A stretch of DNA of 64,000 nt. It comes from an uncultured Gammaproteobacteria bacterium. Its GTDB lineage: Bacteria; Patescibacteriota; Microgenomatia; Levybacterales; GWA1-39-11. Positions within the stretch are counted from its first letter, which is position 1, and every line of letters starts with the position of its first letter. The notes beneath the pieces are model-generated. The model saw nothing but the letters and a program-made list of their open reading frames with translations. It was not told where the DNA came from and ran no database searches. The DNA lies in the NCBI GenBank assembly GCA_964627245.1, contig CAZVGS010000003.1, forward strand, positions 47,551 to 111,550, written 5' to 3'. The position numbers and the translations under genes are program-made. Below, one piece after another: positions 1-64,000 of the stretch.

Positions 1-107
1 GTCTTCTCATCTGAAGTTTTGGTTGTGTAATTTTGTCCGGAAATTACAAAGTAAACGGCGATAATAGTCAATACAATTATTGGTAAAATGATTTTAATAC
101 GTTTCAT
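1..107 (-). CDS. partial CDS (N-terminal 35 aa, runs off window); membrane protein fragment MKRIKIILPIIVLTIIAVYFVISG...
   Basis: ATG (cat on the plus strand) at 105-107, followed by a hydrophobic N-terminus when read on the minus strand. The fragment is truncated by the window edge. Confidence 0.3.
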   Translation of the reverse strand, partial: MKRIKIILPIIVLTIIAVYFVISGQNYTTKTSDEK

Positions 108-209
108 CAAGCTGAGTATAGCCGAAAAAGAATGAACAAAACAAGAGTTTGTGTGGTCACCTATTTGACCAACACTTCAAGAAGTGCCACTATCCAAATT
201 AAAGACTTA

Positions 210-1223
210 TCAAGGGAGGATTTTTTTAAGCGGGGTTTTTTGAAAAAGAAATACAACAAAGAATGTAATTAGAAAATATATAAGTCCCATAGAAATTCCA
301 GTGAGGCTTGGATGCAGTTGAGAAATTCCGTTTTTGAAGGTTGTTAAGTAAGGATCCAGGAATTGTCCTATCGGCTGATGAATAATATAAATTCCAAGAC
401 TAGCAAGGCTCATTTTTGTGACTAGACTGGTCAGCTTTGCATTAATTTTTTTTCGTTTTATAAATAGTTTGTAGATTATCAAAAAGAGAGAAACAGACAA
501 TAATGCAACATTTGGTGAAAGATATGAAAATATCAATTCATACGGTTTACCCAAGATAATTTCAAGAAAAGTTAGGGATATCCCAAATGAAAAAAGTGTA
601 AAAAGTAACGGCATCGAGAACCTTTTTTTATAATCATTGATTAAAATATATCCAAGTAGAAAATATCCGCTGAAAAGAACAGCCTGGATTAAAATTCCAT
701 TTTGATCAACAGGAAAAGCAAGGCTATTGTGAAGGAATGGAAAAATTGAAGCAAATGCGACGAACAGTGTGGTCAAATAAACTCTATCGATTTTGCTGCT
801 TTTTTGAATAAATACCCTCCAAACTGGAGTTAAAAGATAAATACTTACAATAAGAGGCAAAAACCACAATTTTGTAAGAAGAGTTAATTCAAAATAATAT
901 TTCCATTCGGAAAGAGTTGTGCCTTCAAAGTCTCCCAGATAGTATCCCATGCCCATAAATATAAAAGTCCATGCTATCCAGGGAAAGACCACTTTTAAGA
1001 CTCTTTTCTTGAAAAACAGAGCATATGGCTCTTTCTTTCCGAGAAGAAGAGCACCGCTTAGCATTACAAAAAGCGGTATTGAAGTTTTGGCAAGCGCAAA
1101 AATAACATAAGAAATGACGCCTGAAAAATTCAGTCCCTGCGGAAGGGCTGAATTATGAATTACAACGACAAAATAAATCGCTATAACTCTTAGAATATCC
1201 GCCCAAAAAAAACGCTCTTTCAT
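210..1223 (-). CDS. acyltransferase family 3 (OafA/YrhL-like) integral membrane acyltransferase
   Basis: 337 aa with about 10 TM helices. The N-terminus ADILRVIAIYFVVVIHN matches the Acyl_transf_3 signature R-x-x-L-D-x-L-R-G-hydrophobic-x-H. Confidence 0.7.
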   Translation of the reverse strand: MKERFFWADILRVIAIYFVVVIHNSALPQGLNFSGVISYVIFALAKTSIPLFVMLSGALLLGKKEPYALFFKKRVLKVVFPWIAWTFIFMGMGYYLGDFEGTTLSEWKYYFELTLLTKLWFLPLIVSIYLLTPVWRVFIQKSSKIDRVYLTTLFVAFASIFPFLHNSLAFPVDQNGILIQAVLFSGYFLLGYILINDYKKRFSMPLLFTLFSFGISLTFLEIILGKPYELIFSYLSPNVALLSVSLFLIIYKLFIKRKKINAKLTSLVTKMSLASLGIYIIHQPIGQFLDPYLTTFKNGISQLHPSLTGISMGLIYFLITFFVVFLFQKTPLKKILP

Positions 1224-1351
1224 TTATGTCATTTTATCCTACCCGGCAAAAGAGTCAAATGATTTTGGGGGTTTGATAAGGTTTTTGTAAGGCAAATTTG
1301 ACTCTCGGTGAACTTGACAGCAGGCAAAAATTTTTATAGCGTTATAAATAT

Positions 1352-1723
1352 ATGGTCCGTGAAATAAAGGGTAGGAATTTATTAGATAAGGTAAAATCCT
1401 CTTCAAAGACACCCTTTTTTATGCCTGTTCTTTTTCTCCTTTTTTTAGTTGTAACAATTCCGGTCATTACTTTTATTACTTCAAGACCTATAGATATTCG
1501 TCAAAGGGCTGCAACTTTTCGTGAAATGGCTATGAATAATGCTCAATCCAGCACGGGAGCCTTCACATCGGTTGATCTCGAAAAGAACGGATTTAAAAAT
1601 TTAGATTTAATCAGCTTTTTAGGCTTTGGGAATTTAGTATTGTTGGTTTCTGTTTCAACTCTCGTGATAACAGTATTAGTTCTGGGGCGCGTTTTTTATT
1701 GGAAGAGTAAGCATTCAAGATAG
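1352..1723 (+). CDS. hypothetical small membrane protein (two TM segments)
   Basis: 123-aa ORF with hydrophobic stretches FFMPVLFLLFLVVTIPVITFI and LVLLVSVSTLVITVLVL. No recognisable domain. Confidence 0.4.
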   Translation: MVREIKGRNLLDKVKSSSKTPFFMPVLFLLFLVVTIPVITFITSRPIDIRQRAATFREMAMNNAQSSTGAFTSVDLEKNGFKNLDLISFLGFGNLVLLVSVSTLVITVLVLGRVFYWKSKHSR

Positions 1724-1835
1724 GCAAATCTTCATAGAAAATTATTTTTTGCTTTGTCTTTAAGAACTAAGAGTTGTATATGATAACCTTATACAATAAT
1801 TCAAAAAGATTTTGAATGAGTTTTGTTATTGAATA

Positions 1836-2729
1836 ATGAATAATAATACATTTGATAGTCTAAAAAAAAGGATTGAGGCTAGGCATAGCGAAGTAAAAAG
1901 AAATCTTATAGACAAGCACTGGGATGCGTTTTCTTGGGCATCAAATAATACAAAACAAATCGCCGCAGGTGCTCTTGGCAGTCTATTGCTCCTAACAACG
2001 CCGGGCAGTCAACCAGTCCTTGCACAAAATAATGTTGATAACAATAGGTTTGTGGATGTTCCGGACAATCTATTTATGGTTTCGGATATTAATAATTATC
2101 TTCCAGATGAGGTGGGCGTACTACTTCCTGCACAGGAAAATAAAATTGCGCAAGTCTTGTCAGGATACTATGGTTTTTCGGTTAAGGCTGAGATGGATGG
2201 CAAACGATTAAAGCATACATATGGATATATTGGCGCAGAACAGCATCTGATGCGGTATCCGGGAGACACTATGGAAGGTCATTTTGACAATCCAGAGGAT
2301 GAAGCAAAATATTATTCGTCCGGCATGGCGCCTGGAAGAGGTGGATTTGGATATTTCGCGCATTCTAAAAATGAATTGACGCAGCAAGATATTGATCGGG
2401 AAAAGTACTATATCGCAGTCCAAACTTTCCTGGTTGATGATTACTCATCACGAACAAGAGAATATGTTGTTTTTTTTAAGTATAGAAAAATGCTTGTTGT
2501 AAATCCCAACACCGGAAGGGCGGTTGTTGCCGTAATAGGAGATGCGGGTCCTGCTGTGTGGACAAAAAAACATTTGGGAGGATCACCTGAAGTAATGAAG
2601 CATTTAGAGAGAGTGGATGGGAAGGCACGAGGTGCTGTGCTATACTTTTTTATTGAGGATCCGGAAGATAAAATACCTTTGGGCCCAATCGATCCTATAG
2701 ATGCCAAAGAATTGGCTAGTACAAACTAG
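1836..2729 (+). CDS. secreted protein with C-terminal RlpA-like double-psi beta-barrel (putative peptidoglycan-binding or lytic transglycosylase-like)
   Basis: Signal-like segment IAAGALGSLLLLTTPGSQPVLA. The C-terminal AVVAVIGDAGPAVWTKKHLGGSPEVMKHL resembles the RlpA/DPBB motif (V-x-V-x-DrGP...DLS). Confidence 0.5.
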   Translation: MNNNTFDSLKKRIEARHSEVKRNLIDKHWDAFSWASNNTKQIAAGALGSLLLLTTPGSQPVLAQNNVDNNRFVDVPDNLFMVSDINNYLPDEVGVLLPAQENKIAQVLSGYYGFSVKAEMDGKRLKHTYGYIGAEQHLMRYPGDTMEGHFDNPEDEAKYYSSGMAPGRGGFGYFAHSKNELTQQDIDREKYYIAVQTFLVDDYSSRTREYVVFFKYRKMLVVNPNTGRAVVAVIGDAGPAVWTKKHLGGSPEVMKHLERVDGKARGAVLYFFIEDPEDKIPLGPIDPIDAKELASTN

Positions 2730-2731
2730 AT

Positions 2732-3052
2732 ATGGCAAAACATTTTTTTAGTCATTTAATAGAAGTTGATACATTGCACCTGGCGCTTGATGGTCATCAG
2801 CTGGAAGATGATCAGAAGGAAGAACTAAAAAGACTTTTAGATGAGAGTATATATCACACAGTTTTAGAAACCATACTCTCAGAGTTGTCAGAAGATGATA
2901 AGAAGATTTTTTTGTCTCACCTGATGGAGGATGAGCACGGTAAAATCTGGGAATTTGTCAATAGCAAGGTCGAAAATATTGAGGAAAAAATCGTAAAAGC
3001 CTCGGAGGATATAAAGCAAAAACTCCACTCCGATATAAAAATAAATAAATGA
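2732..3052 (+). CDS. hypothetical acidic protein
   Basis: 106 aa, Glu/Asp-rich. Start is 3 nt after the upstream stop, and its TGA stop overlaps the UDG start codon (ATGA), so it is translationally coupled in a three-gene operon. Confidence 0.45.
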   Translation: MAKHFFSHLIEVDTLHLALDGHQLEDDQKEELKRLLDESIYHTVLETILSELSEDDKKIFLSHLMEDEHGKIWEFVNSKVENIEEKIVKASEDIKQKLHSDIKINK

Positions 3053-3597
3053 GTAAGGCTGACAAACTCCGGGATATTGCCCAAGAAATTGAGGAATGCA
3101 TTGAGTGCAGGATTGGTAAAAGCGGTAAGGCTGTTGCGGGTGAAGGAAATCCAAATGCCGATATAATGTTTGTCGGAGAGGCGCCGGGCAGGACAGAAGC
3201 AGTAACGGGCAGACCGTTTGTTGGAAGGTCAGGCAAGCTTCTAAGAGAACTGATCAATGAAGCAGGTCTTTTTGAAGAACAGGTTTATATAACAAGTCCT
3301 GTAAAATATTTGCCTGATTATCTTACTCCAAAGCCTTCAGACATTGAGCACGGGCTGACTCACTTTGAAAAACAGATCAAAGTAATTGACCCGAAATTTA
3401 TTGTTTTATTAGGACGTGTTGCATGTTTGGCTGTATTAAAGAAGAAAATCTCAGTTGTTTTGGAGCATGGGTCAATAGTAAAAGATAACAACAGGGATTA
3501 TTTTATTACCGTTCATCCGGCAGCTGCTTTGAGGTTTAAGAAGATGAAAGTCTTTCTTGAAGAGGATTTTAAGATTTTGAGAGAGCTTATTTCTTAG
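3049..3597 (+). CDS. udg: uracil-DNA glycosylase family 4 (phage SPO1 DNA polymerase-related type)
   Basis: Motifs GEGNPNADIMFVGEAPG (GEAPG family-4 signature), Fe-S cysteines CIEC, and the downstream HPAAALR motif. Confidence 0.85.
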   Translation: MSKADKLRDIAQEIEECIECRIGKSGKAVAGEGNPNADIMFVGEAPGRTEAVTGRPFVGRSGKLLRELINEAGLFEEQVYITSPVKYLPDYLTPKPSDIEHGLTHFEKQIKVIDPKFIVLLGRVACLAVLKKKISVVLEHGSIVKDNNRDYFITVHPAAALRFKKMKVFLEEDFKILRELIS

Positions 3598-4075
3598 ACT
3601 TATTATCACTTCTTACAAATCTCCAGTACCCCAAAAATATTGCAACTATAAGCGAAATTGAAACTACAATGAAGCGGAACATCTCATCTCCCGCGCTAAA
3701 CCCTTTGACAACTGCGTAAATAAGAGTAATAACTCCGCCAAGCATAAGTCCATCTGACAAGTACATGATCCTACTCAGCAATGTAATGCTTATAATAAGT
3801 ATAAAAAGAGAAGCAGCGATAACAATTGCTGAAACATTCTTGTTGTAGGTTTCTATAGCCTTTTGAAAATCTCTTGACTCCTGTTCGTAATCAGCGCGTT
3901 TCTGGATCATTTCTGCTGATTCACTTACTTCACCATTAGGTGTCATTGTCACAGGTTTTGTTTCAATAGGATACTCCGGATACTTCGGAGCTTTGTAAAA
4001 TGCGGCAATGCCTACACCGACAAAGGTTACTATCAAAACCGCTAAGAATATCGAATACAAATATTTTAAGAGCAT
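3587..4075 (-). CDS. hypothetical membrane protein
   Basis: 162 aa with an N-terminal TM segment (LAVLIVTFVGVGIAAF) and further TM helices. No domain recognised. Confidence 0.45.
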   Translation of the reverse strand: MLLKYLYSIFLAVLIVTFVGVGIAAFYKAPKYPEYPIETKPVTMTPNGEVSESAEMIQKRADYEQESRDFQKAIETYNKNVSAIVIAASLFILIISITLLSRIMYLSDGLMLGGVITLIYAVVKGFSAGDEMFRFIVVSISLIVAIFLGYWRFVRSDNKSKK

Positions 4076-4407
4076 TAGTGATCTTTATTATACCTCTTTT
4101 CAATTTTTATAAGTTTGTCATTTAGCGCCCTTTCAATATCGACCTTAGCGACAGCGGCTAATTGCATTGTAGTTATTATCACATCAGCAAACTCTTCATA
4201 AAAATTTCTCTTGTCAAATTTTTCCAATTTGGATTTCCTCTGTAACTTCAGTACGGATAGTATGTCGTTGCATAACTCTCCAACTTCTTCATTAAGCTTT
4301 ATAGTTTTGGTTAAAATCTCTTTTTCTTCCTGGGAATAGAGTTTGTAATGAGGTTTTGCTACGGCATTCAACTTATTTATTCTTTGCTGAAGTTTTTTAA
4401 TGTCCAT
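4075..4407 (-). CDS. MazG-like nucleotide pyrophosphohydrolase (short single-domain form)
   Basis: The ORF track gives 4075..4596, but the MazG-like region starts at the internal Met (MDIKKLQQRINKLN...), ATG at 4405-4407. Motifs EEVGELCNDI and FADVIITTMQLA are typical of the MazG EExxE/D family. Confidence 0.7.
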   Translation of the reverse strand: MDIKKLQQRINKLNAVAKPHYKLYSQEEKEILTKTIKLNEEVGELCNDILSVLKLQRKSKLEKFDKRNFYEEFADVIITTMQLAAVAKVDIERALNDKLIKIEKRYNKDH

Positions 4408-4445
4408 CTTTATAGTATACACCGTGCTGTATAATTTAATCTGAT

Positions 4446-4820
4446 ATGGGAAGAAGGAAAAAAGTTGAAGAGGAGAGAGTTGAAGATGAGGTTGTGATGC
4501 GGTGGAGCAAAAACAAAATCGCAATCGCAACCGTAGTCGTTGTTTTGATAATCTTTGGAGGACTTTATGCAATTTCACTAATGAGCCAAAACCCAAAGGT
4601 TTTGGGTGAGAAATCAGTTGACAAGCCCAAAATTAAGTTACCTGATGAAAATGATGTGGAGGAAATTTTGGAAAACGCGCAAGACGAGTTATCAAACATT
4701 AATGCGAAAGATATTTTGCAGTCCCAGCCGAAAATAAAAAAAATAATTGACGATTTGACTTCTTTAACAGGTTCTTCAGTCAGCGCAAAATCACTTATAT
4801 GCGACTCTTTGTGCAAATAG
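4446..4820 (+). CDS. hypothetical membrane-anchored protein
   Basis: 124 aa with an N-terminal K/E-rich stretch followed by the TM segment IAIATVVVVLIIFGGLYAI. No domain recognised. Confidence 0.4.
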   Translation: MGRRKKVEEERVEDEVVMRWSKNKIAIATVVVVLIIFGGLYAISLMSQNPKVLGEKSVDKPKIKLPDENDVEEILENAQDELSNINAKDILQSQPKIKKIIDDLTSLTGSSVSAKSLICDSLCK

Positions 4821-4847
4821 CCTCTGTTATTAAGTTATAATAAGTTC

Positions 4848-5855
4848 ATGGAAGATTTAAAAAAAAGGGCTGAAATTGTTCTTGAAAAATTGGATATTGA
4901 GAGAAAAAGGATTCGCTTTAAGGAAATCGAAGCAGAATCAGCAAATCCCGACTTCTGGAAAGACACCGAAAAAGCGTCAAAACTGATGCAGGAAATGGGC
5001 AGACTTCAAAAAGAGATCGGAAGTTATGAAAAAATTCAGGAAATATTAAAAAGTGGGGACTATAAATTTCTGGAAGATCCCTTAAGGGAAATCGAGATAA
5101 ACCTTTACCTCTCAGGACCTCTAGACAGTGCAAATGCTATTTTGAGCATTCACGCAGGGCAAGGCGGGGTTGATGCAATGGATTTTGCATCGATGCTCTC
5201 TAGGATGTATCAAAGGTATTTTGAGAGAAAGGGATATAAATTTGAAGTAATAGACCAGTCAAATGGCGAGGAGGCAGGAATAAAATATATTGATTATTTA
5301 GTTGAGGGTGAATTCTCATATGGTTATCTAAAGGGAGAAAACGGAACTCACAGACTGGTTAGGCTTTCCCCATTTAATGCAAATAATTTAAGGCAAACCT
5401 CCTTTGCTCTGGTTGAAGTTTTGCCCCAAACCGATGATGATAATACAGTTAAGCTAAATGATGACGATCTTGAATGGGATTTTTATAGAGCATCATCACA
5501 CGGCGGACAAAACGTTCAGAAAGTGTCAAGTGCCGTCAGAGTTACACACAAAACTTCAGGAATAGTTGTTACGTGTCAAACGGAGCGTTACCAAAATCAA
5601 AATAGGGAGTATGCATTAAAAGTTCTTCGGGCAAGGCTCTTGGCAAAAGCAGAAGAAGAAAGGATTATGGAGGAGAAGAAACTCAAAGGGGATTATAAAC
5701 CTGCGTCTTGGGGGAATCAGATCAGGAATTATGTGCTTCACCCATACAAAATGGTAAAAGACTTAAGAACCAATGTCGAAACTTCCAATACCGAGTCTGT
5801 TTTGGACGGTGATATAGACATATTTATAGAGGCAGAACTCAAAGAACTCGCATAA
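4848..5855 (+). CDS. prfB: peptide chain release factor 2
   Basis: GGQ motif (SSHGGQNVQKV) and the RF2-specific SPF tripeptide (RLSPFNANN). 335 aa as one contiguous ORF with no programmed +1 frameshift site. Confidence 0.9.
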   Translation: MEDLKKRAEIVLEKLDIERKRIRFKEIEAESANPDFWKDTEKASKLMQEMGRLQKEIGSYEKIQEILKSGDYKFLEDPLREIEINLYLSGPLDSANAILSIHAGQGGVDAMDFASMLSRMYQRYFERKGYKFEVIDQSNGEEAGIKYIDYLVEGEFSYGYLKGENGTHRLVRLSPFNANNLRQTSFALVEVLPQTDDDNTVKLNDDDLEWDFYRASSHGGQNVQKVSSAVRVTHKTSGIVVTCQTERYQNQNREYALKVLRARLLAKAEEERIMEEKKLKGDYKPASWGNQIRNYVLHPYKMVKDLRTNVETSNTESVLDGDIDIFIEAELKELA

Positions 5856-5906
5856 TTAAAAAGTCAAAATATGGTTATAGTTTGTGACTGAACCATATCT
5901 CCTTGC

Positions 5907-6428
5907 TTGATTAAAAGGTCAAAATATGGTTATATTAAGAGTTGTATGGAAGAGAAAAATCTGCCAAAAAAGGGTCTAATTCATGAGCTTGAACCTCGTC
6001 AGAAAAAAAGACAAAAAATAGGCAATCCCGTGACAAAATCGGTCATTTTTACAATTTTAATCATGTTGTTTCTTGGGGTTGGAACCGGATATATTGCATC
6101 AACCGTTTCAGATAATTCAGCAAAAGGACCTGTTTCGATCGAAGGCGATCTTGATTCCGGGGACATAAAAAAAGGAGTCTCGGTTGGTGTCGATGATGCT
6201 GAGCATTTTCCCGATACAGCAGAAGGGGCACTAAGAGACGGAGGAATTGATGGAGAAGGAGCTTATCATTTAGAAAGACCCGGAGGTGAATCTCAAAATG
6301 TTTATTTAACCTCTGCTGTAGTTGATCTATCACAATTCATTGGGAAAAAAGTCAAAGTGTGGGGACAAACCCAAACTGCACGAAAAGCAGGGTGGCTAAT
6401 GGATGTTGGAAAAGTGGAGGTAAAATAA
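5907..6428 (+). CDS. hypothetical membrane-anchored or secreted protein
   Basis: 173 aa with TM segment SVIFTILIMLFLGVGTGYIA and a Gly/Asp-rich ectodomain. Confidence 0.4.
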   Translation: MIKRSKYGYIKSCMEEKNLPKKGLIHELEPRQKKRQKIGNPVTKSVIFTILIMLFLGVGTGYIASTVSDNSAKGPVSIEGDLDSGDIKKGVSVGVDDAEHFPDTAEGALRDGGIDGEGAYHLERPGGESQNVYLTSAVVDLSQFIGKKVKVWGQTQTARKAGWLMDVGKVEVK

Positions 6429-6445
6429 GTTTTTCATGATCAATA

Positions 6446-7243
6446 ATGATACATTTTGCGAACGTATCCAAACAATACTACTCTGATCTTGCTCTTGATG
6501 GGCTAACTTTTACTATTGATAAAGGGGATTTCGTGTTTTTAGTCGGCCCGACAGGCAGCGGAAAAACAACAATATTTAGGTTAATAATTAGAGATCTTCT
6601 TCCAACAGATGGTAAAATCACAATAGGAGAAATTGACCTCAAAAAGCTTCCGGGTAAGAAAGTTAGGCAGCTACGAAGAAATGTGGGGGTAATTTTTCAA
6701 GACCTCAAGTTGCTGCAGGATAGAACCGTTGGTGAAAACGTAATGCTGCCACTACAATTTTCGGGGGTAAAAGAAAAAGATGCGATGGAGCGTGCGCATG
6801 AAGTATTGGAAAGTGTTGGGCTTAAAGATGCTTTTAACAAATTCCCGCTACAGCTTTCAGGTGGAGAACGTCAAAGGGTAGCCATTGCCCGCGCTTTAGT
6901 TTTTGACCCTGAAGTGATTTTAGCCGATGAACCTACCGGGAATTTAGACCTTGTTACGAGTATGCAAATACTTGGTCTTTTAGATGAAATAAATAAAAAA
7001 GGTACAACTATATTTATGGCTACACACAATGATAGGATAATAGACACAACACAAAAGAGGGTATTGGTGCTGGATAAAGGAAAACTTAAAGAAGATAGAA
7101 AGAAAAAGGGTGAAGCCATTTCTCGCAAAAATGAGTACCATAGTCAGAGTGCCTCTCATTCCATAAAACCAAAGGAGGAAGAAAGGAAAGAAGAGAAAAA
7201 GCCTAGCAAAGACACTATCAAGCTAGAAGATCTAAAACAGTAA
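6446..7243 (+). CDS. ftsE: cell division ATP-binding protein FtsE with a Lys/Glu-rich C-terminal tail
   Basis: Walker A GPTGSGKTT, ABC signature LSGGERQRVAIARAL, Walker B ILADEPTGNLD. Directly followed by ftsX. About 40 extra low-complexity residues (KEDRKKKGE...EEERKEEKK) at the C-terminus. Confidence 0.9.
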   Translation: MIHFANVSKQYYSDLALDGLTFTIDKGDFVFLVGPTGSGKTTIFRLIIRDLLPTDGKITIGEIDLKKLPGKKVRQLRRNVGVIFQDLKLLQDRTVGENVMLPLQFSGVKEKDAMERAHEVLESVGLKDAFNKFPLQLSGGERQRVAIARALVFDPEVILADEPTGNLDLVTSMQILGLLDEINKKGTTIFMATHNDRIIDTTQKRVLVLDKGKLKEDRKKKGEAISRKNEYHSQSASHSIKPKEEERKEEKKPSKDTIKLEDLKQ

Positions 7244-7254
7244 GAAAAATAGAT

Positions 7255-8121
7255 ATGCACGTACAAACAGTAGCAAAATACATAAGACGCTCTCCATATC
7301 AGTCGGTTGCTGCAATTCTAATAATGGCTTTGACTTTTCTGACAATTTCAGTTTTTGCAATATTAACAATTATTTCAGTACGTGTTATTAACTATTTTGA
7401 AACAAGACCTCAGCTTTCAGTTTTTTTTAAGCAAGAGGCGTCAAGTGGTGAAATTAATGCCTTGAGGGATCAAATCAAAAAAACAGGAATGGCAAAAACT
7501 ATTAAATATGTTTCGAAAGAGGAAGCTCTCTCAATTTACAAACAGCAAAATCAAGGAGACCCATTGCTTCTAGATCTAGTAACGGCGGACATTTTACCTG
7601 CCTCGCTCGACGTTCAGGCAAATGAAGCTACTCAGCTTGATGACCTGGCGCGGCTTGCCAAGAGCTCGAAGGCGGTTGACGAAGTAGTCTTTCAGAAAGA
7701 TATTGTTGATACTTTGATACGTTTTACAAATGGACTCCGGCAGATAGGTATGGTTATAATCGGTGTTTTGTTGCTTGTTAGTATCTTTGTAATACTGACA
7801 ATAATAGGAATAAAAATAACAGTTAGAAAAGATGAGATCGAGATAATGAAGCTTATAGGTGCATCCAATTGGTTTATACGCACCCCATTTTTACTTGAGG
7901 GTATTTTCTATGGTGCTTTGGGGGCACTAATTGGTTGGGGTATATCTTTTGGAGTACTCCAATTTTATGCATCACCGCATATCAATTCTTTTTTCGGATC
8001 GGTTCCAGTTCTTCCCATTGAGCCGATTTTAATTTTTCAAGTCCTTGGCATACTATTTGTTGCCGCGGTAATTCTTGGTGCTTTTTCGAGCTTTTTGGCA
8101 GTTCTTCGTTACTTGAAGTAG
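7255..8121 (+). CDS. ftsX: cell division permease FtsX
   Basis: 288 aa with FtsX topology: one TM helix, a large extracytoplasmic loop, then three TM helices. Downstream of ftsE with 11-nt spacing. Confidence 0.85.
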   Translation: MHVQTVAKYIRRSPYQSVAAILIMALTFLTISVFAILTIISVRVINYFETRPQLSVFFKQEASSGEINALRDQIKKTGMAKTIKYVSKEEALSIYKQQNQGDPLLLDLVTADILPASLDVQANEATQLDDLARLAKSSKAVDEVVFQKDIVDTLIRFTNGLRQIGMVIIGVLLLVSIFVILTIIGIKITVRKDEIEIMKLIGASNWFIRTPFLLEGIFYGALGALIGWGISFGVLQFYASPHINSFFGSVPVLPIEPILIFQVLGILFVAAVILGAFSSFLAVLRYLK

Positions 8122-8123
8122 TC

Positions 8124-9404
8124 ATGCTGTATACTTTTTCTTCAACAAAAACATCTGCACTCGTTACCGTTTTTGCATTATTTTTTTTATTGTCGGTAAA
8201 AGTTTTTGCGCAAGATCCGACTCCAACTCCTACAACCGCACCTACCTCAGTTAATTCAAATAGTAATATATCTGATTGTTCTAGCAATAATATTAGTGTC
8301 GCTGATTGTCCTTCCTATCTTCAGAAAAAATTATCAGAATTGCAAGGACAGGATAAGACCTTATCATCGCAAATCGCAATTGCTGATAATCAGATAAAAC
8401 TTACAGAAGCAAAGATTGCAAAAACCGAAGATGAAATAGATGCACTAACAGATGACATTGATATAACCAAGACAAAAATTTCAAGTTCTGAAGGAACCCT
8501 GGAACAAACTTCATTTGCATTTATAGGAAGAGCCAAGGCGGTGTATCAAGTCGGTTCCGTCAGCCCTTGGCAAGTTTTGTTGACATCAAACACTCTGGAC
8601 AATTTTTTCACCAGACTAAAATATTTAAAAATTGTTCAGCTTTTCGATAAACGAAATATTTATGCGGCTGAGCAAGCAAAGGTTAATTATAAAAATCAAC
8701 AGGATATTTTAGAAGATAAAAAAACCCAACAGGAACAGTTGAGTGTAAAATTGCAAGATTATACAAATCAGTTAAATGAAGATAAAGAGTCTAAAAAGAA
8801 ATTGTTGGCCGAAACTAAGGGAAGTGAAGCAACATACCAAAAGTTATTGGCTGCTGCAAAAGCGCAATTAGAAGGGTTTAGCAACTTTGCAATAACACAA
8901 GGAGGAGCAACATTATTATCGGGTCAAACTTCTTGTGATGATTGGGGATGCTATTACAATCAAAGAGATTCACAATGGGGAAGCCAATCTCTCAATGGAA
9001 CACAATACACTTTAGCAAGCGACGGATGCTTAGTAACTGCAATGGCAATGGTTTATACGCATTATGGAAATAGAGGCGTTAATCCAATAACAATAAACTC
9101 AAATTCTGGTAATTTTGCATCTTATTACCCTGCATATTTGCTCAAGCGAATTTCTGCAGAAGGAAGAACGGCTGAAAGAGTTTGGACAGATATCGACAAT
9201 ACTCTTTCATCGGGAGACCCTGTAGTAGTTGGTATTTCTTATGATGGAGGAGGGATTGCCGATCACTTTGTGGTATTTATTAGTGGATCTGGTGGTAACT
9301 ATACGATGCATGACCCCTTTACCCCAAATGGCAAAGGTATATCTTTTAATGAACGGTATCCGGGAGTAAGAATTGTGGAATACGAAAAAGTAGTTTTCCT
9401 CTAG
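8124..9404 (+). CDS. secreted coiled-coil protein with C-terminal papain-fold (CHAP / NlpC-P60-like) cysteine peptidase domain; PcsB-like FtsEX-associated peptidoglycan hydrolase
   Basis: Signal peptide, PT-rich linker, about 200 aa predicted coiled coil, then a Cys/His domain (SDGCLVTAMAMVY ... GDPVVVGISYDGGGIADHFVVFISGSGGNYTMHDP). Start is 3 nt after the ftsX stop, matching the PcsB/EnvC context. Confidence 0.65.
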   Translation: MLYTFSSTKTSALVTVFALFFLLSVKVFAQDPTPTPTTAPTSVNSNSNISDCSSNNISVADCPSYLQKKLSELQGQDKTLSSQIAIADNQIKLTEAKIAKTEDEIDALTDDIDITKTKISSSEGTLEQTSFAFIGRAKAVYQVGSVSPWQVLLTSNTLDNFFTRLKYLKIVQLFDKRNIYAAEQAKVNYKNQQDILEDKKTQQEQLSVKLQDYTNQLNEDKESKKKLLAETKGSEATYQKLLAAAKAQLEGFSNFAITQGGATLLSGQTSCDDWGCYYNQRDSQWGSQSLNGTQYTLASDGCLVTAMAMVYTHYGNRGVNPITINSNSGNFASYYPAYLLKRISAEGRTAERVWTDIDNTLSSGDPVVVGISYDGGGIADHFVVFISGSGGNYTMHDPFTPNGKGISFNERYPGVRIVEYEKVVFL

Positions 9405-9452
9405 CCCTTGCAACTTTTGCAACTTTCAGCTTAAATCAGATTAAGAATTATC

Positions 9453-10295
9453 ATGAAAAAGCTTTTACTGGCAGTCTTATTTTTGGTTTTATTTACGAGA
9501 AGGTCAGACGCAACGCTGTATATAAATGAATTCAACTCGGGTTCAAATTCCGATTGGATTGAAATATATAACTCTGATTCATCAAGCGTTGATCTATCAG
9601 AATACATACTGAGAGATTCAACAGACACTAACAAACTTGAACTTACAGGAACAGTTAATGGAAACGGTTTTTTGAGTTTTGATTGGAATAGTAAGCTAAA
9701 CAACGAAGAAGACTCTATACGTTTACTTTTGAAATCTGATGAGAGTAGCGTTGATATAGTTTCCTACGGCAATTCAGGGGCAATTTCTGCTCCTTCAGGA
9801 ATTCAGACAGGCGGAAGAAAACCGGATGGATCCGGTACGTGGGTTATCTTTGAATCTGGAACAAGAAATTTGTCTAACAATGCTTCGCAGGTGGTTCCGA
9901 CTCCAACCCCATCTCCAACAAATTCTCCAACAAATACTCCTACACCAACTCCTACAAATTCACCTACAAATACTCCAACCCCATCTCCAACAAAAACACC
10001 AACCCCTACACCTTCAAAAGGACCATCTCCTACTTTAGTTTCCAAGCCTTCGCCAACTCCCCAAGTTCTGGCCGCCAACACCAGTAACCAAGCTCCTCAG
10101 CAAGGAGCAACTTCTGACAGTAATGTTGATCTGGGCAGCAATTTATCAGATCTGGAAAAACCAAAAGAGCAAGGGTATAACTGGTGGAAACTTTTCATTG
10201 TTATGGGAAGCGTTATAATTACGGGTGCAGTTGGTGTATTTCTATATAATAATCACATAAAAGAAAGATCTGAAGAATTAGGTCAAAGTATGTAG
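9453..10295 (+). CDS. lamin tail domain (LTD) surface protein with Pro/Thr-rich linker and C-terminal TM anchor
   Basis: Signal peptide, then LYINEFNSGSNSDWIEIYNSDSSSVDLSEYIL (LTD signature INE...WIEIYN). A (S/T)P(T)N repeat linker and the C-terminal TM segment LFIVMGSVIITGAVGVFLY. Confidence 0.7.
   Translation: MKKLLLAVLFLVLFTRRSDATLYINEFNSGSNSDWIEIYNSDSSSVDLSEYILRDSTDTNKLELTGTVNGNGFLSFDWNSKLNNEEDSIRLLLKSDESSVDIVSYGNSGAISAPSGIQTGGRKPDGSGTWVIFESGTRNLSNNASQVVPTPTPSPTNSPTNTPTPTPTNSPTNTPTPSPTKTPTPTPSKGPSPTLVSKPSPTPQVLAANTSNQAPQQGATSDSNVDLGSNLSDLEKPKEQGYNWWKLFIVMGSVIITGAVGVFLYNNHIKERSEELGQSM
9898..10035 (+). repeat. imperfect tandem repeat (about 30-nt unit) encoding PTPTPSPTNSPTNTPTPTPTNSPTNTPTPSPTKTPTPTPS
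   Basis: The direct repeats ccaacaaattctccaacaaatactcctacaccaactcctacaaattcacctacaaatactccaacc are visible in the sequence. They generate spurious antisense ORFs 9803..10081 and 9826..10038. Confidence 0.6.
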
Positions 10296-10733
10296 ATGGA
10301 GGAATTAACAAGCAATTCAAGTCAGCAAACCGAAAATATAGGATGCGGCTTCGCAAAAAAACTTAAAGGCGGAGATGTAATTTTTTTGATCGGAGAAATA
10401 GGTGTTGGAAAGACAACTTTCGTGAAGGGCTTGGCTAAAGGGATTGGTATAAATTCCAGAATTATTTCTCCCACATTTGTAATTGTTAGAAAACATACTG
10501 TCAGCAATAATAAATCCAATATAAAATCCCTCTACCATCTAGACTTGTATAGACTCGATAATAAAAAACAGGCGCAGGATATTGATCTTAAAGATTTTTT
10601 GGATGATAAATCGGGAATTGTCGTTATTGAGTGGCCTAATATTAGTCAAGATATAATAAAAGGTAAAATCTGGAAAATAGTTTTTGAAGATACAGGGACG
10701 GATAAGCGGAAAATAACCTTTCAGTATGAATAA
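10296..10733 (+). CDS. tsaE: tRNA threonylcarbamoyladenosine (t6A) biosynthesis protein TsaE (YjeE)
   Basis: P-loop GEIGVGKTTFVKGLAKGIGI, the ISPTFVIV motif and the conserved YHLDLYRL. Confidence 0.85.
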   Translation: MEELTSNSSQQTENIGCGFAKKLKGGDVIFLIGEIGVGKTTFVKGLAKGIGINSRIISPTFVIVRKHTVSNNKSNIKSLYHLDLYRLDNKKQAQDIDLKDFLDDKSGIVVIEWPNISQDIIKGKIWKIVFEDTGTDKRKITFQYE

Positions 10734-11304
10734 TATTTTTGAAGTAGCAAAACGTTTCAAGGATGGAGAAGTTGGGATATTCCCGACAGATACAGCTTTT
10801 GGAATAGGCTGCCGAATGGATAATGTCAATTCTGTAAAAAGGATTTTTCAACTACGCCACCGTCCGGTAGAAAAAGCACTTTTAGTGCTTGTTGATTCGG
10901 TAAAAATGGCCGAAGAGTACGTTGTTATAGATGAAAAAATCAAGAAAAATCTAATTGATAAATACTGGCCGGGAGGTCTAACATTGATTTTGAAATGTAA
11001 TAAAGAAAAAGTTCCAGAAATAGTAAGGTCAGGAAAAGAGACCTTAGCCGTAAGGTTTCCCGACCACCCTACACTTCAAAAAATAATTAGTGAAGTTGGA
11101 GTTCCAATAGTTGCGCCTTCTGCAAATTATTCGGGTGAAAAAACTCCATTAAAACTCTCCGAGGTTAATAAAAGTTTGCTTGATAAAGTTGACTTTAGCC
11201 TAAAGGGTGTGTGTACAATGGAAGGAGTTTCGACAATAATAGATGCTGCATCGGACCGTTTAACAATAGTTAGGAATGGTGTTGTCAAAATTGCGGAATT
11301 GTAA
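10726..11304 (+). CDS. tsaC: L-threonylcarbamoyladenylate synthase TsaC/YrdC-type
   Basis: YrdC-domain motifs: GIFPTDTAFGIGC, HRPVEKALLVLV, YWPGGLTLIL, and IVAPSANYSG. Confidence 0.85.
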   Translation: MNNIFEVAKRFKDGEVGIFPTDTAFGIGCRMDNVNSVKRIFQLRHRPVEKALLVLVDSVKMAEEYVVIDEKIKKNLIDKYWPGGLTLILKCNKEKVPEIVRSGKETLAVRFPDHPTLQKIISEVGVPIVAPSANYSGEKTPLKLSEVNKSLLDKVDFSLKGVCTMEGVSTIIDAASDRLTIVRNGVVKIAEL

Positions 11305-11308
11305 CTTA

Positions 11309-11623
11309 ATGGCTAATTTAATTATTGACACACGTAACAGCGGTAACGTTCTGGCAAAGTTAATTGCAGGAGACCAAATATTTGAAGAGAATTCCATTTC
11401 AAAAGATAACAGACCGGAATCAATACTTCTTTTAATAGATAGAGTTTGTGAAAAAGCAGGAGTAAAAGTCAGTGAAGTTGATGAAATTACGGTAGAAGAG
11501 GGGCCGGGGTCCTATACCGGTCTTAAAGTCGGAGTAAGTGTTGCAAACGCGCTTTCTTTTGCTTTAGGCAAAAAAGTGAACGGGAAAAATGTTGGAGAAA
11601 TTGTAGAGCCAAAATATGAATAA
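11309..11623 (+). CDS. tsaB: TsaB (YeaZ)-like protein, N-terminal half only (about 105 aa)
   Basis: LIIDTRNSGNVLAKL and EGPGSYTGLKVGVSVANALSFALG match the TsaB N-lobe GPGSFTGLRIG motif. The ORF ends after the first actin-like subdomain. Start ATG 11309 follows the tsaC stop. Confidence 0.7.
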   Translation: MANLIIDTRNSGNVLAKLIAGDQIFEENSISKDNRPESILLLIDRVCEKAGVKVSEVDEITVEEGPGSYTGLKVGVSVANALSFALGKKVNGKNVGEIVEPKYE

Positions 11624-11632
11624 CTGCCTCTT

Positions 11633-12526
11633 ATGAATATTTTCCATTTTTTTATTCCTCATCATAAAAATAACCACAGAGCAAAGCTTTTACACAACTT
11701 AACTTTATTTATTCTTATAGTTTCAACAGCGCTTGTTAGTTCTCTATCCGTTGCGGTTCATAGAATTCATCCCGAAGTTTTGGGTATTTCGTATCAAATA
11801 TCCGATAATGAGCTTTTGAATTTAACAAATTTTGAGAGAGAACAAAACGGATTACCAGCGCTTAGTTATAACAAGACCTTAGAGAAGGCTGCTAAAAAAA
11901 AGGGAGAACATATGTTCAAATATAATTATTGGTCACATTATGCTCCGGACGGAACATCGCCATGGGATTTTATAAAAGGAGAGGGGTACGATTACACATA
12001 CGCAGGGGAGAATTTAGCAAAAGGATTTACGACTTCTTACGACACTATAAAAGCATGGATGGCATCTCCTACACACAAGGAAAATATACTTTCTTCCAAG
12101 TATTCCGAGGTGGGATTTGCTATATTAGAAGGTAGACTTAGCGGTGAAGATACGATACTTGTTGTGCAGGAATTTGGTGCAACAGATAATTTAGCAGGAA
12201 CAGATACGAAAAGTTTGCCAGATACATCTTCGGATATTGTTTTCAGACCTGCTGAAGTTCAAGGTTCTTATCAAGTCAGTCTGTCTTCCCCACCCTCAAG
12301 CATTTCACGAAGTATTTCAAAAAAACCTCTCATAGATGTTAATGTTTTGGCTAAGTCTGTTACATTTTTACTTCTTTCAGCGCTTTTAATTGCCTTGATA
12401 TTAGATTTTGTGATAATTGAAAAAAAGAAGATACCAAGAATTGTTGGCAACAATCTTGACCACTTAATACTGGTAACATTATTTATAGCATTTGTTTTCA
12501 TGGCTAAATTGGGACACATAATATAA
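11633..12526 (+). CDS. CAP (SCP/PR-1, YkwD-like) domain protein, membrane-anchored at both ends
   Basis: CAP-domain motifs YNYWSHYAPDG, YAGENLAKGFT, WMASPTHKENIL and GFAI. N-terminal and C-terminal TM helices. Confidence 0.7.
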   Translation: MNIFHFFIPHHKNNHRAKLLHNLTLFILIVSTALVSSLSVAVHRIHPEVLGISYQISDNELLNLTNFEREQNGLPALSYNKTLEKAAKKKGEHMFKYNYWSHYAPDGTSPWDFIKGEGYDYTYAGENLAKGFTTSYDTIKAWMASPTHKENILSSKYSEVGFAILEGRLSGEDTILVVQEFGATDNLAGTDTKSLPDTSSDIVFRPAEVQGSYQVSLSSPPSSISRSISKKPLIDVNVLAKSVTFLLLSALLIALILDFVIIEKKKIPRIVGNNLDHLILVTLFIAFVFMAKLGHII

Positions 12527-12783
12527 TGAAGAAAAATCACTCGATTCTATATCTTATTGAATTTGCCATTATTGGATCAGGCTTTGCTTTATTGCTAAGT
12601 TACAAGATGACTTTCTACAGCCAAATGCTAACTCTTCTAGTTATTTTAACAATTTATACTATTATTGGGATAATTCATCACGGTAAGCATCATGATATTC
12701 ATCCAAAAGTTGTGTTAGAATATATTTTGGTAAGTGCATTAATGTTTGCACTTTTTGTTTTTCTAAACATATCGAGAATATGA
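12526..12783 (+). CDS. hypothetical small membrane protein (two or three TM helices)
   Basis: 85-aa hydrophobic ORF whose ends overlap the flanking genes (ATGA junctions), suggesting co-translation in the operon. Confidence 0.4.
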   Translation: MKKNHSILYLIEFAIIGSGFALLLSYKMTFYSQMLTLLVILTIYTIIGIIHHGKHHDIHPKVVLEYILVSALMFALFVFLNISRI

Positions 12784-13502
12784 AAGGAATAATTCTTGCT
12801 GGCGGTAAGGCAACTCGGCTTAGACCCCTAACAAAAATAACTTCAAAACAACTCTTGCCCGTCTACGATAAACCAATGATATTTTATCCATTGGAGACTT
12901 TAGCAAGAGCAGGCATAAAAGACATATTAATTATTGTTGCTCCGGAATATTCAGGTCATTTTCTCAATCTCTTAGGATCAGGTAAAGAATTTGGGGTTAA
13001 TTTTAGCTATGAAGTGCAGGAAGAACCAAGGGGACTCGCTGATGCTTTTAGAGTAGGCGAGAATTTTATAGGGGATGATAGTGTCGCAATGATATTAGGT
13101 GACAATATATTTGATCAAGATTTTTCTGAAAGCATAGCTTCATTTAAGGGCGGAGGAAAAGTGTTTGCGAAGAAGGTGCATGATCCTGAAAGATTCGGAG
13201 TTGTGGAATTTGATGCTCAAAATCAAGTTATATCAATTGAAGAAAAACCGGAGCACCCTAAAAGTGAATTTGCGGTTGTGGGACTTTACATATATGACAA
13301 TAGGGTTGTTCAATATGCTAAGGAGCTTGCTCCGTCTGAAAGGGGAGAAATAGAAATTACGGATATAAATAATAGATATTTGCAGGATGGAGAATTGAAT
13401 GTGGACATAATAGATAGTATATGGCTTGATGCAGGTACATTCGACAGCCTTTATGAGGCCAATAAATATTGGGCAGAGAAAAGAAGGACTAACAATTCTT
13501 GA
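12780..13502 (+). CDS. rmlA: glucose-1-phosphate thymidylyl/nucleotidyltransferase, short (archaeal-like) RmlA-type
   Basis: N-terminal GIILAGGKATRLRPLTKITSKQLLPVYDKPMIFYPLE sugar-nucleotidyltransferase signature. 240 aa, lacking the long C-terminal extension. Confidence 0.8.
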   Translation: MKGIILAGGKATRLRPLTKITSKQLLPVYDKPMIFYPLETLARAGIKDILIIVAPEYSGHFLNLLGSGKEFGVNFSYEVQEEPRGLADAFRVGENFIGDDSVAMILGDNIFDQDFSESIASFKGGGKVFAKKVHDPERFGVVEFDAQNQVISIEEKPEHPKSEFAVVGLYIYDNRVVQYAKELAPSERGEIEITDINNRYLQDGELNVDIIDSIWLDAGTFDSLYEANKYWAEKRRTNNS

Positions 13503-13526
13503 TATTTTCTGGTATATTTCTAAAAT

Positions 13527-13967
13527 ATGGCATTAGCAACGACTGAGGAAGCAAAAAAAGTAATAACCTATACGGCAGAACGTGAGGAAAATGGGTTTTT
13601 GATAGAGCTGTTCAAAGACAAGGAGACAGGGCAAAAAACGGAAGTTTATTTGACAGCTGCAAAGCCGGGCGCTTTCAAAGGATACCACTTGCATCGTGTA
13701 AGAGCCGCGAGATACGTTGCAGTTAAAGGAAAAATGAAAATAACTCTATATAAACCAGGTGAGCCGGATTCTAAAGAGGAGCACATTCTAGATGCTTCAA
13801 TTCCCTCAAGGCTTTTTATTCCAAAAGATATTGCAACAGGTCTTGAAAATATAGGCGACGAAGAGGCATGGTTGGTTAACTATCCCGATCCTTCTTATGA
13901 CCCATCACTTACTGACGAACAAGTAGAGTATACAGAAGAAGAGCTCCTAAATGGTGTGGTCAAATAG
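13527..13967 (+). CDS. cupin-fold sugar epimerase/isomerase (RmlC / FdtA-WxcM-like)
   Basis: Motif KGYHLHRVRAARYVAVKGKMKI (G-x-H-x-H-R plus downstream Lys), then LFIPKDIATGLENIGDEEAWLVNYPDPSYDP, resembling the RmlC C-terminal pattern. Lies between rmlA and rmlB. Confidence 0.5.
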   Translation: MALATTEEAKKVITYTAEREENGFLIELFKDKETGQKTEVYLTAAKPGAFKGYHLHRVRAARYVAVKGKMKITLYKPGEPDSKEEHILDASIPSRLFIPKDIATGLENIGDEEAWLVNYPDPSYDPSLTDEQVEYTEEELLNGVVK

Positions 13968-14055
13968 TTCTACAATTTCTTAATTAATTTCCCTATTCAA
14001 TTTAAGCATAATTTAAGTATTCTATTTTACAATTAATATTGTAAAACTGGTGAAC

Positions 14056-14092
14056 AAAAACGCTAAGCTAACCGCTTAGCGTTTTTGTTTTG
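14056..14092. terminator. Rho-independent terminator (possibly bidirectional): aaaaacgctaagc-taacc-gcttagcgttttt-gtttt
   Basis: Perfect 12-bp inverted repeat with a 5-nt loop, flanked by an A-run on one side and a T-run on the other. Located after the cupin gene. Confidence 0.6.
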
Positions 14093-14111
14093 AGGGCTAT
14101 GATGCTATGAT

Positions 14112-14567
14112 TTGTATATGGACATCCAAGCTCTAATTCAAGACTATCTAACAAAGACACAGATAATGCATCTTGCAACAACTCACGGCAACAAGCCTTG
14201 GGTAACTGCGCTTTATTTTGCTGTTGATATAAACTTAAGTATTTATTGGCTGTCACGTAGAAGTAGGCGCCATTCCCGGGAAATAGAAAAAAACTCGCAT
14301 GTTGCAGGAACAATAGTTATTCCACATAGCTATGGAGATAAAGTTAGGGGGCTGCAGTTTGAGGGAGAAGCAAGGGTATTACATGATCAAGATGCGGTTG
14401 CAGGAAAAGGGGTTTATAGTAGTAAATTTTGGGTAGTTGAGGATAGAGCTAGCAATGACGTCGAAGGTGAAGATAACCAAGGCTGTTATCAGATAAAACC
14501 AGAAAGATTTATTCTCTATGATGAGGTTAATTTCCCTAATAGTCCGTCTCAAGAGTTAAAATTATAG
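14112..14567 (+). CDS. pyridoxamine 5-prime-phosphate oxidase-like FMN-binding split-barrel protein
   Basis: The N-terminal pattern MHLATTHGNKPWVTALYFAVD... is typical of the PNPOx-like / general stress protein 26 family. Confidence 0.6.
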   Translation: MYMDIQALIQDYLTKTQIMHLATTHGNKPWVTALYFAVDINLSIYWLSRRSRRHSREIEKNSHVAGTIVIPHSYGDKVRGLQFEGEARVLHDQDAVAGKGVYSSKFWVVEDRASNDVEGEDNQGCYQIKPERFILYDEVNFPNSPSQELKL

Positions 14568-14586
14568 GTTTTGGTATAATCTTTTT

Positions 14587-15228
14587 GTGAAAGAGGCTGA
14601 TAAAACCGAACCAAAATCTGCGCTCAATATCGTATTGCTTCCGGATAAGATAGTTCATGGAGAAGCTGTTCTTTGCAGTACCAGACTCTCAAGAAATTTT
14701 GAAACCGAATTTACCCTTGATTCTAGATTATTCCTTCCTCATATAACACTTTATCAAGGATACTTTCCAGACAGAAATATAGATGTACTTTTTGAAGAAT
14801 TGAGAAAATTCCCTGTATGGGGTGAGGATGCAGAGATTGTGATGAAGAATTTTCAGGTATCTCATGGTACTTTTGTTTTTTGGGAGGCAGTTAAATCACC
14901 TTTCATAACAGGACTTCATGAAATGATTGTTGGGTCAGCGAATCGGTTAAGAGAAGGCAACATACCCTTCAACATACAAGAGATGATGGGTAATCTTCCT
15001 GAAGAAGAGCGCGAGATGGTAAAAAAAACAGGCGGAATACTCAACTTGGATTTATTTAATCCCCACATAACTTTAACAAGGTTAAAAAGCGCTAAAGACG
15101 GCAAAAACGCATTAGATTATTTGAGAGGTAGTCAGCCCTCAAAATTTTCACCTCAAGCATTATATGTTGGAAAGCTTGGCGATCATGGAACAGTTTCTGA
15201 AATCGTTGAAGAAATCTTCTATAAGTAA
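14587..15228 (+). CDS. 2H phosphoesterase superfamily protein (LigT / cyclic phosphodiesterase-like)
   Basis: Two H-x-T-x motifs, LPHITLYQG and NPHITLTRL, about 100 aa apart, as in 2H enzymes. Confidence 0.6.
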   Translation: MKEADKTEPKSALNIVLLPDKIVHGEAVLCSTRLSRNFETEFTLDSRLFLPHITLYQGYFPDRNIDVLFEELRKFPVWGEDAEIVMKNFQVSHGTFVFWEAVKSPFITGLHEMIVGSANRLREGNIPFNIQEMMGNLPEEEREMVKKTGGILNLDLFNPHITLTRLKSAKDGKNALDYLRGSQPSKFSPQALYVGKLGDHGTVSEIVEEIFYK

Positions 15229-15271
15229 AACTCCATTGGAGTGAGCGCAAGGTGTGTGATTTTGGTATACT

Positions 15272-16294
15272 TTGCTTGATATGGCAAAATTACTTGTTAC
15301 TGGCGGAGCCGGCTTCATAGGTTCCAATTTCACTTTGTACTGGGTTAAGAAATATCCCCAGGATACTGTCGTGGTTTTTGATAAATTGACGTATGCAGGG
15401 AATTTAGAAAATCTTAGATCAATAGAGAAAGAACCTAATTATCTATTTATTCAAGGCGATATAGTAAATCCCGAAATGGTTGACAACGTAATGAACGGTG
15501 TTGATATTGTGGTCCATTTTGCCGCGGAGTCCCACGTCGACAGATCGATAAAAGAGCCAGCTTCATTCGTTAAAACAAACGTTGTCGGAACGCAGGTTTT
15601 GCTCGACGCTTCGCTCAAACACGAAATAAAACGTTTTCATCATATTTCAACTGATGAAGTTTTTGGTGCGTTAAGTCTTAGTTCGCAAGAAAAGTTTAGT
15701 GAGAATACAAAGTATGACCCCAGAAGTCCATATTCGGCAAGTAAAGCAGGCTCCGATCATCTGGTTAGAGCCTATGGTGAAACTTTCGGTTTGCCTATAT
15801 CTATAACTAACTGTGCAAATAACTACGGTCCATTTCACTTTCCCGAAAAACTGATTCCGCTTGCCATAACAAATCTGCTCGAAGGAAAAAAAGTACCTGT
15901 ATACGGTGATGGCCTCTACGTAAGGGACTGGCTTTACGTAGAAGATCATGTTAGAGCAATCGAAGCTGTAATACAAAGCGGAAAAGACGGATCAACTTAT
16001 TGCGTGGGAGGAATGACGCAAGATGTTAATAATTTGGAGGTAGTTAAGAAAATTGTAAATATTATGGGTAAAAGTGAGGATATGATTGAGTTTGTCAAAG
16101 ATAGGCCAGGACATGATAGAAGATATGCTATAGATTGGTCAAAAATAAAAGATGAATTAGGTTGGGAGCCATTACACGGTTTTGATACTTGGTTAGGTAA
16201 GACCATCGCTTGGTATCAAGAAAACGAGAAATGGTGGAAAGATATCAAAAGTGGAGAGTACAAAAATTACTATGAAGAGCATTATGGTGAATAG
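15272..16294 (+). CDS. rfbB: dTDP-glucose 4,6-dehydratase
   Basis: Rossmann motif TGGAGFIGSNF, HISTDEVFG, and the catalytic YSASKAGSD (YxxxK). Length is typical for RmlB (340 aa). Confidence 0.9.
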   Translation: MLDMAKLLVTGGAGFIGSNFTLYWVKKYPQDTVVVFDKLTYAGNLENLRSIEKEPNYLFIQGDIVNPEMVDNVMNGVDIVVHFAAESHVDRSIKEPASFVKTNVVGTQVLLDASLKHEIKRFHHISTDEVFGALSLSSQEKFSENTKYDPRSPYSASKAGSDHLVRAYGETFGLPISITNCANNYGPFHFPEKLIPLAITNLLEGKKVPVYGDGLYVRDWLYVEDHVRAIEAVIQSGKDGSTYCVGGMTQDVNNLEVVKKIVNIMGKSEDMIEFVKDRPGHDRRYAIDWSKIKDELGWEPLHGFDTWLGKTIAWYQENEKWWKDIKSGEYKNYYEEHYGE

Positions 16295-16374
16295 GCACAA
16301 TTTATTTTCCAGATTTTCTGCTTACGGAAAATAGAAATAAACCTTTTTACGGGTTCTTCTGCTTGTGATCAAAT

Positions 16375-17301
16375 ATGAAATTAGTTCTTACAGGAGCAAC
16401 AGGACTTATTGGGTCCAGATTTGTGGAGTTGTTGTGCGAAAAACACGAAATTGTTCCATTGTCTACGGCAAGCGGTGTGGATATAACTAATCCGGAATCT
16501 GTTTCTAATTTTCTAAAAAATAAGTCATATGATGCTGTTATTCATTTAGCGGGTAAGGCAAATGTTGACGGATGTGAAGCCGACCGCACCCACGACCTTG
16601 AGATTCTTAATACTAATTCTGAGAATGTTTTAGGCATTAACATGAAGGATTTGGATATACAGCCGTGGATAGGCAATAATACTGCAGTGGCAGTCAACTC
16701 TGTGGGAACAAAAATTCTATACGAGGAAGTCAAAAAAACAAATGCAAAATTTGTTTACATTTCAACCGATTTTATTTTTTCAGGGAATGAGGAGAGTTAT
16801 GATGAAAATTCAAGCCCAAATCCTGTTAATTGGTACGGGATGAGTAAATATCTGGGTGAGAAAATAATTGATCAAAATTCCGATTCGATCGTGAGGATTG
16901 CATTTCCTTACGGATATCCTAGTCCTATCAAAAAAGATCTTGTATGGAAGTTGCATGACCTGCTGCAGAACAGAGATGAAGTTTCTTTAATATCCGATCA
17001 AGTAATCACTCCGACTTTTATTGATGATATCGTAATGGGTTTGGATTTTTTGCTTAATACAGATTTGTTAGGAGTAATAAATCTGGTCGGTTCTACCTCG
17101 CTCAGCCCTAAGGAGATTGGGATGAAAATAAAGGAAAAATTTGAATTAAACACCGTAATCAATGAATCATCTCTCTTGTCGGTTTATGAAGGAAAAGCGC
17201 GGCGTCCTTTAAAGTCTATTATGAAAAATGATAAGCTAAGAAGTATGGGGTTTGTGTCAAAAAGTTTCGACGAGGGGCTAGCTTTGATAGTCTCTAGATA
17301 G
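16375..17301 (+). CDS. rfbD: dTDP-4-dehydrorhamnose reductase-like (RmlD family) NAD(P)-dependent reductase
   Basis: Motifs TGATGLIGSRF, FVYISTDFIFSG (RmlD STDYVFDG motif) and YGMSKYLGE (YxxxK). Confidence 0.7.
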   Translation: MKLVLTGATGLIGSRFVELLCEKHEIVPLSTASGVDITNPESVSNFLKNKSYDAVIHLAGKANVDGCEADRTHDLEILNTNSENVLGINMKDLDIQPWIGNNTAVAVNSVGTKILYEEVKKTNAKFVYISTDFIFSGNEESYDENSSPNPVNWYGMSKYLGEKIIDQNSDSIVRIAFPYGYPSPIKKDLVWKLHDLLQNRDEVSLISDQVITPTFIDDIVMGLDFLLNTDLLGVINLVGSTSLSPKEIGMKIKEKFELNTVINESSLLSVYEGKARRPLKSIMKNDKLRSMGFVSKSFDEGLALIVSR

Positions 17302-17353
17302 TAAAATAACTAAATGCATTTCGGTTTTTATAGGCTGAGTAATTTACATTAAT

Positions 17354-18652
17354 ATGAAAATAACATTTATAGGCCACGGATACGTTGGACTCGTTTCCGC
17401 GTCGATATTTGCAGATCTTGGTAACGAAGTAACTGTTATAGGACATACTCCCGAAACAGTGCATAAGTTAAATGAGGGGAAGGTCCATATATATGAACCC
17501 GGTCTTACCGAACTCGTACAAAAAAATCTTGATGCAAAAAGGTTAAAATTTACACTAGATTATAAATCGGTTAAAAATTCAGAATTGGTTTTTATCGGAG
17601 TAGGTACTCCTCCAAAAGAAAGCGGTGAAGCTGATCTCACGACAGTTTTGGAGGTGGCTGAGAATATTGCTAAAAACCTTTCAGGATATACGGTCGTTAT
17701 TACAAAAAGTACTGTTCCGATTGGAACAAATAAAAAAATTAAGAAGCTTATGTTGGAAATAGTTGATTCCAATGTAGAATTTGATGTTGCCTCTTGTCCG
17801 GAATTTTTACGTCAAGGATCTGCAATTTCTGACACCCTTTATCCAGACAGGATTGTAATTGGAACAGAAAAGAAAAAAGCAGAAGAACTTCTGGTACAGT
17901 TACATAAGCCTCTTCAGGAAAATACAAATTGCCAATTTGTTCTCTGCAACTTAGAAACTGCAGAAATGATAAAGTACGCTGCAAATTCTTTCTTGGCAAT
18001 GAAAATATCATTTGCAAACTCAATAGCTCAGCTTTCCGAATTGACGGGATCAGACGCTTTGAAAGTATTGGAGGGTATAGGCTTTGATAAGAGAATTGGA
18101 AATTATTTTCTTTCTCCAGGACCAGGGTATGGAGGTAGTTGTTTTCCAAAGGATGTTAAGGCGCTAATCTCAATAGCAAAAGATTTCGATTATGACTTTG
18201 AACTACTCAAAGAAGTTGAAAATGTAAATTATTTAGCGAAAAAACTCATTATTAAAAAAGCCGAAGAACTTTTGGGTAGTTTTGAAGGAAAAAAAGTTGG
18301 GGTTCTCGGGCTTTCCTTCAAACCAAATACTGATGATATGAGGTTTGCTCCTTCAATCGAAATTATAAACTGGTTAAAAGAGAAGGGTGTTGAAGTGAAG
18401 GCATACGATCCTCAATCGATGGAGAAGGCAAAGAAAATTATTGATGGAATTTCCTACTGTGAAGATTTATACGATGTAGCAAATGCAGCAGACTTACTTA
18501 TTGTTCTGACTGATTGGAATGAATTTAAAGAAATGGATCTTGAGAAAATCAAATCCTCAATGAAGTCACCATTCATCATTGATGCCAGAAATATATACGA
18601 GCCTGAAAAAATGAGGGGTCTAGGATTTTCTTATAGAGGAGTTGGAAGATAA
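17354..18652 (+). CDS. ugd: UDP-glucose 6-dehydrogenase (nucleotide-sugar dehydrogenase)
   Basis: N-terminal FIGHGYVGLVSASIFADLG, the catalytic Cys motif GGSCFPKD, and the C-terminal UDP-binding domain. Confidence 0.9.
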   Translation: MKITFIGHGYVGLVSASIFADLGNEVTVIGHTPETVHKLNEGKVHIYEPGLTELVQKNLDAKRLKFTLDYKSVKNSELVFIGVGTPPKESGEADLTTVLEVAENIAKNLSGYTVVITKSTVPIGTNKKIKKLMLEIVDSNVEFDVASCPEFLRQGSAISDTLYPDRIVIGTEKKKAEELLVQLHKPLQENTNCQFVLCNLETAEMIKYAANSFLAMKISFANSIAQLSELTGSDALKVLEGIGFDKRIGNYFLSPGPGYGGSCFPKDVKALISIAKDFDYDFELLKEVENVNYLAKKLIIKKAEELLGSFEGKKVGVLGLSFKPNTDDMRFAPSIEIINWLKEKGVEVKAYDPQSMEKAKKIIDGISYCEDLYDVANAADLLIVLTDWNEFKEMDLEKIKSSMKSPFIIDARNIYEPEKMRGLGFSYRGVGR

Positions 18653-19595
18653 GTTTATGCCAAAAGCACTTGTTACAGGAGTACATGGTTTTGCAGGAAC
18701 TCACCTAAACAATTTATTGCTTCAAAAAGATTACGAAGTATTTGGGATTATAAAACCTGAAAAGGACTTAAAGCTTGACGATCATTTTTTCGCTGTTGAT
18801 ATACAGGACTTTGAAGGAACAAAAAAGGTTATTGCTGATACGGCTCCTGATCATATATATCATTTAGCTGCTCTAACAAGTCCGGCAAGAAGTTTTCTAA
18901 ATCCATCAGAAACAGTAACTACCAATATTTCCGGTCAACTTAATATCCTAGAAGCCGTAAAACAATTAGGACTTCTTGAGACTAAAGTCCTTGTTGTTTC
19001 TTCAGCGGAAATTTATGGAGCAGCAGATGAAAATGACCTTCCGCTAAGCGAAAGTGCGCCGATAAAACCCCTATCTCCTTATGCTATAAGTAAAGTAGCG
19101 CAGGACTTTCTTGGATATCAGTATAAGCAGGCACATAATATTAAAACCGTGATTGTCAGGCCATTTAACAATATCGGTCCTCAGCAAGCGCCAATATTTG
19201 TAATCCCCGCATTTGCAAAACAAATTGCCGAGATAGAGAAAGGTATAAAAGAACCTGTTTTGAAAGTCGGAAATCTTGAATCCAGGCGAGATTTTACAGA
19301 TGTGAGGGATACGGTAAGAGCATACGAGCTATTGATGCAAAAGGGTGAGAGTGGAGAGGCATATAATATTGGATCCGGAAAATCCTACAAAATTAGTGAA
19401 ATTCTTGAGATGTTTTTATCCCTATCTGATAAAGAAATAGTAATTGAGAAAGATCCAGCACTCATGAGGCCCGGAGACATACCTGAGTTGAGGTGTGATT
19501 ATGACAAGCTTCACAAAGCAACAGGATGGAAGCCCGAAATTGATATTGAGAAATCACTTAAAGACACGCTGGACTATTGGAGAAATATCATTTAG
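18642..19595 (+). CDS. NAD-dependent epimerase/dehydratase, GDP-4-dehydro-6-deoxy-D-mannose reductase (Rmd)-like
   Basis: Motif ALVTGVHGFAGTHL and YAISKVAQD (YxxxK). Lies immediately upstream of gmd, suggesting a GDP-6-deoxyhexose product. Confidence 0.6.
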   Translation: MEDKFMPKALVTGVHGFAGTHLNNLLLQKDYEVFGIIKPEKDLKLDDHFFAVDIQDFEGTKKVIADTAPDHIYHLAALTSPARSFLNPSETVTTNISGQLNILEAVKQLGLLETKVLVVSSAEIYGAADENDLPLSESAPIKPLSPYAISKVAQDFLGYQYKQAHNIKTVIVRPFNNIGPQQAPIFVIPAFAKQIAEIEKGIKEPVLKVGNLESRRDFTDVRDTVRAYELLMQKGESGEAYNIGSGKSYKISEILEMFLSLSDKEIVIEKDPALMRPGDIPELRCDYDKLHKATGWKPEIDIEKSLKDTLDYWRNII

Positions 19596-19611
19596 AATGG
19601 TTAAATTATAA

Positions 19612-20595
<984 letters not shown>

Positions 20596-20668
20596 ATTAA
20601 AATCTACGTTTAAGTTTCCCCAATGATTTCTGATACAATTACAATGTGTAACTCAAACACAAATTTTT

Positions 20669-21625
20669 ATGAGTAAAATTTTAATTGCAGGAGGTGTAGG
20701 TTTTATAGGTTCGAATTTGGCGGCGCGTCTTCTCTCAGAAGGACATGAAGTGATCGCGATCGATAATTTAATTACGAGTTCAGAAAAAAATATAGAAAGT
20801 TTGCTCAGCAATCCGGCATTTTCTTTCATAAATCACGACGTAACAACTCCACTTCCCGATGAAATTAGTGCTGAATATGTATTTCACATGGCTTCTCCCG
20901 CATCTCCAAATCATCACAGTAAAATTTCATATCATGCTCTCCCGATGCAGACAATGATGGTAAATACTTTAGGAACTCTTGAGCTTCTTAAATTTGCGAA
21001 AAAAAACAATGCTAAATTTCTTTTCGCCTCGACATCAGAGGTTTATGGTGATCCTTTAGAGCATCCCCAGAAGGAAGAGTATAGGGGAAATGTATCAACA
21101 ACAGGTCCAAGAGCTGTTTACGATGAAGCTAAAAGATTTGGTGAGACCTTAATTTCTTATTATTGGAGAGAAAGTGACTTAGATGCTCGGATTGCAAGGA
21201 TATTTAATACTTACGGTCCAAAAATGCATAAAGAAGACATGAGAATGATAGTTAATTTTATACTTCAAGCCCTTAGCAACGAATCTATTACTATTTTTGG
21301 AGACGGCACACAAACAAGGTCTCTTTGTTTTGTCGACGATTTGGTTGATGGTCTTATCAAGTTGATGTTTGGTGAGAATACAAAAGCGGAAATTGTCAAT
21401 CTTGGAAATCCGGAGGAGCACTCAGTCTACGAATACGCGCAGATAGTAAAAAAAATTACGAATTCTTCAAGCGAAATAATATTTTCTGAAGATCTTCCTC
21501 AAGATGATCCCTTGAGGAGAAGTCCCGATATTTCAAAGGCAAAAAGCCTTTTATCATGGCAGCCAAAGGTAAGCCTTGAAGAGGGGTTGCTAAAGATGAT
21601 TGAATATGTGAAGACTTTTGAATAA
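20669..21625 (+). CDS. UDP-glucuronate decarboxylase (UDP-xylose synthase / ArnA-decarboxylase-like SDR)
   Basis: Motifs [19 protein letters not shown] and YDEAKRFGE (YxxxK) in a UXS-like fold. Paired with ugd upstream. Confidence 0.8.
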
Positions 21626-21627
21626 CT

Positions 21628-22758
21628 ATGAAAATATTTGTAATACCTGCAACATATAACGAGCGCGAAAATATAGGAAAATTCATAACCGTTCTGGAAG
21701 ATGAGGTTTTTCCCACAATAAAGGGTCACGATTTACATATCTTGGTAGCTGATGATTATTCACCTGATGGTACAGGTGAGGTTGTCAAGGATTTAATGAA
21801 AAAATATAAAAATCTCGGACTCAATCAAGGTGAGAAAAAAGGATTGGGAGCAGCTTATATCAGAACAATGGGGCATGCGATCGAAAAGTTGGGAGCAGAT
21901 GTCGTAGTGAGTATTGATGCAGATTTTCAATTTGATTCTCGCGAGCTGCCAAAATTTATTGAAAAAATAGAGCAGGGCAATGATATGGTTATCCAAACAC
22001 GCTACAGTGGTGGGGGATCGATCCCTTACAATTGGCCAATCCAGAGAAAAATCTTTTCAAAAACTGCAAATATGTTTGTCAGATCAGTTTTTATGAAATT
22101 TAACATACATGATTGGACGGGGGGATTTCGTGCAATCACAAAAGAAGTCTTTTTGAAAGAAAGACATGAGATGAGAGGATTCAACGGATATATATTTCAG
22201 ATTGCTTTTCTGCAAAAAGCGGTACGCGATGGATACAAGATTGCAGAAATTCCCGTACATTTTTCAGATAGAAAATTGGGGAATTCAAAGATCGCTCCCC
22301 TTCATTACATTGTGACAGTTTTAAAGTTTGTGATATCAACACGAGTTAAAGAGTTGGCATATGGACCGTTTGGAAAATTTATTATTGTCGGCGGGTTTGG
22401 ATTTATATTAAATGCGTTAATTTTGCGGATATTGGTGGATGGATTCGGATGGTTGCCATATGTAGCAAATCTTCTTGGAGCAGTATTTGCAATATTCTCT
22501 AATTTCAATTTTAATAATTTTTGGTCATTCAAGCATCATAAGGCTCCGACTTTCAAACATTATATTCTAAAAATGTTCCAGTTTTATTTAACTTCTGCCT
22601 TTGGAGTGATCGTGATACAAACTGGTACAATTTTTGTAGGCACACATTTTATTACAAAGCCTGATGACTATTTCCTATATTTCCTTCTGGGAACAGCATT
22701 CCTTCTCTTTTGGAATTTTTCAATTTACTCCCGCGTAATCTGGAAGAAAAAACATTAG
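21628..22758 (+). CDS. GT2 polyprenyl-phosphate sugar synthase (DPM1/ArnC/GtrB-like) fused to a C-terminal GtrA-like 4-TM domain
   Basis: N-terminal GT-A motifs (VIPATYNERENI, VADDYSPDGT, DAD). The C-terminal 120 aa form four TM helices typical of GtrA. Confidence 0.8.
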   Translation: MKIFVIPATYNERENIGKFITVLEDEVFPTIKGHDLHILVADDYSPDGTGEVVKDLMKKYKNLGLNQGEKKGLGAAYIRTMGHAIEKLGADVVVSIDADFQFDSRELPKFIEKIEQGNDMVIQTRYSGGGSIPYNWPIQRKIFSKTANMFVRSVFMKFNIHDWTGGFRAITKEVFLKERHEMRGFNGYIFQIAFLQKAVRDGYKIAEIPVHFSDRKLGNSKIAPLHYIVTVLKFVISTRVKELAYGPFGKFIIVGGFGFILNALILRILVDGFGWLPYVANLLGAVFAIFSNFNFNNFWSFKHHKAPTFKHYILKMFQFYLTSAFGVIVIQTGTIFVGTHFITKPDDYFLYFLLGTAFLLFWNFSIYSRVIWKKKH

Positions 22759-22765
22759 GCTGACT

Positions 22766-24352
22766 ATGTTATCGCGAATAAAAAGCTACTTTCTCCAACA
22801 CAAAATTGAGCTTATATTAATTATTACAATTACCGTAGTTTCTGCATTTTTTAGACTTTATAAAATTTCAGATTATATGACTTTTTTAGGTGATGAAGGT
22901 AGAGATATGATTGTTGCAAAAGGAATCTTGGAAGGAGATTTTACATTGTTGGGCCCAAGAGCTTCTGCGGGAGACTTTTTTTTGGGTCCAATATATTACT
23001 ACATGATTGCGCCATTTCTTTTCCTGGCAAGACTCGACCCTGTCGGACCATCGGTAATGGTTGCACTTTTTGGTGTTGCTACGGTTTTGCTAGTATATTT
23101 TGCAGGGCTTAAATTATGTAATAGAAGAGCAGGTCTTATTGCAGCATCGTTATATTCAATTTCTCCCTTGGTTATAGCATATTCACGGTCTTCATGGAAC
23201 CCGAATCTTATGCCTTTCTTTTCTCTTCTTATATTATTTGTATTATATGAAGCGGTTAAAAGTCAGTCTGCCAGGTTATTTATAGCAATCGGTTTTTTAA
23301 TTGGGATAGCAATTCAGCTTCATTATCTTACTGTTTTTTTAGGAGTAATAGTACTCGTATATTTAATATTTGGAGAATTTATTAAAGAAAAAGAAAGAAT
23401 TTTTTTAAGGTACCTAGCTCACGGTTTTGAGATGTTGGGAGGATTCATTCTAGGTATTTCACCATTTCTTTTATTTGAGATAAGGCATGGTTTTCCGAAT
23501 GTATCAGCAATACTTAAATTCGTATTGACAGATAATGCAGCCGGGGGATATCCTCCTGGCCAGTCATTTCTCGGTAATATTTTTGATGTATTATTTAGAC
23601 TTTTTGGAAGACTTGTAACCAAATTTCCGCCCCCGGAGCAGGTCAATGTAACTGAGAATCTTGATCTCAGGATTTGGCAAATTGCGACAGTCATACTGGC
23701 TTTTTTCTCGATAATTGCAATCATCAAAATCAAGGATAAATTTACAAAACTCTTATTCACTCTCTGGCTGGTTCTTGGGGTTTTTCTTTTCGCATTCTAT
23801 AGGAAGCCTATATACGATTATTATTTAGGGTTTATTTTTCCTCTGCCATTTTTGCTCGTTGGGAGTTTATTGTCACAGACTTCAAAAATTAAAAAATATA
23901 AAGTTCTAAGCATAGGCATTTCAGTGTTAGTCTTCGTTTGTCTGCTTATCCTAAATTTGTCCGGGGCACCATTTCTTCATAAGGGCAACAAGCAGAAAGA
24001 TCAAGCAAAAAATATCGCAGAATTTATTATTTCAAAGACTGAGGGGAAGCCATACAATTTTGCCTTGCTAACAAGAGGTAACTCTGATCATGTCTATAGA
24101 TACTTTTTAGAAGTAGCAAATAAAGCTCCTATTACAATACTTAACGGAAACATAGATCCTCAAAGAGAAAGTGTAGCCGATCAATTAATAGTTGTTTGTG
24201 AATATGTCGAGTGTCAGCCGTTGGGAAATTCTCTTTGGGAAATAGCAGGGTTTGGTAGGGCAGAGATTGTTGGAGAGTGGGAAGTGCCCTTTGTTAAAAT
24301 ATTCAAACTGGTTCACTTCGAGAAGGAAGAGTCTAATATCCAAGAAAATTAA
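22766..24352 (+). CDS. GT-C fold glycosyltransferase, ArnT/PMT (GT83/GT39)-like, polyprenyl-phosphate-sugar dependent
   Basis: 528 aa with about 12 TM helices. A DE motif in the first extracytoplasmic loop (TFLGDEGRDMIV). Directly downstream of the GT2 synthase. Confidence 0.7.
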   Translation: MLSRIKSYFLQHKIELILIITITVVSAFFRLYKISDYMTFLGDEGRDMIVAKGILEGDFTLLGPRASAGDFFLGPIYYYMIAPFLFLARLDPVGPSVMVALFGVATVLLVYFAGLKLCNRRAGLIAASLYSISPLVIAYSRSSWNPNLMPFFSLLILFVLYEAVKSQSARLFIAIGFLIGIAIQLHYLTVFLGVIVLVYLIFGEFIKEKERIFLRYLAHGFEMLGGFILGISPFLLFEIRHGFPNVSAILKFVLTDNAAGGYPPGQSFLGNIFDVLFRLFGRLVTKFPPPEQVNVTENLDLRIWQIATVILAFFSIIAIIKIKDKFTKLLFTLWLVLGVFLFAFYRKPIYDYYLGFIFPLPFLLVGSLLSQTSKIKKYKVLSIGISVLVFVCLLILNLSGAPFLHKGNKQKDQAKNIAEFIISKTEGKPYNFALLTRGNSDHVYRYFLEVANKAPITILNGNIDPQRESVADQLIVVCEYVECQPLGNSLWEIAGFGRAEIVGEWEVPFVKIFKLVHFEKEESNIQEN

Positions 24353-24662
24353 GTTTTAGGACCCCGCTTGCAAGAAGCACAAAAAGAAGAATTTCAGATG
24401 CCAGGATTATTCCGCTTGCTGCTGAAATAGAATTTATATCCTTTTTTAGGTAAGCAGCATCGCTTAGATCTTCTGGAGGGTTAATTTTAACGTTGGCTAC
24501 AAACCCTTTTTTTGGTGCGACTTTTACAGTATAAGAGGGCGTTTCAGAAGGCTCATGTGTTATTTGAGACAAAATCCTCTTTGAGGCATGCTCTTTTTGT
24601 TTTCTGGTTTTTCTCTTCTTTGACATGAGCTCAAAGTTATCATATTGACACATTATTTTCAA
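24333..24662 (-). CDS. hypothetical protein with basic N-terminus and C-terminal TM helix
   Basis: 109-aa ORF (likely start MSKKRKTRKQKE). Its 3-prime end overlaps the GT-C gene end. Confidence 0.4.
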   Translation of the reverse strand: MKIMCQYDNFELMSKKRKTRKQKEHASKRILSQITHEPSETPSYTVKVAPKKGFVANVKINPPEDLSDAAYLKKDINSISAASGIILASEILLFVLLASGVLKLNFLGY

Positions 24663-24682
24663 GATACTAAAATTAGGAACGT

Positions 24683-25153
24683 ATGGATTTTTTTCCCCTG
24701 GCTGTTGCGGTTGGTTTACTTGTTATTTGGTGTACCATTTTATCTTATATACTGTTAAAACAAAAAAAGGGATTTATAAAAATTAGTAAGGGAGGGAAAA
24801 GCGAATCAATAGTTGAGGTCCTATCTCAGGTTTTAGATAACGAAAAAAAGTTGGTTAAGTCACTTTCCGAAACAGAAAAAAAGGTGGACGGCTTGCTATT
24901 TTCCTCGCAATTCTATATACAAAAGATAGGGCTTGTTAGATTTAACCCATTTAACGATACCGGTGGTGATCAAAGTTTTATACTTGCGCTAATCGACGAT
25001 AAAGATTCGGGTGTGGTAATTTCTGGTTTGCATACTAGAAATGGGACACGCTGGTATGCAAAGAAGATTGAGAGCGGCAAGGGGGTGGAGCACGAGCTGT
25101 CAGAAGACGAAATTAAAGCAATAAGAAGTGCATCGCGGAGGCATAAGGGATAA
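24683..25153 (+). CDS. hypothetical membrane-anchored protein (DUF4446-like)
   Basis: N-terminal TM, then VRFNPFNDTGGDQSFILALIDDKDSGVVISGLHTRNGTRWYAKKI. This weakly resembles a Firmicutes DUF family, but the assignment is uncertain. Confidence 0.45.
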   Translation: MDFFPLAVAVGLLVIWCTILSYILLKQKKGFIKISKGGKSESIVEVLSQVLDNEKKLVKSLSETEKKVDGLLFSSQFYIQKIGLVRFNPFNDTGGDQSFILALIDDKDSGVVISGLHTRNGTRWYAKKIESGKGVEHELSEDEIKAIRSASRRHKG

Positions 25154-25163
25154 AAACTATAAA

Positions 25164-26357
25164 ATGAAAGAAGAATTGCCAAAAAAGAAGCAGCAAATCA
25201 ATATAAAAATTTTAGTTATAGCAGTGATTGCTTACGTGGGAAGTGCATTGGTTTCTTTTATAGTTTTTAGTAAGTTTGTTGGCGTTATTTCCGTTGTTCC
25301 GGTAGAACAGCCTAAAAAAACCGTTTCAGGTAAGTTATTATTCGATTCATCACTGCCAAAAACCGAACCCTGTCCATTGAATGGAGTAAAATATTCAAAA
25401 CAGCAAAGAGCATGGTGGGAAAAACACGCGCCTTTGGGGGTTATGCTAGAGAACCATCTTGAATCCAGACCTCAAAGCGGATTGACATCGGCCGATATTG
25501 TTTATGAAGCGGTTGCAGAAGGCGGTATTACTAGGTTTTTAGCAGTTTTTTACTGCCAAGATGCAGAATTTGTAGGGCCTGTGAGATCGGCTAGAACATA
25601 TTTCGTGGATTTTATTTCTGAATATGGGCCTTTTCCATTGTACGCTCACGTAGGCGGTGCAAATACGCCGGGACCAGCAAACGCATTAGGACAAATTTCC
25701 GATTATGGATGGGCAGGTTACAATGATCTGAATCAATTTTCAATAGGATTTCCTGTATTCGTTAGAGATTATGACAGGCTGGGAAGAACCGTAGCAACAG
25801 AACATACTGTCTATTCATCAACAACCAAACTTTGGGACTATGCTGCTGAAAATCGAAAAATTACAAATAAAGATGAAGATGATAACGAGTGGAATGAGGA
25901 TTTCATACCGTATGAGATCAAGGAAGATGCCCCGGCTTCTGCAAGACCATCCTCTCAATCTGTTGCTTACAGTGCTTGGGCAGGATACGCTGATTACAGC
26001 GTTCTTTGGACATACGATTCATCAGCAAATACATATAATAGGGTTAATGGTGGTAAAGCACATACAGATCTTAATAATAAGCAGCAAATAGCCGCTAAAA
26101 ATGTTGTAGTTCTCTTTATGCGTGAAAGTAGAGCGAACGATGGCTACGAGGGCAATTTACATCTTCTTTATGGTACCAAAGGCACAGGAAAAGCAAAAGT
26201 TTTTCAAGATGGGGAGGAAATTGATGCGGTTTGGACAAAGAAAAATAGAACCTCACACTTGATTTTGAAGGACAAGAGAGGTCAGGATATAGAATTTAAT
26301 CCGGGACTTATCTGGTTCTCTGTTGTTTCTTCAGATACTGATGTAGAAGTGAATTAA
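25164..26357 (+). CDS. DUF3048 domain protein, secreted and membrane-anchored
   Basis: PLGVMLENHLESRPQSGLTSADIVYEAVAEGGITRFLAVF closely matches the DUF3048 N-terminal signature. Start set at internal Met 25164, after the upstream stop. Confidence 0.6.
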   Translation: MKEELPKKKQQINIKILVIAVIAYVGSALVSFIVFSKFVGVISVVPVEQPKKTVSGKLLFDSSLPKTEPCPLNGVKYSKQQRAWWEKHAPLGVMLENHLESRPQSGLTSADIVYEAVAEGGITRFLAVFYCQDAEFVGPVRSARTYFVDFISEYGPFPLYAHVGGANTPGPANALGQISDYGWAGYNDLNQFSIGFPVFVRDYDRLGRTVATEHTVYSSTTKLWDYAAENRKITNKDEDDNEWNEDFIPYEIKEDAPASARPSSQSVAYSAWAGYADYSVLWTYDSSANTYNRVNGGKAHTDLNNKQQIAAKNVVVLFMRESRANDGYEGNLHLLYGTKGTGKAKVFQDGEEIDAVWTKKNRTSHLILKDKRGQDIEFNPGLIWFSVVSSDTDVEVN

Positions 26358-26423
26358 CTTTCTGTCCATTTTAACTGTTGAATGTCATAAAACTTTAGTA
26401 TAATATATGTACTCAGAAAGTTT

Positions 26424-27002
26424 ATGTTTGAAGATCTTATTACTTCTAAAACCCGCATAAAAATTTTACACCTTTTCTTGGGTAATCTTGACCAAATGTT
26501 TCATGTAAGAGAAATTGTAAGGCGTGTTGAAGAGGAGATAAATGCAGTACGACGTGAGTTAATTCTCCTTGAGAAAAAAGGGATTCTCAACCGCGAAGCA
26601 AGAGCAAATAGAGTATATTATTCGCTAGACACTGCCTATCCATTCTATTTCGACTTAATTAAAATTCATGCCAAAGAGTCCGGTCTTGGAAGCGATATTG
26701 TTAAGAATAGAGCTAAATTAGGGAGAGTAAAATACGCGATGCTATCAGGCAATTTTGCCCGCAATCTTGATAATAATGGTGAGAGTGTTGATTTGCTCAT
26801 GGTTGGTGTAGTTGTTCTTCCCGAATTATCTTTGATAATCAAAAAAGAAGAAGAGAAGAAAAAAAGAGAAATAAATTATACAATAATGAATGAGGATGAA
26901 TTTAATTTCAGGAAAGCGAGACGGGATCCTTTTATATCCTCTATTATTCACGGTTCAAGAGTCATGCTTATTGGTGATGAAGAGTCTTTGGTTAAGGAAT
27001 AA
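26424..27002 (+). CDS. hypothetical protein with N-terminal winged-helix (HTH) domain
   Basis: KTRIKILHLFLGNLDQMFHVREIVRRVEEEINAVRRELILLEKKGIL looks like wHTH. A putative promoter with a TATAAT -10 at 26399-26404 lies upstream. Confidence 0.45.
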   Translation: MFEDLITSKTRIKILHLFLGNLDQMFHVREIVRRVEEEINAVRRELILLEKKGILNREARANRVYYSLDTAYPFYFDLIKIHAKESGLGSDIVKNRAKLGRVKYAMLSGNFARNLDNNGESVDLLMVGVVVLPELSLIIKKEEEKKKREINYTIMNEDEFNFRKARRDPFISSIIHGSRVMLIGDEESLVKE

Positions 27003-27011
27003 TGATTTATT

Positions 27012-28415
27012 ATGCAGAAACCGAAAGTATTTATAATCCTTATTTTTGTTGTATCGGCTATACTGTTGGCTTTTGATCTTCCTTTTAAGGTTGATCTTAG
27101 GTCAGTTAAGGTTCCATTTGTCGAAAAAGAGAAAAAAATTGCCGATTTTGTCTTTGACCCGTCAAATATAAACATTTCACTTGGTAATGTAACGATCCAA
27201 AAGGATATATCCTACAGACTTGGACTCGATCTTCAGGGAGGAACACAGCTTACGTATAAAATTATCATGGACGATGTTGCTAAGGGTGAAGAGCTTGATG
27301 CTTTTGAATCTGCCCGAGATGTAATTGAGAGAAGGATAAATTTTTTAGGTGTTTCAGAGCCTGTGATCCAAACAGTTAAGATAGGAGACGAGCACAGGGT
27401 AATAGTAGATCTTCCAGGTATGTCTAACGTTACTCAAGCAATTAACCTGATAGGCCAGACCGCACAACTTACTTTCTGGGAAGGAGACGGTAGGGAAATT
27501 GCAACTGAGAGTGCTCAAGCAGATCCATTGCTAAGTATTCTGGGTCAATTAGTAGGCTCAAATCCTATTCCGACAGATCTGACCGGAAAGGATCTTCAGA
27601 AGGCAGCGGTTGTTTTTGACAGCACATCAGGTCAACCCCAGGTGCAAATTCAATTCACAGGTGAAGGCGCAAAGAAATTTGGAGATATTACCAAGAGAAA
27701 TTTAGGCAAAGTTGTTGCCATTGTGCTAGACAATCAAATTGTTAGTGCACCTGTTGTGCAAAGCGAAATTGTAAATGGCACAGCAGTTATTACAGGAAAT
27801 TTCACGACCGAGGAATCAAAAAACCTGAGTATTGCATTAAATGCCGGTGCACTGCCTGCTCCTCTTGAGGTGATAGCACAGAAGTCAGTCGGGCCATCTC
27901 TTGGTATAGACAGTCTTAACAGAAGTCTTTTTGCTGCAATTTTAGGGTTGATTTCAATCGGCTTTTTCATGACTTATATTTACAGGAAGGAAGGAATCCT
28001 AGCTTGTCTTGCATTGATAATCTACACAATATTGGTTCTTTTTGTATTCAAATTAATACCTGTGACTCTTACATTAGCAGGCATCGCCGGCTTTATCTTG
28101 TCGATAGGAATGGCTGTTGATGCCAACATTTTGATATTTGAGAGAATGAAAGAGGAGCTAAGACGCGGAAAGCCAAGAGACATTGCTCTAAAAAACGGCT
28201 TTTCAAGAGCGTGGTCTTCAATTAGAGATTCAAATGTAACAAGCATAATTACATCAATTATCTTATTCTATTTCGGAAGCGGAATTGTGAGAGGCTTTGC
28301 TTTAACTCTTTTTATAGGAATTGTTATTTCAATGTTTTCTGCAATTACTATTACTAAGAATCTACTACTTATTTTTGAAGTAAATCCGTATAAGAAGGAG
28401 AAAGTAAAAAAATAA
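27012..28415 (+). CDS. secD: protein translocase subunit SecD
   Basis: GLDLQGGTQLTYKI, a large periplasmic domain and a C-terminal 6-TM region. Adjacent to secF. Confidence 0.9.
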   Translation: MQKPKVFIILIFVVSAILLAFDLPFKVDLRSVKVPFVEKEKKIADFVFDPSNINISLGNVTIQKDISYRLGLDLQGGTQLTYKIIMDDVAKGEELDAFESARDVIERRINFLGVSEPVIQTVKIGDEHRVIVDLPGMSNVTQAINLIGQTAQLTFWEGDGREIATESAQADPLLSILGQLVGSNPIPTDLTGKDLQKAAVVFDSTSGQPQVQIQFTGEGAKKFGDITKRNLGKVVAIVLDNQIVSAPVVQSEIVNGTAVITGNFTTEESKNLSIALNAGALPAPLEVIAQKSVGPSLGIDSLNRSLFAAILGLISIGFFMTYIYRKEGILACLALIIYTILVLFVFKLIPVTLTLAGIAGFILSIGMAVDANILIFERMKEELRRGKPRDIALKNGFSRAWSSIRDSNVTSIITSIILFYFGSGIVRGFALTLFIGIVISMFSAITITKNLLLIFEVNPYKKEKVKK

Positions 28416-28416
28416 A

Positions 28417-29358
28417 ATGGACATAGTTGGAAAAAGAAAGATTTTTTTGATAATCTCAGGCAGCTTAATGCTTCTAAGCATTATTTCAGTTGCAATTTTC
28501 GGGTTCAAGTTATCAATTGAGTTTACAGGGGGATCCAAGCTTCAAGTGATATCAGCAAACGGGAAAAGTATAAGTAAATCAAGCTTAAAAAATATTGTAG
28601 AGAAGAATAAGATAAAAGTGGTCTCAATAACAGGTGACTCCGACAAAGAGCTAGTTATAAGAATGGAAACAATAGCCGATTCTCAGAAAAACCAAATATT
28701 ATCAAATGCCAGAGAGGCAGATATTGAATTAACTGAAACAAGCTTTGACACCCTCGGTCCTGTTATTGGAAATGAATCGAAAGTAAATTCTCTGAAAGCT
28801 GTTGGACTTGCTATTTTGGCGATAACCTTATACATAGCTTTCGCATTTAGAAAAGTTTCAAAACCTGTATCATCATGGAAATTTGGGATAAGCGCAATAA
28901 TCGCGCTTATCCATGATGTTGTAATTGTACTTGGGGCATTTTCACTTTTCGGTTTGTTTTTAGGCGTTGAAATCGACACTTTATTCATAACGGCAATACT
29001 AACGATTATGGGATTTTCCGTCCATGATACGATTGTTGTTTTTGACAGAATACGGGAGAACCTTATAAAAAATGTGCACAATAACCCTTTTGAAAAAGTT
29101 GTCAATCTAAGCTTTAACGAAACCGTTGCGAGATCTCTTAATACATCGATTACAGTCATTCTGGTCCTTTTTGCACTGCTTATATTTGGAGGCGAGTCAA
29201 TAAGATGGTTTATAGCGGCATTTCTAATTGGTATAGTAACCGGAACATATTCATCTATCTTCATAGCGTCAGCAATACTGGTCGAGTGGTATAAATTTGA
29301 TCAAAAAGGTATCAAACTCTTCAGATTTCTCAAAATTCCAAAGCGTGTCAGAAAGTAG
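28417..29358 (+). CDS. secF: protein translocase subunit SecF
   Basis: IEFTGGS motif and a C-terminal 6-TM SecDF domain. Start is 2 nt after the secD stop. Confidence 0.9.
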   Translation: MDIVGKRKIFLIISGSLMLLSIISVAIFGFKLSIEFTGGSKLQVISANGKSISKSSLKNIVEKNKIKVVSITGDSDKELVIRMETIADSQKNQILSNAREADIELTETSFDTLGPVIGNESKVNSLKAVGLAILAITLYIAFAFRKVSKPVSSWKFGISAIIALIHDVVIVLGAFSLFGLFLGVEIDTLFITAILTIMGFSVHDTIVVFDRIRENLIKNVHNNPFEKVVNLSFNETVARSLNTSITVILVLFALLIFGGESIRWFIAAFLIGIVTGTYSSIFIASAILVEWYKFDQKGIKLFRFLKIPKRVRK

Positions 29359-29770
29359 GAACAAACAAATAACGGTAATAGTAGGTTTGGTTATAAAAAA
29401 TGGAAAGGTTTTGATGGTGAAAAGAAATGAGCCTGAGGTAAAAGAGACTCATCTCAAGTGGGAAATACCAGGCGGAAAAGTTGAATTTAAGGAATCTCCG
29501 CAAGAGGCAATCGTCAGAGAGATAGAAGAGGAAACCGGAGTTAAAACAAAGGTTAAAAGATTGATACCCGAAGTTTTTTTACAATACTGGGATTATCCTT
29601 GGGGTGTTCAGCAAACTCTGCTTTTTGCCTATGAATGCGGGTTTGTTTCTGAAGGACAAAGAAAGAATGATCATCATGTGGTTGATGTTGAGTGGGTGCG
29701 GCTAAGTGATGTGAAGAAGTGCAAACGCCTTCCGGGAGTAGATTTTTTTATTGAAGCTTTAGGATCCTAG
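29345..29770 (+). CDS. NUDIX hydrolase
   Basis: Nudix box GGKVEFKESPQEAIVREIEEETGV. The ORF track starts at 29297 inside secF. A GTG at 29345 gives a plausible start, but the exact start is uncertain. Confidence 0.7.
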   Translation: MSESRNKQITVIVGLVIKNGKVLMVKRNEPEVKETHLKWEIPGGKVEFKESPQEAIVREIEEETGVKTKVKRLIPEVFLQYWDYPWGVQQTLLFAYECGFVSEGQRKNDHHVVDVEWVRLSDVKKCKRLPGVDFFIEALGS

Positions 29771-30211
29771 CTTAGACTTTACTATTGATGAGACTAATCC
29801 CCCGTCTGCCTTGCCTTTGATTTGCGGAGCAAGAAAACCCATGACTTTGCCCATTTCCTGAATAGATGACGCACCTGTTTGTGAAATAGCATCATCCACA
29901 AGTTTTTTTATAACTTCTTCAGTAAGTTGTTCCGGCAAGTATTTTTGAAGCGTTTCTAATTCTCTCTTTTCTTTATCCGCAAGCTCTTGCCGTCCGCCTT
30001 TCTCATAAAGTTCGATAGATTCTTTCCGTTTTTTTATTTCACGTCCTACAACCTCAATTACATCTTCATCTGTTGCGCTATAGCCTGCCCCTCCTTTTTG
30101 AATCTCGAAATATTGAATTGCCGACTTGAGCATGCGGATAGTAGAAAGTTTTTCTTCACTCTTTTCTATCATGGCAGATGTTAGATCATCTTGAATCTTT
30201 TCTTTTAACAT
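29759..30211 (-). CDS. GatB/YqeY domain protein
   Basis: 150-aa YqeY-like sequence: LKSAIQYFEIQKG...EVVGREIKKRKESIELYEKGGRQELADKEKRELE. Confidence 0.8.
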   Translation of the reverse strand: MLKEKIQDDLTSAMIEKSEEKLSTIRMLKSAIQYFEIQKGGAGYSATDEDVIEVVGREIKKRKESIELYEKGGRQELADKEKRELETLQKYLPEQLTEEVIKKLVDDAISQTGASSIQEMGKVMGFLAPQIKGKADGGLVSSIVKSKLGS

Positions 30212-30310
30212 ATTGCTATATTATATTCTTATCCTTCATTTCTGGCAAATTGTTAAGCGTCTGTAGGTATAAAAGAATTCATAGAGTAAACAAACAAATA
30301 TTTTTAATAA

Positions 30311-31681
30311 TTATTTATTATTAATATTTTGCAGTCTTTCCAAAAGATACTTACGGGTATTTTTGGAAAGATCTTCATCGACCTCCTTAAAAAGAACACT
30401 TAGAATTTCTCCAACTCTTTTTCCAGGAGGTATATTTAATTCTTTCATAACATCATTTCCGTCAATAGCCAAATCGTTTGTTGAAAAGGGGGGATTTAAT
30501 TGTTCTTCGAGTCTTTCTTTGAATTTTTTTAGCCTCCAGCTTTCTGCTGTTTGAGTTCCTCCGCCAAGCCTGTCGCCAATCCGAAGATCTATCATGTCCT
30601 TAACATTATCTAGGCCAACCCGTCTAATAAATCTTCTAACAGCGCTATCCGTAATGTTTTCATCAACAGTGAACATATGCCAGCGAATTAATGTATAGAT
30701 TTTTTCTTTTTGTTTGTTGGACAGACGAAGCCTTTCTGAAATATCTTTTGATATTTTTGCACCAACTACTTCGTGATTATAAAAAATAATGTAGCCGTCA
30801 TTGTCTTTTGAGGCAACATCAGGTTTTCCTACATCATGTAGTAAAGCTGCGAGCTTGACAACCGGATCCTTTGTTGGGCATTCTTTCAGTGATAATATAT
30901 TATGAGTAAAAACATCAGTTGTATGATGCCTCCCAGGTCTCATTTGAGAAATTCCTTTTCCTCTTGAAAGTTCTGGAAAAATAAAATCCAATATTCCTAT
31001 TTCATCAAGAAGACATATTCCCTTATATGCATTGTCTGTCTCAAGTATCTTAAGCAGTTCATCCCTTATTCGTTCAAATGAAACGTGCGAAATTAGGTTA
31101 TAATCCTTTTTAATTGCATTTAAAGTGTTTTTTTCAATTAAGAAGTTTAACTGGGCGCAGAACCTAACTGCCCTCATAAGTCTTAAAGCGTCTTCTTTAA
31201 ATCTTTCGTCGGGGTTGCCGACAGTTCTTATAATTTTATTCTTCAAATCTTCCCGTCCGTTTACTAAATCAATAATTTTGATGTTGTTGTCTACCAACTC
31301 AAATGCCAAAGCATTGACTGTAAAGTCCCGTCGCGCTAAGTCTTCTTCAAGAGTTTTTCCCCATTCAACCTCGTCCGGATGCCTATGATCACTAGTGCCT
31401 TTTTCTGTTCTGAATGTGGTTATCTCAACAATACCCTTTTCCGAATATTGAATTTTCTCAACGATTTTAACGCCTACTGTACCAAAAGAATTATCGTAAA
31501 AAGAATCAGGGAAGACTTCCTGAATTTTCTCAGGTGTTGCGTTGGTGGTAAGATCCCAGTCTTTCACCGGAAGGTCCATGAGTAGATTTCTCACACACCC
31601 ACCCACAAAATAAACTTCAAAGCCTGCCTCTTTTAACTTGCTATATATAGAAATTATTTCAGGATTTATTTTATCGAGCAT
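30311..31681 (-). CDS. cca: CCA-adding tRNA nucleotidyltransferase / poly(A) polymerase family with HD domain
   Basis: PolyA_pol head domain motif YFVGGCVRNLLMDLPVKDWDLTT, and the HD motif LLHDVGKP. Confidence 0.85.
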   Translation of the reverse strand: MLDKINPEIISIYSKLKEAGFEVYFVGGCVRNLLMDLPVKDWDLTTNATPEKIQEVFPDSFYDNSFGTVGVKIVEKIQYSEKGIVEITTFRTEKGTSDHRHPDEVEWGKTLEEDLARRDFTVNALAFELVDNNIKIIDLVNGREDLKNKIIRTVGNPDERFKEDALRLMRAVRFCAQLNFLIEKNTLNAIKKDYNLISHVSFERIRDELLKILETDNAYKGICLLDEIGILDFIFPELSRGKGISQMRPGRHHTTDVFTHNILSLKECPTKDPVVKLAALLHDVGKPDVASKDNDGYIIFYNHEVVGAKISKDISERLRLSNKQKEKIYTLIRWHMFTVDENITDSAVRRFIRRVGLDNVKDMIDLRIGDRLGGGTQTAESWRLKKFKERLEEQLNPPFSTNDLAIDGNDVMKELNIPPGKRVGEILSVLFKEVDEDLSKNTRKYLLERLQNINNK

Positions 31682-31717
31682 GTGTTATTATGGATTGATT
31701 GTTAAGTTGAGTATATC

Positions 31718-33370
31718 ATGAAAAAGTGGAGAATAATCAGCATTCAAAGTCAAAAAGTACCAAAAGAAATTAAAACTGTAGAGAAAATTCTTCTTAAGAA
31801 TAGAGGTTTTGATAAAGACGAAGAAGTAAGAGATTTTTTTAACCCTGATATCTCTGATCTAAATATTATTAATGCCGGCATCGACAAAAAGGAATTTCAA
31901 AAATTCAAGAAACGATTACAATCGGCATTTAACAATAATGAAAAAATAATAATTTTTGGAGATTTTGATGTTGATGGAATATGTGCATCAGCAATTCTTT
32001 GGGAGGCCATATATAAATCTTACAAAAATATTTTTCCATACATTCCGGATAGAATAGAAGAGGGGTACGGCTTATCCGAAAAAGGAATTGATAAAGTGTT
32101 GGAAATTCATCCTGACACGAAGGTTATAATAACTGTTGACAATGGTATTGTTGCGTTCAAGGCGGTTGATTACGCAAATTCTAAGGGCATTGATGTAGTT
32201 GTAACAGACCACCATGTTAAGGAAAAAAAACTACCAAAAGCATCTATTATACTTCACACGACAAAACTTTGCGGTGCAGGAATTGCTTGGGTAATTATTA
32301 ATAAATTAGGTTATCTATCTGATGGGAAAATCCACGAATTGTTAGAGCTTGCATGTCTTGCGACGGTTGCTGATCTTGTTCCGTTGACCTATTACAATAG
32401 GGCTATTGTAAGTGAAGGTATAACTTTATTAAGAAAAACGGAAAGGATCGGGTTGATGCAATTGATTTACGAAGCCGGAATTGATCCATCCAAAATCACA
32501 ACGTACTCAATAAGTCACATTATTGCTCCGAGGCTTAATGCATCGGGAAGAATACAGAGCGCGATGAATGCTCTTAGACTGCTTTGCACTAATGACAGAA
32601 ATAAAGCAGAAGAGCTGTCCCTAATGCTTTCTAAGCTTAATAAAAACAGGCAGGAATTAACAGAGGAGTCAGTAAGTCACGCCAAGCTTTTGGCAATAGG
32701 AAAAAAAGAAGAAGTGATAATTGTTGCGAGTAAGAAATATAGTCAGGGTGTAATTGGCCTTATTGCATCAAATCTTGTTGAAGCTTATTACAAGCCTGTG
32801 TTGGCAATATCTTTGGATGAGCCTATTTCTAAAGGCTCTGCACGATCAATAAGGGGCATTAATATTATCGAGCTTATCAGATCGACTGGTGAAGTGTTGG
32901 AAAATGCCGGGGGTCATCCGATGGCAGCAGGATTTAGTGTAAGAACTGAATTAATTGAAGAATTTTCAAAAAGAATTATTAAGAATTCTAAAAAGTATAT
33001 AACCAAGGACACGCTTGAAAGATATTTGGATATTGATTGCATGCTTTCTTTCGAATTGATTAATCCGGATTTAATAAAAACGTTAAATAAATTTGAACCC
33101 TTTGGTATGGGTAACCCTCAGCCTGTATTTGCAACAAGAAATGTTAGTGTTTTGGAATGCAGAAAAATTGGCAAGGATCAAAATCACCTTAAGTTAAAAG
33201 TTGAAAGTGAAGGGAGTATTATTGACGCTGTAGCATTCGGTTTTGGTGACAAAGTTGAGTTTAATGAGGGTGATAAAATAGATATAGCGTATGCGGTCGG
33301 TGAAAATGAATGGAATGGGAAAATTTCAATTCAGTTAAGGATAAAAGATATAGTATCTAACCAGTTGTAG
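31718..33370 (+). CDS. recJ: single-stranded-DNA-specific exonuclease RecJ
   Basis: DHH family motifs IIIFGDFDVDGICASAIL and VVVTDHH, the DHHA1 motif GGHPMAAG, and a C-terminal OB-like domain. Confidence 0.9.
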   Translation: MKKWRIISIQSQKVPKEIKTVEKILLKNRGFDKDEEVRDFFNPDISDLNIINAGIDKKEFQKFKKRLQSAFNNNEKIIIFGDFDVDGICASAILWEAIYKSYKNIFPYIPDRIEEGYGLSEKGIDKVLEIHPDTKVIITVDNGIVAFKAVDYANSKGIDVVVTDHHVKEKKLPKASIILHTTKLCGAGIAWVIINKLGYLSDGKIHELLELACLATVADLVPLTYYNRAIVSEGITLLRKTERIGLMQLIYEAGIDPSKITTYSISHIIAPRLNASGRIQSAMNALRLLCTNDRNKAEELSLMLSKLNKNRQELTEESVSHAKLLAIGKKEEVIIVASKKYSQGVIGLIASNLVEAYYKPVLAISLDEPISKGSARSIRGINIIELIRSTGEVLENAGGHPMAAGFSVRTELIEEFSKRIIKNSKKYITKDTLERYLDIDCMLSFELINPDLIKTLNKFEPFGMGNPQPVFATRNVSVLECRKIGKDQNHLKLKVESEGSIIDAVAFGFGDKVEFNEGDKIDIAYAVGENEWNGKISIQLRIKDIVSNQL

Positions 33371-33659
33371 TTGTTTTGACAAGTTCTTCAGAATCAGTCT
33401 TTGAGTTTGGATTTTGGATAATATTAGAATTTAGAGTTTCTTTCCACTTAGCGATTTTAATTTTTACCCTTTCATCTTCGGCTTTTTGTTGTAGATGAAT
33501 GTCCCTAGTTTTGTTGTTTTTAGCAATCACAGCGAGTATGGCATCGCGTTGTTTTTCAGTATTAAATTTATCTATATCCCGTTGTAAGCCCTTTACGCTC
33601 ATTTGGTCTTCTGACATGGGCTTGTCTACAGCTTCAACAAAATCGGGAGAGTCATTCAT
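33357..33659 (-). CDS. hypothetical charged protein
   Basis: 100-aa ORF downstream of, and co-oriented with, the 96-aa ORF. Its 3-prime end overlaps the recJ end by 14 nt. No domain recognised. Confidence 0.4.
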   Translation of the reverse strand: MNDSPDFVEAVDKPMSEDQMSVKGLQRDIDKFNTEKQRDAILAVIAKNNKTRDIHLQQKAEDERVKIKIAKWKETLNSNIIQNPNSKTDSEELVKTTTTG

Positions 33660-33693
33660 GATAATAATCTAACATAAAAAAGCCATTTTTTCA

Positions 33694-33984
33694 TTAATCC
33701 AGAAAAGCAATGGGTTGATCCCCAACATCATTGACAAGATCAGGTATGTGTGCTGGTTTATCAGGTGTTAGGCTAAAACCGGTCTGTTTTCCTTCATGTG
33801 ATCTTTCAGCCATTGATTTTCTAAGTCTTTCAAGTACCCTTATATTGTCATGGTGAGGAACAATCTTCATAGGGTTATCCCAATCCCCATCTGCGTACAG
33901 GAAAGGCTTTCCAGTAAGCCGAGCGCATTCTGAGAGTTCTGCGACTCTATCTTCTGGTGTAGGTTTTTTGTATAAATTCTCCAT
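33694..33984 (-). CDS. hypothetical protein
   Basis: 96-aa ORF with a coding-like composition. It is preceded on its own strand by a hairpin-U9 terminator and a candidate leader peptide (see the 33993..34101 feature). Confidence 0.45.
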   Translation of the reverse strand: MENLYKKPTPEDRVAELSECARLTGKPFLYADGDWDNPMKIVPHHDNIRVLERLRKSMAERSHEGKQTGFSLTPDKPAHIPDLVNDVGDQPIAFLD

Positions 33985-33992
33985 ATTTTTCC

Positions 33993-34101
33993 AAAAAAAA
34001 ACTCCCTCAGTGAGGGAGTCAGCGCCAAATCGGCAACAAACTCCCTAGGGCGTAATGCCCTTGAGAGAATTTCTAAAACTGGCGACGTGTGTTTTTTTCA
34101 T
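33993..34101 (-). promoter_or_regulatory. candidate transcription attenuator: leader peptide ORF (MKKTHVASFRNSLKGITP-stop) followed by mutually exclusive antiterminator and terminator hairpins and a U9 tract
   Basis: On the minus strand the leader ORF runs from AUG 34101 to UAG 34045. The upstream element AGGGAGU at about 34036-34042 can pair with ACUCCCU in the 5-prime arm of the terminator hairpin (CUCCCUC-agu-GAGGGAG, 34002-34018). U9 occupies 33993-34001, and the start codon of the 96-aa gene lies 8 nt further downstream at 33984. Confidence 0.35.
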
Positions 34102-34182
34102 AATCCAAAAATTATTATAGTTATATATTTTCATGCTGTCAATACACTATTTTGAAGCAAAATATGATATGATACAGCTATT

Positions 34183-35538
34183 ATGCAAAACCGTGTTCTG
34201 ACTAGTGAGGTCGTCAACAAAGTTGGTGAAACAGTAGTTATTTGTGGGTGGATTGAGAGAGTGAGAAGTCATGGGAAAATAGCATTTTTTGACATCAGGG
34301 ACCGGGGTGGAGTCCTTCAGGTTGTAGCAGCAACCCCAGAGGTAGTTGCGTCTGTCGAAGAACTTTCAGTTCAAAGTGTTGTAACTATCACAGGAATTGT
34401 CAAAGAGCGGGGTGAGCGGTACGTAAATCCTAATATCCCGCTTGGATCTGTAGAAGTAGAATTGACTAAAGCTGTTGAGATCATCTCAAAAGCTGAGGAG
34501 ATGCCTTTTGATATGGGTGGAACTGAGTTAAATCTACAGCTACCTACACTTCTTGATTTTAGGGCATTGTCTTTGAGGCATCAGCAGATCACTCCAATTT
34601 TTAAGGTCCAAGAAACGGTAATAGATACTTTCAGAAAGGCATTAAAAGCACGTGATTTTACAGAATTTCAAGCACCAGTAATAATCCCCCAAACAGCAGA
34701 AGGAGGATCGGAAGTTTTTGAAGTAAAATATTTTGATCATAAGGCTTATCTTGCTCAAAGTCCACAATTCTACAAACAGATATTGGTGGGAGTTTATGAA
34801 AGGGTTTTTGCAGTGAATAAGACGCTCAGAGCCGAACCCTCTGTTACGACAAGGCATCTTACCGAAGTAACCACACTTGATGCTGAGTTTGGTTTTATAA
34901 ATTCATGGGAAGATGTTATGGAAATGGCTCAGTATGTAATTACAGAAATACTAAATGCAGTTGAAGATCAACAGAAAGATGTTCTCGAGATGTATAAAAC
35001 AACAATACCCAAAGTCGGAAATCCTATTCCAAGAGTTAAGTTGAGAGATGCACAGCAAATAATTGCAAAACGTATTGGTAAGGATGTTTCTGACGAACCT
35101 GATCTTTCACCAGAGGATGAAAAGGAGATTTGCAAGTGGGCGCTTGCGGAAAAGGGTAGTGATCTAGTTTTTGTAACACATTATCCTGTAAGTAAAAGGC
35201 CTTTTTATACATATGAAGACCCAGAGGATCCTGGATATACGCTTAGCTTTGATCTGATTGGACGGGGGACTGAATGGTTAACCGGTGGGCAACGCATTAA
35301 TGACTATGAAAAACTGGTCACTGCGGCAAAAGGTAGGGGGATTGATCTCGCGAAAAGCGAGCTTTATCTTCAAGCATTTCGATACGGTATGCCTCCGGAG
35401 GGTGGGTTTTCCTTTGGATCTGAACGAATTGTCATGCATATTTTAGGACTAGCAAATGTACGTGAAGCCTCTCTTTTTCCAAGAGATATGGAGCGAATAG
35501 ATGAAAGACTCTCAATCCTCAAAAAAGAAAAAGAATAA
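34183..35538 (+). CDS. aspS: aspartate--tRNA ligase, archaeal/eukaryal-type (short class IIb)
   Basis: N-terminal OB-fold, class II motifs, and the QSPQ signature (AYLAQSPQFYKQ). The 451-aa size matches the archaeal-type, likely non-discriminating enzyme. Confidence 0.85.
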   Translation: MQNRVLTSEVVNKVGETVVICGWIERVRSHGKIAFFDIRDRGGVLQVVAATPEVVASVEELSVQSVVTITGIVKERGERYVNPNIPLGSVEVELTKAVEIISKAEEMPFDMGGTELNLQLPTLLDFRALSLRHQQITPIFKVQETVIDTFRKALKARDFTEFQAPVIIPQTAEGGSEVFEVKYFDHKAYLAQSPQFYKQILVGVYERVFAVNKTLRAEPSVTTRHLTEVTTLDAEFGFINSWEDVMEMAQYVITEILNAVEDQQKDVLEMYKTTIPKVGNPIPRVKLRDAQQIIAKRIGKDVSDEPDLSPEDEKEICKWALAEKGSDLVFVTHYPVSKRPFYTYEDPEDPGYTLSFDLIGRGTEWLTGGQRINDYEKLVTAAKGRGIDLAKSELYLQAFRYGMPPEGGFSFGSERIVMHILGLANVREASLFPRDMERIDERLSILKKEKE

Positions 35539-36460
35539 TTTTTCAAGAATTCATTTTTTTGATACTGTAATTATTCTCGGAATACTAAATGTGGCACTTT
35601 TTACAGTAGGCATATTCACGTTTGGCGCAATTAAGTCGTTTGAGCTTCCTGCAATATCGAGCAAATCGCTTCCGGTAAGTTCAATTCCTCTTCCGTCAGA
35701 TCTTGAAGGTATTAATGCATCCGCTGCGGCTTATGTGGTTTTTGATTCAAAATCCCGAACAGTTATCGCAGGAAAAAACAAAGATTTGAGGTTTTCACCT
35801 GCTTCAACTGCGAAAGTAATGAGTGCTCTTTTAATTCTTTCTCACTACAATCTAGATGATTATTTAGTTGTGCCTTCAAATATATACGAGGTTGAGGGTT
35901 CTAAGATGAAATTAATACCCGGAGAGGAGATTAAAGTCATAGATCTTCTTTATGGAATGATGCTTCCTTCGGGAAATGATGCTGCCCATACATTTGCGTA
36001 TCATTATAAAGGGGGAGTTGAGAATTTTGTTAAGGATATGAATAAAAAGGCAAGAGAATTAAAACTATTCAATACGCATTTCAAGGACCCCTCAGGATAT
36101 GGGGATGGAAATTATACAACGGCAGAAGATCTTTCGAGACTTGGTGCAATTGCGATGGAAAATCCTGATCTTTCAAGAATAGTCAAAACCAGATATCATG
36201 AAGCTTATAACCGTACATTTACTCACGCTTTCTATCTTGAGAACCTAAATGAGCTTTTAGTTTACGATAATGTATTAGGTATAAAAACCGGATTCACAAA
36301 TGAAGCAGGCGGAGTACTTTTAACAGCCATTCAAAAAGGAGATTCAATATTTATTGTATGTGTTTTGAAGAGCAATGATAGATTTTATGATACTAGAGAT
36401 TTGATGAATTTTATCATGGAGAAAGTCAATTTTGCACTTCCTGCACAGGATTTTCATTAA
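35501..36460 (+). CDS. dacA: D-alanyl-D-alanine carboxypeptidase (peptidase S11, PBP5/6-like)
   Basis: SxxK motif ASTAK, SxN motif PSGND, KTG motif KTGFT. N-terminal TM anchor. Confidence 0.85.
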   Translation: MKDSQSSKKKKNNFSRIHFFDTVIILGILNVALFTVGIFTFGAIKSFELPAISSKSLPVSSIPLPSDLEGINASAAAYVVFDSKSRTVIAGKNKDLRFSPASTAKVMSALLILSHYNLDDYLVVPSNIYEVEGSKMKLIPGEEIKVIDLLYGMMLPSGNDAAHTFAYHYKGGVENFVKDMNKKARELKLFNTHFKDPSGYGDGNYTTAEDLSRLGAIAMENPDLSRIVKTRYHEAYNRTFTHAFYLENLNELLVYDNVLGIKTGFTNEAGGVLLTAIQKGDSIFIVCVLKSNDRFYDTRDLMNFIMEKVNFALPAQDFH

Positions 36461-37493
36461 TTCCTATAGACGATTCGGGAAGAGCTTCAACATAAGCCGT
36501 GAAATTGATACCGGTGAAAACGAACACTGGAAGTAAAAAGCCCTGATTTTCCTTAGTCAGGTAATATTTTAGATCCACATTTGTAATGTCAACATCTGTT
36601 AAATTTTGTGGGTTAATTGTGTAAGCTTTGCCTAACTTTAAATCCTCAAGAGCTTCCTCGGAAGTTTTTATCGGATAATCACTGCTTTCCTCAAGATTGG
36701 CTTCGTGATTATAGAATATTCCTTCAAGAACAGTGAAGCGCGAGCCAGGATAGCTTACAATGAAAGTTGAAAGAGACTTTTCCGGTACGCCGTAAACTGT
36801 TTCTATCTCATCAATGAGTATCTGGGGGATAGTTACTCTGGCAAGTCTTGCAAGCCCGATGTTTTGTGCGCCGATTAATCCGCCATTTCGCAATTCAAGA
36901 AGTTCAATTTTCATATTTTTAAGATCGAGATTGTTTATGTTGGCTCCGATTGTCCTTAATAAACTTTCCATGTCAGATCTTATTGCATCTTCTGAAGGAA
37001 GAACCCCTGTTGATACAAGGCTGGGATTTATTAAATAGTTGGAAAATATTATGAAATTATGGTCAACTATATCGTACTCAATGGTAACTCCTGTTTTTGA
37101 CTGAGTCCACCTGTATAAGGTGTCGGTAATTTTAATTTGATTTTCAATAAAATTGGCTGAATCTAAAGTATTTTTTGCTTCATTTAAAGCTAGAAGACTG
37201 GGACTGCCCGATTTAGTTTTATAGATATTTACCCTATCGGGAAAAGCAGGCAAAAGACCGTCAACAGTATTTACAGTATAGTTAATTAAATTTGGATTGC
37301 TTTCCGGGAATATAATCCTTGGAAGTTGCCCGAATGCTTCCTCAGGTGGGGGAGGCGGTTTTGGAAAAAAAACTTCAGTAATTAAAGCTCCTCCTCTTAT
37401 AAAGATAAAAAGAATCATCAGAACTCCAAAAATAACTCCACCTACTTTTAAAAAAAGCCTTCCTTCACGAGTAACATTAACTAGAGTTGCCAT
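36426..37493 (-). CDS. hypothetical membrane-anchored extracytoplasmic protein
   Basis: 355 aa with N-terminal TM segment VGGVIFGVLMILFIFI, then a proline-rich stretch and a large soluble domain. No known domain. Confidence 0.5.
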   Translation of the reverse strand: MATLVNVTREGRLFLKVGGVIFGVLMILFIFIRGGALITEVFFPKPPPPPEEAFGQLPRIIFPESNPNLINYTVNTVDGLLPAFPDRVNIYKTKSGSPSLLALNEAKNTLDSANFIENQIKITDTLYRWTQSKTGVTIEYDIVDHNFIIFSNYLINPSLVSTGVLPSEDAIRSDMESLLRTIGANINNLDLKNMKIELLELRNGGLIGAQNIGLARLARVTIPQILIDEIETVYGVPEKSLSTFIVSYPGSRFTVLEGIFYNHEANLEESSDYPIKTSEEALEDLKLGKAYTINPQNLTDVDITNVDLKYYLTKENQGFLLPVFVFTGINFTAYVEALPESSIGINENPVQEVQN

Positions 37494-37508
37494 ATATAAG
37501 CTTCAATA

Positions 37509-37537
37509 TTGAGTATACGTAAATATTAGATTACAAT
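37509..37537 (+). promoter_or_regulatory. sigma70-like promoter TTGAGT-17nt-TACAAT directly abutting the gltX start (apparently leaderless mRNA)
   Basis: -35 at 37509-37514, a 17-nt spacer, then -10 at 37532-37537. The gltX ATG is at 37544, which leaves no room for a Shine-Dalgarno sequence. Confidence 0.4.
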
Positions 37538-37543
37538 GCAAAT

Positions 37544-38752
37544 ATGGTAATAGTGAGGTTTGCACCCAGTCCTACAGGAATACCGCACGTAGGAAATATA
37601 AGAACAGCGTTGTTTGATTATTTCTTTGCAAAGTCTCAAAATGGGAAGTTCATTTTAAGGCTTGAGGATACTGATCAGGCAAGAAAAGTCGAGGGTGCTG
37701 TTGAGGCAATTAAGGAGAGTCTTTTATGGCTAGGTGCTTCGTGGGATAATTTTGTGGTTCAGTCCGAAAGACTTGATGAATATAAGAAATATGCATTAGA
37801 GCTTGTTGATAAAGGGTTCGCAAAGAAAGACGGAGATGCAATAAGATTTATAACAGACAAAGTAAAAGGAAATGTGTCTTGGCATGATGCTGTTGGTCGA
37901 AAGGAAATAGTGTTTGAAGCAGAAAACGTTGAAGATTTTATCATTCTTAAGGCAGATGGATTTCCGACGTACCATTTAGCTAATGTAATAGATGACCATT
38001 TAATGGAAATTACGCACGTAATAAGAGGAGAAGATTGGATACCTTCTACTCCTAAGCATATTTTGTTGTATAAAGCATTTGAGTGGCAGGCGCCCATTTT
38101 TGCTCATGTTCCAAATGTAATGGGAACAGATGGAAAAAAACTATCAAAAAGAAGAGGAGCAAAGAGCGTTCTGGATTTTAAATCGGATGGATATTTACCC
38201 GAAGCTTTATTAAATTATCTTATGCTGCTTGGCTGGTCACCCAAAAATGATAAAGAAATTCTGACAAAAGAAGAAATAATTGAGTTTTTTTCCCTAGATA
38301 AAATCAATGTAGCACCCTCCATTTTTGATGAGAGAAAGCTTTTATGGATGAACGGAGAATATATCAGGGCTTTGCATGTCGAAGAACTGCTACAAAGAAT
38401 TATTGAATTCGACAACTCTTTTCAAAGTTTTGATCGTGCAGTTCTTCTGAAATACGTAAAAAGTGCACAGACGAGAATTAAAACATTGGCTGAATTTAAA
38501 ATTTATGTCTATCCATTCCTTCATCCTGTTGGGCACCAAAGTCTGCTACTAAGAAAGTATGGTAAGGCTCTTGAAAATTTAACAAATTGGAATAGTCCTA
38601 TGATATCCAATGCAACGATTTTATTTATGCAAGAGGAGAATATAAAGTATCCTCAGATATACAAAGACCTGATCGGGGTAAATCAAGGACTTCCGCTCGG
38701 TGATGTCTTTGAAATTTTAGGAAAAGAAAAAACCCTTCAACTATTGAAGTAG
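37544..38752 (+). CDS. gltX: glutamate--tRNA ligase (short form)
   Basis: VRFAPSPTGIPHVGNIRTALFDYFFAK...LRLEDTDQAR (HIGH-class motif as HVGN) and the KMSKS motif KLSKRRG. 402 aa, with a truncated anticodon-binding region. Confidence 0.85.
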   Translation: MVIVRFAPSPTGIPHVGNIRTALFDYFFAKSQNGKFILRLEDTDQARKVEGAVEAIKESLLWLGASWDNFVVQSERLDEYKKYALELVDKGFAKKDGDAIRFITDKVKGNVSWHDAVGRKEIVFEAENVEDFIILKADGFPTYHLANVIDDHLMEITHVIRGEDWIPSTPKHILLYKAFEWQAPIFAHVPNVMGTDGKKLSKRRGAKSVLDFKSDGYLPEALLNYLMLLGWSPKNDKEILTKEEIIEFFSLDKINVAPSIFDERKLLWMNGEYIRALHVEELLQRIIEFDNSFQSFDRAVLLKYVKSAQTRIKTLAEFKIYVYPFLHPVGHQSLLLRKYGKALENLTNWNSPMISNATILFMQEENIKYPQIYKDLIGVNQGLPLGDVFEILGKEKTLQLLK

Positions 38753-38779
38753 TAGCAGTAATCAATTATCCTTAAATAA

Positions 38780-39367
38780 GTGAAGAATTCAGCAAAGACA
38801 TCAGGTGTTATTTTCCATCCGGTTATTCTTTCATTGGCAGGAGTATTTTTAATTGTCAACACTTCAACAAATGATTTACAAAAAGCTTTTTATTGGACAG
38901 GCTTGTCTGCGATTTTTGCACTTATAATTGGTGTTTTTGTTGTGCTTGGCGTAAAGCAGGGATTTTTTAATAATTTGGATGTTTCTAATAGAAAGCAAAG
39001 AGTTATTCTTTACCCTTTTGCGATACTTGTTGTTATCTTTTTTGGTTTTTTTGTTTTTATATCAAGAGGACCATCGTCTCTTGTAGCAGCGAGTATAATT
39101 TTTATCGTGGCTCTCTTAGTGTTGGATCTTATAAATCATAAAATAAAAGCTAGCGTTCATGTTGCATCAGTTACATCATTTTGCACAGGGATACTATACC
39201 TTTACGGAATTAATTTCTTACCGGTTTTTGTTTTAGTTCCAATTGTTGCCATTGCTAGAATTGTTGAGAAAAGGCATACGGTAAAAGAAGTTATCGCCGG
39301 CGGTTTGAGCGGGTTTGGATTAACTATGCTTGGTATTTATGTTGTACAATTCATTTTAGGAACATGA
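38780..39367 (+). CDS. PAP2-superfamily-like membrane phosphatase
   Basis: Six TM helices. C-terminal KRHTVKEVIAGGLSG resembles PAP2 motif 3 (SR-x5-H-x3-D-x-x-G-x-x-x-G). Adjacent to dgkA. Confidence 0.5.
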   Translation: MKNSAKTSGVIFHPVILSLAGVFLIVNTSTNDLQKAFYWTGLSAIFALIIGVFVVLGVKQGFFNNLDVSNRKQRVILYPFAILVVIFFGFFVFISRGPSSLVAASIIFIVALLVLDLINHKIKASVHVASVTSFCTGILYLYGINFLPVFVLVPIVAIARIVEKRHTVKEVIAGGLSGFGLTMLGIYVVQFILGT

Positions 39368-39729
39368 ATATAAAGAAATTGGCTAAATCATTTACCTACG
39401 CATACGAGGGAATTAGGTTATCAGTAGCCTTAGATCAAAATGTAAGATTTCACTTAGTTGTAGGGACTTTCATCTTTGTGCTAAGTCTATTATTAAAGGT
39501 ACCAAAAAGCGAGTTGATGTTTGTCGTTTTTGCTATATTTTTCGTTGTTATTACTGAGATGATAAATACAGCAATTGAAGAGATGACAAATCTGATAAAA
39601 AGAGAACATAGTGAAGAAGCACGAATAGCAAAGGATGTTGCAGCAGGCGCAGTACTTCTGGCAGCAATATTTGCTTTAATAGTAGGAATTGTGGTTCTTG
39701 TTCCGAGAATTATCGCACTATTTTATTAA
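39364..39729 (+). CDS. dgkA: diacylglycerol kinase / undecaprenol kinase (prokaryotic DgkA family)
   Basis: 121 aa with three TM helices and motifs EMINTAIEE and KDVAAGAVLLAA. Confidence 0.85.
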   Translation: MNIKKLAKSFTYAYEGIRLSVALDQNVRFHLVVGTFIFVLSLLLKVPKSELMFVVFAIFFVVITEMINTAIEEMTNLIKREHSEEARIAKDVAAGAVLLAAIFALIVGIVVLVPRIIALFY

Positions 39730-39986
39730 TTTTTACTGCTTGTTTGTGAGTGACCGTGCGTTAATGCTAATATTTCAGAAAGTTTTTTAACGAATTTGTT
39801 TGCATGATCACGACTCATACCTACGCGTGCTACAACCTGGAGTTGCGTTGAATTACCAACTTTTTGGCATATATCAAGAGTTACTCCATCATCATTAACA
39901 TTCATAAAGACAGTATCGGTATAGAGGATATTAACTTTCTCAGGATTTAGATTTATTTGAAATTTATGATCTTCGTTTTTTGGCAT
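39726..39986 (-). CDS. DUF3467 family protein
   Basis: QINLNPEKVNILYTDTVFMNVNDDGVTLDICQKVGNSTQLQVVARVGMSRDHANKFVKKL matches the DUF3467 pattern (Q.I.I...YSN...I.HS..EF.LDF...VVSRV.MSP.HAK). Confidence 0.6.
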   Translation of the reverse strand: MPKNEDHKFQINLNPEKVNILYTDTVFMNVNDDGVTLDICQKVGNSTQLQVVARVGMSRDHANKFVKKLSEILALTHGHSQTSSKN

Positions 39987-39998
39987 TTAAATCACCAC

Positions 39999-40358
39999 CT
40001 ATCTTATTTTTGATCCGGGTTCAACATCCTTCTCCGGTTGTATAAGAGTAATATTTTCTATATCATCACCGGTTGCTAATATCATTCCTTGGCTTTCTTC
40101 ACCCATCATTTTTCTAGGTTCCAAATTTACGATTGCAAGCAATTTTTTATCAATCAAATCTTGCGGGTCATAACTTTTCCCAAGACCTGCTAATATTTGT
40201 CTTATTTCACCACCAATATCTACAGTTAACTTGAGGAGTTTGTCGGATCCCTCTATCCTGGAGGCTTCAAGAACCTTGATAATTCTAATGTCCAATTTTG
40301 CGAAATCATCAATAGTTATCACTCCGAATATCTTACGTTCTGATAAAATTCCTGTCAA
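39999..40358 (-). CDS. tRNA-binding protein (Trbp111/CsaA, EMAP-like OB-fold)
   Basis: LDIRIIKVLEASRIEGSDKLLKLTVDIGGEIRQILAGL...AIVNLEPRKMMGEESQGMILA is a typical tRNA-binding domain. Confidence 0.8.
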   Translation of the reverse strand: MTGILSERKIFGVITIDDFAKLDIRIIKVLEASRIEGSDKLLKLTVDIGGEIRQILAGLGKSYDPQDLIDKKLLAIVNLEPRKMMGEESQGMILATGDDIENITLIQPEKDVEPGSKIR

Positions 40359-41776
40359 GGTTCTAAATACACAGAGTATTGGCCAATTTTTCTTTTTAAT
40401 CTGTATTTTTCTATTATAAATTTTTCTATTCCATCCTTCTGCTCGTTCTCATCTATAAGTGCAAGTTTTACACTTTTTCCCACAAGAGAATATTTTACAA
40501 GATCCTCATAATAAGCACTATTTGTCGATTCAATGCGGTCATACGGAACCGGATTTTTTCTATCGTAGATAAAATATATCATTGGGTAGAATGAATGGAC
40601 AAAAATATAATCATCAGGTTTTGTCTCAAGCGCTATCAATTTCTCAAGTTCATGGTGTTGTACTTTAAAATTTTCATCCACATAAAGTGAAATTTTACCG
40701 CCTAAATAAGAATTTTGTTCAACTAATGGAATAGCCGCTTTATAATAGTTTTTGAACAGCGCGGTATAAAAACCTGCAGATATTGATATAAAAATAATGA
40801 GATAAGATAAAAGTTTTATTGTAAAAGTAGGAAGTTTGTTGATAAAAATTACTATTAGGATTCCTGCAAGAGAAAGTATTGGATACAGCTCTTCATTGCT
40901 TGAAACCCGCGCCAGTGCAAAAAAGCAACTAAGTATAACCAGCGGAATAAATATGAGGTTATACTTTTTTCTATAAAGAAGTAAGGCAGTAGTTAATAAA
41001 GATGATATTGGAAGTATAAGAAGTGTAGGAGCGTTAAGATGTTCGTAGCTTGAAAGTGTAAGGCTATTCAAGTCATGCATGAATGAGTAGAACATGATGA
41101 AGCTATTCAGATATGAAGCAAAGGAATTAGTTAGAAGTAAATATATTGTGAAAATAATTATTCCCCAAATAAATCCGTAAATAAATTTAACAAGACTACT
41201 TCTGTTCGATTTTGAAATTAAATAGTGGATAGCAATAGGCAAAAGAATAATAATGAAGTTTTGAAACATCAAAAAGGCAATAAAAGACAGTATTCCAATC
41301 AGAAAATGTATTAGTGCATTTTTTTTACTTTCCGAAATGAGAATTAGATATATAACAAGCAGAATTATTGGAAGAGCCATTGTTGTGGGTGATGCAAAAT
41401 TCAAATGGGCTGGCCCCCAAGCTACAAATATTAATACAGATAGCAGACTATAAATAAGTCTTTTTGTAATGCTTTTGACTGTGTTGAAAATAATCCAAAT
41501 CGAGAGCACATTTAATATGAGAATAAGTATTCGTGCTGAAAAAACACTTTCTCCAAAAAGGAGAAAAGCAAAAGATAATATAAATATTCCTAGGGGGTTA
41601 TGAGGATAGTAATAATCTCTGTAGGGAATGCTGCCGTTTAAAAGTTTTGATGTACTATTCAATAAATAGCCTTCTTCACCAAATACTAAACCACGGAAAT
41701 GAAAGTAGCACAATATGGGCAGAATAATAAGGATTAGAATTCTGAAGTATGTTGGTCTCATCCTGCCATAATTCAT
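40355..41776 (-). CDS. GT-C fold membrane glycosyltransferase (PMT_2 / GT39-83-like)
   Basis: 473 aa with about 12 TM helices. An acidic motif in the first loop (GLVFGEEGYLLNS) and a periplasmic C-terminal domain. Confidence 0.6.
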   Translation of the reverse strand: MNYGRMRPTYFRILILIILPILCYFHFRGLVFGEEGYLLNSTSKLLNGSIPYRDYYYPHNPLGIFILSFAFLLFGESVFSARILILILNVLSIWIIFNTVKSITKRLIYSLLSVLIFVAWGPAHLNFASPTTMALPIILLVIYLILISESKKNALIHFLIGILSFIAFLMFQNFIIILLPIAIHYLISKSNRSSLVKFIYGFIWGIIIFTIYLLLTNSFASYLNSFIMFYSFMHDLNSLTLSSYEHLNAPTLLILPISSLLTTALLLYRKKYNLIFIPLVILSCFFALARVSSNEELYPILSLAGILIVIFINKLPTFTIKLLSYLIIFISISAGFYTALFKNYYKAAIPLVEQNSYLGGKISLYVDENFKVQHHELEKLIALETKPDDYIFVHSFYPMIYFIYDRKNPVPYDRIESTNSAYYEDLVKYSLVGKSVKLALIDENEQKDGIEKFIIEKYRLKRKIGQYSVYLEP

Positions 41777-41841
41777 TATATCAAAGACTAACGGGTTTCT
41801 ATATAATTGATTTCACCTGTAAATACATTAACTTATTTCTT

Positions 41842-43002
41842 ATGGATAAAAAACTGATAGTATTACTGCTGGTCGTATTCATAGACCTCATAGGTTTTGG
41901 TATAGTGATACCGATTTTACCGACCGTAATTTCTCACATGGGAGGTGGAGCTCTTTTGGTTGGAGCGGTAATTGCTATCTTTTCGTTATTTCAATTCCTC
42001 TTTTCACCTATTTTGGGGAGGTTATCTGATAAGTACGGCAGAAGACCAATTCTATTTATAAGTTCTTTAATCAACGCTTTTTCATATTTTCTAATTTTCT
42101 TGTCTCAGAGCATTTGGATAATAATTTTAGGCAGAATGATTGCGGGAATAGGAAGTGCTAATCTATCAGTTGCCCAAGCCTATATTGCAGATACGTCTGA
42201 GTCGCACGAAAGAACAAAAAGAATGGCATTGATAGGGGCAGCATTTGGGTTAGGATTTATAGTCGGACCTCTCTTGGGGGGAGTCGTTTCAACTAGGTTT
42301 GGGATTTCTTATGCATTTTTAATACCTGCTGTACTATCATTTATTAATTCAATTCTTATTTATCTTATCCTTCCGGAGTCAAAAAAAGTTCTTCAAAAAA
42401 ATGTAAAAATCCAACTTTTTAGTCTCAAAGTTACTAAGGAAGTATTACGGCCAAAGAATATGTCCTTCCTGCTTTTTCTTTTCTTTTTTGCAAATTTGTC
42501 TCTTGCACTCGTCATTGGAGTTTTTCCCCTATATTCTCATGAAAGATATGGATGGAATGAAGAGCAGAATGGATATTATTTCGGCCTAATCGGTATAGGC
42601 TCCTTTATCACGCAGATATATATAATAGGGCAATTATTAAAAAGATTTAATGAAGCAAAGATTGTTAGAATTGCACTTCTTATATTCGGACTTGCAGTTA
42701 CAATGGTTGGTCTTGTCCCTCTTGGCTGGATGGCTCTTGTTGTTGGGCCATTTACAGCAGTCGGGTTTGGCATGGTTAATGTCGGAGTGCAGTCTCTTAT
42801 TTCATTGGAATCAAAAGCGGAAGAGCAAGGGATTGTCCTTGGGGTTGCCCAGTCTTTCGGATCGATGGCTCGTGTTTTGGGGCCTCTTATTGGCGGTTTG
42901 TTGGCATCATTCCATCTGAATCTTCCCTATTTGGTTTCGGGAGGTTTGGCTATAGTAATTCTCTTCTACAGCCGAAGCTATCTTAAGCATATGAAAAAAT
43001 AG
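41842..43002 (+). CDS. MFS transporter (drug/H+ antiporter-like)
   Basis: 12 TM helices. MFS motif A GRLSDKYGRRP. Start is at the internal Met (MDKKLIVLLL); the upstream part of the ORF-track version overlaps the divergent gene. Confidence 0.8.
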   Translation: MDKKLIVLLLVVFIDLIGFGIVIPILPTVISHMGGGALLVGAVIAIFSLFQFLFSPILGRLSDKYGRRPILFISSLINAFSYFLIFLSQSIWIIILGRMIAGIGSANLSVAQAYIADTSESHERTKRMALIGAAFGLGFIVGPLLGGVVSTRFGISYAFLIPAVLSFINSILIYLILPESKKVLQKNVKIQLFSLKVTKEVLRPKNMSFLLFLFFFANLSLALVIGVFPLYSHERYGWNEEQNGYYFGLIGIGSFITQIYIIGQLLKRFNEAKIVRIALLIFGLAVTMVGLVPLGWMALVVGPFTAVGFGMVNVGVQSLISLESKAEEQGIVLGVAQSFGSMARVLGPLIGGLLASFHLNLPYLVSGGLAIVILFYSRSYLKHMKK

Positions 43003-43005
43003 AAG

Positions 43006-43506
43006 TTATTTGATGTATAAAAAGACACCGTTATCGGATTTTTTTTCTTTCCAATTAGGAAATTGTAAATGGTTACTGACAACCTTAGCGCCCGGCTTTA
43101 ATTCTTTCAGAAGTTTTTTCTCAAGTCTCTTCATCATATGTGGCACTCCCCAGACGGTTATTAAGTCGAACTCCCCAAGATTTTCTCTCCAATAATTTTT
43201 TAGTAAAATTCTTCCATTCGATTTGCTCTTCTTTAATTTATATCTTGAAATTAAGACTAAAAACGGATTGATTTCATATCCGTATGCTTTAAGTCCTCTT
43301 TTGGAAGCTTCGTTCACAATCCTTCCGTCTCCAGACCCAAGATCCAGGAATTTTTTCCCTTTCGTAGTATTTAATAGCTTTAACATAGTATTTATTTTGC
43401 TTTTAGAAATAGCCGCAAATGGTGCACCTCGGAACATGGAATAAGATAAGAGTAAAATTACGTATACGAGTATCAACAGTAGGATTATACTTATAGCAAT
43501 ATCCAT
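43006..43506 (-). CDS. class I SAM-dependent methyltransferase with N-terminal TM anchor
   Basis: Motif I KFLDLGSGDGRIV and motif II/post-I AYGYEINPFLV. 166 aa. Confidence 0.7.
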   Translation of the reverse strand: MDIAISIILLLILVYVILLLSYSMFRGAPFAAISKSKINTMLKLLNTTKGKKFLDLGSGDGRIVNEASKRGLKAYGYEINPFLVLISRYKLKKSKSNGRILLKNYWRENLGEFDLITVWGVPHMMKRLEKKLLKELKPGAKVVSNHLQFPNWKEKKSDNGVFLYIK

Positions 43507-44066
43507 AGATCCGCGGGGTATAGTTTTTTTTCGCTGGGAACAAAATAAAGTGCAACTGAATTAATGCAATATATTTTTTCTGTAAGTTGAGGCTTATCTT
43601 CAGTAATCTGTCCCAGATGTCCACTACACTTGTCCAAAATTTCGATCCTTTTGTATCCGAGCTTGTACTCACCCTTTAGGATAAGAGTATCCTCAGAGAT
43701 TGGATTCCAATAACTTGGCCAACCGGCTCCGGTTTCATATTTTTGCTCGGAACTGAAAAAAGGCTGGTCACAGCCTACGCTAAAGTAGGTTTTTTCCCTT
43801 TTTTTATTAAGCAAACTGCCTGTGAAAGGGTATTTAGTTCCAGCATTTCTTAATATTTCATATTGCTGGGAAGTTAAAAGTTTTTTCCATTCATTATCGC
43901 TCTTAGTTTTGGCATTATTTATTATTCCACGGCTCGTCTGCTCATTGCCTGAGTTACTTGCGTCGGAATTCATGAAAAATAGTGAGAGAAATATAAAGAA
44001 AATCAGAATTACATGTAGAATTTTTCCAAAACTAAAACGATGCATAAATCGATTATAGCAAAGCAA
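43491..44066 (-). CDS. msrB: peptide methionine-(R)-S-oxide reductase MsrB, secreted or membrane-anchored
   Basis: SelR signature FSVGCDQPFFSSEQKYETGAGWPSYW...CSGHLGQITEDKP (catalytic Cys, HLGH-like motif). N-terminal TM/signal segment. Confidence 0.8.
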   Translation of the reverse strand: MLCYNRFMHRFSFGKILHVILIFFIFLSLFFMNSDASNSGNEQTSRGIINNAKTKSDNEWKKLLTSQQYEILRNAGTKYPFTGSLLNKKREKTYFSVGCDQPFFSSEQKYETGAGWPSYWNPISEDTLILKGEYKLGYKRIEILDKCSGHLGQITEDKPQLTEKIYCINSVALYFVPSEKKLYPADLWILL

Positions 44067-44084
44067 CTTCGTTTGGGAGAATTA

Positions 44085-44477
44085 CTATTCGGAGAGCGCT
44101 TGGATGATTTGATCTTTATACTCTTCAAAAATAGATGAAGCATCATCAGATAAAGTTATTTTATCCAGTTCATCAATTCTATAGAACTCAAGTCTCCACC
44201 CTTGTTTTCTACTGATTGAATTTACATTTTCATCAGTCATCCTCGTGTAAAAAACGCTTGAACTATCTTCCTCACCTGCAAGCGGAATTAGAGGAAGTTC
44301 TTGATTATTAACATTAGATGATAGATTCATCTCTTTCTTTAGTGCATAAATAAGCTTGGATTTTTTGTTATTTGTAACTCTAAAAAAATCCCACTTATTT
44401 TCGCTTGGATTAAGAATTACTTCCTTCGAAAAAAGTAATATTTTGTTTTTATAGGTTAATATTATTGAAGAGTTCAT
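44085..44477 (-). CDS. hypothetical protein
   Basis: 130-aa ORF between the ATP-grasp gene and msrB, within a tight minus-strand operon. Confidence 0.4.
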   Translation of the reverse strand: MNSSIILTYKNKILLFSKEVILNPSENKWDFFRVTNNKKSKLIYALKKEMNLSSNVNNQELPLIPLAGEEDSSSVFYTRMTDENVNSISRKQGWRLEFYRIDELDKITLSDDASSIFEEYKDQIIQALSE

Positions 44478-44495
44478 ATTCAGTTTTTTACAATA

Positions 44496-45626
44496 TCAAT
44501 AAAATTGGTGTTGTTTGGGAAAAAAGTGTTCTTTATTGGTATTTGATCTTACGCCTAGTTCATCAATGACTGCAAGAATCAACCTTTTTGTATTTTCCAT
44601 GTCGCCTTCTATAAGTGAATCCCAGGTAACTCCAGGATGACTATTCCCTTCCATTAGGTAGATGTTGCCGTTATTGCTTATGATAAAGTCTAAAGCTAGA
44701 AGTGATTTTCTGCTTTTTATAGCTTTGAGTATTTCAATGGCCATTTCTTTTATTCCTGGAGGAATATCATTTTCCTCTATGTATTTTATGTCTCCTCCTT
44801 GGTGTGTGTTACATCTAAAATCTCCTCTTGCGGAAGTTCTTATGTAAGACTGGATTAAATTTTGTCCGAGATAGATTAGTCGAATGTCAATAAATCCGGA
44901 ATAATTATTGTTGGCATAGCCAGTTTTGAATTTTGCAAAAGGCTGGAGTATGAATGAAAGTTCTTTGTTGTCGCGCAGTATTTTTTTGATTAAACGTTTT
45001 CTGTTATTTTTCTCAGTGCAAAATATATTATTCCCACCTGCACCAAATCTGTTTTTAACAACAATTCTTTTGGAAAAATCTTTGCTGTCAGGATGTTTAT
45101 CAACCAGAATTGCAAGCGCGTCAACAGCTTTTTTAATTGAAGTTTCACTATCATTTCTAATAGTTACGGTCGGAATGGAGAATTTAGTTAATATATCATG
45201 AGTTTTTTGCTTGTCCGAGAACAATCTTGATATCCGCACCGAGTTAAATGGTTCAATACCGTCAGTGCCAAACAATTCACTATGTCTTTTTTCTTGAACA
45301 TCGTTAATTGGAGAAAATTTATCAAATATTAGCGGTGCATAACAATTTTTCTTAACTTTTATCCATTTTTTATTTCTAAATTCCCAGCAAGACTTGAATA
45401 TCCCATTTTTTGTTAAGTCTCTTGAGGTTGTTAATCCGGCTTTAAGTTTTTTATTTTTGCATTGTTCAAGAAAAAAAGCATAACATTCATTATATTTTTC
45501 TCTTTCAGATTTTTTCGAAAAGGGATAGTTTGCATGATTTTCTTTCGAAGAAGCACTTGTTGCAACGCCATCTGTATATACAATTAAAACGTTGTACATT
45601 CTAGGTTTTTTCATTTTATTCAACAA
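44496..45626 (-). CDS. ATP-grasp fold ligase (RimK / glutathione-synthetase-like), substrate unknown
   Basis: C-terminal ATP-grasp motifs KNRFGAGGNNIF, FILQPF, ALDFIISNNGNIYLMEGNSHPG. Its start overlaps the helicase gene end by 11 nt. Confidence 0.6.
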   Translation of the reverse strand: MLNKMKKPRMYNVLIVYTDGVATSASSKENHANYPFSKKSEREKYNECYAFFLEQCKNKKLKAGLTTSRDLTKNGIFKSCWEFRNKKWIKVKKNCYAPLIFDKFSPINDVQEKRHSELFGTDGIEPFNSVRISRLFSDKQKTHDILTKFSIPTVTIRNDSETSIKKAVDALAILVDKHPDSKDFSKRIVVKNRFGAGGNNIFCTEKNNRKRLIKKILRDNKELSFILQPFAKFKTGYANNNYSGFIDIRLIYLGQNLIQSYIRTSARGDFRCNTHQGGDIKYIEENDIPPGIKEMAIEILKAIKSRKSLLALDFIISNNGNIYLMEGNSHPGVTWDSLIEGDMENTKRLILAVIDELGVRSNTNKEHFFPKQHQFY

Positions 45627-46779
45627 AGGTTAGCGCTACGCCTTTTTTTCCGGCGCGTCCGGTTCTGCCAATTCTATGGATATAATCCTCATAATTTGTA
45701 GGAGCGTCGTAATTTATGACATGCGTAACATCATCTATATCAAGCCCTCTTGATGCAACGTCGGTCGCGATCAATATTTGAATTTTATTGCTTTTGAACT
45801 CATCAATGGCTCTCTGTCTTTGATTTTGTGTCTTATTACCATGTATGGCTAGGGTTCTAAAGCCCCGAGTTAGTAAATTTTTTGATAATTTTTCCATTCC
45901 CCACTTGGTTCTTCCAAAGATAATAACCTTGTTAAATTCGGGTCTTATCAAAAGGTCGTGCAAGACTTCAATTTTTTGTTTTCCCCCATTAATCTTTACT
46001 ATATCTTGCTCAACGCTATCAGCAGTATCGGTTTTTTTGACAGATACAGTGATGGGATTTGTCACAAAGGCTTTAAGTATTTCCTCGGTTTTTCTATCAA
46101 CGGTTGCCGAAAAGAAGAGCGACTGACGTTTTTTGGGAAGAAGTGCCACAATGTGTTTTATGTCATGTATAAAGCCAATATCAACCATGCGATCAACCTC
46201 ATCAAGAACGACGTTTTGAAATAGCGATAAGTTTATGTTTCTTCTTTGTATTAAATCTTTTAAGCGTCCTGGTGTTCCTATGACAAAATGAGGATTGTGT
46301 CTGAGAGCATAGGTTTGCCTTTTAATATTTGCACCGCCAATAGTTGTTACCATTTCAAGCCCTGTTCCTTTTGCAAAGATCTTAAATTCATCACCTATCT
46401 GAACAGCCAATTCTCTTGTTGGAACCACAATTAAGACTCTTTGAGATTTGTCAAGATAGGACTTATTTATTAGCGATACTAAAAATGCAGCCGTTTTACC
46501 CGTCCCGGTATTTGCCATGCCTATCAGATCACGTCCGTTTAATATATGAGGAATTGCTTGTTCCTGTATTTTAGTAGGTTTTGTATAGCCATGTTCTAAA
46601 ATATTTCTTTTTAGCTTAGGATCAAGCAAAAAATCATCAAAATTCAATTCAACATTTTCTTCCTGCACTAAAGACTGATCTTCGGCTCTTTTAATAAATA
46701 GAGTTGGATCGAGTTTTTTTTCAGGACGTCTAACGTTCCTTTGAAATCGGTTATTATTATTTCTGTAAAAATTATTCAT
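45616..46779 (-). CDS. DEAD-box ATP-dependent RNA helicase
   Basis: Q motif TKIQEQAIP, I ANTGTGKT, Ia PTRELA, II DEVD, III SAT, and VI HRIGRTGRAG. Confidence 0.9.
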   Translation of the reverse strand: MNNFYRNNNNRFQRNVRRPEKKLDPTLFIKRAEDQSLVQEENVELNFDDFLLDPKLKRNILEHGYTKPTKIQEQAIPHILNGRDLIGMANTGTGKTAAFLVSLINKSYLDKSQRVLIVVPTRELAVQIGDEFKIFAKGTGLEMVTTIGGANIKRQTYALRHNPHFVIGTPGRLKDLIQRRNINLSLFQNVVLDEVDRMVDIGFIHDIKHIVALLPKKRQSLFFSATVDRKTEEILKAFVTNPITVSVKKTDTADSVEQDIVKINGGKQKIEVLHDLLIRPEFNKVIIFGRTKWGMEKLSKNLLTRGFRTLAIHGNKTQNQRQRAIDEFKSNKIQILIATDVASRGLDIDDVTHVINYDAPTNYEDYIHRIGRTGRAGKKGVALTFVE

Positions 46780-47545
46780 ACTTTCTCTAAAGCAGAAAAA
46801 GCGCTTAAAGTATATTGGTTTTATGAAGAGGAGATTGATATCTCTTGTCCCCTTCTATATTTGAAAATGTTAGGGGAGAAGATGCTCATGCGGGCAATCT
46901 TCGACATTATAAACTAATGCTTAAAAAGCTTTTAGGCTTTGAGCAGTTCTATTAATTAAAACTGCAGTAACCTATTATATCATAGTATTTGAGCAATTGA
47001 TACTATAGGGTATTTTTCGAGGTTAATTCTGAAAATTTTAAAAAATCCGTAACAGGGTTAAACCATCTAATGGGAAGTATGCGAGCATCCTACCGGAGAG
47101 GAAAAGCTGGAGGCTTAACTTTTGGGAATTTTATTCCCACCATTAACCGGCCATTTTGCCTATACCGATTAGAAAAGATTAGGGCATTAAATCGTGAAAT
47201 AAATTTGATGTCCTTTTTCGTAGTCTTTAATAAGATATTGGTTAAAACCGATTGGAAGAAAGAAGGCTGTATATTAGAAACATTGGCCAAAATATTGATT
47301 TTAATATTCGCCATAAGGCACCTCACTGGTTGTTGTTTGGATATAGTAAAAAAGTGATCCGATAAGACTTTGCCCAAATACGTTTCTTCCGCCTCCGCCG
47401 ATTTTTTCATGAACGATTTTTAACCTGCTTTTTTATCCTTAATTAAAATATTCGCCTACGATTTTCAGTTTTAAGCTTTTGTGAATGCATCGATAAGATT
47501 ATTATTGCAAGCAGAGCACTACTACTAAAGTGGTATAATTAATTT

Positions 47546-47773
47546 ATGGATTTGCAGACGTCTTATTATGTGATGGGAATAATATTCATGAGTGTCATGT
47601 TTGTGCTCATGATAGCTCTTGTTGTTTTGGTTTTCTATATAAAAGGTAAGATAAATGATATGCAAAAAAATATTGAGGAAAAGATAGAGGTAGTCACATC
47701 ATTCGGGCAAATGGGAGGAAAAGCAGTCGAGAAATTTAAAGAATTTTTAGAAAATAAGAATAAGAAAAATTAA
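47546..47773 (+). CDS. hypothetical small membrane protein
   Basis: 75 aa with one TM helix (IIFMSVMFVLMIALVVLVFYI). Lies within the putative mobile-element remnant. Confidence 0.35.
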   Translation: MDLQTSYYVMGIIFMSVMFVLMIALVVLVFYIKGKINDMQKNIEEKIEVVTSFGQMGGKAVEKFKEFLENKNKKN

Positions 47774-48360
47774 TTATTTAGATTAAGCTTGCTGGAGTCT
47801 TTTTTTGCGAAGTATTCAAACTCGTCTATGTATCGTATATATCCATTTTGTAAAATCTTCTCTACTTCGTAGCCGGGATAAACTTGCGCAAAAATATCGG
47901 GCTGTAGTTTTAAAACGTATTCATAATCCCACTTATTATGACCTGGCCAAATTAAGCGTAGATGTTCAAAAAATCGTGGAGGTTCATATGGAAGCTTGAT
48001 TTTTCCACGTGCAATAAATTTATCGTTCTTGCCCAGCAAGTCTATATATTTTCGTTCTGTAAAATAAGGAACAATTCCAGACCACACTATTCCAACTGTA
48101 GCATCAGGTTTTGTTATTTTTTCAATTGATTTGGCCATTCTTAGTTGATTGGCATTTTCTGACCATGTAGCAGGAGCGGTATACCCCAATGTTTGAGGAA
48201 GCATGTTCTCAGACATTGTAGAAAAACTCAGAAAAGACAAAGTGATAATTATCATAAAAAGCATAGAACCCTTCTTTTGATGAGCCTTTTTAACGTTTGA
48301 CATCAAGTAGTTAAATATTTTGCCGGATGAAAGTACATAGAGAATAAAAAAGGCTGGCAT
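47770..48360 (-). CDS. hypothetical secreted protein
   Basis: 196 aa with a signal-like N-terminus. It occupies the position where a recombinase catalytic domain would be expected. Confidence 0.45.
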   Translation of the reverse strand: MPAFFILYVLSSGKIFNYLMSNVKKAHQKKGSMLFMIIITLSFLSFSTMSENMLPQTLGYTAPATWSENANQLRMAKSIEKITKPDATVGIVWSGIVPYFTERKYIDLLGKNDKFIARGKIKLPYEPPRFFEHLRLIWPGHNKWDYEYVLKLQPDIFAQVYPGYEVEKILQNGYIRYIDEFEYFAKKDSSKLNLNN

Positions 48361-48396
48361 GACGATAGTTAAGTACCTATTGGATGGAGACCGGGA

Positions 48397-49209
48397 ATGC
48401 CTCCAATAGGATACTACAATAGAGCTTTCAATGGAGTAAAAGACATTATTATTGATCCCGAAAGAGGTTTTATTGTAGCCGAAATGTTTGAGCGAGTAGC
48501 AAGAAATGGTGATAGCGGAAGAACACTTAAGAAGTGGCTTGATACTTGCTTAACAACCAGAGCAGGAAAGAAAGTGACACTTAGTCAGATTTATCTTATG
48601 CTCAAGAATCCCTTTTACTATGGTGAGTTTGAATATCCAATCGGAAGTGGTAACTGGTATAAAGGTGCTCATAAACCATTAGTTACTAAAGAACTATTTG
48701 ACCAGGTACAGAAACAGTTAATAGTCCCTAAAAAAGCAAAATGGGGGAGCAAATCGTTTACCTTTAAAGAGCTTTTCAAATGCGCAAGCTGTGGATCACT
48801 GGTCATCGGTGAAGATAGGTACAGAAAGCGAAAATATGGAGAACCACGCTATCACATTTACTATCACTGTACGAGGCAAAAAAAGTATGGTTGCCCGGAA
48901 CCATATCTCACAGAAGACAAGCTCGTAAAACAAATATTACGATACATAAACTTCATGTATATGGCGCATCCGCAGATATTTACTTTTAAAGAATTTGTGA
49001 AAGAAAGTATGGAGGCGTATAAGAAAATGCGAGATGAAATTTTATGGGCGCAAGACATTAACCCTGAAAACAAGCCTGTTCACTTTATGGATTACGCAAA
49101 CTACATTTTCAGAAATGGAACGATGCTGGAAAAACGAGAAGTAACGAATATATTAAATCGGCAACTCTATATCCACAACGAAACTGTTACCTCAGTACCG
49201 TTAATTTAG
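48397..49209 (+). pseudogene. large serine recombinase, N-terminally truncated (recombinase domain plus zinc-ribbon only; resolvase catalytic domain absent)
   Basis: Starts at PPIGYYNRAF (the PYGY-like motif that normally follows the catalytic domain). Recombinase-domain pattern LKKWLDT...LMLKNPFYYGEF, and zinc-ribbon cysteines CASCGS...YYHC...C. An in-frame stop lies immediately upstream (48370-48372). Confidence 0.6.
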
Positions 49210-49211
49210 AA

Positions 49212-49781
49212 CTATTTCGATCGCTTCTTTTGCAACTTTTTCCAAGAAACAGCAACAACTCCAAGAACTAAAAGGCCACCAGTTACTAACATAAAATTTA
49301 TATTAGGATTTGACGACTTTCTTTCACTACCTTCGGAGGATGATAAGTTCTGAGTATTCGCACTCGGAGAATATCCCGTACCTAGTACAGCTAAATCTTC
49401 TGAAGTAAGTGCATCGGGTACTTCTTTATTTCCCATACAGGCATTTGTTTTGAGATTACCTGAGTCCATTTTGAGAAAAAGGAGATATTTTTTATCTTCC
49501 TCAAACGAAAAATCAACAGATATTACTGCTCCTGGAGATTCTTGTCCGCTTACCTGAATCTGAGAAGGTCCATCGTGGCCTTTAAAGTACCGCTCGACAT
49601 TAACTATAGCTGATGTATCCGATACGCTAGATACACGGCCTAACACAATTATATCTGCCTGTTGTTTATATTCCGAAAACGATATAGCAGGAGCGCAAGA
49701 AGCCAATGCAACATGAGGGGTAAAGGATAAGAATGAAAAAAGTGCAATTATAAATGTAAATAGTAAATTTCTGATCAGCAT
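49212..49781 (-). CDS. secreted protein with TIMP/NTR-like N-terminal domain and C-terminal TM anchor
   Basis: Signal peptide ending ...ALA-SCAPAIS. The mature N-terminal Cys, then ADIIVLGRVSSV...YFKG, resembles a TIMP N-domain (C-x-C/P...AD.VI.a.v...FKG). C-terminal hydrophobic anchor plus KKLQKKRSK. Confidence 0.4.
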   Translation of the reverse strand: MLIRNLLFTFIIALFSFLSFTPHVALASCAPAISFSEYKQQADIIVLGRVSSVSDTSAIVNVERYFKGHDGPSQIQVSGQESPGAVISVDFSFEEDKKYLLFLKMDSGNLKTNACMGNKEVPDALTSEDLAVLGTGYSPSANTQNLSSSEGSERKSSNPNINFMLVTGGLLVLGVVAVSWKKLQKKRSK

Positions 49782-49979
49782 ATTTATAAGAGAATTATAG
49801 CAAAAATTAGCTGTTCGAATCCTAATTCTAGGGATAAGTAGGACATATGTGAACCTTAGCTTTATTATTGAGAACTTGAGGGTGTTTTGTCGGTCCGAAT
49901 GTTTCCCGTCTTGAAGGGGCTTTTAGCAAGCCCCCTCAAGCTAAATAGGGAATACGGTCACCTTAGGTGCCCGTCTCAG

Positions 49980-50050
49980 CTGGCGATCAGGGATTCGAAC
50001 CCCAATACCGTCCTCCAGAGGGACGTGTCCTACCATTAGACGAATCGCCA
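49980..50050 (-). tRNA. tRNA-Gln (anticodon CUG)
   Basis: The reverse complement folds as a cloverleaf: acceptor UGGCGAU/AUCGCCA, D-arm, anticodon stem CGUCC/GGACG with loop CUCUGGA (anticodon CUG), and T-loop UUCGAAU. CCA is not encoded. Confidence 0.75.
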
Positions 50051-50131
50051 AAATCAAAACATTTTAGTGTTTTGAGCTCTTTATTTTACTAAATTAAGCC
50101 CAAAATAGCCAATCCATGTTATACTCAAGCA

Positions 50132-50605
50132 ATGATTACTTGTGAATTTGAGGATGGTGGAAAAGGAAATTTACGTCATGTTGTGGTCCATTGCTTGTGC
50201 TTGAAGGGTAACAAAATACTTTTGGTCAAAAGAGCGCAAGGGATATTAGAAGCTGGGAAATGGGGATTTCCTGGAGGATTTTTGGACCAAGGGGAGGATG
50301 TTAAAAAGTGCGCTGTTAGAGAACTCATGGAAGAGACAGGATATGAAGGTACGGTCGACAAATTGTTTAGGATAAATTCAGGAGAGCGGAAAAATGACCA
50401 GGGTAGAAATAATGTAGCCTTTGAAATGTTGATGAAAATAGGAGACAAAACAGGTAAGCCGGATTGGGAGCAAACAGCGGTTGAATGGATAGACCTGGAG
50501 GATCTTGCTGAGGAAAAAATGGCATTTGATCACTACATGACAATTTTAGATCTGAAAAAATACCTGAAAGAAGGCGGAGAGCTTCCCGCACTCTACCCAC
50601 AATAA
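50132..50605 (+). CDS. NUDIX hydrolase
   Basis: Nudix box GGFLDQGEDVKKCAVRELMEETGY. Confidence 0.75.
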   Translation: MITCEFEDGGKGNLRHVVVHCLCLKGNKILLVKRAQGILEAGKWGFPGGFLDQGEDVKKCAVRELMEETGYEGTVDKLFRINSGERKNDQGRNNVAFEMLMKIGDKTGKPDWEQTAVEWIDLEDLAEEKMAFDHYMTILDLKKYLKEGGELPALYPQ

Positions 50606-50646
50606 AATCTGTTGACATATACCCTCCTAGGGTATACACTGGGATA

Positions 50647-50919
50647 ATGAAATCCCACTACGACGATGAAAAAGTTAAAGCTCAGAAGAGACTAAATATC
50701 ATAAAGGGCCAGTTAAACGGACTTTCAAAAATGATTGATGATGATATTTATTGTGTTGACATCTTAAATCAAAGCCTCGCTATCCAAAACTCTCTTAAGA
50801 GCCTTGACGCTGTTTTGTTTGAAAGGCACTTATCAACTCATGTAGGACATCAATTCCACAACGAGCCGGAAAAAGCGACTGAGGAGCTTGTTACCCTCTT
50901 CAAAAGGATTAACAAATAA
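50647..50919 (+). CDS. csoR: CsoR/RcnR family metal-sensing transcriptional repressor (copper-sensing)
   Basis: RLNIIKGQLNGLSKMIDDDIYCVDILNQSLAIQNSL...HLSTHV contains the conserved Cys/His metal ligands of the DUF156/CsoR family. Confidence 0.8.
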   Translation: MKSHYDDEKVKAQKRLNIIKGQLNGLSKMIDDDIYCVDILNQSLAIQNSLKSLDAVLFERHLSTHVGHQFHNEPEKATEELVTLFKRINK

Positions 50920-50921
50920 AT

Positions 50922-53234
50922 ATGATTAATAAAGCCTATCAAGTTAAGGGGATGCATTGTGCAAGCTGCAGCTCTATCATCACAAAAAAACTAAAAAAAC
51001 TTCAAAATATTGAAAGTTGCGATGTCAATTTTGCAACAGAAAAAGCTAACGTATCTTTCGACGAAAAGAAGGTTACGACTACGGACTTAAATAACCAGAT
51101 CGAAAAATTGGGCTATACGCTTGTCGAAGAGTCTCATGCTGGTCATGGCATGCCAACAAGTATAGGTGCACATAGTGAAAAAAGCAGCGCCGATCATTCA
51201 GAACACTTGGGTTTTAGTCTCTCAAAAGAGGCAAAAATAAAGGAACTTCAGCAATTTAAGGCTAAAATCAACTTAGTGCTGCCTATCTCTCTGCTTGTTT
51301 TTGCAACTATGATTTGGGATATCGCCTCAAAATTCTTCCCAGCAAGTATTCCTGCAATACCTATTCCAATGCAAATTTTAAACACCATATATTTCATATT
51401 AGCCTCTATTTTTATGTTTTGGATCGGACAGCCATATTTAAAGGCGCTGGTTAGGTTTGCAAAGTACAGGGTTGCAAATATGGATTTACTTGTCGGGATC
51501 GGTACATTTACAGCATACATTTACAGTAGTGTTTTGTTGCTTTTTCCGAGAGTTACATCATATTTCAATCTTCCAGAACATACTTACTTTGATGTGACTA
51601 TTGTTGTAATCGGATTTATAACTCTTGGGAAATATTTAGAAAGTCGCTCAAAACTTAAGACAGGTGAAGCAATTGAAAAATTGCTGGGTCTTCAAGCCAA
51701 AAGTGCCTTAGTTGTGAGAGATGGAAAAGAAATTGACATACCAATTGATGAAGTTGTTGTTGGCGATATTATTCGGGTCAAGCCGGGAGGCAAAATTCCA
51801 GTTGATGGGGAAATAATTGACGGCGCAACTTCCATAGACGAGTCCATGATCAATGGAGAGCCTGTGCCTGTTGATAAAAAAAAGGGAGATATTGTTATAG
51901 GTTCTACAATAAATAAACAAGGCAGTATTTTATTTAAGGCTAGTAAGGTTGGATCTGAGACGATGCTTTCTCAGATAGTGAGAATGGTTGAAGAGTCTCA
52001 AGGATCAAAAGCTGAAATCCAAAATTTGGCGGACAAGGCTTCATCAATATTTATCCCATCTGTACTCGTAATTGCAGTTTTATCTTTTGTTGCTTGGATG
52101 ACAGTTGGAGTATTTCTCTTGGGTTTTTCTCAGGCATTTTCTTTTGCATTATTATCTTTTGTTGGAGTGCTTGTTATCGCATGTCCTTGCGCTTTAGGAC
52201 TTGCGACGCCAACTGCAATAATTGTTGGGGTAGGCAAAGGAGCAGAGCATGGAATACTTATTAAAAATGCGCAAAGTCTTGAGAAGCTTTGCAAAGTAAA
52301 TATGGTCATTTTTGATAAAACAGGGACTCTGACGCACGGAAAGCCGGTAGTTACAGATGTTATTCCGGTTGGTTCATCGATATCTCATGAAAAAGTCTTA
52401 AATATTGCATCTAGCCTAGAAAGTCAATCATCGCATCCTATTGCCCATGCTGTGATTCGAGAGGCAGAAAAAACTAATATGGATAACTTGAAAGTGAGCC
52501 ATTTTGAGGAAAAAGAAGGAGTAGGGGTTGTTGGTGAAATTGAAGGAACAAGTTTTGCGGTGACAAGGCCTTCTTCAAAAAATAAAAACATATCTGATGT
52601 TATAAATCTTCAATCACAAGGCAAAACAGTAATTTTAGTTAAGAAGGAAGATGAAGTTGTAGGAATAATTGCCATCAGTGACACGGTGAAGCCTGATGTC
52701 AAAAAAGTAATTGAAAGGCTGCATCAAATGAATATTCAAATAGTAATGGTTACGGGAGACAACCAAAAAGCTGCAGAATATATTGCTCAACAATTGGAAA
52801 TTGATACCGTCAAAGCAGAAGTTATGCCGAAAGAGAAATCTAGCATAATTAAGGAATTTCAAAAGATGGGCAATAATGTTGCTATGGTTGGTGATGGTAT
52901 CAATGACGCTCCAGCCCTCACTCAAGCGGATGTAGGTATCGCAATGGCAACAGGAACTGATATTGCGATAGAAAGCGCTGACATAGCTCTGTTAAGCGGT
53001 GACCTATCCAAAATTCCTCAAGCAATCAATCTCTCGAGACTGACTATCCGCACAGTCAAGCAAAATCTTTTCTGGGCATTTATTTACAATATAATTGGAA
53101 TTCCGCTAGCAGCTGGAGTGTTTTATCCGATTTTCGGAATATTTCTCAATCCAATTTTTGCCGGATTTGCGATGGCAATGTCTTCTGTGTCTGTAGTTAG
53201 TAATTCATTATTATTAAAGAGAGTTAAAATTTAA
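50922..53234 (+). CDS. copA: copper-translocating P1B-type ATPase
   Basis: N-terminal HMA domain GMHCASCSS, TM CPC motif IACPCALGLATP, DKTGTLT phosphorylation site, and GDGINDAP. A His-rich stretch follows the HMA domain. Confidence 0.92.
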   Translation: MINKAYQVKGMHCASCSSIITKKLKKLQNIESCDVNFATEKANVSFDEKKVTTTDLNNQIEKLGYTLVEESHAGHGMPTSIGAHSEKSSADHSEHLGFSLSKEAKIKELQQFKAKINLVLPISLLVFATMIWDIASKFFPASIPAIPIPMQILNTIYFILASIFMFWIGQPYLKALVRFAKYRVANMDLLVGIGTFTAYIYSSVLLLFPRVTSYFNLPEHTYFDVTIVVIGFITLGKYLESRSKLKTGEAIEKLLGLQAKSALVVRDGKEIDIPIDEVVVGDIIRVKPGGKIPVDGEIIDGATSIDESMINGEPVPVDKKKGDIVIGSTINKQGSILFKASKVGSETMLSQIVRMVEESQGSKAEIQNLADKASSIFIPSVLVIAVLSFVAWMTVGVFLLGFSQAFSFALLSFVGVLVIACPCALGLATPTAIIVGVGKGAEHGILIKNAQSLEKLCKVNMVIFDKTGTLTHGKPVVTDVIPVGSSISHEKVLNIASSLESQSSHPIAHAVIREAEKTNMDNLKVSHFEEKEGVGVVGEIEGTSFAVTRPSSKNKNISDVINLQSQGKTVILVKKEDEVVGIIAISDTVKPDVKKVIERLHQMNIQIVMVTGDNQKAAEYIAQQLEIDTVKAEVMPKEKSSIIKEFQKMGNNVAMVGDGINDAPALTQADVGIAMATGTDIAIESADIALLSGDLSKIPQAINLSRLTIRTVKQNLFWAFIYNIIGIPLAAGVFYPIFGIFLNPIFAGFAMAMSSVSVVSNSLLLKRVKI

Positions 53235-53236
53235 AT

Positions 53237-54253
53237 ATGGAATTGTGGTTAATTTTTATGACAGGTCTGACGGTTGGCGGACTTACATGTCTTGCAGTGC
53301 AAGGTGGTCTTTTGGCTTCGGTTATTGCAGCCCGGGAAAAAGAAGAAGTTAAGAAAGGTATCAATAAGAAGAACGCTTTTCTCCCAACAGTAGTTTTTTT
53401 GTCGACTAAGCTCATCGCCTACACATTACTCGGATTTTTACTTGGTGCTTTTGGTGGTGTTATTAATATTGGTGGGAATGTTCAAATTTTTATGCAGCTT
53501 TTTGCAGGTATTTATATGGTTTTGGTAGCTCTCAATCTTCTTAATATACATCCGATATTTCGCTACGTTATCATACAGCCTCCGCGATTTTTGCTTAGAA
53601 AAGTTAAAAATCAATCCCGTGGTAAAGCAATTTTTTCTCCCGCGCTTCTTGGGGGAATGACTGTTTTTATACCTTGTGGAACCACTCTTGCCATGGAAGC
53701 ATTGGCGATTAGCAGTGCAGATCCTTGGATGGGTGCAGCTATTATGGGTGTATTTGTCTTAGGTACGATGCCTCTTTTCTTTGGTCTTGGCGTTGTTACT
53801 TCCATCCTGGGGGATACTTTTAGAACAAAGTTCTTAAAAGTGGCGGCCATTGCCCTAATATATATAGGAGTAAGTTCGATTAACGGAGCATTTATCGCAT
53901 TAGGCTTTCCGCTAAATTCAAAAGCTGTAATGAATGTTTTTGCTTCGGATGGTAATAGAGGAGTAAATCAAAAAAATGTTTCTAGTGTGTCGCAGATGCA
54001 TGAAATTTATATTTTTGCCAACGGATACTCACCGAATTATATTCGCGTTAACAAGGGGCTACCTGTATCAATAACTCTTATAGGAAAAGGTGCATACAGT
54101 TGTGCTTCTGCATTTAGAATTCCCTCACTTGGAATTAGTAAAAATATGCAGCCTAATGAAAAATATACCTTTACATTTACTCCAAAAAGGGCTGAGCGAA
54201 TAACTTTTACATGCTCTATGGGAATGTATAGTGGAGTAATCGATGTAATATGA
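53237..54253 (+). CDS. membrane permease (DsbD_2 / TauE-like 6-8 TM) fused to C-terminal cupredoxin-like domain; putative copper handling
   Basis: Multi-TM N-terminal region with a TC pair (GGLTCLAVQGG). The C-terminal 95 aa, YSPNYIRVNKGLPVSITLIGKG...FTCSMGMYSGVIDV, follow the cupredoxin_1 pattern with C...M..M ligands. Embedded in the cop operon. Confidence 0.5.
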   Translation: MELWLIFMTGLTVGGLTCLAVQGGLLASVIAAREKEEVKKGINKKNAFLPTVVFLSTKLIAYTLLGFLLGAFGGVINIGGNVQIFMQLFAGIYMVLVALNLLNIHPIFRYVIIQPPRFLLRKVKNQSRGKAIFSPALLGGMTVFIPCGTTLAMEALAISSADPWMGAAIMGVFVLGTMPLFFGLGVVTSILGDTFRTKFLKVAAIALIYIGVSSINGAFIALGFPLNSKAVMNVFASDGNRGVNQKNVSSVSQMHEIYIFANGYSPNYIRVNKGLPVSITLIGKGAYSCASAFRIPSLGISKNMQPNEKYTFTFTPKRAERITFTCSMGMYSGVIDVI

Positions 54254-54477
54254 TTTTAAAGTTAAAAATAACAGGAATGCACTGTGTGTCTTGTGCAATG
54301 AATATAGATTTTGATTTAGAAGATGTTGAGGGGGTAATTTCTTCAAAAACAAGTTATGCAAAAGGGATTACGGAGGTTGAATTCGATAACAAAAAGTTGA
54401 CAATTGACGTAATTAAAAAAGCGATAGAAGAGACAGGATATAGAGGCGAAATTTTTACCGAGGGGGGTGAATTATGA
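54250..54477 (+). CDS. copZ: heavy-metal-associated (HMA) copper chaperone
   Basis: 75 aa with the GMHCVSCAMNI motif (MxCxxC) in a ferredoxin-like HMA fold. Confidence 0.8.
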   Translation: MILKLKITGMHCVSCAMNIDFDLEDVEGVISSKTSYAKGITEVEFDNKKLTIDVIKKAIEETGYRGEIFTEGGEL

Positions 54478-55088
54478 AAGACAACAATATATTTATATAC
54501 ATAATAGTTTCTTTTTTAGCCGGAGGACTGTTGGTTTGGGGAGCAATTAATTTTGGCTCAAATTCGTACGGAAGGAGCATGATGCAATTTCAGAATTCGA
54601 ATAGTTTGAATAGGGTGCGTAATATAGATGCACATTTTATAGAAGAAATGATACCGCATCACGAGGATGCAATAAAGATGTCAAAAATAGCGCTTGAAAA
54701 AGCTTCTCATGAAGAGCTGAGAAATCTTGCTCGGAGCATTATCAAATCTCAAGGAGACGAAATTGATCAGATGACGAGCTGGTATAAAGAATGGTTTGGA
54801 ACGTCCGTGCCTGAGGAGTCTGATGATGACTTGGATAGTATGATGGGGGGAAGAATGGGTATGATGGATGAAGATACTGATTACTCCTCGCTTGTTAACT
54901 CAGAGGAATTTGACAAAAGATTTATTGAGGAGATGATTCCCCATCACCAAATGGCTGTAATGATGGCAAATATGCTTAAAAACAGTACAGAAAGAAATGA
55001 AATGAAGAAATTGGCCGATTCCATAATTACATCACAATCTCAAGAGATTGACCAAATGAGAGAATGGTACAAGAGTTGGGAATATTGA
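54474..55088 (+). CDS. DUF305 domain protein (two repeats), copper-resistance associated
   Basis: Two copies of FIEEMIPHH(E/Q)xA(I/V)xM, typical of DUF305. N-terminal TM helix. Confidence 0.8.
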   Translation: MKDNNIFIYIIVSFLAGGLLVWGAINFGSNSYGRSMMQFQNSNSLNRVRNIDAHFIEEMIPHHEDAIKMSKIALEKASHEELRNLARSIIKSQGDEIDQMTSWYKEWFGTSVPEESDDDLDSMMGGRMGMMDEDTDYSSLVNSEEFDKRFIEEMIPHHQMAVMMANMLKNSTERNEMKKLADSIITSQSQEIDQMREWYKSWEY

Positions 55089-55186
55089 GTTGTGCTTTCC
55101 AAGAAGTGAGGTATTGACTTGAAAGCTTCAATTCTTTATTCTGGTCATATTGCTTATTATCTCCAAATAGAAATTATTCCATGAAA

Positions 55187-55215
55187 TTGACAATTAGCAA
55201 TTAATTTGCTACACT
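55187..55215 (+). promoter_or_regulatory. near-consensus sigma70 promoter (TTGACA-17-TACACT) for lon with an inverted repeat TAGCAA-ttaat-TTGCTA in the spacer
   Basis: -35 TTGACA at 55187-55192, 17-nt spacer, -10 TACACT at 55210-55215. The lon ATG at 55233 follows a leader of only about 10 nt. The palindrome overlapping the spacer may be an operator; its half-sites are CIRCE-like (TTAGCA / TGCTAA) but the spacing is not CIRCE. Confidence 0.4.
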
Positions 55216-55232
55216 GCTAAAGTTTTAATACT

Positions 55233-57635
55233 ATGGCCGAGAACTACGATAACTACAACGAAAAAATGATACCCATAATCCCAATAAGGGATGGGATTGT
55301 TTTTCCGCACACAGAGTCAATTTTGACTTTCGGCAGGGCTAGAAGCTTAGCTGCTTTAGAGACTGCTTTTTCAGGGGAAAGGGTTGTTTGTTTTGTTCTT
55401 CAGAAAAACCCGCGTCAGGAGGATCCCGAAGTTAACGATTTGTATCAGATGGGAACAATAGCACATATTGAAAGAATGATCCGGTCTGATGGTGAGGTCA
55501 ACGCTTTAGTAAAAGGTCTTTCAAGAGCACAAATTGTTAGCTTTTCAGAATCTTCTCAATACCTGCAGGCTGTTGTTCACGAGATAGATGATTTTGAGCC
55601 GGAAAATCCGGAGGTCAAGGCTCTAATGAACCATCTAACATCTTCATTCAAAAAAGCTCTAAGTCTTGGCAAGCAGGCCGACTTTTTAGTATTTATGAAT
55701 ATAATGTCCGATATTTCAGCTTCGGAGCTTGCCGACCAAATTGCGTCAACCTTGGAAATTAAGGGTAGTGAGAGGCAAGAAATATTAGAAATAGTAAATG
55801 TTAGAAAGAGACTTGAGAAAGTAGGAGAATATCTTGACAAAGAAGTTAAAGTTTTGGAGCTTGAGCGGAAAATCGCATCAAAGACACAAGAACAGCTTGA
55901 AAAATCGACAAAAGACGCAATACTTCGCGAGAGACTTAAGACTATAGAAAAAGAATTGGGTGAGACAGACGATGGCGGTGATATAAAAGAGCTTGCTGAT
56001 AAAATCAAAAAAGCAGGTATGCCCAAGGACATTGAGGAGAAAATGATGAAAGAGTTAAGAAAGCTTCAGCAACTAACTCCGTATAATCCGGAATCGGGTT
56101 ATTTGAGGAACTATTTGGAGTGGATGGTCTCAATTCCTTGGAGCAAAAAATCGGATAGCAAAATCAATCTAAATGATGCTGAGAAAATACTTGATGAAGG
56201 ACATTACGGTCTTAAAAAAGTAAAGGAAAGAGTAGTCGAATATCTAGCAGTTCACCAACTGTCAGGAAAGATGAAGGGTCCAATTTTGTGCTTTGCAGGA
56301 CCTCCGGGGGTTGGTAAAACATCTATTGGGAAGAGTATCGCAAAGGCATTAGGCCGGGAATTCGTTAAGGTTTCTTTAGGCGGAATACGAGACGAAGCAG
56401 AGATAAGAGGACATAGAAGGACATATGTCGGTGCACTCCCAGGAAGAATTATTCAAGGCATAAAGGATGCGGGTACTAAGAACCCTGTGTTTATGCTTGA
56501 TGAAATAGATAAGGTTGGGGCTGATTTTCGTGGAGACCCATCCTCTGCTCTTCTTGAAGCGCTGGATCCTGAGCAGAATATGGGATTTTCAGACCATTAT
56601 CTAGAAGTTCCTTACGACCTTTCGGATGTGATGTTTATTACAACCGCAAATCTTCTTGATACAATTCCTCCGGCGCTTCGCGACAGGCTTGAAATCATCA
56701 ATTTTGCCGGATATACGCAGGATGAAAAATTCCATATCGGAAAAGATTTCTTACTTAAAAAACAACTTCAGGCTCACGGTTTGAAGCCTTCGAATGTGAG
56801 GGTATCTGATGAGGCTTTGGAATATACAATCAACCGTTACACAAGAGAGTCCGGTGTTAGAAATCTGGAAAGGCAAATTGCTACGATATTTAGAAAGGTT
56901 GCAAGAAAAGTTGCGGATGGAGAGAAGAGTAAGGTTATTGTTACCAAGAAGAATATTACTAAATTTTTGGGTCCTGAAAAAGTAGCAAGCCTTCTTGTTG
57001 AAAAAAAAGATGAGGTAGGAATTGCCACAGGATTGTTTTACACTCCCGCCGGAGGGGGTATCTTATCAATTGAAGTGGCACTCATGCCCGGCAAGGGTCA
57101 ACTTATCTTAACAGGGCAACTGGGGGATGTTATGAAAGAATCATGTCAGGCAGCTATGACCTATGTTAGGGCAAGGGCTAGAAAATTCGGACTTTCAGAG
57201 GATTTTTATAAAAAGTTAGACATTCATGTTCATGTTCCCGAGGGAGCTGTACCAAAAGATGGGCCATCAGCCGGAGATGCTATAACAACCGCATTGGTTT
57301 CTGCCCTCACAAAAATACCCGTCAATCATCTTGTGGGCATGACAGGGGAGGTTACAATCCGCGGAAAAGTTCTTGAAATAGGAGGAATAAAAGAAAAAGC
57401 AATAGGTGCACATAGAGCCGGGATAAGGACAATAATATTACCTAAGGAAAATAGAAAGGATTTGGAGGAAATTCCAGAAGAAGTCGCAAAAGATATTAGG
57501 TTTGTTTTTGTATCACATATGGATGATGTATTAAAAGTAGCATTGACAAAGCCGTTGCCCGGTTTTAAGGAAATAAAAGGAGAAAAGGAAAAAAAGCACA
57601 ACTTAACAACTCCCACACCAACACTTGCAGACTAA
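55233..57635 (+). CDS. lon: ATP-dependent Lon protease (LonA)
   Basis: N-terminal LON domain, AAA+ Walker A GPPGVGKTS, catalytic serine motif PKDGPSAGDA, and the Lys in the VGGIKEK region. Confidence 0.93.
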   Translation: MAENYDNYNEKMIPIIPIRDGIVFPHTESILTFGRARSLAALETAFSGERVVCFVLQKNPRQEDPEVNDLYQMGTIAHIERMIRSDGEVNALVKGLSRAQIVSFSESSQYLQAVVHEIDDFEPENPEVKALMNHLTSSFKKALSLGKQADFLVFMNIMSDISASELADQIASTLEIKGSERQEILEIVNVRKRLEKVGEYLDKEVKVLELERKIASKTQEQLEKSTKDAILRERLKTIEKELGETDDGGDIKELADKIKKAGMPKDIEEKMMKELRKLQQLTPYNPESGYLRNYLEWMVSIPWSKKSDSKINLNDAEKILDEGHYGLKKVKERVVEYLAVHQLSGKMKGPILCFAGPPGVGKTSIGKSIAKALGREFVKVSLGGIRDEAEIRGHRRTYVGALPGRIIQGIKDAGTKNPVFMLDEIDKVGADFRGDPSSALLEALDPEQNMGFSDHYLEVPYDLSDVMFITTANLLDTIPPALRDRLEIINFAGYTQDEKFHIGKDFLLKKQLQAHGLKPSNVRVSDEALEYTINRYTRESGVRNLERQIATIFRKVARKVADGEKSKVIVTKKNITKFLGPEKVASLLVEKKDEVGIATGLFYTPAGGGILSIEVALMPGKGQLILTGQLGDVMKESCQAAMTYVRARARKFGLSEDFYKKLDIHVHVPEGAVPKDGPSAGDAITTALVSALTKIPVNHLVGMTGEVTIRGKVLEIGGIKEKAIGAHRAGIRTIILPKENRKDLEEIPEEVAKDIRFVFVSHMDDVLKVALTKPLPGFKEIKGEKEKKHNLTTPTPTLAD

Positions 57636-57684
57636 AGAGTTGCAAGCTTTACTTACAACTCCTACTCCAATCCTTGCAGATTAG
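57598..57684 (+). repeat. imperfect tandem duplication of the lon 3-prime end (about 36-nt units separated by about 14 nt)
   Basis: acaacttaacaactcccacaccaacacttgcagactaa (encoding LTTPTPTLAD-stop) is followed by ttacttacaactcctactccaatccttgcagattag (LTTPTPILAD-stop in another frame). Confidence 0.5.
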
Positions 57685-57694
57685 GAATTAAATT

Positions 57695-59056
57695 TCAAGC
57701 CGATTTGCTGGGCGCCTCGCTTTTAAGTATTTTATCGATCAGGATATAAGCATTTTCTTTCTCTTCACCTTCAAGATATTTTTCGCAAAGTTTATTTACA
57801 TTTATTTCTCCGCTTTGAGCAATATCTTTATACAAATGAGCGCTTCTTCTCAATTCCCTTTCCCCCGTTACAGGATCATTGTTGATCAGTCCAAATTCTT
57901 TTGTATAACCTACAATCCATTCCAAATTGTCGATAGTAGACCAATGTATATATTGTTCTACCTTCACTCCTTCCTGCATTGCTTTCCAAACAGACACCAG
58001 GTGGGTGAGGATGTAAAATGATCTGTGTTTATCTTCTTTGTCTGCAATCCCGTTTTCGGTAATATATATGGGAAGATCATATGTTTTTTTAAGGTACCTT
58101 AATACTTCAAGAAAGAACTCGGGTACAATTGGCCAGCCGTAATCAGATTTGTATGAATTAGGCTTTCTTGTTTCACCGAAAAGCAAAGTTTTTGCGGTTA
58201 ATTTGTCTGAATTTCTAGCTCTGAATTTATATTTTCTTATATCAAGGTTTAGATAATATCCGGTGTAGTAATTGCATCCAATAAAATCCATAGTTTTTTT
58301 CGTTGCTTCAATGTAGCTCCCGACACTTATGTGGTTAACTAAATTTGAGTACCACTTGTCCCATAAATGATTTTTATGTTCAGGCAAATTCCACCTGAAT
58401 GCAAAAGTCATTCCCACTTTGGACATTGGATTAATTGATTTTATCTTTCTAAAAGATCTTTTATGTGCTTCCAGCATATTCCATCTGGCAATTGATGCTG
58501 AAATTAGATTGTTCTTTTGAGGCGGAAAATACTTTGAAAAATAAGCAAGTATAACAAGAATGTTAGGTTCATTCATTGTTATCCAATAATTCACATCAGG
58601 AAATTCCAAAGCCGCAAATTTTACAAAATGCTCAAAATGTCCAATCGTTCTTTTATTCTCCCAGCTTCCTTCTCTTGCGACCCATTGAGGAAGTACATAA
58701 TGATTTAGTGTAACCATGGGAATCATCCCCGCATCTACGATTGTTTTTATAATTTCTTTGTAACGGGCAACGGCTTCCAAATTTATATTTCCCTTTTGAG
58801 GTTCAATCCTTCCCCATGAAATACCTATTCTCTGTACTTTAAGTCCAAGTCCAGCCATCGTATTGATGTCGTGTTCTGCCTTCCCCTTTTTCCACCATTC
58901 CGGACCCTTCTCGTGGAGTTTTATCATCTCAGGGTACTGGTTCATATAAACGTCCCAGTCAGTATTTCTTTCCCCATCCTCTCCTTCCACTTGGTGGGCA
59001 GCAGTAGCACTGCCAAATAAGAAATCTTTTGGGAATTTTAATATTTTATTGTCCAT
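57695..59056 (-). CDS. glycoside hydrolase family 1 (beta-glucosidase / beta-galactosidase)
   Basis: Acid/base motif TMNEPN and nucleophile motif YITENG, with the N-terminal signature FLFGSATAAHQVEG. Confidence 0.9.
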   Translation of the reverse strand: MDNKILKFPKDFLFGSATAAHQVEGEDGERNTDWDVYMNQYPEMIKLHEKGPEWWKKGKAEHDINTMAGLGLKVQRIGISWGRIEPQKGNINLEAVARYKEIIKTIVDAGMIPMVTLNHYVLPQWVAREGSWENKRTIGHFEHFVKFAALEFPDVNYWITMNEPNILVILAYFSKYFPPQKNNLISASIARWNMLEAHKRSFRKIKSINPMSKVGMTFAFRWNLPEHKNHLWDKWYSNLVNHISVGSYIEATKKTMDFIGCNYYTGYYLNLDIRKYKFRARNSDKLTAKTLLFGETRKPNSYKSDYGWPIVPEFFLEVLRYLKKTYDLPIYITENGIADKEDKHRSFYILTHLVSVWKAMQEGVKVEQYIHWSTIDNLEWIVGYTKEFGLINNDPVTGERELRRSAHLYKDIAQSGEINVNKLCEKYLEGEEKENAYILIDKILKSEAPSKSA

Positions 59057-59096
59057 ACTCCATTTTGTGCATTTAACCGCAAAAAAGTCAAAATTA

Positions 59097-60824
59097 TTAA
59101 TTGCAGTTTTTGTTAAATAGCGTAATGTATTTATTATAGTCAGGCTCCTTAAATTTTAGTTTGAGTACCGCAACGTGTCTTAATGCTGTACAATTTTCCG
59201 GCTCAAATTCGAGGTACTTAAGATCCATATCAAGCATGGGGCGATACCATTCAAGAATTCTGAAAAGATTTGATAAATCTCCAATTTTATCTTTACTGTA
59301 TTCATTCAGGTTTTTAATATTGACATTTTTCTCCGTTATTTCGTTTTCTTGAATAGCCAGTTTATTTTGTGGGTTGTTATTAAGAAAAATTATTATTCTG
59401 CTGTCAAGATAAATTATCTTCCAATTTGGATCTTTACTAAGAGAAGTTAAAACGGGATTTGTCATTTGGGTTTGATTTTTATGTTCATAAAAAATGGCAT
59501 TGATCTTATATTTATTGCTAAGCCTAACGAATGACGGATATGAACTTTCCATGGGGTAATAGACTTCCTTAAAAAATTTAGAAGGATACTGCTCGGGGTT
59601 ACCGTCAACAAATATTCTTTCCTTAGGATAAAGTCTATATTCTAAGTAATTACCTATATTATAGTTATTAAAAATCGGCCCACTGATCTTATTTTTAATC
59701 AAAAAATTTACAGCACTATTTGCTTCATCAATAACTCCAAATCCCACTCCGTGCAATTTGAAATTCAAATAGACACCGGGTATGGAAATTAGAATAACAA
59801 CAAGAACAATAGTCTCCTTAAGATGCTTATTTTTACTAATTACCGAACTCTTAAGTGCAATTATTACAATTCTAGTCATTACAATGAAGGTTCCCAAGGC
59901 AAAGAGTGGAAAATTTCTAACGGCAAAAAAGGCAAGGAGAGTAAAATATGCGCCAACAAGAATATCTAGTCTAGATATTTTCTTATAAAAAGTAAAAACA
60001 CCAACCCAAAGTACAAGTACCCCGGCGATAAAGTAAGCAAATGTTATATCGGCATAACCTTTGTGGATAGCTTGAAAAAAATTCAAGTTTTCAATAACTT
60101 CGTAGCCGTAATTTGTCAGAACGTGAAATGGATAAATTAATCCTTTAATATGGTTGGGATTTATTAGGCTTCCGAGAATGCACAAGGCAAATACTAGCGA
60201 TAGAGTTTTGGTTTGCTTTTTCCCTTTGTTAACAAAGGAATCTATGAAAAATATTCCAATAAGTCCCAGCCCTACAATAAAAAAAATGTGAAAATTAATC
60301 CACGATATCATTAAGATAGGAAGAAGATAAATCAGCTTCGTCGGTTTGTCCTTGAATCTGTACAAGACGAAAATGTAAATCGATAAAAGCAAATAGCTGA
60401 AAAGTTCAGGCTTAATTTCTGTTCTGTCCATTATCATTTGCAGATAGAAAATTCCGATAACCGATGCGATAGTAAGGTGCTTCTTAAGATACACAAAAAG
60501 CATGAGAAAGCTTGTGACTGCCAGAGTAACCGATAGTACTATCAAACCGTTGAATCCAAAAATACTCTTAATTAGATAATAAACAACTTCCGATAACCAC
60601 TGATTGTTCACAAAAACATACTCAGGATGTGTGAATGATATTAAATTTGTTTGGGGTACAGAAAGCGTTTTTGTTGTTATTTCGCCGAGCAGTAAGTGAT
60701 GTCCAAGATCAACATTTGTACCCTGAAGCGGAATAGGGTGGAAAAAGTATAAAAGAACTAATAAAAAAAAGGAAAGCGTTAGGGCGATAGATATTTTACT
60801 CACCTTTTTTATATATTTATTCAT
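59097..60824 (-). CDS. large polytopic membrane protein, putative GT-C-like glycosyltransferase (YfhO/ArnT-like)
   Basis: 575 aa with about 13 TM helices followed by a roughly 180-aa extracytoplasmic C-terminal domain. No sharp motif. Genomic context with a TMTC-like protein and GH1. Confidence 0.45.
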   Translation of the reverse strand: MNKYIKKVSKISIALTLSFFLLVLLYFFHPIPLQGTNVDLGHHLLLGEITTKTLSVPQTNLISFTHPEYVFVNNQWLSEVVYYLIKSIFGFNGLIVLSVTLAVTSFLMLFVYLKKHLTIASVIGIFYLQMIMDRTEIKPELFSYLLLSIYIFVLYRFKDKPTKLIYLLPILMISWINFHIFFIVGLGLIGIFFIDSFVNKGKKQTKTLSLVFALCILGSLINPNHIKGLIYPFHVLTNYGYEVIENLNFFQAIHKGYADITFAYFIAGVLVLWVGVFTFYKKISRLDILVGAYFTLLAFFAVRNFPLFALGTFIVMTRIVIIALKSSVISKNKHLKETIVLVVILISIPGVYLNFKLHGVGFGVIDEANSAVNFLIKNKISGPIFNNYNIGNYLEYRLYPKERIFVDGNPEQYPSKFFKEVYYPMESSYPSFVRLSNKYKINAIFYEHKNQTQMTNPVLTSLSKDPNWKIIYLDSRIIIFLNNNPQNKLAIQENEITEKNVNIKNLNEYSKDKIGDLSNLFRILEWYRPMLDMDLKYLEFEPENCTALRHVAVLKLKFKEPDYNKYITLFNKNCN

Positions 60825-62484
60825 TAATTTTAAGCTTTTTGCCTGTTCTTAATGTAGTTACAACATAATAATTTTTCTCACTTGGATTTATGCGATACGC
60901 GTTTTCGGAAGCGGTAAGTGCAGATGGGAGGTCATTGTTTTTGTAACTCACAAGAGACAGCATGAACCAGAAGTTTTCATTATCCGGAAATTTATCAACT
61001 GCTTTAACAAGATTTATTTGTGCATCTTTATAGTTATCGTTCTCAATTTGAAGATTTATTAAATTATTAAATGCAAGGAAATTCGGACCAATGGCAATCG
61101 ACTCCTCAAACCAATTGTAGGCTTCATCTTTATTTCCGGTTTTATAATAATAGACTCCAAGAGTGTTTGTGTTATTGGGAGTCTTAAAGTACTCAACGGA
61201 TTTTAACAAATGAGTGTAGGCTTTATCCATTTTATTCATTTGCATATATTCATAACCAAGAGAGTTTTCAAGCAAATAGCTTCTTGTAACATTAACGTCG
61301 TGCCCATATAGTGATAGTGGACTTTTCCAGTCGCCAATTCTTATGTAAGTCCTTAAGATCAGAAAAGGTATAGTTAATATGAGAAAAATCATTACAGTCA
61401 GTTTTATCCGCTTACTTTTTACTAGATCTACAAAAAATCCGGTTAGTCCCAGAAGTCCAATAATTGGGAAATAGAACCATCTATCGGCTACCGTCATTTC
61501 CAGCGGGATTATCTGTGAATGCATAATAAATCCCCCGAAAAACCACAGCAGGAAAAATAAATAGATATTAAATTTTTTAGTTTTTCTATGTTTTAGAGAA
61601 AGAATAGTAATAAGACCAAGAATTGCCAGGAATGTTAAGTAAATTTCATTCGAAAAGCTGGAGTGCTCATTTAGCCATGTTTGACCCACAGCAAGGTTGA
61701 GCGGAAAGATAAAAGTTGCTATGTAGTAGTAAAAAATAAAGGGAATATTTTCTATTCTTTGAATTAATGTGAGATTGGCAAAAACGGAATGGGGAGTTTC
61801 TCCAATTCCGACTCCAGCAACTACAAATCGTAGAAAGGCATAGATAATAATGACAACAATTATTACCGGTAGAAATTTGTATTTGTTCTTTTCTTTTAGC
61901 AACAGTGGGAATGAGGTAATTAACCATGCAAAAAGAATTCCTGATTCTTTTGAAAGAAGAGATAAGAAAAGCAACCCCCCTATGAGATAGATATTATATT
62001 TTGGGAAAGGTTTGTATAGCGCGATTGATAAAGCAATCAATCCAAAAAAGACAAACATGACATCCTGCAGGTCCGAGACATATGCAACTGCTTCAATATT
62101 TATTGGATGAATTAAAAATATCACCGAAAGAATTGCTGATATTTTTTTTGAAAAGAATTTCTTCAAGATAAATAGAACCAGGATGGAGTTTGTGATATGA
62201 AATAGAAGTTGGGGCAGGTGATAATAGAGTGGAGTTTGACCAAAGAGTTTGTAAATCAACGAAAAAAAGACGAGCATGAGAGGTCTATAGAAATTGCCGG
62301 TTACCAAAGAACTCCCGCCCAGGTCGGAGCTTGATCCCTGGAATAGCCTGAGGATTTCAAAATTTTGAATGTAGGGATGATTAATATAGCCTATGTCATC
62401 CCCCACAAATCCGTTAAAAAATATCCTGTGATAAACAGCAAGTCCAAGTAGAGAAATTAGCGCAATAACGTAGCGGGGCTTCAC
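60817..62484 (-). CDS. TMTC/DUF1736-like GT-C O-mannosyltransferase-type membrane protein with C-terminal TPR repeats
   Basis: N-terminal signature GFVGDDIGYINHPYIQN (the F-x-x-DD...I-x-N of bacterial TMTC-like proteins). Eleven or more TM helices, and C-terminal TPR-like repeats (AYTHLLKSVEYFK..., AYNWFEESIAIGPN...). Confidence 0.65.
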   Translation of the reverse strand: MKPRYVIALISLLGLAVYHRIFFNGFVGDDIGYINHPYIQNFEILRLFQGSSSDLGGSSLVTGNFYRPLMLVFFSLIYKLFGQTPLYYHLPQLLFHITNSILVLFILKKFFSKKISAILSVIFLIHPINIEAVAYVSDLQDVMFVFFGLIALSIALYKPFPKYNIYLIGGLLFLSLLSKESGILFAWLITSFPLLLKEKNKYKFLPVIIVVIIIYAFLRFVVAGVGIGETPHSVFANLTLIQRIENIPFIFYYYIATFIFPLNLAVGQTWLNEHSSFSNEIYLTFLAILGLITILSLKHRKTKKFNIYLFFLLWFFGGFIMHSQIIPLEMTVADRWFYFPIIGLLGLTGFFVDLVKSKRIKLTVMIFLILTIPFLILRTYIRIGDWKSPLSLYGHDVNVTRSYLLENSLGYEYMQMNKMDKAYTHLLKSVEYFKTPNNTNTLGVYYYKTGNKDEAYNWFEESIAIGPNFLAFNNLINLQIENDNYKDAQINLVKAVDKFPDNENFWFMLSLVSYKNNDLPSALTASENAYRINPSEKNYYVVTTLRTGKKLKINE

Positions 62485-62543
62485 ACAAAAAGTATAACAG
62501 ATGCGAATTAAGCCTGAGAGATACCTTATGTTAAAATACTTCC

Positions 62544-62906
62544 ATGGTTGATATAAAAGGAAAAGTTATTGACGGTAAAAGAAGAGGCAAAGATTTGGGC
62601 TTTCCGACTGCTAATGTCTCTCTTTCCGGAGGTGAGGAAGAAGGTATCTATATTTCTTATGCTGTCGTGAACAACAAAAAAATGCCTTCATTAACATTTA
62701 TTGGTGCTGCCGTTACTTTTGGAGAGAAAGAAGTTCAGGCGGAAACCTACATATTGGATTTCGATGAAAATTTGTACGGCAAAGAAATTGAAATTGAGCT
62801 TTTGAAAAGGATAAGAGATAACAAGAAATTTGATACTAAGGAAGAATTGATAAGACAAATGGAAAAAGATAAAATAGAGGCAGAAGAGTATTTTAAGAAT
62901 GTTTAG
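62544..62906 (+). CDS. riboflavin kinase (stand-alone RibF C-terminal-type domain)
   Basis: GKVIDGKRRGKDLGFPTANV...TYILDFDENLYGKEIEIELLKRIRDNKKFDTKEELIRQM is the riboflavin kinase signature. No FAD-synthetase N-domain is present. Confidence 0.8.
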   Translation: MVDIKGKVIDGKRRGKDLGFPTANVSLSGGEEEGIYISYAVVNNKKMPSLTFIGAAVTFGEKEVQAETYILDFDENLYGKEIEIELLKRIRDNKKFDTKEELIRQMEKDKIEAEEYFKNV

Positions 62907-63480
62907 CGGAATAATAAGAGGTTATGAAAAACCTGCAAAAATAACAAAAGTCCACGGAGGCATCCGTATGGTTATCCCAGTTCCTAAAGATTGGGAAATT
63001 TCCGAAGGGGACAGTATATCCCTTGATGGTGTGTGTACAACGGCTGAAAAAGTTGAAAATGGAACCTTTGAGACGTACTTAATGCCTGAGACCCTCGATA
63101 AATCAACTTTTGGCGCTATTGAAGGTTCACATTACTTGAATATGGAAGTCCCCCTAAGACTAAATGATCTTGTCGGTGGACACCTGGTCAGCGGTCACGT
63201 GGACACAACGGCGAAAGTTATTGATATCGTCTCTGAAGAAGATTCAAAAGTACTGCAATTTGAAATTGGTCAGAATTTCACAAAGTACATTATTTATAAA
63301 GGCTCGATATGTATCAACGGCGTCAGTCTGACAGTAACTCAAGTTTCAAAAGACACTTTTTCAGTTGCACTAATTCCATATACTCTAAAGCACACGAATT
63401 TAGGCAGTCTTAAGGTGGGAAGCAAAGTTAATATAGAACTTGATTTGGTAGCAAAATACCTCGAGAAATTTGCGCAGTGA
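62899..63480 (+). CDS. ribE: riboflavin synthase alpha subunit
   Basis: Internally duplicated lumazine-binding repeats (MFSGIIRG...SLDGVCTTA and ...SICINGVSLTV). Confidence 0.88.
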   Translation: MFSGIIRGYEKPAKITKVHGGIRMVIPVPKDWEISEGDSISLDGVCTTAEKVENGTFETYLMPETLDKSTFGAIEGSHYLNMEVPLRLNDLVGGHLVSGHVDTTAKVIDIVSEEDSKVLQFEIGQNFTKYIIYKGSICINGVSLTVTQVSKDTFSVALIPYTLKHTNLGSLKVGSKVNIELDLVAKYLEKFAQ

Positions 63481-63570
63481 CCTATTTAAGCATCAGTTTG
63501 TTCCTGATTTGTCTTTCAGAAGCCAATACCGGTTATTAGGTAAAGAGGCTGGGATATGCTTTTTAAGCCT

Positions 63571-63915
63571 TCATTTACCTTTCTTAAAGAGTAGGCGGTA
63601 AATGGAATAAATAGAGAAGTCATCCGTAAATAACAGGATCATGATAAAGAATACGCTGATCGCAATATATATTAGAGCCATAACTAAATAATTCAACTGA
63701 ACCCCAAGAATTATTGAAGCAATTACGCCCAAATTAAACACAAATGCCATGCTAGAGCTGACTTGATGCTCAGATCCCCTGCCAGGGATTTTGTCAGTAC
63801 CTAATAGTTTGGAAACTCCATAGTTATAAATATAGTCAAATGGATGCATGGGAAGTATAGCTCCAAGAAGTGCAATAAGAGCATTTACTGACAAAATATA
63901 TGGATTTACTAGCAA
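63571..63915 (-). CDS. hypothetical membrane protein
   Basis: 114 aa with three or four TM helices. No domain recognised. Confidence 0.4.
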   Translation of the reverse strand: MLVNPYILSVNALIALLGAILPMHPFDYIYNYGVSKLLGTDKIPGRGSEHQVSSSMAFVFNLGVIASIILGVQLNYLVMALIYIAISVFFIMILLFTDDFSIYSIYRLLFKKGK

Positions 63916-64000
63916 TACACCTAGGGCAACTAGTAATATGTAAAGCGGGTAGCTAAAACGGATACCGTACTGAGCGCTTCTTCTCCCCGATGTAACACGA

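Follow-up and report, generated by a model that had tools for sequence, protein, structure and literature searches.

Genomic context of the locus

The locus lies in a 64,000-nt stretch of DNA, called the window throughout, and its flanking genes encode a CCA-adding enzyme, RecJ, a short class-II AspRS, and a D-Ala-D-Ala carboxypeptidase. Back-to-back with aspS and without overlap, a leader RNA unit is found on the minus strand, followed there by two small genes; the aspS promoter and gene occupy the positions from 34143 onwards. When compared with three related loci (L007, L012, and L013), the window proved collinear at 66-82% nucleotide identity across the genes for the CCA-adding enzyme, recJ, aspS, and beyond, and in 3/3 of these comparisons the two small genes form the only unalignable stretch. 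Ahead of aspS itself, a TGnTATGAT extended -10-like sequence can be read that ends 9 nt before the aspS AUG. The features of the leader unit and of the genes behind it are as follows.

34114..34142, minus strand: promoter, with the -35 box TTGACA at 34142-34137, a 17-nt spacer, and the -10 box TATAAT at 34119-34114; a 12/12 match to the sigma-70 consensus
34045..34101, minus strand: leader ORF of 18 codons plus UAG, encoding MKKTHVASFRNSLKGITP; AUG at 34101-34099 and UAG at 34047-34045
34064..34072, minus strand: segment 1 (AAAUUCUCU), within the ORF at codons -9 to -6; pairs with segment 2
34047..34061, minus strand: P1 hairpin, AGGGC-AUUAC-GCCCU, nested in helix 1:2; the U that ends it is also the first base of the UAG stop
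34038..34046, minus strand: segment 2 (AGGGAGUUU), beginning at the stop-codon A; its partner is segment 1 or segment 3
34022..34037, minus strand: P2, GU-GCC / GGC-GC, apical extension of the predicted 2:3 antiterminator
34012..34020, minus strand: segment 3 (GACUCCCUC), the 3' arm of the predicted antiterminator and 5' arm of the terminator
33993..34008, minus strand: segment 4 (GAGGGAGUU) and U9 tract (34001-33993), which supply the intrinsic terminator with its 3' arm and tail
33694..33984, minus strand: first putatively controlled gene, 96 aa, an orphan
33357..33659, minus strand: second putatively controlled gene, 100 aa, an orphan; convergent with recJ and overlapping the recJ 3' end

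Promoter, segments, and terminator

The original prediction had placed here a short ORF, an AGGGAGU/ACUCCCU pairing, a terminator with its U9 tract, and the start of the 96-aa gene, and with the minus strand read out we located all of these at the positions it gave. Thus, AGGGAGU runs from 34046 to 34040, its first A being the middle base of the UAG stop, and ACUCCCU runs from 34019 to 34013. The terminator hairpin of CUCCCUC (34018-34012) and GAGGGAG (34008-34002) was likewise correct, but its loop (34011-34009), which had been given as AGU, reads ACU. Its stem extends to 9 bp (34020-34000), with the U9 tract (34001-33993) next, and in a scan of the 64-kb window this was the sole terminator having a perfect stem of at least 7 bp together with a U-run. 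The AUG of the 96-aa gene is found at 33984, 8 nt past the U-tract, and no promoter-like site is present between the U-tract and this gene in the window.

The 12/12 consensus promoter had gone unmentioned in the original prediction. In a simple scan of the window, nine promoter candidates were listed, all with a TTGACA -35 box, and the leader promoter is the only one among these nine having a TATAAT -10 box. Because of this promoter at 34142-34114, we place the probable start of transcription at about 34107-34105, which is about 5-7 nt before the leader AUG, and the predicted leader transcript then spans from about 34106 to 33993. It had also been suggested that such a transcript might be a small RNA antisense to the aspS promoter region, but this is not supported, as the transcript lies wholly outside the aspS promoter and gene.

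Folding of the 126-nt stretch, as had been proposed with the original prediction, gave -42.7 kcal/mol against -28.2 ± 3.5 kcal/mol for dinucleotide shuffles (z = -4.2), with 0/200 shuffles as good. Within it, helix 1:2 including P1 has a local energy of -17.0 kcal/mol, and helix 2:3 with P2 one of -18.2 kcal/mol. Here, segments 1 and 3 (both all-pyrimidine) are near-duplicates of one another, as are segments 2 and 4 (both all-purine), and so the RNA can form either 1:2 together with 3:4 or else 2:3. This all-purine and all-pyrimidine make-up is explained more simply as preventing the pairing of 1 with 3 and of 2 with 4. Segments 2 and 4 were also considered as Shine-Dalgarno sites and rejected, as the 17-20 nt that separate them from the gene's AUG in the window's clade are too many. 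A second ORF starting from a GUG in P2 was discarded too, its frame and length being inconsistent between loci.

A family of elements in Microgenomates aspS loci

For comparison, we used a set of 80 aspS loci, these being the nearest relatives drawn from a species-level genome collection. The nearest among them come from metagenome-assembled genomes titled Daviesbacteria, Levybacteria/Levyibacteriota, Woesebacteria, Roizmanbacteria, Gottesmanbacteria, or Microgenomates, all of which are groups of the Patescibacteria/CPR Microgenomates. A nhmmer search with 162 nt of the window as query found the element in a dozen of the 80 loci, and a covariance model built from 13 copies then gave 44 matches. 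In total, about 34 of the 80 Microgenomates aspS loci hold a convincing copy, in the same place and, except in L009, in the same orientation. In nearly all loci with a copy, the element is located just upstream of aspS on the opposite strand and points away from it, a linkage that is partly a matter of ascertainment, the loci having been gathered through aspS. In the exceptional L009, the cassette and aspS share a strand, and the small gene is directly upstream of aspS. In L008, the cassette is missing and aspS abuts the gene for the CCA-adding enzyme, and a tandem second copy is present in both L062 and L083.

The copies share a common order, which begins with the TTGACA -35 box (found ahead of the leader in almost every homologous locus), the -10 box, the AUG, segment 1 (pyrimidine), a short hairpin or loop, and segment 2 (purine), and continues in the 3' part with a variable P2 stem, segment 3 (pyrimidine), a loop, segment 4 (purine), and a U-run. 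In all loci with a directly called gene behind the element, its start lies 5-21 nt past the U-run.

Searches of Rfam gave no relevant match with E values up to 10 for positions 33000-35000, nor any at gathering score in the whole window, and this bears out the earlier remark that no known riboswitch consensus is recognisable. The element belongs to a family absent from Rfam and is very probably a ribosome-sensing attenuator, textbook in kind but of an undescribed family.

Mutually exclusive hairpins and their covariation

All of the usable copies (34/34) fold locally into the mutually exclusive hairpins 1:2, 2:3, and 3:4. Over these 34 copies, the local energies range from -8 to -22 kcal/mol for 1:2, from -9 to -23 kcal/mol for 2:3 with P2, and from -7 to -18 kcal/mol for 3:4. 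For the window's clade, the RNAalifold consensus consists of the 3:4 terminator and the 1:2 hairpin, inside which P1 is nested. The P1 and P2 loops are freely variable, in length as well as in sequence.

Pairs were counted on a structure-blind MAFFT alignment of the 34 copies. On it, helix 2:3 has 72% of its cells paired and a covariation score reached by 3/500 shuffles, and helix 3:4 has 82% paired and a score reached by 0/500, both being best at slide 0. In a separate count, helix 1:2 with P1 displays compensatory changes, pair 47:55 for instance being GC, CG, or UA, and its score is reached by 0/500 shuffles. All of these shuffle statistics are overstated to the extent that they treat related loci as independent, though several deep lineages contribute to the signal. 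In the clade of the window itself, helix 2:3 shows plain conservation, with 84% paired and no double changes, and its covariation appears only between clades.

Between lineages, whole blocks change together. Thus, AGGGAGU/ACUCCCU/AGGGAGU in one lineage corresponds to GGGAGAU/AUCUCCC/GGGAGAU in another, and further such sets are GAGGAGAU/AUCUCCUC, GGGAGGU/ACCUCCC, AAGAGGGGUUUG/CAAACCUCUU/AAGAGGU, and AAGAGGU/ACCUCUU. Moreover, the segments pair better with the partner from their own locus than with those of other loci, for which the mean was reached by 0/5000 permutations for 2:3, 0/5000 for 3:4, and 142/5000 for 1:2. The covariation check that had been proposed across related genomes therefore came out in favour of all three helices (2:3, 3:4, and 1:2), which co-vary between lineages.

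Conservation of the leader ORF

An ORF of 14-19 codons, opening with AUG (once with GUG) and closing with a stop codon that abuts segment 2, is present in 35/36 copies, or in 35/38 hits. By chance, such an ORF occurs in 5.5% of shuffles of the 72 nt before the stop, which corresponds to 2.0 expected per 36 copies. The leader stop codons are divided into UAG (21), UAA (9), and UGA (5), and three different stops at one place indicate that it is the frame which is kept and not a particular sequence. The leader frame contains 0 stops, as compared with 16 and 62 for the two alternative frames. L060 and L009 are exceptional in that their ORF reads 8 codons beyond segment 2. The parts of the element and their conservation, the retention of the ORF, and the co-varying and mutually exclusive hairpins are thus all direct results of the computation.

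A search for a conserved leader peptide had been suggested as well, and here the outcome was divided, as the ORF is kept in 35/36 copies and the peptide sequence is poorly conserved. Its composition is nonetheless typical of classical leader peptides, with Asp and Glu making up 3/564 residues versus 11% in the window's proteins. Relative to those same proteins, the leaders are enriched in Asn (2.1-fold), Phe (1.9-fold), His (2.6-fold), and Cys (5.2-fold). The final three positions fall within the co-varying P1 stem and for this reason differ freely between loci.

Effect of ribosome position on the predicted folds

To represent the ribosome, a footprint covering the first base of the A site plus 13 nt was forced to be single-stranded in thermodynamic folds. 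With naked RNA, the 3:4 terminator is the predicted fold in 28/34 loci. With the A site at codon -8, the 2:3 antiterminator is predicted in 24/34 loci, and with the ribosome on the stop codon it is the terminator again, in 33/34 loci. A sliding scan indicated that the antiterminator is favoured for A-site codons from about -12 to -4, and by A-site position the last 3 sense codons and the stop lead to the terminator in 28/33 loci scanned. For RNA that ends ahead of segment 4, the energies of the two states are 0 to 6 kcal/mol apart in 32/34 loci, a gap that in these modelled folds is as expected of a switch. The folds are thermodynamic models, and real behaviour would depend on the kinetics of folding and pausing. 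In the window and 5 other loci, the minimum-energy structure of the full naked RNA is 2:3 with a long-range 1:4 helix, and so the predicted outcome in the window when no ribosome is present would depend on folding kinetics, that is, on 1:2 forming first.

Taken with the sequence features, these folds make it probable that the element is a ribosome-dependent leader-peptide transcription attenuator controlling the two small downstream genes. The original prediction had proposed translation-coupled attenuation from the leader ORF and alternative hairpins, and this proposal gains strong support from the comparison with about 35 related loci. According to this model, the very strong promoter would give an RNA whose first 57 nt encode the 18-residue peptide. 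Should a ribosome be absent, 1:2 would form first, leaving segment 3 free for segment 4, and transcription would end at 33993. A ribosome arriving at the stop codon would cover segment 2, whereupon 3:4 would form and transcription would end. If instead the ribosome were held about 4-12 codons before the stop, it would cover segment 1 and leave segment 2 free to form 2:3, and with 2:3 formed, RNA polymerase would read into the 96-aa and 100-aa genes. The operon would accordingly be induced by slowed elongation in the leader, and would be off both without translation and with smooth translation. We infer actual termination, read-through, translation of the leader, and the nature of the stall from this modelling.

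As to what slows the ribosome, our best guess is that the leader senses translation stress or amino-acid supply in general, responding to shortage or to inhibitors. No run of one regulatory codon occurs in the leaders, and no single amino acid dominates the stall window, in which Ile, Asn, and Lys are the commonest residues at about 10-13% each. In the window's own clade, the Asn codons at -8 to -11 are the leading candidates for the sensitive codons, with at least one Asn at these positions in every leader except that of L073, and with many having NN or NNN. A mid-peptide His codon (CAC) was tried as the sensor and rejected, as about a third of the loci lack it and in most it precedes segment 1 by too great a distance.

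A narrower form of the attenuator model would have the leader sense Asn-tRNA(Asn) specifically, in connection with the neighbouring archaeal-type AspRS. An archaeal-type AspRS may be non-discriminating and so feed the indirect Asn-tRNA pathway. Besides the placing of Asn in the window's clade, such a link would fit with the element being constantly beside aspS, and with Asn codons being about four times commoner in the leader frame (59) than in the two other frames (15 and 14), as well as with the 2.1-fold enrichment over the window's proteins. Against this, 8/35 leaders lack Asn and the window's own leader has one, and the enrichment of Phe, His, and Cys is as great or greater. Moreover, AAU is a common codon in a genome of 37% GC, and pairing with the U-tract is a further possibility for the A-rich stretch. 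The aspS linkage is itself partly a product of how the loci were collected, and the attenuator points away from aspS in nearly all of them. On balance, we consider Asn-specific sensing to be unlikely.

Other explanations for the element

A stand-alone gene for a small RNA of about 110 nt, in which the ORF is incidental and the downstream genes are expressed otherwise, would make good sense of several features. The short transcript should be abundant, being framed by the strongest promoter and the sole perfect terminator in 64 kb, its fold is very stable, and the RNA is conserved while the downstream proteins are unrelated between genomes. However, a structural RNA needs no ORF kept in 35/36 copies, nor three stops at the same place and a length that varies in whole codons. 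In nearly all loci, the downstream gene follows the U-tract by 5-21 nt, which leaves no room for a promoter of its own, and no Rfam family matches. We therefore judge a small RNA gene in place of an attenuator to be very unlikely. Even so, the two roles are compatible, as a leader that has been terminated can act in trans as well.

Alternative hairpins of this kind would also suit a riboswitch or a switch worked by an RNA-binding protein, where a ligand or protein stabilises either 1:2 with P1 or 2:3 with P2 and it does not matter whether the ORF is translated. A partly conserved GCGUG...CGCGA in the P2 stem of the window's clade might be read in this sense. But there is no conserved unpaired core for a ligand pocket, with the P1 and P2 loops freely variable, and there is no relevant Rfam match at E = 10. 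Such a switch also leaves both the conservation of the ORF and the position of its stop at the edge of segment 2 unexplained, and we regard it as highly improbable.

The original prediction had likened the Pro-stop end of the leader to TnaC. TnaC stalls at its own stop codon and blocks Rho. The likeness is that a ribosome on a leader ORF decides downstream transcription, and that the window's leader also ends in Pro-stop, so that a stall at Pro-UAG might free the antiterminator. Yet Pro is the last residue in only 6/35 leaders (the window's and those of five relatives, all Pro-UAG), and the three final residues are not constrained. Termination here is intrinsic, and a ribosome on the stop or on the last 3 sense codons favours the terminator in the folds (33/34 and 28/33 loci, respectively), which means that a stall at the stop would switch the operon off. 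A Pro-UAG stall as the trigger is thus extremely improbable. Lastly, a T-box leader, considered on account of aspS next door, was rejected, as the element is on the strand opposite aspS, points away from it, and has no T-box match in Rfam.

Downstream genes

The genes that would be controlled by the attenuator are small, about 50-200 aa and once 428 aa, and those of 36 loci form more than 25 unrelated groups. For the 96-aa and 100-aa proteins of the window, a word-indexed search of 5.8 billion proteins returned each protein alone, and a full HMMER scan of 1.84 billion representatives with the 96-aa protein returned only itself. Among 26 downstream proteins from related loci, the window's two included, none matched Pfam or NCBIfam, and PADLOC gave no informative family for them and one marginal match. 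A sequence search of the PDB with the 428-aa cargo of L062 returned nothing, and the AlphaFold model of the 96-aa protein (pLDDT 46) is unusable. As no cargo function is recognisable, the usual check, which is to match the codons of the leader with the pathway of the genes, is removed.

What is unusual in this leader family is that the switch is conserved while its cargo changes fast. Going further, we tentatively propose a Microgenomates-wide, cargo-independent translation-stress switch, a module long kept while the small genes behind it were replaced or diverged, which we hold to be rather unlikely in this wide form. If true, lineage-specific proteins of CPR bacteria would be induced through ribosome stalling, with possible roles in host interaction or stress. 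In that case, the stall in the window's clade could be at Asn codons, tying in AspRS and the indirect Asn-tRNA route.

Comparison with known leader-peptide systems

The amino-acid attenuators of Proteobacteria (trpL, pheL/pheM, hisL, thrL, leuL, and ilvL) have a short ORF near the promoter, the alternative hairpins 1:2, 2:3, and 3:4, and an intrinsic terminator before the first structural gene. In these classical systems, a stall over segment 1 leads to the antiterminator, and a ribosome at the stop, or none, leads to the terminator; their leader peptides, hydrophobic and basic in character, contain hardly any Asp or Glu. The window's family has the same four-segment build, stall logic (as judged from the folds), and peptide make-up. 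It differs, however, in lacking a cognate codon run, and its cargo is orphan and not made up of biosynthetic or tRNA-synthetase genes. Other differences are that no Rfam leader family matches, that the host is a CPR bacterium, that the stop abuts or overlaps segment 2, and that segments 1 and 3 are near-duplicates which are all-pyrimidine and segments 2 and 4 near-duplicates which are all-purine.

Ribosome-mediated transcription attenuators that respond to translation inhibitors have been described in Firmicutes for bmrB-bmrCD (PMC4191407), hflXr (PMC6310831), and the msrD leader (10.1101/2021.11.29.470318). They reportedly likewise use a short ORF lacking a cognate-codon run and a terminator/antiterminator pair, and are induced by any slowing of the leader ribosome. 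Together with the ToiL uORF of E. coli, they would by analogy be the closest functional counterparts of the window's element, whose architecture is compatible with theirs. These leaders reportedly control recognisable genes for resistance or ribosome rescue, whereas the cargo in the window is not recognisable as a resistance function, and no sequence or Rfam relationship connects them with the window's family. ToiL, located upstream of topAI-yjhQ, reportedly senses several translation stresses (PMC12121999). Its likeness to our element is that of a regulatory uORF switching on a pair of small genes under translation stress. The differences are that no sequence relationship was found and that the window's cargo is not a recognisable toxin-antitoxin pair. 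The terminator in the window is intrinsic.

A full-text literature search found no paper that links Patescibacteria/CPR with attenuation or leader peptides, and we regard the family, the host group, and the orphan cargo as what is new here, the principle itself being textbook. CPR bacteria cannot be grown alone, and to our knowledge almost nothing is known of their gene regulation. The present loci provide comparative evidence for a classical leader-peptide attenuator in Microgenomates, and the family could be modelled and then searched for in all CPR genomes. Moreover, marking the two orphan genes as putatively switched on by slowed translation gives a first handle on the role of these fast-evolving proteins.

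Beyond the aspS loci, we scanned metagenomes with one pattern of segment 2, segment 3, and terminator. The matches listed were mostly unrelated terminators, and among them only L124, L096, and L091 were attenuator-like, with L124 being a similar element in a different context. L096 is a pheST leader located between rplT and pheS-pheT, whose peptide (MTGKLALTSFFFFSHC) has four Phe codons. It shares with the window's family the same build and segment chemistry (AAGGGGAG / ACUCCCC / GGGGAGU7), as well as a TTGACA promoter. Unlike in the window's family, which is without such a match, its Phe codons correspond to the pheS-pheT cargo, and L096 is an ordinary textbook Phe attenuator.

Attenuator segments and a related Phe attenuator

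Across the copies of the predicted leader-peptide attenuator, the RNA segments that pair as 1:2, 2:3 (antiterminator) and 3:4 (terminator) differ sharply in composition. Segments 2 and 4 are all-purine in every leader copy and Shine-Dalgarno-like (GGGAG, GGAGG, GAGGAG), while segments 1 and 3 are all-pyrimidine; in one related aspS locus, L053, segment 3 is ACCUCCUUA, which resembles the 3' end of 16S rRNA. We take this purine/pyrimidine split as serving to bar 1:3 and 2:4 pairing, and the segments may also interact with the anti-Shine-Dalgarno sequence of the ribosome. An element of the same construction as that in the window was found in L096, a metagenome locus.

L096 5548-5667, + strand: Phe attenuator, between rplT (5177-5536) and pheS (5679-6740)

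Here, a TTGACA promoter is followed by a leader ORF that encodes the peptide MTGKLALTSFFFFSHC and contains four Phe codons, by the segments AAGGGGAG / ACUCCCC / GGGGAG-U7 and then by pheS-pheT. Judged by its sequence, this is a textbook Phe attenuator.

Downstream genes and cassette variants

The two small genes behind the window's attenuator fall within a stretch (33322-33982) that failed to align in all three comparisons (L007, L012 and L013), and their surroundings are collinear with 66-82% nucleotide identity. Even among the window's nearest relatives, the first gene after the attenuator belongs to unrelated families. The cassette of promoter, leader ORF, attenuator and small downstream gene is wholly absent from L008, and in other loci it is placed differently or occurs in tandem.

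L009 (Candidatus Daviesbacteria GW2011_GWA1_41_61) 3480-3700, + strand: cassette
L062 3517-3649 and 2065-2194, both on the same strand: tandem attenuator copies
L083 3814-3926 and 3434-3550, both on the same strand: tandem attenuator copies

The L009 cassette lies on the aspS strand, immediately upstream of aspS, and consists of a promoter, a 26-codon leader whose reading frame continues beyond segment 2, a terminator built of GGGAGG/CCUCCC and a gene for 82 aa that has a strong Shine-Dalgarno sequence; this attenuator could act on aspS too. In L062 and L083, each tandem copy is followed by its own small gene, and the second copy in L083 has no clear leader ORF. Unusually big for such cargo is the 428-aa protein encoded behind the L062 copy at 3517-3649, for which neither Pfam nor NCBIfam nor a sequence search of the PDB gave a match. 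Its DAMGLMFVVKG motif may resemble nucleotidyltransferase or RelA-SpoT-like motifs.

The aspS upstream region

Window 34143-34185, + strand: aspS upstream stretch

In the window's clade, the 36 nt ahead of the aspS AUG are nearly unchanging (TTTTGAAGCAAAATATG[G/A]TATGATACAGCTATT-ATG) and contain no Shine-Dalgarno sequence. Since, in addition, an extended -10-like TGnTATGAT (34165-34173, +) ends 9 nt before the AUG, the aspS mRNA is probably leaderless, or nearly so, and transcribed from an extended -10 promoter. This putative promoter probably stands back-to-back with the leader promoter.

Terminators and gene overlaps

The 64-kb window is very poor in strong intrinsic terminators, and that of the attenuator is the only match on both strands to a perfect stem of at least 7 bp followed by at least 6 U. 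Two gene overlaps were also observed.

Window 33357-33370, convergent: overlap of the 100-aa gene and recJ, 14 nt in common
Window 35501-35538, longest-ORF call: overlap of the carboxypeptidase gene and aspS

The carboxypeptidase gene starts 38 nt within the aspS 3' end, as called from the first start codon after a stop; its true start may be later.

Follow-up and report, generated by a model that had tools for sequence, protein, structure and literature searches.

A probable remnant of a copper-resistance-type genomic island, decayed by deletion beside tRNA-Gln in a Candidatus Levybacteria genome

The large serine recombinases include those of phiC31, Bxb1, A118/LI and TP901-1, SPbeta SprA, XisF and CcrA/B. 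Copper and other metal-resistance islands carry a CopA P-type ATPase, a multicopper oxidase, an HMA chaperone and a CopY/BlaI-type repressor. In a survey of mycobacterial elements, attB sites overlapping tRNAs belong to tyrosine integrases (PMC8092301).

We have analysed a locus in a 64-kb stretch (the window) of a Candidatus Levybacteria (CPR) genome, and conclude that positions 48379-49982 very probably represent the end nearest the tRNA of a genomic island that has decayed by deletion. The remnant contains the C-terminal part of a large serine recombinase (LSR), a gene for a 189-aa membrane protein with an NTR/TIMP-like predicted fold, and a non-coding end block (Table 1). Its recombinase resembles the described enzymes in having the Recombinase and Zn_ribbon_recom domains and in being placed by the attachment junction at the very end of its element, but it lacks the catalytic domain and hence is not a functional member; its full-length family is short (∼441 aa) and tied to a tRNA 3' end, in contrast to what the mycobacterial survey describes. 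The remnant is also similar to grounded or cryptic prophages and decayed tRNA islands: what remains is part of an integrase, a single accessory gene and a single att junction, deletion having removed the mobility genes and damaged an adjoining host gene. Unlike grounded prophages, phage genes are found neither here nor in its closest intact relatives, two of which (L167 and L168) resemble copper-resistance islands in having a CopA, multicopper oxidase and HMA set directly upstream of the recombinase, a cargo that the window has lost.

The anatomy of the locus, its exact breakpoint, its intact counterparts and its association with tRNA-Gln are all established here. The first-pass annotation had recognised a decayed integrative element beside tRNA-Gln, which is upheld by the recombinase without a catalytic domain and by the intact counterparts in relatives; the extent that it proposed (46780-50050) was too wide. 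Our verdict is one of ordinary genome decay, which has left ∼1.6 kb of a mobile island abutting tRNA-Gln. The annotation of the window is corrected in that two ORFs are gene fragments arising from one deletion, a supposed gap is putative host regulatory DNA and a pseudogene, and one former island gene is likely still used.

Table 1. Features of the locus, in window coordinates.
Feature	Coordinates	Strand	Evidence and remarks
Promoter-like boxes and putative ∼186-nt 5' leader of DEAD-box helicase	46780..47015	-	Matches to L028; not part of the element
Pseudogene of conserved 65-aa small membrane protein	47245..47435	-	Two-frame match; not part of the element
75-aa orphan ORF with one transmembrane segment	47546..47773	+	No family above threshold
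3' fragment (last third) of GT-C/PMT_2-type membrane glycosyltransferase gene	47770..48384	-	Homologues; annotated ORF 47770-48360
Deletion junction	48378..48384	.	Glycosyltransferase homology (minus) meets recombinase homology (plus), 0-6 nt overlap
LSR fragment, codons 166-441	48379..49209	+	Pfam and NCBIfam/PHROG matches; ORF from ATG 48397
189-aa membrane protein gene, element-linked	49212..49781	-	Conserved position in L086, L167-L170
Conserved non-coding end block	49811..49982	-	Homology to L002, L086; motif profile
tRNA-Gln(CUG), intact	49979..50050	-	ARAGORN (start 49979/80); Rfam 53.6 bits

The recombinase fragment

ORF 48397-49209 encodes 270 aa comprising a recombinase domain, a zinc ribbon and a C-terminal tail. 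As first read from the sequence, it lacks the Resolvase domain: Pfam searches identify Recombinase (PF07508; residues 25-108, E 1.8e-12, 47.8 bits, cut-off 21.1) and Zn_ribbon_recom (PF13408; residues 123-185, E 1.1e-8, 35.8 bits, cut-off 25.3), with no match in this ORF to the Resolvase catalytic domain (PF00239). The zinc-ribbon cysteines are intact in the translation (CxxC...C...C). The ORF aligns with positions 162-349 of the XisF/CcrB models, and its closest database proteins are 431-442 aa long, have all three domains and share 85-92% identity with it; the fragment is 90% identical to P0001 over 276 residues and 95% identical to its counterpart in L170. Full-length relatives match PHROG 95 'integrase' (E 2.5e-60). 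Homology to the full-length proteins (∼441 aa) begins exactly at 48378/48379, corresponding to codon 166; the break is located in the linker that joins the catalytic and recombinase domains. A tblastn search of the window with a full-length homologue matched residues 166-441 and nothing else; residues 1-165 have no counterpart anywhere in the 64 kb, so that no frameshift correction restores a full-length recombinase, and no remnants of the resolvase domain were seen in any plus-strand frame upstream of the fragment.

The fragment spans 276 codons with no internal stop or frameshift, and its dN/dS is 0.07-0.13 (0.07-0.12 when compared with intact relatives). The value for the window lineage (0.13) is higher than those for intact lineages (0.04-0.07), and the differences in the window lineage cluster at the N-end of the fragment and resemble other alleles; because of this allelic mosaicism, dN/dS shows neither relaxation nor continued constraint.

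A truncated recombinase of this kind might have been retained and expressed as a DNA-binding protein that occupies tRNA-Gln att-type sites and hinders related elements from integrating or excising, conferring a kind of site immunity. The intact reading frame and cysteines and the low dN/dS fit this proposal, as do a conserved internal Met at the ORF start with GGAGA 7 nt upstream, and two further short members of the family with the same starting point (P0107, MGWRPG; P0102, MAPLGY). We nevertheless consider it unlikely. A recent deletion predicts the same statistics, since ∼10% of the branch evolving neutrally would yield the observed dN/dS, and the Met and GGAGA are plain coding sequence in all intact genes. 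P0102 and P0107 are on contigs of 1.2 kb and are possibly cut by contig ends, and other truncated forms (P0079, P0113 and that of L169) break elsewhere in a pattern that resembles independent decay. No promoter stands out for the fragment, with 13 sites in a scan of the region compared to 11.7 expected.

Intact counterparts and the adjoining host DNA

Rather than having the same gene order without the element, related genomes carry it intact, with intact versions found in five loci. In four of these the order is tRNA-Gln, end block, 189-aa gene and full-length LSR, which is followed in three by a CopA-type ATPase gene and in one extends into a complete copper-resistance cargo. The close relatives L167-L170 are collinear with the window from the tRNA up to exactly 48378/9. 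L167 and L168 share the order tRNA-Gln, block, 189-aa gene, 442-aa LSR, CopA(HMBD), bPH_2, multicopper oxidase and HMA, and L167 continues with DsbD_2+cupredoxin, a DsbA-like gene, peptidase M56 and Penicillinase_R. The LSR of L170 is 441 aa, L169 has the same gene set in decayed form, and L086 has an intact LSR together with the 189-aa gene and the block. A CopA-type gene also lies directly upstream of the recombinase in L085, L086, L122, L169 and L170. The locus and its relatives show that a copper-resistance island has been both acquired and lost at tRNA-Gln in the very small genomes of CPR bacteria.

Left of the fragment, the 196-aa ORF 47770-48360 had been described as a small secreted protein convergent with the recombinase. 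It is divergent from it, and is the last third of a truncated GT-C glycosyltransferase gene. Its homologues (n=1625) are 515-550 aa when full-length and are matched at residues ∼330-520; one of them, P0126 (544 aa), scores 29.1 bits against PMT_2 (cut-off 26.1), and with P0125-P0128 as tblastn queries, residues 308/341 onward align to window positions 48384/48378 down to 47788. We take this to be a host gene and not island cargo, because the family is present in none of more than 80 recombinase loci. The adjacent 75-aa ORF has holin_LLH as its best family match (E 0.002-0.008, below the cut-offs); tblastn in 170 related loci gave matches in the same strain alone, and a search of 50,697 phage records gave none. 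TGGTATAAT stops 6 nt ahead of its ATG. Among the three small proteins first listed as surviving cargo, only that encoded at 49212-49781 is demonstrably linked to the element, with no such link for 47546-47773 or 47770-48360.

The 750-nt gap further left indeed has no convincing ORF, and 46780-47545 also has no Rfam match, but it is not part of a scar. It is host DNA, consisting of the putative promoter and leader of a helicase gene and a dead small gene, both conserved beside the helicase in a related genome, L028. The region upstream of the DEAD-box RNA helicase gene (45616-46779) shares three collinear and similarly spaced matches with L028: the boxes ACCCTATAGT (47011-47002) and TATGATATAATA (46984-46973), both of which occur in L005 and L024 too, and GAAGGGGACAAGAGATAT..CTCATAAAAC (46855-46818; E 2.8e-5). 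The closest relatives have 490-650 nt of ORF-free DNA upstream of the same helicase. Judged from these matches, the segment would comprise a promoter-like region and leader of the helicase gene. The pseudogene was recognised from an L028 protein (6955-7152), which matches the window in two frames, with 56% identity for residues 2-44 and 68% for residues 41-65. Its translation reads KIVHEKIGGGGRNVFGQSLIGSLFYYIQT running to a stop in one frame and ALWRILKSIFWPMFLIYSLLSSNRF followed by a stop in another, with no start codon after the upstream stop; homologues of the 65-aa protein are also present in L005, L017, L019 and L024.

These findings bear on the proposal that all of 46780-50050 is a prophage scar, with the gap as eroded phage DNA and 47546-47773 and 47770-48360 as cargo. 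All of these features do lie between the helicase and tRNA-Gln, in an interval that is evidently variable, being short in L028 (helicase, 65-aa gene, one 318-aa ORF and tRNA-Gln(UUG)). The orphan ORF is weakly holin-like. More distant relatives of the recombinase adjoin ParB-methylase, TerS and TerL genes, with nine relatives found on IMG/VR contigs; the recombinase family may thus have a phage-related ancestry. For the locus itself, a prophage origin is improbable and is not borne out. The gap is filled by host features kept beside the helicase in L028, L005 and L024, the segment 47770-48384 belongs to a widespread ∼530-aa glycosyltransferase family with no member in the recombinase loci, and homology with intact elements ends at 48378/9. 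The closest intact elements (L167-L170) have copper-resistance genes and no phage genes, profile searches of the window remnant gave no match to genes for virion structure, packaging or lysis, and none of the ORFs tested in the two viral-collection contigs L176 and L177 matched capsid, portal or tail proteins.

The deletion junction

DNA homology to six independent loci (L001, L002, L086, L167, L169 and L170) starts at 48378/48379 each time, and base-by-base comparison shows that identity starts at AT(T)GGATGGAGACC. A single deletion has joined two 5'-truncated divergent genes at this point. It was a deletion and not an inversion, because the join links the 3' part of a leftward gene with the 3' part of a rightward one.

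A recombinase gene divided by design in the manner of SSV-type integrases, with attP inside the gene and an N-terminal half that resides at the far end of an element still complete and is rejoined on excision, would account for a break in the interdomain linker, and the window reaches just 15.6 kb rightward. This reading was rejected as very improbable: integrated relatives at tRNA-Gln have unbroken genes of 430-445 aa, the partner in the join is a truncated glycosyltransferase gene and not an att-like sequence, the N-terminal fragment is absent from the 64 kb, and Nudix and Lon on the right are syntenic host genes in relatives without the recombinase. An assembly chimera or sequencing artefact is scarcely credible even though the source is evidently a MAG and a related record (L166) begins with Illumina adapter sequence, because the identical join recurs in independent Logan assemblies of two other runs, L003 (SRR20718480; a 12.9-kb contig) and L004 (ERR2727587; one residue different from the window in the recombinase part).

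We favour decay of an island by deletion, which probably proceeded as follows. A large serine recombinase would have inserted an island at the 3' end of tRNA-Gln(CUG). Read away from the tRNA, the intact island would have comprised a ∼110-170-nt end block, the 189-aa gene, a recombinase gene (441 aa) convergent with the tRNA, and the cargo. One deletion (joint overlap ≤6 nt) would then have taken out recombinase codons 1-165, constituting the catalytic domain with its serine nucleophile, together with the entire cargo, the distal attachment site and ∼330 codons of the divergent host glycosyltransferase gene. By analogy only, the deletion measures at least ∼9 kb, a lower bound since the left end of an intact island was never reached, the L167 locus terminating within the cargo or past it. 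The event was probably illegitimate, i.e. not mediated by the recombinase, and evolutionarily recent. As the catalytic domain and second att site are both missing, the remnant presumably can neither excise nor move and is locked in place. It has an element boundary on the tRNA side, the opposite side being the deletion join.

Comparison of synteny located the junction with the intact relatives, but gave no empty site among 80 helicase-anchored loci; gene order around the helicase is poorly conserved among Levybacteria, so that an empty site is not definable in this way.

The tRNA-Gln target, end block and 189-aa protein

That the tRNA is an integration target agrees well with a survey of 74 loci, those that encode a C-terminally complete relative of the window recombinase. 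A convergent tRNA-Gln lies within 1.2 kb of the recombinase stop in 24 of the 74, and within 5 kb in 33; all tRNA-Gln genes found were on the strand opposite the recombinase. Other tRNAs near the recombinase were tRNA-Asn in two loci and tRNA-Leu in one. The att sites are placed by junction comparisons, and are best described as putative. When elements in different flanks are compared (those of the window, L086 and L002), their mutual homology stops at 49982, making the tRNA-Gln 3' end the junction with the element and an attR-type site. The only sequence common to the element end and the tRNA 3' end is CAGC, and the comparison, made from the tRNA side, would put the exchange at or beside it. 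A search for direct repeats of the tRNA 3' end as att sites, suggested by the first-pass annotation, found none in 43000-53000; long direct repeats are not seen at the remnant ends, presumably because the recombinase is of the serine type.

Within the end block, 49874-49982 is a family-wide ∼110-nt motif and 49811-49873 a clade-specific extension. The block is 91% identical to L002 11346-11518 and 84% identical to L086. Searching with a motif profile gave 55 copies, every one in recombinase loci and 54 of them downstream of the recombinase in the same orientation, with none in 80 helicase loci; nor does the motif follow tRNA-Gln genes that lack a nearby recombinase of this type. On this distribution the block is specific to the element. 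The clade-specific extension contains a promoter-like site (TTCACA-17-TAGAAT, 49853-49825) facing the 189-aa gene, and the first ∼25 nt next to the tRNA probably constitute a recombinase half-site. These 25 nt resemble a tRNA half-site (CGGG...TAGG, with 4 additional nt), but we discarded the similarity since in the tRNA the TAGG derives from a variable T-stem. A conserved RNA structure is unsupported for the block: RNAalifold gives no consensus pairs for 26 copies, and two stems picked by hand persist mainly through conserved sequence; the single-sequence folding z-score is -3.3 on the tRNA strand. Rfam searches of the block and gap, at gathering thresholds and at E≤10, matched the tRNA alone, and an exact 22-mer of the block had no match in IMG/VR.

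Junctions of the L002/L086 type have no tRNA. We rejected them as attP, since the flanking sequence, a conserved element in L002, L108, L112, L130 and L124, is also present in genomes with no recombinase nearby, and on the same grounds we regard them as alternative insertion targets. RNA structure of this 95-nt element is unsupported.

A broader and quite tentative reading is that the recombinase represents a serine-integrase clade common across Microgenomates/CPR genomes, which targets the extreme 3' end of tRNA-Gln, with occasional use of tRNA-Asn, tRNA-Leu or the ∼95-nt element, which bears a promoter and has a tRNA-like 3' end, and whose elements always end in a conserved ∼110-nt module that would be more than a 25-bp half-site. 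Such a module would replace the native 3' flank of the tRNA, and could be a trailer or terminator that keeps the tRNA functional, a platform for accessory factors, or an RNA with no simple conserved fold. A literature search found no description of such a clade; if real, its target specificity and terminal module would be of interest in mining for serine integrases and att sites.

The 189-aa gene is the only surviving element-linked gene; L086 and L167-L170 have it where the window does, flanked by the recombinase stop and the end block. It is probably the sole part of the remnant still doing something. Its dN/dS relative to L086 is 0.27, and its 13 homologues are all from Levybacteria/Microgenomates-type records. 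The protein has a signal peptide, a Cys right after LAS, a core with a predicted NTR/TIMP-like OB fold, and a membrane anchor at its C terminus. Its AlphaFold model is of moderate confidence (mean pLDDT 67.9, with ∼70-89 across most of the core), and Foldseek matches the predicted fold to agrin NtA, N-TIMP-1/-2/-3, PCOLCE NTR and the C345C domain of complement C3 (E 1e-4 to 1e-3; TM ∼0.55-0.6 per target). TIMPs have a Cys directly behind the signal-peptide cleavage region, and the 189-aa protein likewise has one immediately after its predicted cleavage region. It differs from NTR/TIMP modules in sharing only 9-17% sequence identity with them and in its membrane anchor, so that the predicted likeness is in fold alone; Pfam and PDB sequence searches gave no match, including none to Pfam TIMP, and only the fold search was informative.

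The window also contains a CsoR-CopA-DsbD/cupredoxin-DUF305 cluster (50647-55088), which lies beyond the tRNA from the remnant. It is just 39-46% identical to the copper genes of the islands, and we therefore regard it as a separate acquisition.

The two truncated genes and their junction

The window has a G+C content of ~35% and, judged by the neighbours of its DEAD-box helicase gene, is assigned to Candidatus Levybacteria (Microgenomates, CPR); the best matches of this neighbourhood are Levybacteria MAGs at 70-79% identity. The features of the region are listed in the table.

Features of the region between the helicase and Nudix genes, with comparison loci
Feature	Position	Strand	Remark
DEAD-box helicase	45616-46779	-	left limit of region
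No convincing ORF	46780-47545
38-nt stretch	46855-46818	helicase strand	match to L028
TATGATATAATA	46984-46973	helicase strand	match to L028
ACCCTATAGT	47011-47002	helicase strand	match to L028
75-aa ORF	47546-47773	+
196-aa ORF	47770-48360	-
270-aa ORF (recombinase fragment)	48397-49209	+
189-aa ORF	49212-49781	-
tRNA-Gln(CUG)	49979-50050	-
Nudix gene	50132-50605	+	right limit of region
~95-nt element	L002 11514-11672; L108 11381-11534; L112 7855-8003; L130 14020-14139; L167 5409-5530
~95-nt element, further loci	L012, L015, L038, L054, L092, L105, L145/146, L151

For the 270-aa ORF, the Pfam models Recombinase and Zn_ribbon_recom are the sole matches above threshold, and it corresponds to XisF and CcrB over model positions 162-349. 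Among 5.8 billion proteins searched, 820 relatives were found; the nearest are 431-442 aa long, 85-92% identical, and contain Resolvase, Recombinase and Zn_ribbon_recom domains. By tblastn against the window, residues 166-441 of the homologue P0001 align to 48379-49206 with 90% identity, and residues 1-165 have no counterpart in the whole 64 kb. No remnant of the missing domain is present in any upstream frame. The absence of the catalytic domain reported in the first-pass annotation is thus correct, and a full-length recombinase cannot be recovered by correcting a frameshift. The window copy is a member of the large serine recombinases by sequence, but lacks the catalytic domain that defines them.

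DNA homology to intact recombinase genes starts at 48378 or 48379 in all six independent loci compared (L001, L002, L086, L167, L169 and L170); base by base, the intact genes read ...AAATGTAACATGGGATGGAGACCGGGAATGCC and the window ...GTTAAGTACCTATTGGATGGAGACCGGGAATGCC. An exhaustive HMMER search with the adjacent 196-aa ORF returned 1625 relatives. This ORF had been taken for a small secreted protein; instead, it matches the last third (residues ~330-520) of its full-length relatives of 515-550 aa, one of which, P0126, exceeds the cut-off for Pfam PMT_2, a mark of GT-C membrane glycosyltransferases. Four full-length glycosyltransferases align by tblastn from 47788 up to 48378-48384, passing the annotated ATG of the ORF. 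This homology runs right up to that of the recombinase, so both of these divergent genes lack their 5' parts from a single point on, with an overlap of 0-6 nt. Deletion of everything between them would join the 3' part of the leftward gene to the 3' part of the rightward gene, and an inversion would yield a different pairing of gene parts. The 196-aa and 270-aa ORFs would accordingly be gene remnants of one deletion. The same join is present in contigs from two further sequencing runs (L003, SRR20718480, and L004, ERR2727587), the second with one amino-acid difference from the window, and is therefore a population feature rather than an assembly chimera.

The recombinase fragment has no stop codons or frameshifts, and NG86 comparison yields dN/dS values of 0.12 with L170 and 0.07 with L086. 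In a three-taxon split, the window branch has a value of 0.13 and the intact lineages have 0.04-0.07, and neutral evolution over ~10% of the window branch suffices for the former value. Mosaicism is an equally good explanation, since the amino-acid differences are concentrated near the N-terminus (first 45 residues) and agree with alleles seen elsewhere in the family. These values allow two readings, a deletion that is recent on this scale or continuing constraint on the fragment, of which the first is simpler. At the start of the 75-aa ORF (47531-47548), an extended -10 type box, TGGTATAAT, stops 6 nt before the ATG; if used, it would give a leaderless transcript.

Intact counterparts and their copper cargo

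Locus L086 (4.7 kb) encodes an intact 445-aa recombinase ORF and the 189-aa gene, followed by the non-coding block, and is collinear with window positions 48379-49982 at 86.7% nucleotide identity. By looking up homologues of the 189-aa protein we found four close relatives (L167-L170). In each, collinearity with the window (78.5-88.6% identity) begins at the tRNA (50053) and ends precisely at 48378/9, and the order is tRNA-Gln, block, 189-aa gene, recombinase. The next gene in L167, L168 and L169 encodes a P-type ATPase with an HMBD domain; the L170 contig stops 75 residues into this gene, and those residues match the window's CopA. Further cargo of L167 (CAYRKM010000001.1) includes bPH_2, a multicopper oxidase, an HMA protein, a DsbD_2+cupredoxin protein, a DsbA-like thioredoxin, peptidase M56 and a Penicillinase_R-type repressor, and by its gene content this is evidently a copper-resistance island. 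L169 (Microgenomates bacterium OLB22, LLEV01000011.1) has both its recombinase (347-aa and 84-aa ORFs) and its CopA (476-aa and 205-aa ORFs) split in two (10573-11897 and 11967-14188), and represents independent decay of the same island by a different route. The window retains none of this copper cargo, a loss that, gauged from L167, would be at least ~9 kb.

Between Nudix and Lon (50647-55088) the window encodes a CsoR-type repressor, a CopA ATPase, a DsbD_2+cupredoxin protein and a DUF305 protein. Because Lon directly follows Nudix in the nearest relatives, L005 and L061, this 4.5-kb cluster is an insertion, on the far side of tRNA-Gln from the remnant. Its genes share only 39-46% identity with the recombinase-linked copper genes of L167, and its presence may be the reason why loss of the island cargo was tolerated.

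The 189-aa protein, whose gene is the survivor of the element in the window, has a signal peptide with an LAS|C motif, a conserved core with an invariant C..CMGN, a low-complexity linker and a C-terminal hydrophobic anchor with a basic tail; dN/dS of its gene against L086 is 0.27. Its AlphaFold model (mean pLDDT 67.9, higher in the core) gives Foldseek matches to agrin NtA, N-TIMPs, PCOLCE NTR and C3 C345C (E 1e-4 to 1e-3), and the predicted fold resembles NTR/TIMP-like OB folds.

The tRNA-Gln target and the end block

The proposal that the tRNA served as integration target is well supported by the 74 loci encoding a C-terminally complete relative of the recombinase. An opposite-strand, convergent tRNA-Gln lies within 1.2 kb of the recombinase stop in 24 of them, and a tRNA-Gln within 5 kb in 33; tRNA-Asn (two loci) or tRNA-Leu (one locus) occupies the same position elsewhere, and the stop codon touches the tRNA in two loci. 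Neither this recombinase nor the end block was found at the tRNA-Gln genes of helicase-anchored loci.

Identity between the end block (49811-49982) and the stretch that immediately follows the L002 recombinase stop reaches 91%, higher than for the coding sequence (81%). The ~110 nt of the block nearest the tRNA form a motif, AGACGGGCACC..GTGACCGT..CTTGCTAA..ATTCGGACC..ACCCTCAAAA. Its profile, made from 26 copies, recovered 55, all of them in recombinase loci; 54 have the same orientation and are downstream of the recombinase, and the 80 helicase loci have none. Elements in different flanks share sequence through CAGC, the last bases of the tRNA. From these alignments we infer strand exchange at or adjoining CAGC, with the first ~25 nt of the block as the putative element-side half-site. 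RNAalifold found no consensus structure for the block, its two candidate stems showing conservation, not covariation, and there is no Rfam match. A promoter-like site, TTCACA-17-TAGAAT (49853-49825), faces the 189-aa gene. A 50-aa TTG-start ORF (49887-50039, forward strand) runs through the block and antisense over tRNA-Gln; it is regarded as spurious because the block alignment has indels of lengths not divisible by three and conservation does not extend to the ATG.

In L094, two tRNA-Gln(CUG) genes (8137-8208 and 8378-8451) lie 170 nt apart with an end block between them, the first touching the recombinase stop, and L100, L112 and L132 each have two end-block copies. These arrangements suggest that one site received insertions repeatedly or in tandem.

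A conserved ~95-nt element, TTTTTATAGTGTCTCATTTGTCTCATTTAGCCTC..GTGAGACA..GTTATAGGGATAAGAAGGTCCTAGACCG..GCTCAGC, with a promoter-like TATAGT box, stands in for tRNA-Gln as flank of the end block in some genomes. In others, including a complete Beckwithbacteria genome, it has no recombinase nearby, and the L167 copy closely precedes tRNA-Glu. At its 3' end the element is like the T-arm and acceptor end of a tRNA; it matches no Rfam family, shows just a weak consensus hairpin without covariation, and is absent from the window.

In the survey PMC8092301, tRNA-overlapping attB sites all belonged to tyrosine integrases. In a limited literature search, no earlier account of a serine integrase clade targeting tRNA-Gln in Patescibacteria turned up, which is no proof of novelty. 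What deserves a second look by specialists is the specificity for the tRNA end, together with the conserved terminal module.

The putative helicase leader and the wider recombinase family

The 750-nt gap had been included in the scar, and this does not hold: it is not element DNA, its helicase-upstream boxes and its homologue of a 65-aa gene having counterparts in the helicase locus L028. Three stretches are collinear and similarly spaced with the region upstream of the L028 helicase, and two recur in L005 and L024. Positions 46780-47015 (reverse strand) look like a helicase promoter and a leader of ~186 nt, with a conserved hairpin-like stretch (TCTCCCC..GGGGA) and, in the leader region, a CTCATAAAAC box common to L028, L005 and L024. 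Cold-shock DEAD-box helicases are known to have long leaders. Positions 47245-47435 are homologous to the 65-aa membrane protein gene adjoining the L028 helicase, in the window divided between two frames and with the start codon absent. Neither feature accounts for the ~230 nt between them (47016-47242).

In 32-39 of 82 loci (L111, L113, L131, L141, L098, L151 and about 30 others) a ParB-N6/N4 methyltransferase, a small terminase-like HTH protein and a large terminase (PHROG 38, E 8e-76) precede the recombinase on the same strand, 1-4 kb upstream, often beside Type ISP restriction enzymes or giant SF1 helicases; no virion genes were seen with this cassette. Satellites, defective phages and defence islands are all candidates for this cassette. 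Nine relatives of the recombinase are on IMG/VR contigs; the ORFs tested in two of these contigs gave helicases and methyltransferases and no virion proteins, so that a prophage nature is not demonstrated for the family, and it is contradicted for the copper-island clade of the window remnant. Overall, the original observation stands with corrections and its interpretation in part: an integrative element at a tRNA target is supported, and the prophage, the gap and the secreted 196-aa protein are not. The remnant is an ordinary decayed integrative island of a familiar kind. Among the relatives, the 335-aa P0123, predicted from L166 (ENA ERZ1079236 k127_950229), is artificially truncated at its N-terminus, since this contig begins with an Illumina adapter (positions 1-60, ..GTGACTGGAGTTCAGACGTGTGCTCTTCCGATCT).

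Follow-up and report, generated by a model that had tools for sequence, protein, structure and literature searches.

A TMTC-like glycosyltransferase gene overlapping a gene for a predicted GT-C-fold protein of a large unannotated family at a candidate-phyla-radiation locus

Genes at the locus

The names of homologues point to a Patescibacteria (Microgenomates/Levybacteria-like) source for the DNA. At this candidate-phyla-radiation (CPR) locus, the ORF listing of the window (the whole 64-kb stretch of DNA that was analysed) contained three minus-strand ORFs, as described in the initial annotation. Gene A (60817..62484, 555 aa, GTG start) encoded a TMTC-like GT-C glycosyltransferase with a C-terminal TPR domain, gene B (59097..60824, 575 aa) encoded a putative glycosyltransferase of the GT-C fold from a large family without annotation, and the third gene (57695..59056, 453 aa) encoded a cytoplasmic GH1 beta-glycosidase of the non-phospho type. 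The stop codon of A lay within the first codons of B, the two genes sharing the 8 nt ATGAATAA (60817..60824, minus strand), which was read directly from the sequence and agreed with the overlap first reported for the 555-aa and 575-aa genes; A and B are translationally coupled through it. Between B and the GH1 gene there was a 40-nt spacer (59057..59096, minus strand) with GGAG before the ATG. A search of this spacer for a terminator-like hairpin found none, and a weakly supported promoter-like site was present in it. Judged by their positions, A, B and the GH1 gene may be co-transcribed.

The window had been described as carrying four GT-C genes, and this number was correct: besides A and B, PMT_2 matches were located at 22766-24352 (48.8 bits) and 40355-41776 (30.9 bits). 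A GT2::GtrA fusion gene of the polyprenyl-phosphate sugar synthase type (21628..22758, plus strand; Glycos_transf_2 78.8 bits, GtrA_DPMS_TM 47.5 bits) lay directly upstream of the PMT_2 gene at 22766-24352, at a distance of 37 kb from A and B, and the window carried a cluster of nucleotide-sugar, GT2::GtrA and GT-C genes. The GT-C density had been called very high for 64 kb; it is typical of the lineage and normal in these genomes, because a related MAG locus (L030) packs five A-type genes and one B-type gene into 12 kb.

The 453-aa protein matched PF00232 (278 bits, E 1e-82) and carried the GH1 catalytic motifs NEP at 162 (acid/base) and TENG at 333 (nucleophile), with DNLEW at 376, which upheld its first assignment as a GH1 beta-glycosidase. 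Sequence searches of the PDB returned GH1 structures, down to E 1e-65. It matched GH1 beta-glucosidases and beta-galactosidases (Pyrococcus horikoshii 1vff and archaeal BgaS) over its full length with both catalytic glutamates in common, and scored under every NCBIfam equivalog cut-off. No signal peptide, TM segment or hydrophobic segment was found in the protein, so it is neither an extracytoplasmic partner of A and B nor a substrate of their glycosylation, and the latter role was ruled out on this ground. A metagenome scan with the GH1 protein returned a single locus (29% identical), which was useless for synteny.

Protein A and the TMTC family

Animal TMTC1-4 are protein O-mannosyltransferases of CAZy family GT105. 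Comparison of the A-family profile with TMTC1-4 by hhalign gave a probability of 99.6% and E 6.7e-25 over 381 columns, an alignment that took in the whole membrane region; the TMTC side consisted of 9 animal TMTC N-regions. An HMM built from these animal TMTCs scored A at 50.5 bits and all 34 A relatives at 31-88 bits, and had no match in the other three GT-Cs of the window or in the B family. On these profile comparisons, A is assigned as a genuine TMTC homologue in its membrane region, as had been proposed for the 555-aa protein.

The segment GFVGDDIGYINHPY covered residues 25-38 of A. The FVGDD codons within it (residues 26-30; 62395..62409, minus strand) encoded the loop-1 catalytic DD motif and aligned with FVxDD of TMTC M1. 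The motif quoted in the initial annotation had been taken as the hallmark of DUF1736, but it proved to be this DD motif, in another region of the protein: DUF1736 is the TM7-TM8 loop of TMTC, and the loop-1 DD motif is M1 (PMC7801869). F26, D29 and D30 were invariant in 35 family members, as were P68, H126, P127, E131, K179 and W336, while E180 and R335 were nearly invariant. The motifs aligned between the A family and TMTC were FVxDD, YRP, HPIxxEAV, KE(T/S) and (D/E)RxxY.

Pfam DUF1736 (PF08409), which had been expected in A, had no match there at E<=1 and was absent from the 25 Pfam families with matches in most of the 35 A relatives scanned. The HMMER alignment of the TMTC HMM to A skipped the TM7-TM8 (DUF1736) loop, and the DW motif was degenerate in A, with Trp alone conserved (GQTW, W270). 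For the TMTC motifs M2, M3, M4, M6 and M7 as defined in PMC7801869 (Table 4), YRP of M2 SHKSYRP was kept in A and SHKS was missing; the Asp of M3 RxD was kept and the Arg lost; M4 KE(T/Q)xxT was kept as KES/KET; M6 PxxP had no alignment; and M7 ERxxY had the counterpart DRWFY. A is thus unlike TMTC1-4 in lacking Pfam DUF1736, PxxP, the DW Asp, the M3 Arg and the SHKS part of M2. It also differs in having five TPR hairpins only and in its bacterial host, where the donor would be a bacterial polyprenyl phosphate and cadherin acceptors are absent.

In the AF2 model of A (pLDDT 88), five TPR hairpins came after a predicted 11-TM core (residues 1-385), an order of domains like that of TMTC1-4, which have an 11-TM core and then a lumenal/external TPR domain. 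The TPR domain of A (residues 389-546; 60847..61320, minus strand) consisted of ten helices forming the five hairpins. It is predicted to lie on the non-cytoplasmic side, from the odd TM count and the positively charged N-terminus. In the Pfam scan, TPR_2, TPR_1 and TPR_8 passed their thresholds (residues 408-540, TPR_2 45.2 bits); PMT_2 covered residues 68-214 at 23.5 bits, below the gathering threshold of 26.1, and matched 23 of the 35 A-family members; and MIR and PMT_4TMC had no match in A. The C-terminal TPR repeats noted at first were therefore present, and of the two further Pfam families named at first as checks, TPR was found over threshold in A and PMT_2 was not.

TPR proteins swamped the match list when the A model was compared with the PDB by Foldseek. 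The sole GT-C match in this comparison was ArnT 5f15 (E 6e-4, rank 42), and PDB sequence searches with A, both as a single sequence and as a profile, returned TPR matches only. ArnT (GT83) and the PMT/GT39 enzymes of the Pfam PMT_2 superfamily resemble A in the GT-C fold and the PMT_2 region; A differs from them in having a TPR domain in place of the MIR domain or the ArnT-type periplasmic domain.

Pseudomonas aeruginosa TfpW, a pilin D-arabinofuranosyl transferase, spans the membrane with 11 TM helices and has its N-terminus in the cytoplasm; a DDx motif in its periplasmic loop 1 is essential, its C-terminal TPR domain is periplasmic, and ArnT is its best structural template (bioRxiv 10.1101/2020.04.19.049825). 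A has the same predicted architecture, a likeness drawn from the published description of TfpW. However, tfpW adjoins pilA, while A had no adjacent pilin gene, either in the window or in the CPR loci. Full-length prokaryotic TMTC-like proteins have been noted earlier and were not studied (PMC7801869, Discussion).

Protein B and its family

The AF2 model of B had a pLDDT of 94 and a pTM of 0.92. All 13 Foldseek matches of this model in the PDB up to E 1.1e-3 were GT-C enzymes, and no transporter was among them. The best match was DPY19 7zli (E 3e-6, TM 0.54), and the further matches were STT3 (6ezn/6s7o), PglB, AglB, AftA and ArnT (including 5ogl and 3wak), with TM-scores of only about 0.5 to the GT-C structures. 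From the model, B is assigned as a GT-C-fold glycosyltransferase and not a transporter. This agreed with the GT-C assignment first given to the 575-aa protein, and PglB and AglB, named at first for structural comparison, were among the matches; the transporter named at the same time as the contrary outcome did not appear.

The protein had also been described as polytopic with a large extracytoplasmic domain, and residues 359-575 are indeed predicted to lie outside, from the AF2 model and topology reasoning. The AF2 secondary structure placed an alpha/beta domain in the first part of this region (residues 359-500; 59325..59750, minus strand), in which a GPIFNNYxIGxYL...VFVDG segment was conserved; G382, G391 and Y393 were invariant, and N386 and D407 were nearly invariant. 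This domain had a weak structural match to the C-terminal globular domain of AglB (3vu0). A short TPR-like helical tail followed (residues 505-573; 59106..59312, minus strand). For the tail, the family profile matched the designed TPR protein 7obi (E 1.6e-12; Foldseek rmsd 2.7), and full TPR arrays stood at this position in some B-family members.

In the first external loop, D39 was invariant in all 40 sequences compared, among them non-CPR members such as those of Chloroflexota, within the motif DLGxHL (DPDLWWHL in distant members). Conserved polar residues in the predicted external loops were D39 and H43 (EL1), R134 and E140 (EL2), W175, N177 and H179 (EL3), N222, P223 and E245 (EL4), and R303 (EL5).

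Pfam, NCBIfam and PDB sequence searches gave no match to the membrane part or the alpha/beta part of B. The Pfam scan of 40 B-family members returned nothing except sporadic TPR matches, and a search of the full PDB sequence set with the B-family profile at E<=10 matched TPR proteins only. The family comprised 38,744 clusters at 50% identity (E<=1e-3), or 16,740 at E<=1e-30. Pfam had no model for it, and the sources searched gave it no functional name, listing its members always as "hypothetical". B resembles DPY19 and STT3/PglB/AglB in having a membrane core and an external globular domain; unlike them, it had no sequence similarity to these enzymes even with the family profile at E<=10. The WWDxG motif of STT3 (GT66) was not found in B, the corresponding region being FNNYNIGNYL, and the likeness to DPY19 (GT98) was structural only, with no Pfam Dpy19 match in 40 members.

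Comparison of the family profiles by hhalign found no link between the B family and the A family beyond the TPR-like tail, so that A and B are not paralogous. The B family likewise had no relationship to TMTC outside this tail, and the sequence of B was unrelated to the PMT_2-type GT-C enzymes of the window.

A-B pairing and its interpretation

Related loci were collected by a profile scan of genome contigs with an alignment of 13 closer B sequences as query. Of the 44 related loci, 9 had adjacent A and B genes, and three orientations occurred. B preceded A with an overlap of 4 nt in L001, L042 and L044; A was convergent to B and 6 nt from the B end in L004, L006 and L016; and A and B were tandem neighbours in L030, L033 and L036. 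The flanks carried 14 A-type genes, ten of them immediately beside B, and the A/B identities dropped together across these loci (54/47%, 42/35% and 31-34/26-35%). A GT2 gene was nearby in L036, in the order A, B, GT2. On the Sulfuricystis plasmid pSTJ1, GT2, methyltransferase and GtrA genes directly preceded two B-family paralogues. No GH1 gene occurred within about 7 kb of a B homologue in any of the 44 loci, the closest relatives included, and the initial grouping of the GH1 gene with the GT-C pair was not sustained. The GH1 protein is an ordinary cytoplasmic beta-glycosidase outside the A/B system, which shares the strand and possibly the transcript.

It is very likely that A and B belong to the enzyme class assigned to them. 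As a whole, the reading that they are paired glycosyltransferases that use polyprenyl-phosphate sugars outside the cytoplasm, probably with proteins as acceptors, and with the GH1 enzyme outside the system, is considered reasonably probable; its protein-acceptor part stands at about an even chance. Under this reading, two unrelated GT-C-fold integral-membrane glycosyltransferases with translationally coupled genes would each draw a sugar from a polyprenyl-phosphate donor at the outer face of the cytoplasmic membrane, and transfer would proceed through the Asp-bearing first external loop (D29/D30 in A, D39 in B). A would be a bacterial TMTC/TfpW-type enzyme whose external five-repeat TPR arm recruits the protein acceptor. 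B would have a DPY19/oligosaccharyltransferase-like layout of membrane core, external alpha/beta domain and, in this clade, short TPR-like tail. The two would most likely share their secreted or surface protein targets or work within one glycan pathway; one may initiate and the other extend, or they may serve separate acceptor classes. The donor would probably come from a GT2/GtrA-type polyprenyl-phosphate sugar synthase, for which the GT2::GtrA protein encoded at 21628-22758 is a candidate. GtrA/GtrB/GtrC three-component systems (PMC11127046) resemble the B family in that B-family genes follow GT2 and GtrA on pSTJ1, and resemble the window in that the GT2::GtrA fusion adjoins another GT-C gene; A and B differ from them in lying 37 kb from the fusion, and B in having no Pfam match.

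A less probable but serious alternative is that A, B or both modify a non-protein acceptor (a cell-wall polysaccharide, a teichoic-acid-like polymer, a lipoglycan or a lipid) in the mode of GtrC, ArnT, YfhO or Emb/Aft, with the TPR parts serving only for complex assembly. The occurrence of ArnT and AftA among the structural matches fits this, as do the window's cluster of nucleotide-sugar, GT2::GtrA and GT-C genes and the position of the B-family genes on pSTJ1 after GT2, methyltransferase and GtrA, an order known from published three-component glycan-modifying systems (PMC11127046). However, the TMTCs, which are the closest homologues of A, act on proteins (PMC7801869), and so does TfpW, the closest characterised bacterial analogue of the A architecture (bioRxiv 10.1101/2020.04.19.049825). 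The best structural matches of B, DPY19 and STT3/PglB/AglB, are also protein glycosyltransferases, A and B both have TPR-type modules predicted to face outward, and in 3 of the 5 loci outside the CPR a distant B relative adjoins Flp pilin genes. A non-enzymatic B, that is, a transporter, flippase or structural membrane protein of GT-C architecture, would accord with the TM-scores of about 0.5 and with the fact that neither a characterised enzyme nor a Pfam model matched B in sequence, but it is the most improbable of the alternatives, given that all 13 Foldseek matches up to E 1.1e-3 were GT-C glycosyltransferases, that loop 1 has an invariant Asp and conserved Arg, Glu and His stand in the external loops, the site of GT-C active centres, and that the operon context includes GT2 and GtrA.

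Membership of the GH1 enzyme in the functional unit, whether trimming or recycling the A/B glycoside or being glycosylated itself, is improbable. The gene shares the strand and follows a 40-nt spacer without a terminator-like site, and a precedent exists in the Caldicellulosiruptor GT39 enzyme, whose gene lies inside a glucan-degradation locus and which glycosylates cellulases (PMC6151902). Against this, no GH1 gene accompanied B across the 44 loci, the promoter-like site in the spacer counts weakly, and the GH1 protein, with neither signal peptide nor TM helix, is cytoplasmic, while the GT-C active sites face out. The GH1 part of the original finding has no special significance.

For the B family, a possible link to surface filaments was suggested by several loci. 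In 3 of the 5 non-CPR loci examined (L046-L048), the B homologue stood directly upstream of Flp pilin genes and the genes tadV-rcpC-secretin-tadZ-tadA; the B homologue preceded a VirB2-like pilin ORF in one CPR locus (L002); and the B-family genes of pSTJ1 lay beside TraG/TraH/TraF. Motif scans for type IV, Flp and VirB2-like pilins around the B genes of the window and the CPR loci returned only L002, a dubious match in L027 and one match in the window, and the pilin association is therefore not extended to the CPR subfamily on present evidence. The single match in the window was a low-complexity repeat and was rejected as a false positive. It remains speculative, and on balance doubtful, that the B family represents unrecognised cross-phylum protein glycosyltransferases for surface filaments, possibly including a missing enzyme of Flp/Tad-type pilin glycosylation, which in CPR bacteria would be paired with a TMTC/TfpW-like enzyme as a two-enzyme system for surface-protein O-glycosylation.

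GT-C enzymes make or decorate most extracytoplasmic glycoconjugates, and new GT-C families, such as TMTC, TMEM260 and DPY19, have repeatedly proved to be missing enzymes. As a TMTC homologue by sequence, A gives the animal TMTC O-mannosyltransferases a clean bacterial counterpart that is open to test. Comparison with it marks DD, YRP, HPxxxE, KE(T/S) and (D/E)RxxY as ancient TMTC motifs, and the DUF1736 loop with its DW motif may be lineage-specific. The B family is very large and lacks both a Pfam model and, in the sources searched, a functional name; its model, of high confidence, puts it in the GT-C fold near DPY19 and the oligosaccharyltransferases, and its members in cultured bacteria (Sulfuricystis, Azospira and Granulicella) make genetics possible. 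The paired enzymes suggest that CPR bacteria, whose episymbiotic life is mediated by their surfaces, invest heavily in glycosylating those surfaces.

Gene layout and the GH1 beta-glycosidase

The ORF listing showed three minus-strand ORFs exactly as claimed in the initial annotation: A (62484..60817, 555 aa, GTG start), B (60824..59097, 575 aa) and a GH1 beta-glycosidase gene (59056..57695, 453 aa). The 8-nt overlap of A and B described there was also present, as ATGAATAA. The spacer between B and GH1 was 40 nt, with GGAG ahead of the GH1 ATG and no terminator-like hairpin. A riboflavin kinase gene at 62544 lay upstream of A and divergent from it, and a Lon gene lay downstream of GH1 and convergent with it. 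The G+C content of the window was about 36%. The first 121 codons of A occupied 62122-62484; the public NCBI call for A (P0001, 435 aa) began at residue 121 and so missed TM1-3 together with the catalytic FVGDD loop. Homologues and the Logan call P0500 (555 aa) backed the longer, GTG-initiated ORF.

GH1 was a standard family-1 enzyme (PF00232, E 1e-82; NEP 162, TENG 333, DNLEW 376) that scored under every NCBIfam equivalog cut-off; we take the Glu of DNLEW to indicate the non-phospho type. No hydrophobic segment was found in GH1, which is predicted to be cytoplasmic and would therefore be neither substrate nor extracytoplasmic partner of A and B; both roles were rejected. GH1 was present in the flanks of 0 of 44 loci with a B homologue. 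Thus the glycosidase identity stood, while the proposed partnership with A and B did not, and the shared direction of the genes is best read as incidental.

Elsewhere in the window, a recombinase fragment (Recombinase and Zn-ribbon, 48397-49209) adjoined the sole tRNA gene, tRNA-Gln (49979-50050). A copper-handling cluster followed, with a Cu-type P-ATPase carrying an HMA domain (50922-53234), a DsbD-like/cupredoxin fusion (53237-54253) and a DUF305 protein (54474-55088). The region 48397-55088 may mark the border of an integrated element. Two minus-strand ORFs, 36426-37493 (355 aa) and 47770-48360 (196 aa), had no Pfam match at E<=1e-3.

Protein A and its relation to TMTC

Pfam analysis of A revealed TPR repeats at residues 408-540 and PMT_2 at 68-214, the latter with 23.5 bits, below the cut-off of 26.1; DUF1736 had no match even at E<=1. 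Among 35 A-family sequences, PMT_2 was matched by 23, and DUF1736 was absent from the 25 families that most of these sequences matched. Judged by library HMMs only, the results went halfway towards refuting the initial annotation.

The reference was a curated alignment of the membrane regions of the animal O-mannosyltransferases TMTC1-4, published as supplementary material to Eisenhaber et al. 2021 (PMC7801869). Profile-profile comparison with the A family (residues 1-400) aligned 381 columns (Prob 99.6%, E 6.7e-25). A TMTC HMM made from nine sequences gave A 50.5 bits and 34 of the 34 other A-family members 31-88 bits; it matched neither the other GT-C glycosyltransferases of the window (22766, 40355 and B) nor any B-family member. 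Because of these matches and misses, A is judged from sequence to be specifically TMTC-like, not merely a generic GT-C. The TMTC likeness thus held by homology, but without DUF1736.

The alignment paired FVxDD of TMTC motif M1 with FVGDD of A (26-30), YRP of M2 with 66-68, HPIxxEAV with 126-133, KE(T/S) of M4 with 179-181, and (D/E)RxxY of M7 with DRWFY (334-338); most of these residues were invariant or nearly so across the A family. A did not keep SHKS of M2, the M3 Arg, PxxP or the Asp of the DW motif, and the DUF1736 loop (TM7-TM8) was left wholly unaligned by HMMER. What was first quoted as the DUF1736 hallmark is in fact the catalytic motif of loop 1.

The AF2 model of A (pLDDT 88) showed a membrane core in which we count 11 TM helices; the ten helices after it make up five TPR hairpins. 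This TPR arm should face outward, as in TMTC, because the N-terminus is Lys/Arg-rich and the TM count is odd. By architecture, the closest characterised bacterial analogue of A is TfpW, the pilin arabinofuranosyltransferase of P. aeruginosa, an ArnT-like protein in fold with 11 TM helices and a periplasmic TPR domain, whose loop 1 contains an essential DDx motif (bioRxiv 10.1101/2020.04.19.049825). The presence of full-length TMTC-like proteins, with both transferase and TPR parts, in many uncharacterised prokaryotes was pointed out earlier by Eisenhaber et al. (PMC7801869).

Protein B and its linkage to A

B had no Pfam, NCBIfam or PDB sequence match, save a TPR-like signal confined to its 70 C-terminal residues. 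Its AF2 model, from a 40-sequence alignment, was very confident (pLDDT 94, pTM 0.92). In the Foldseek search against the PDB, every match up to E 1.1e-3 was a GT-C glycosyltransferase, including C. elegans DPY19 (7zli; E 3e-6, TM 0.54) and further yeast and human STT3, AftA, PglB, AglB and ArnT; the external domain was weakly similar to the C-terminal globular domain of AglB. These results bore out B as a second GT-C, and the alternative that it is a transporter was therefore rejected. Conserved polar residues sat in predicted external loops, the site of GT-C active sites: D39 and H43 (EL1), R134 and E140 (EL2), W175, N177 and H179 (EL3), N222, P223 and E245 (EL4), and R303 (EL5). B lacked a WWDxG motif, and at profile level it resembled neither A nor TMTC. 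B is not assignable to STT3, DPY19, PMT or TMTC.

Of the 44 loci, 36 came out of a genome scan and the other 8 were looked up exactly. An A-type gene directly adjoined B in nine of the 44. Three of these had B ahead of A, overlapping by 4 nt (L001, L042, L044), three had A convergent with B and 6 nt from its end (L004, L006, L016), and three had the genes as tandem neighbours (L030, L033, L036); the window itself has A ahead of B. Ten of the 14 A-type genes in the flanks touched B, and the identities of paired A and B dropped together with distance, consistent with co-inheritance. This linkage is limited in that most B genes stood alone amid housekeeping genes, A-type genes were multi-copy and several of the loci were closely related to one another. 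Functional coupling of A and B is likely from this gene order, and a protein glycosylation system is plausible. In L030 (3-12171, Levybacteria MAG CAVRKE010000002.1), a single strand carried five TMTC-like genes of type A plus one of type B in 12 kb, which shows strong paralogue expansion of these glycosyltransferases in this lineage.

Putative donor supply and the wider B family

A contiguous plus-strand cluster of the window (15272-24352) contained five SDR nucleotide-sugar epimerase/dehydratase genes, including RmlD-like and GDP-mannose 4,6-dehydratase (450 bits) genes, a UDP-glucose dehydrogenase gene (17354), a GT2::GtrA fusion (21628-22758) and a PMT_2 GT-C (22766-24352). Together these genes resemble a full three-component system for modification with lipid-linked sugars that brings its own supply of sugar nucleotides, and the organism is thus equipped to produce such lipid-linked donors. 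For A and B, the obvious donor supplier would be the GT2::GtrA gene. A fourth GT-C lay at 40355-41776.

A and B homologues came nearly all from Patescibacteria (named Levy-, Roizman-, Woese- and Daviesbacteria), and on this basis the host is taken to be a member of the candidate phyla radiation (CPR). Many contigs of L003-L031 were titled 'uncultured Gammaproteobacteria bacterium' yet were CPR-like in gene content and best-homologue identity; the titles look like placeholder or erroneous taxonomy.

In three of the five non-CPR loci (L046, 5001-11527; L047, 5001-11455; L048, 5001-11572), a distant B gene lay directly upstream of a Tad/Flp pilus locus on the same strand. It was followed by two Flp pilin genes (51-56 aa, Ser/Thr-rich C-termini) and then by tadV (prepilin peptidase), tadE, rcpC, secretin, tadZ (TadZ-like) and tadA. 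These B proteins shared 24-29% identity with B of the window and 42-47% with each other. Large polytopic proteins without Pfam match lay just upstream in L047 and L048, with GT87 genes in L047. The arrangement was absent from L040 and L049, and no type IV or Flp pilin adjoined B in the CPR loci, where the only case was one VirB2-like ORF beside B in L002. Gene neighbourhood thus suggests a link between the B family and surface filaments. In L002, a 99-aa ORF (7816-8115) after B and a 364-aa Cys-rich secreted protein (600-1694) before B shared a terminal two-TM VirB2/TrbC-like 'T4SS_pilin' module; a 1244-aa protein without Pfam match followed.

The B-family profile search of 1.84 billion cluster representatives gave 38,744 clusters at E<=1e-3, of which 16,740 reached E<=1e-30. 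A second search, seeded with distant members, revealed forms of about 485 aa without the tail from Chloroflexota, Anaerolineae, Terriglobales and Pyrinomonadaceae; each bore the name 'hypothetical protein' and lacked any Pfam domain. Plasmid-borne members were present in cultured Sulfuricystis, Azospira and Granulicella. On plasmid pSTJ1 of Sulfuricystis multivorans (L051, NZ_AP018719.1, 6612-11950), the operon-like order was GT2, class I SAM methyltransferase, GtrA, a 47-aa ORF and two tandem B paralogues (504 and 503 aa, both annotated hypothetical), adjoining the conjugal transfer genes TraG, TraH and TraF. This order, the classic three-component layout for transferring lipid-linked monosaccharides (PMC11127046), lends independent contextual support to a polyprenyl-phosphate-sugar donor. 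The most useful product of the analysis is the B family itself, a large GT-C family without model or name that has experimentally tractable members.
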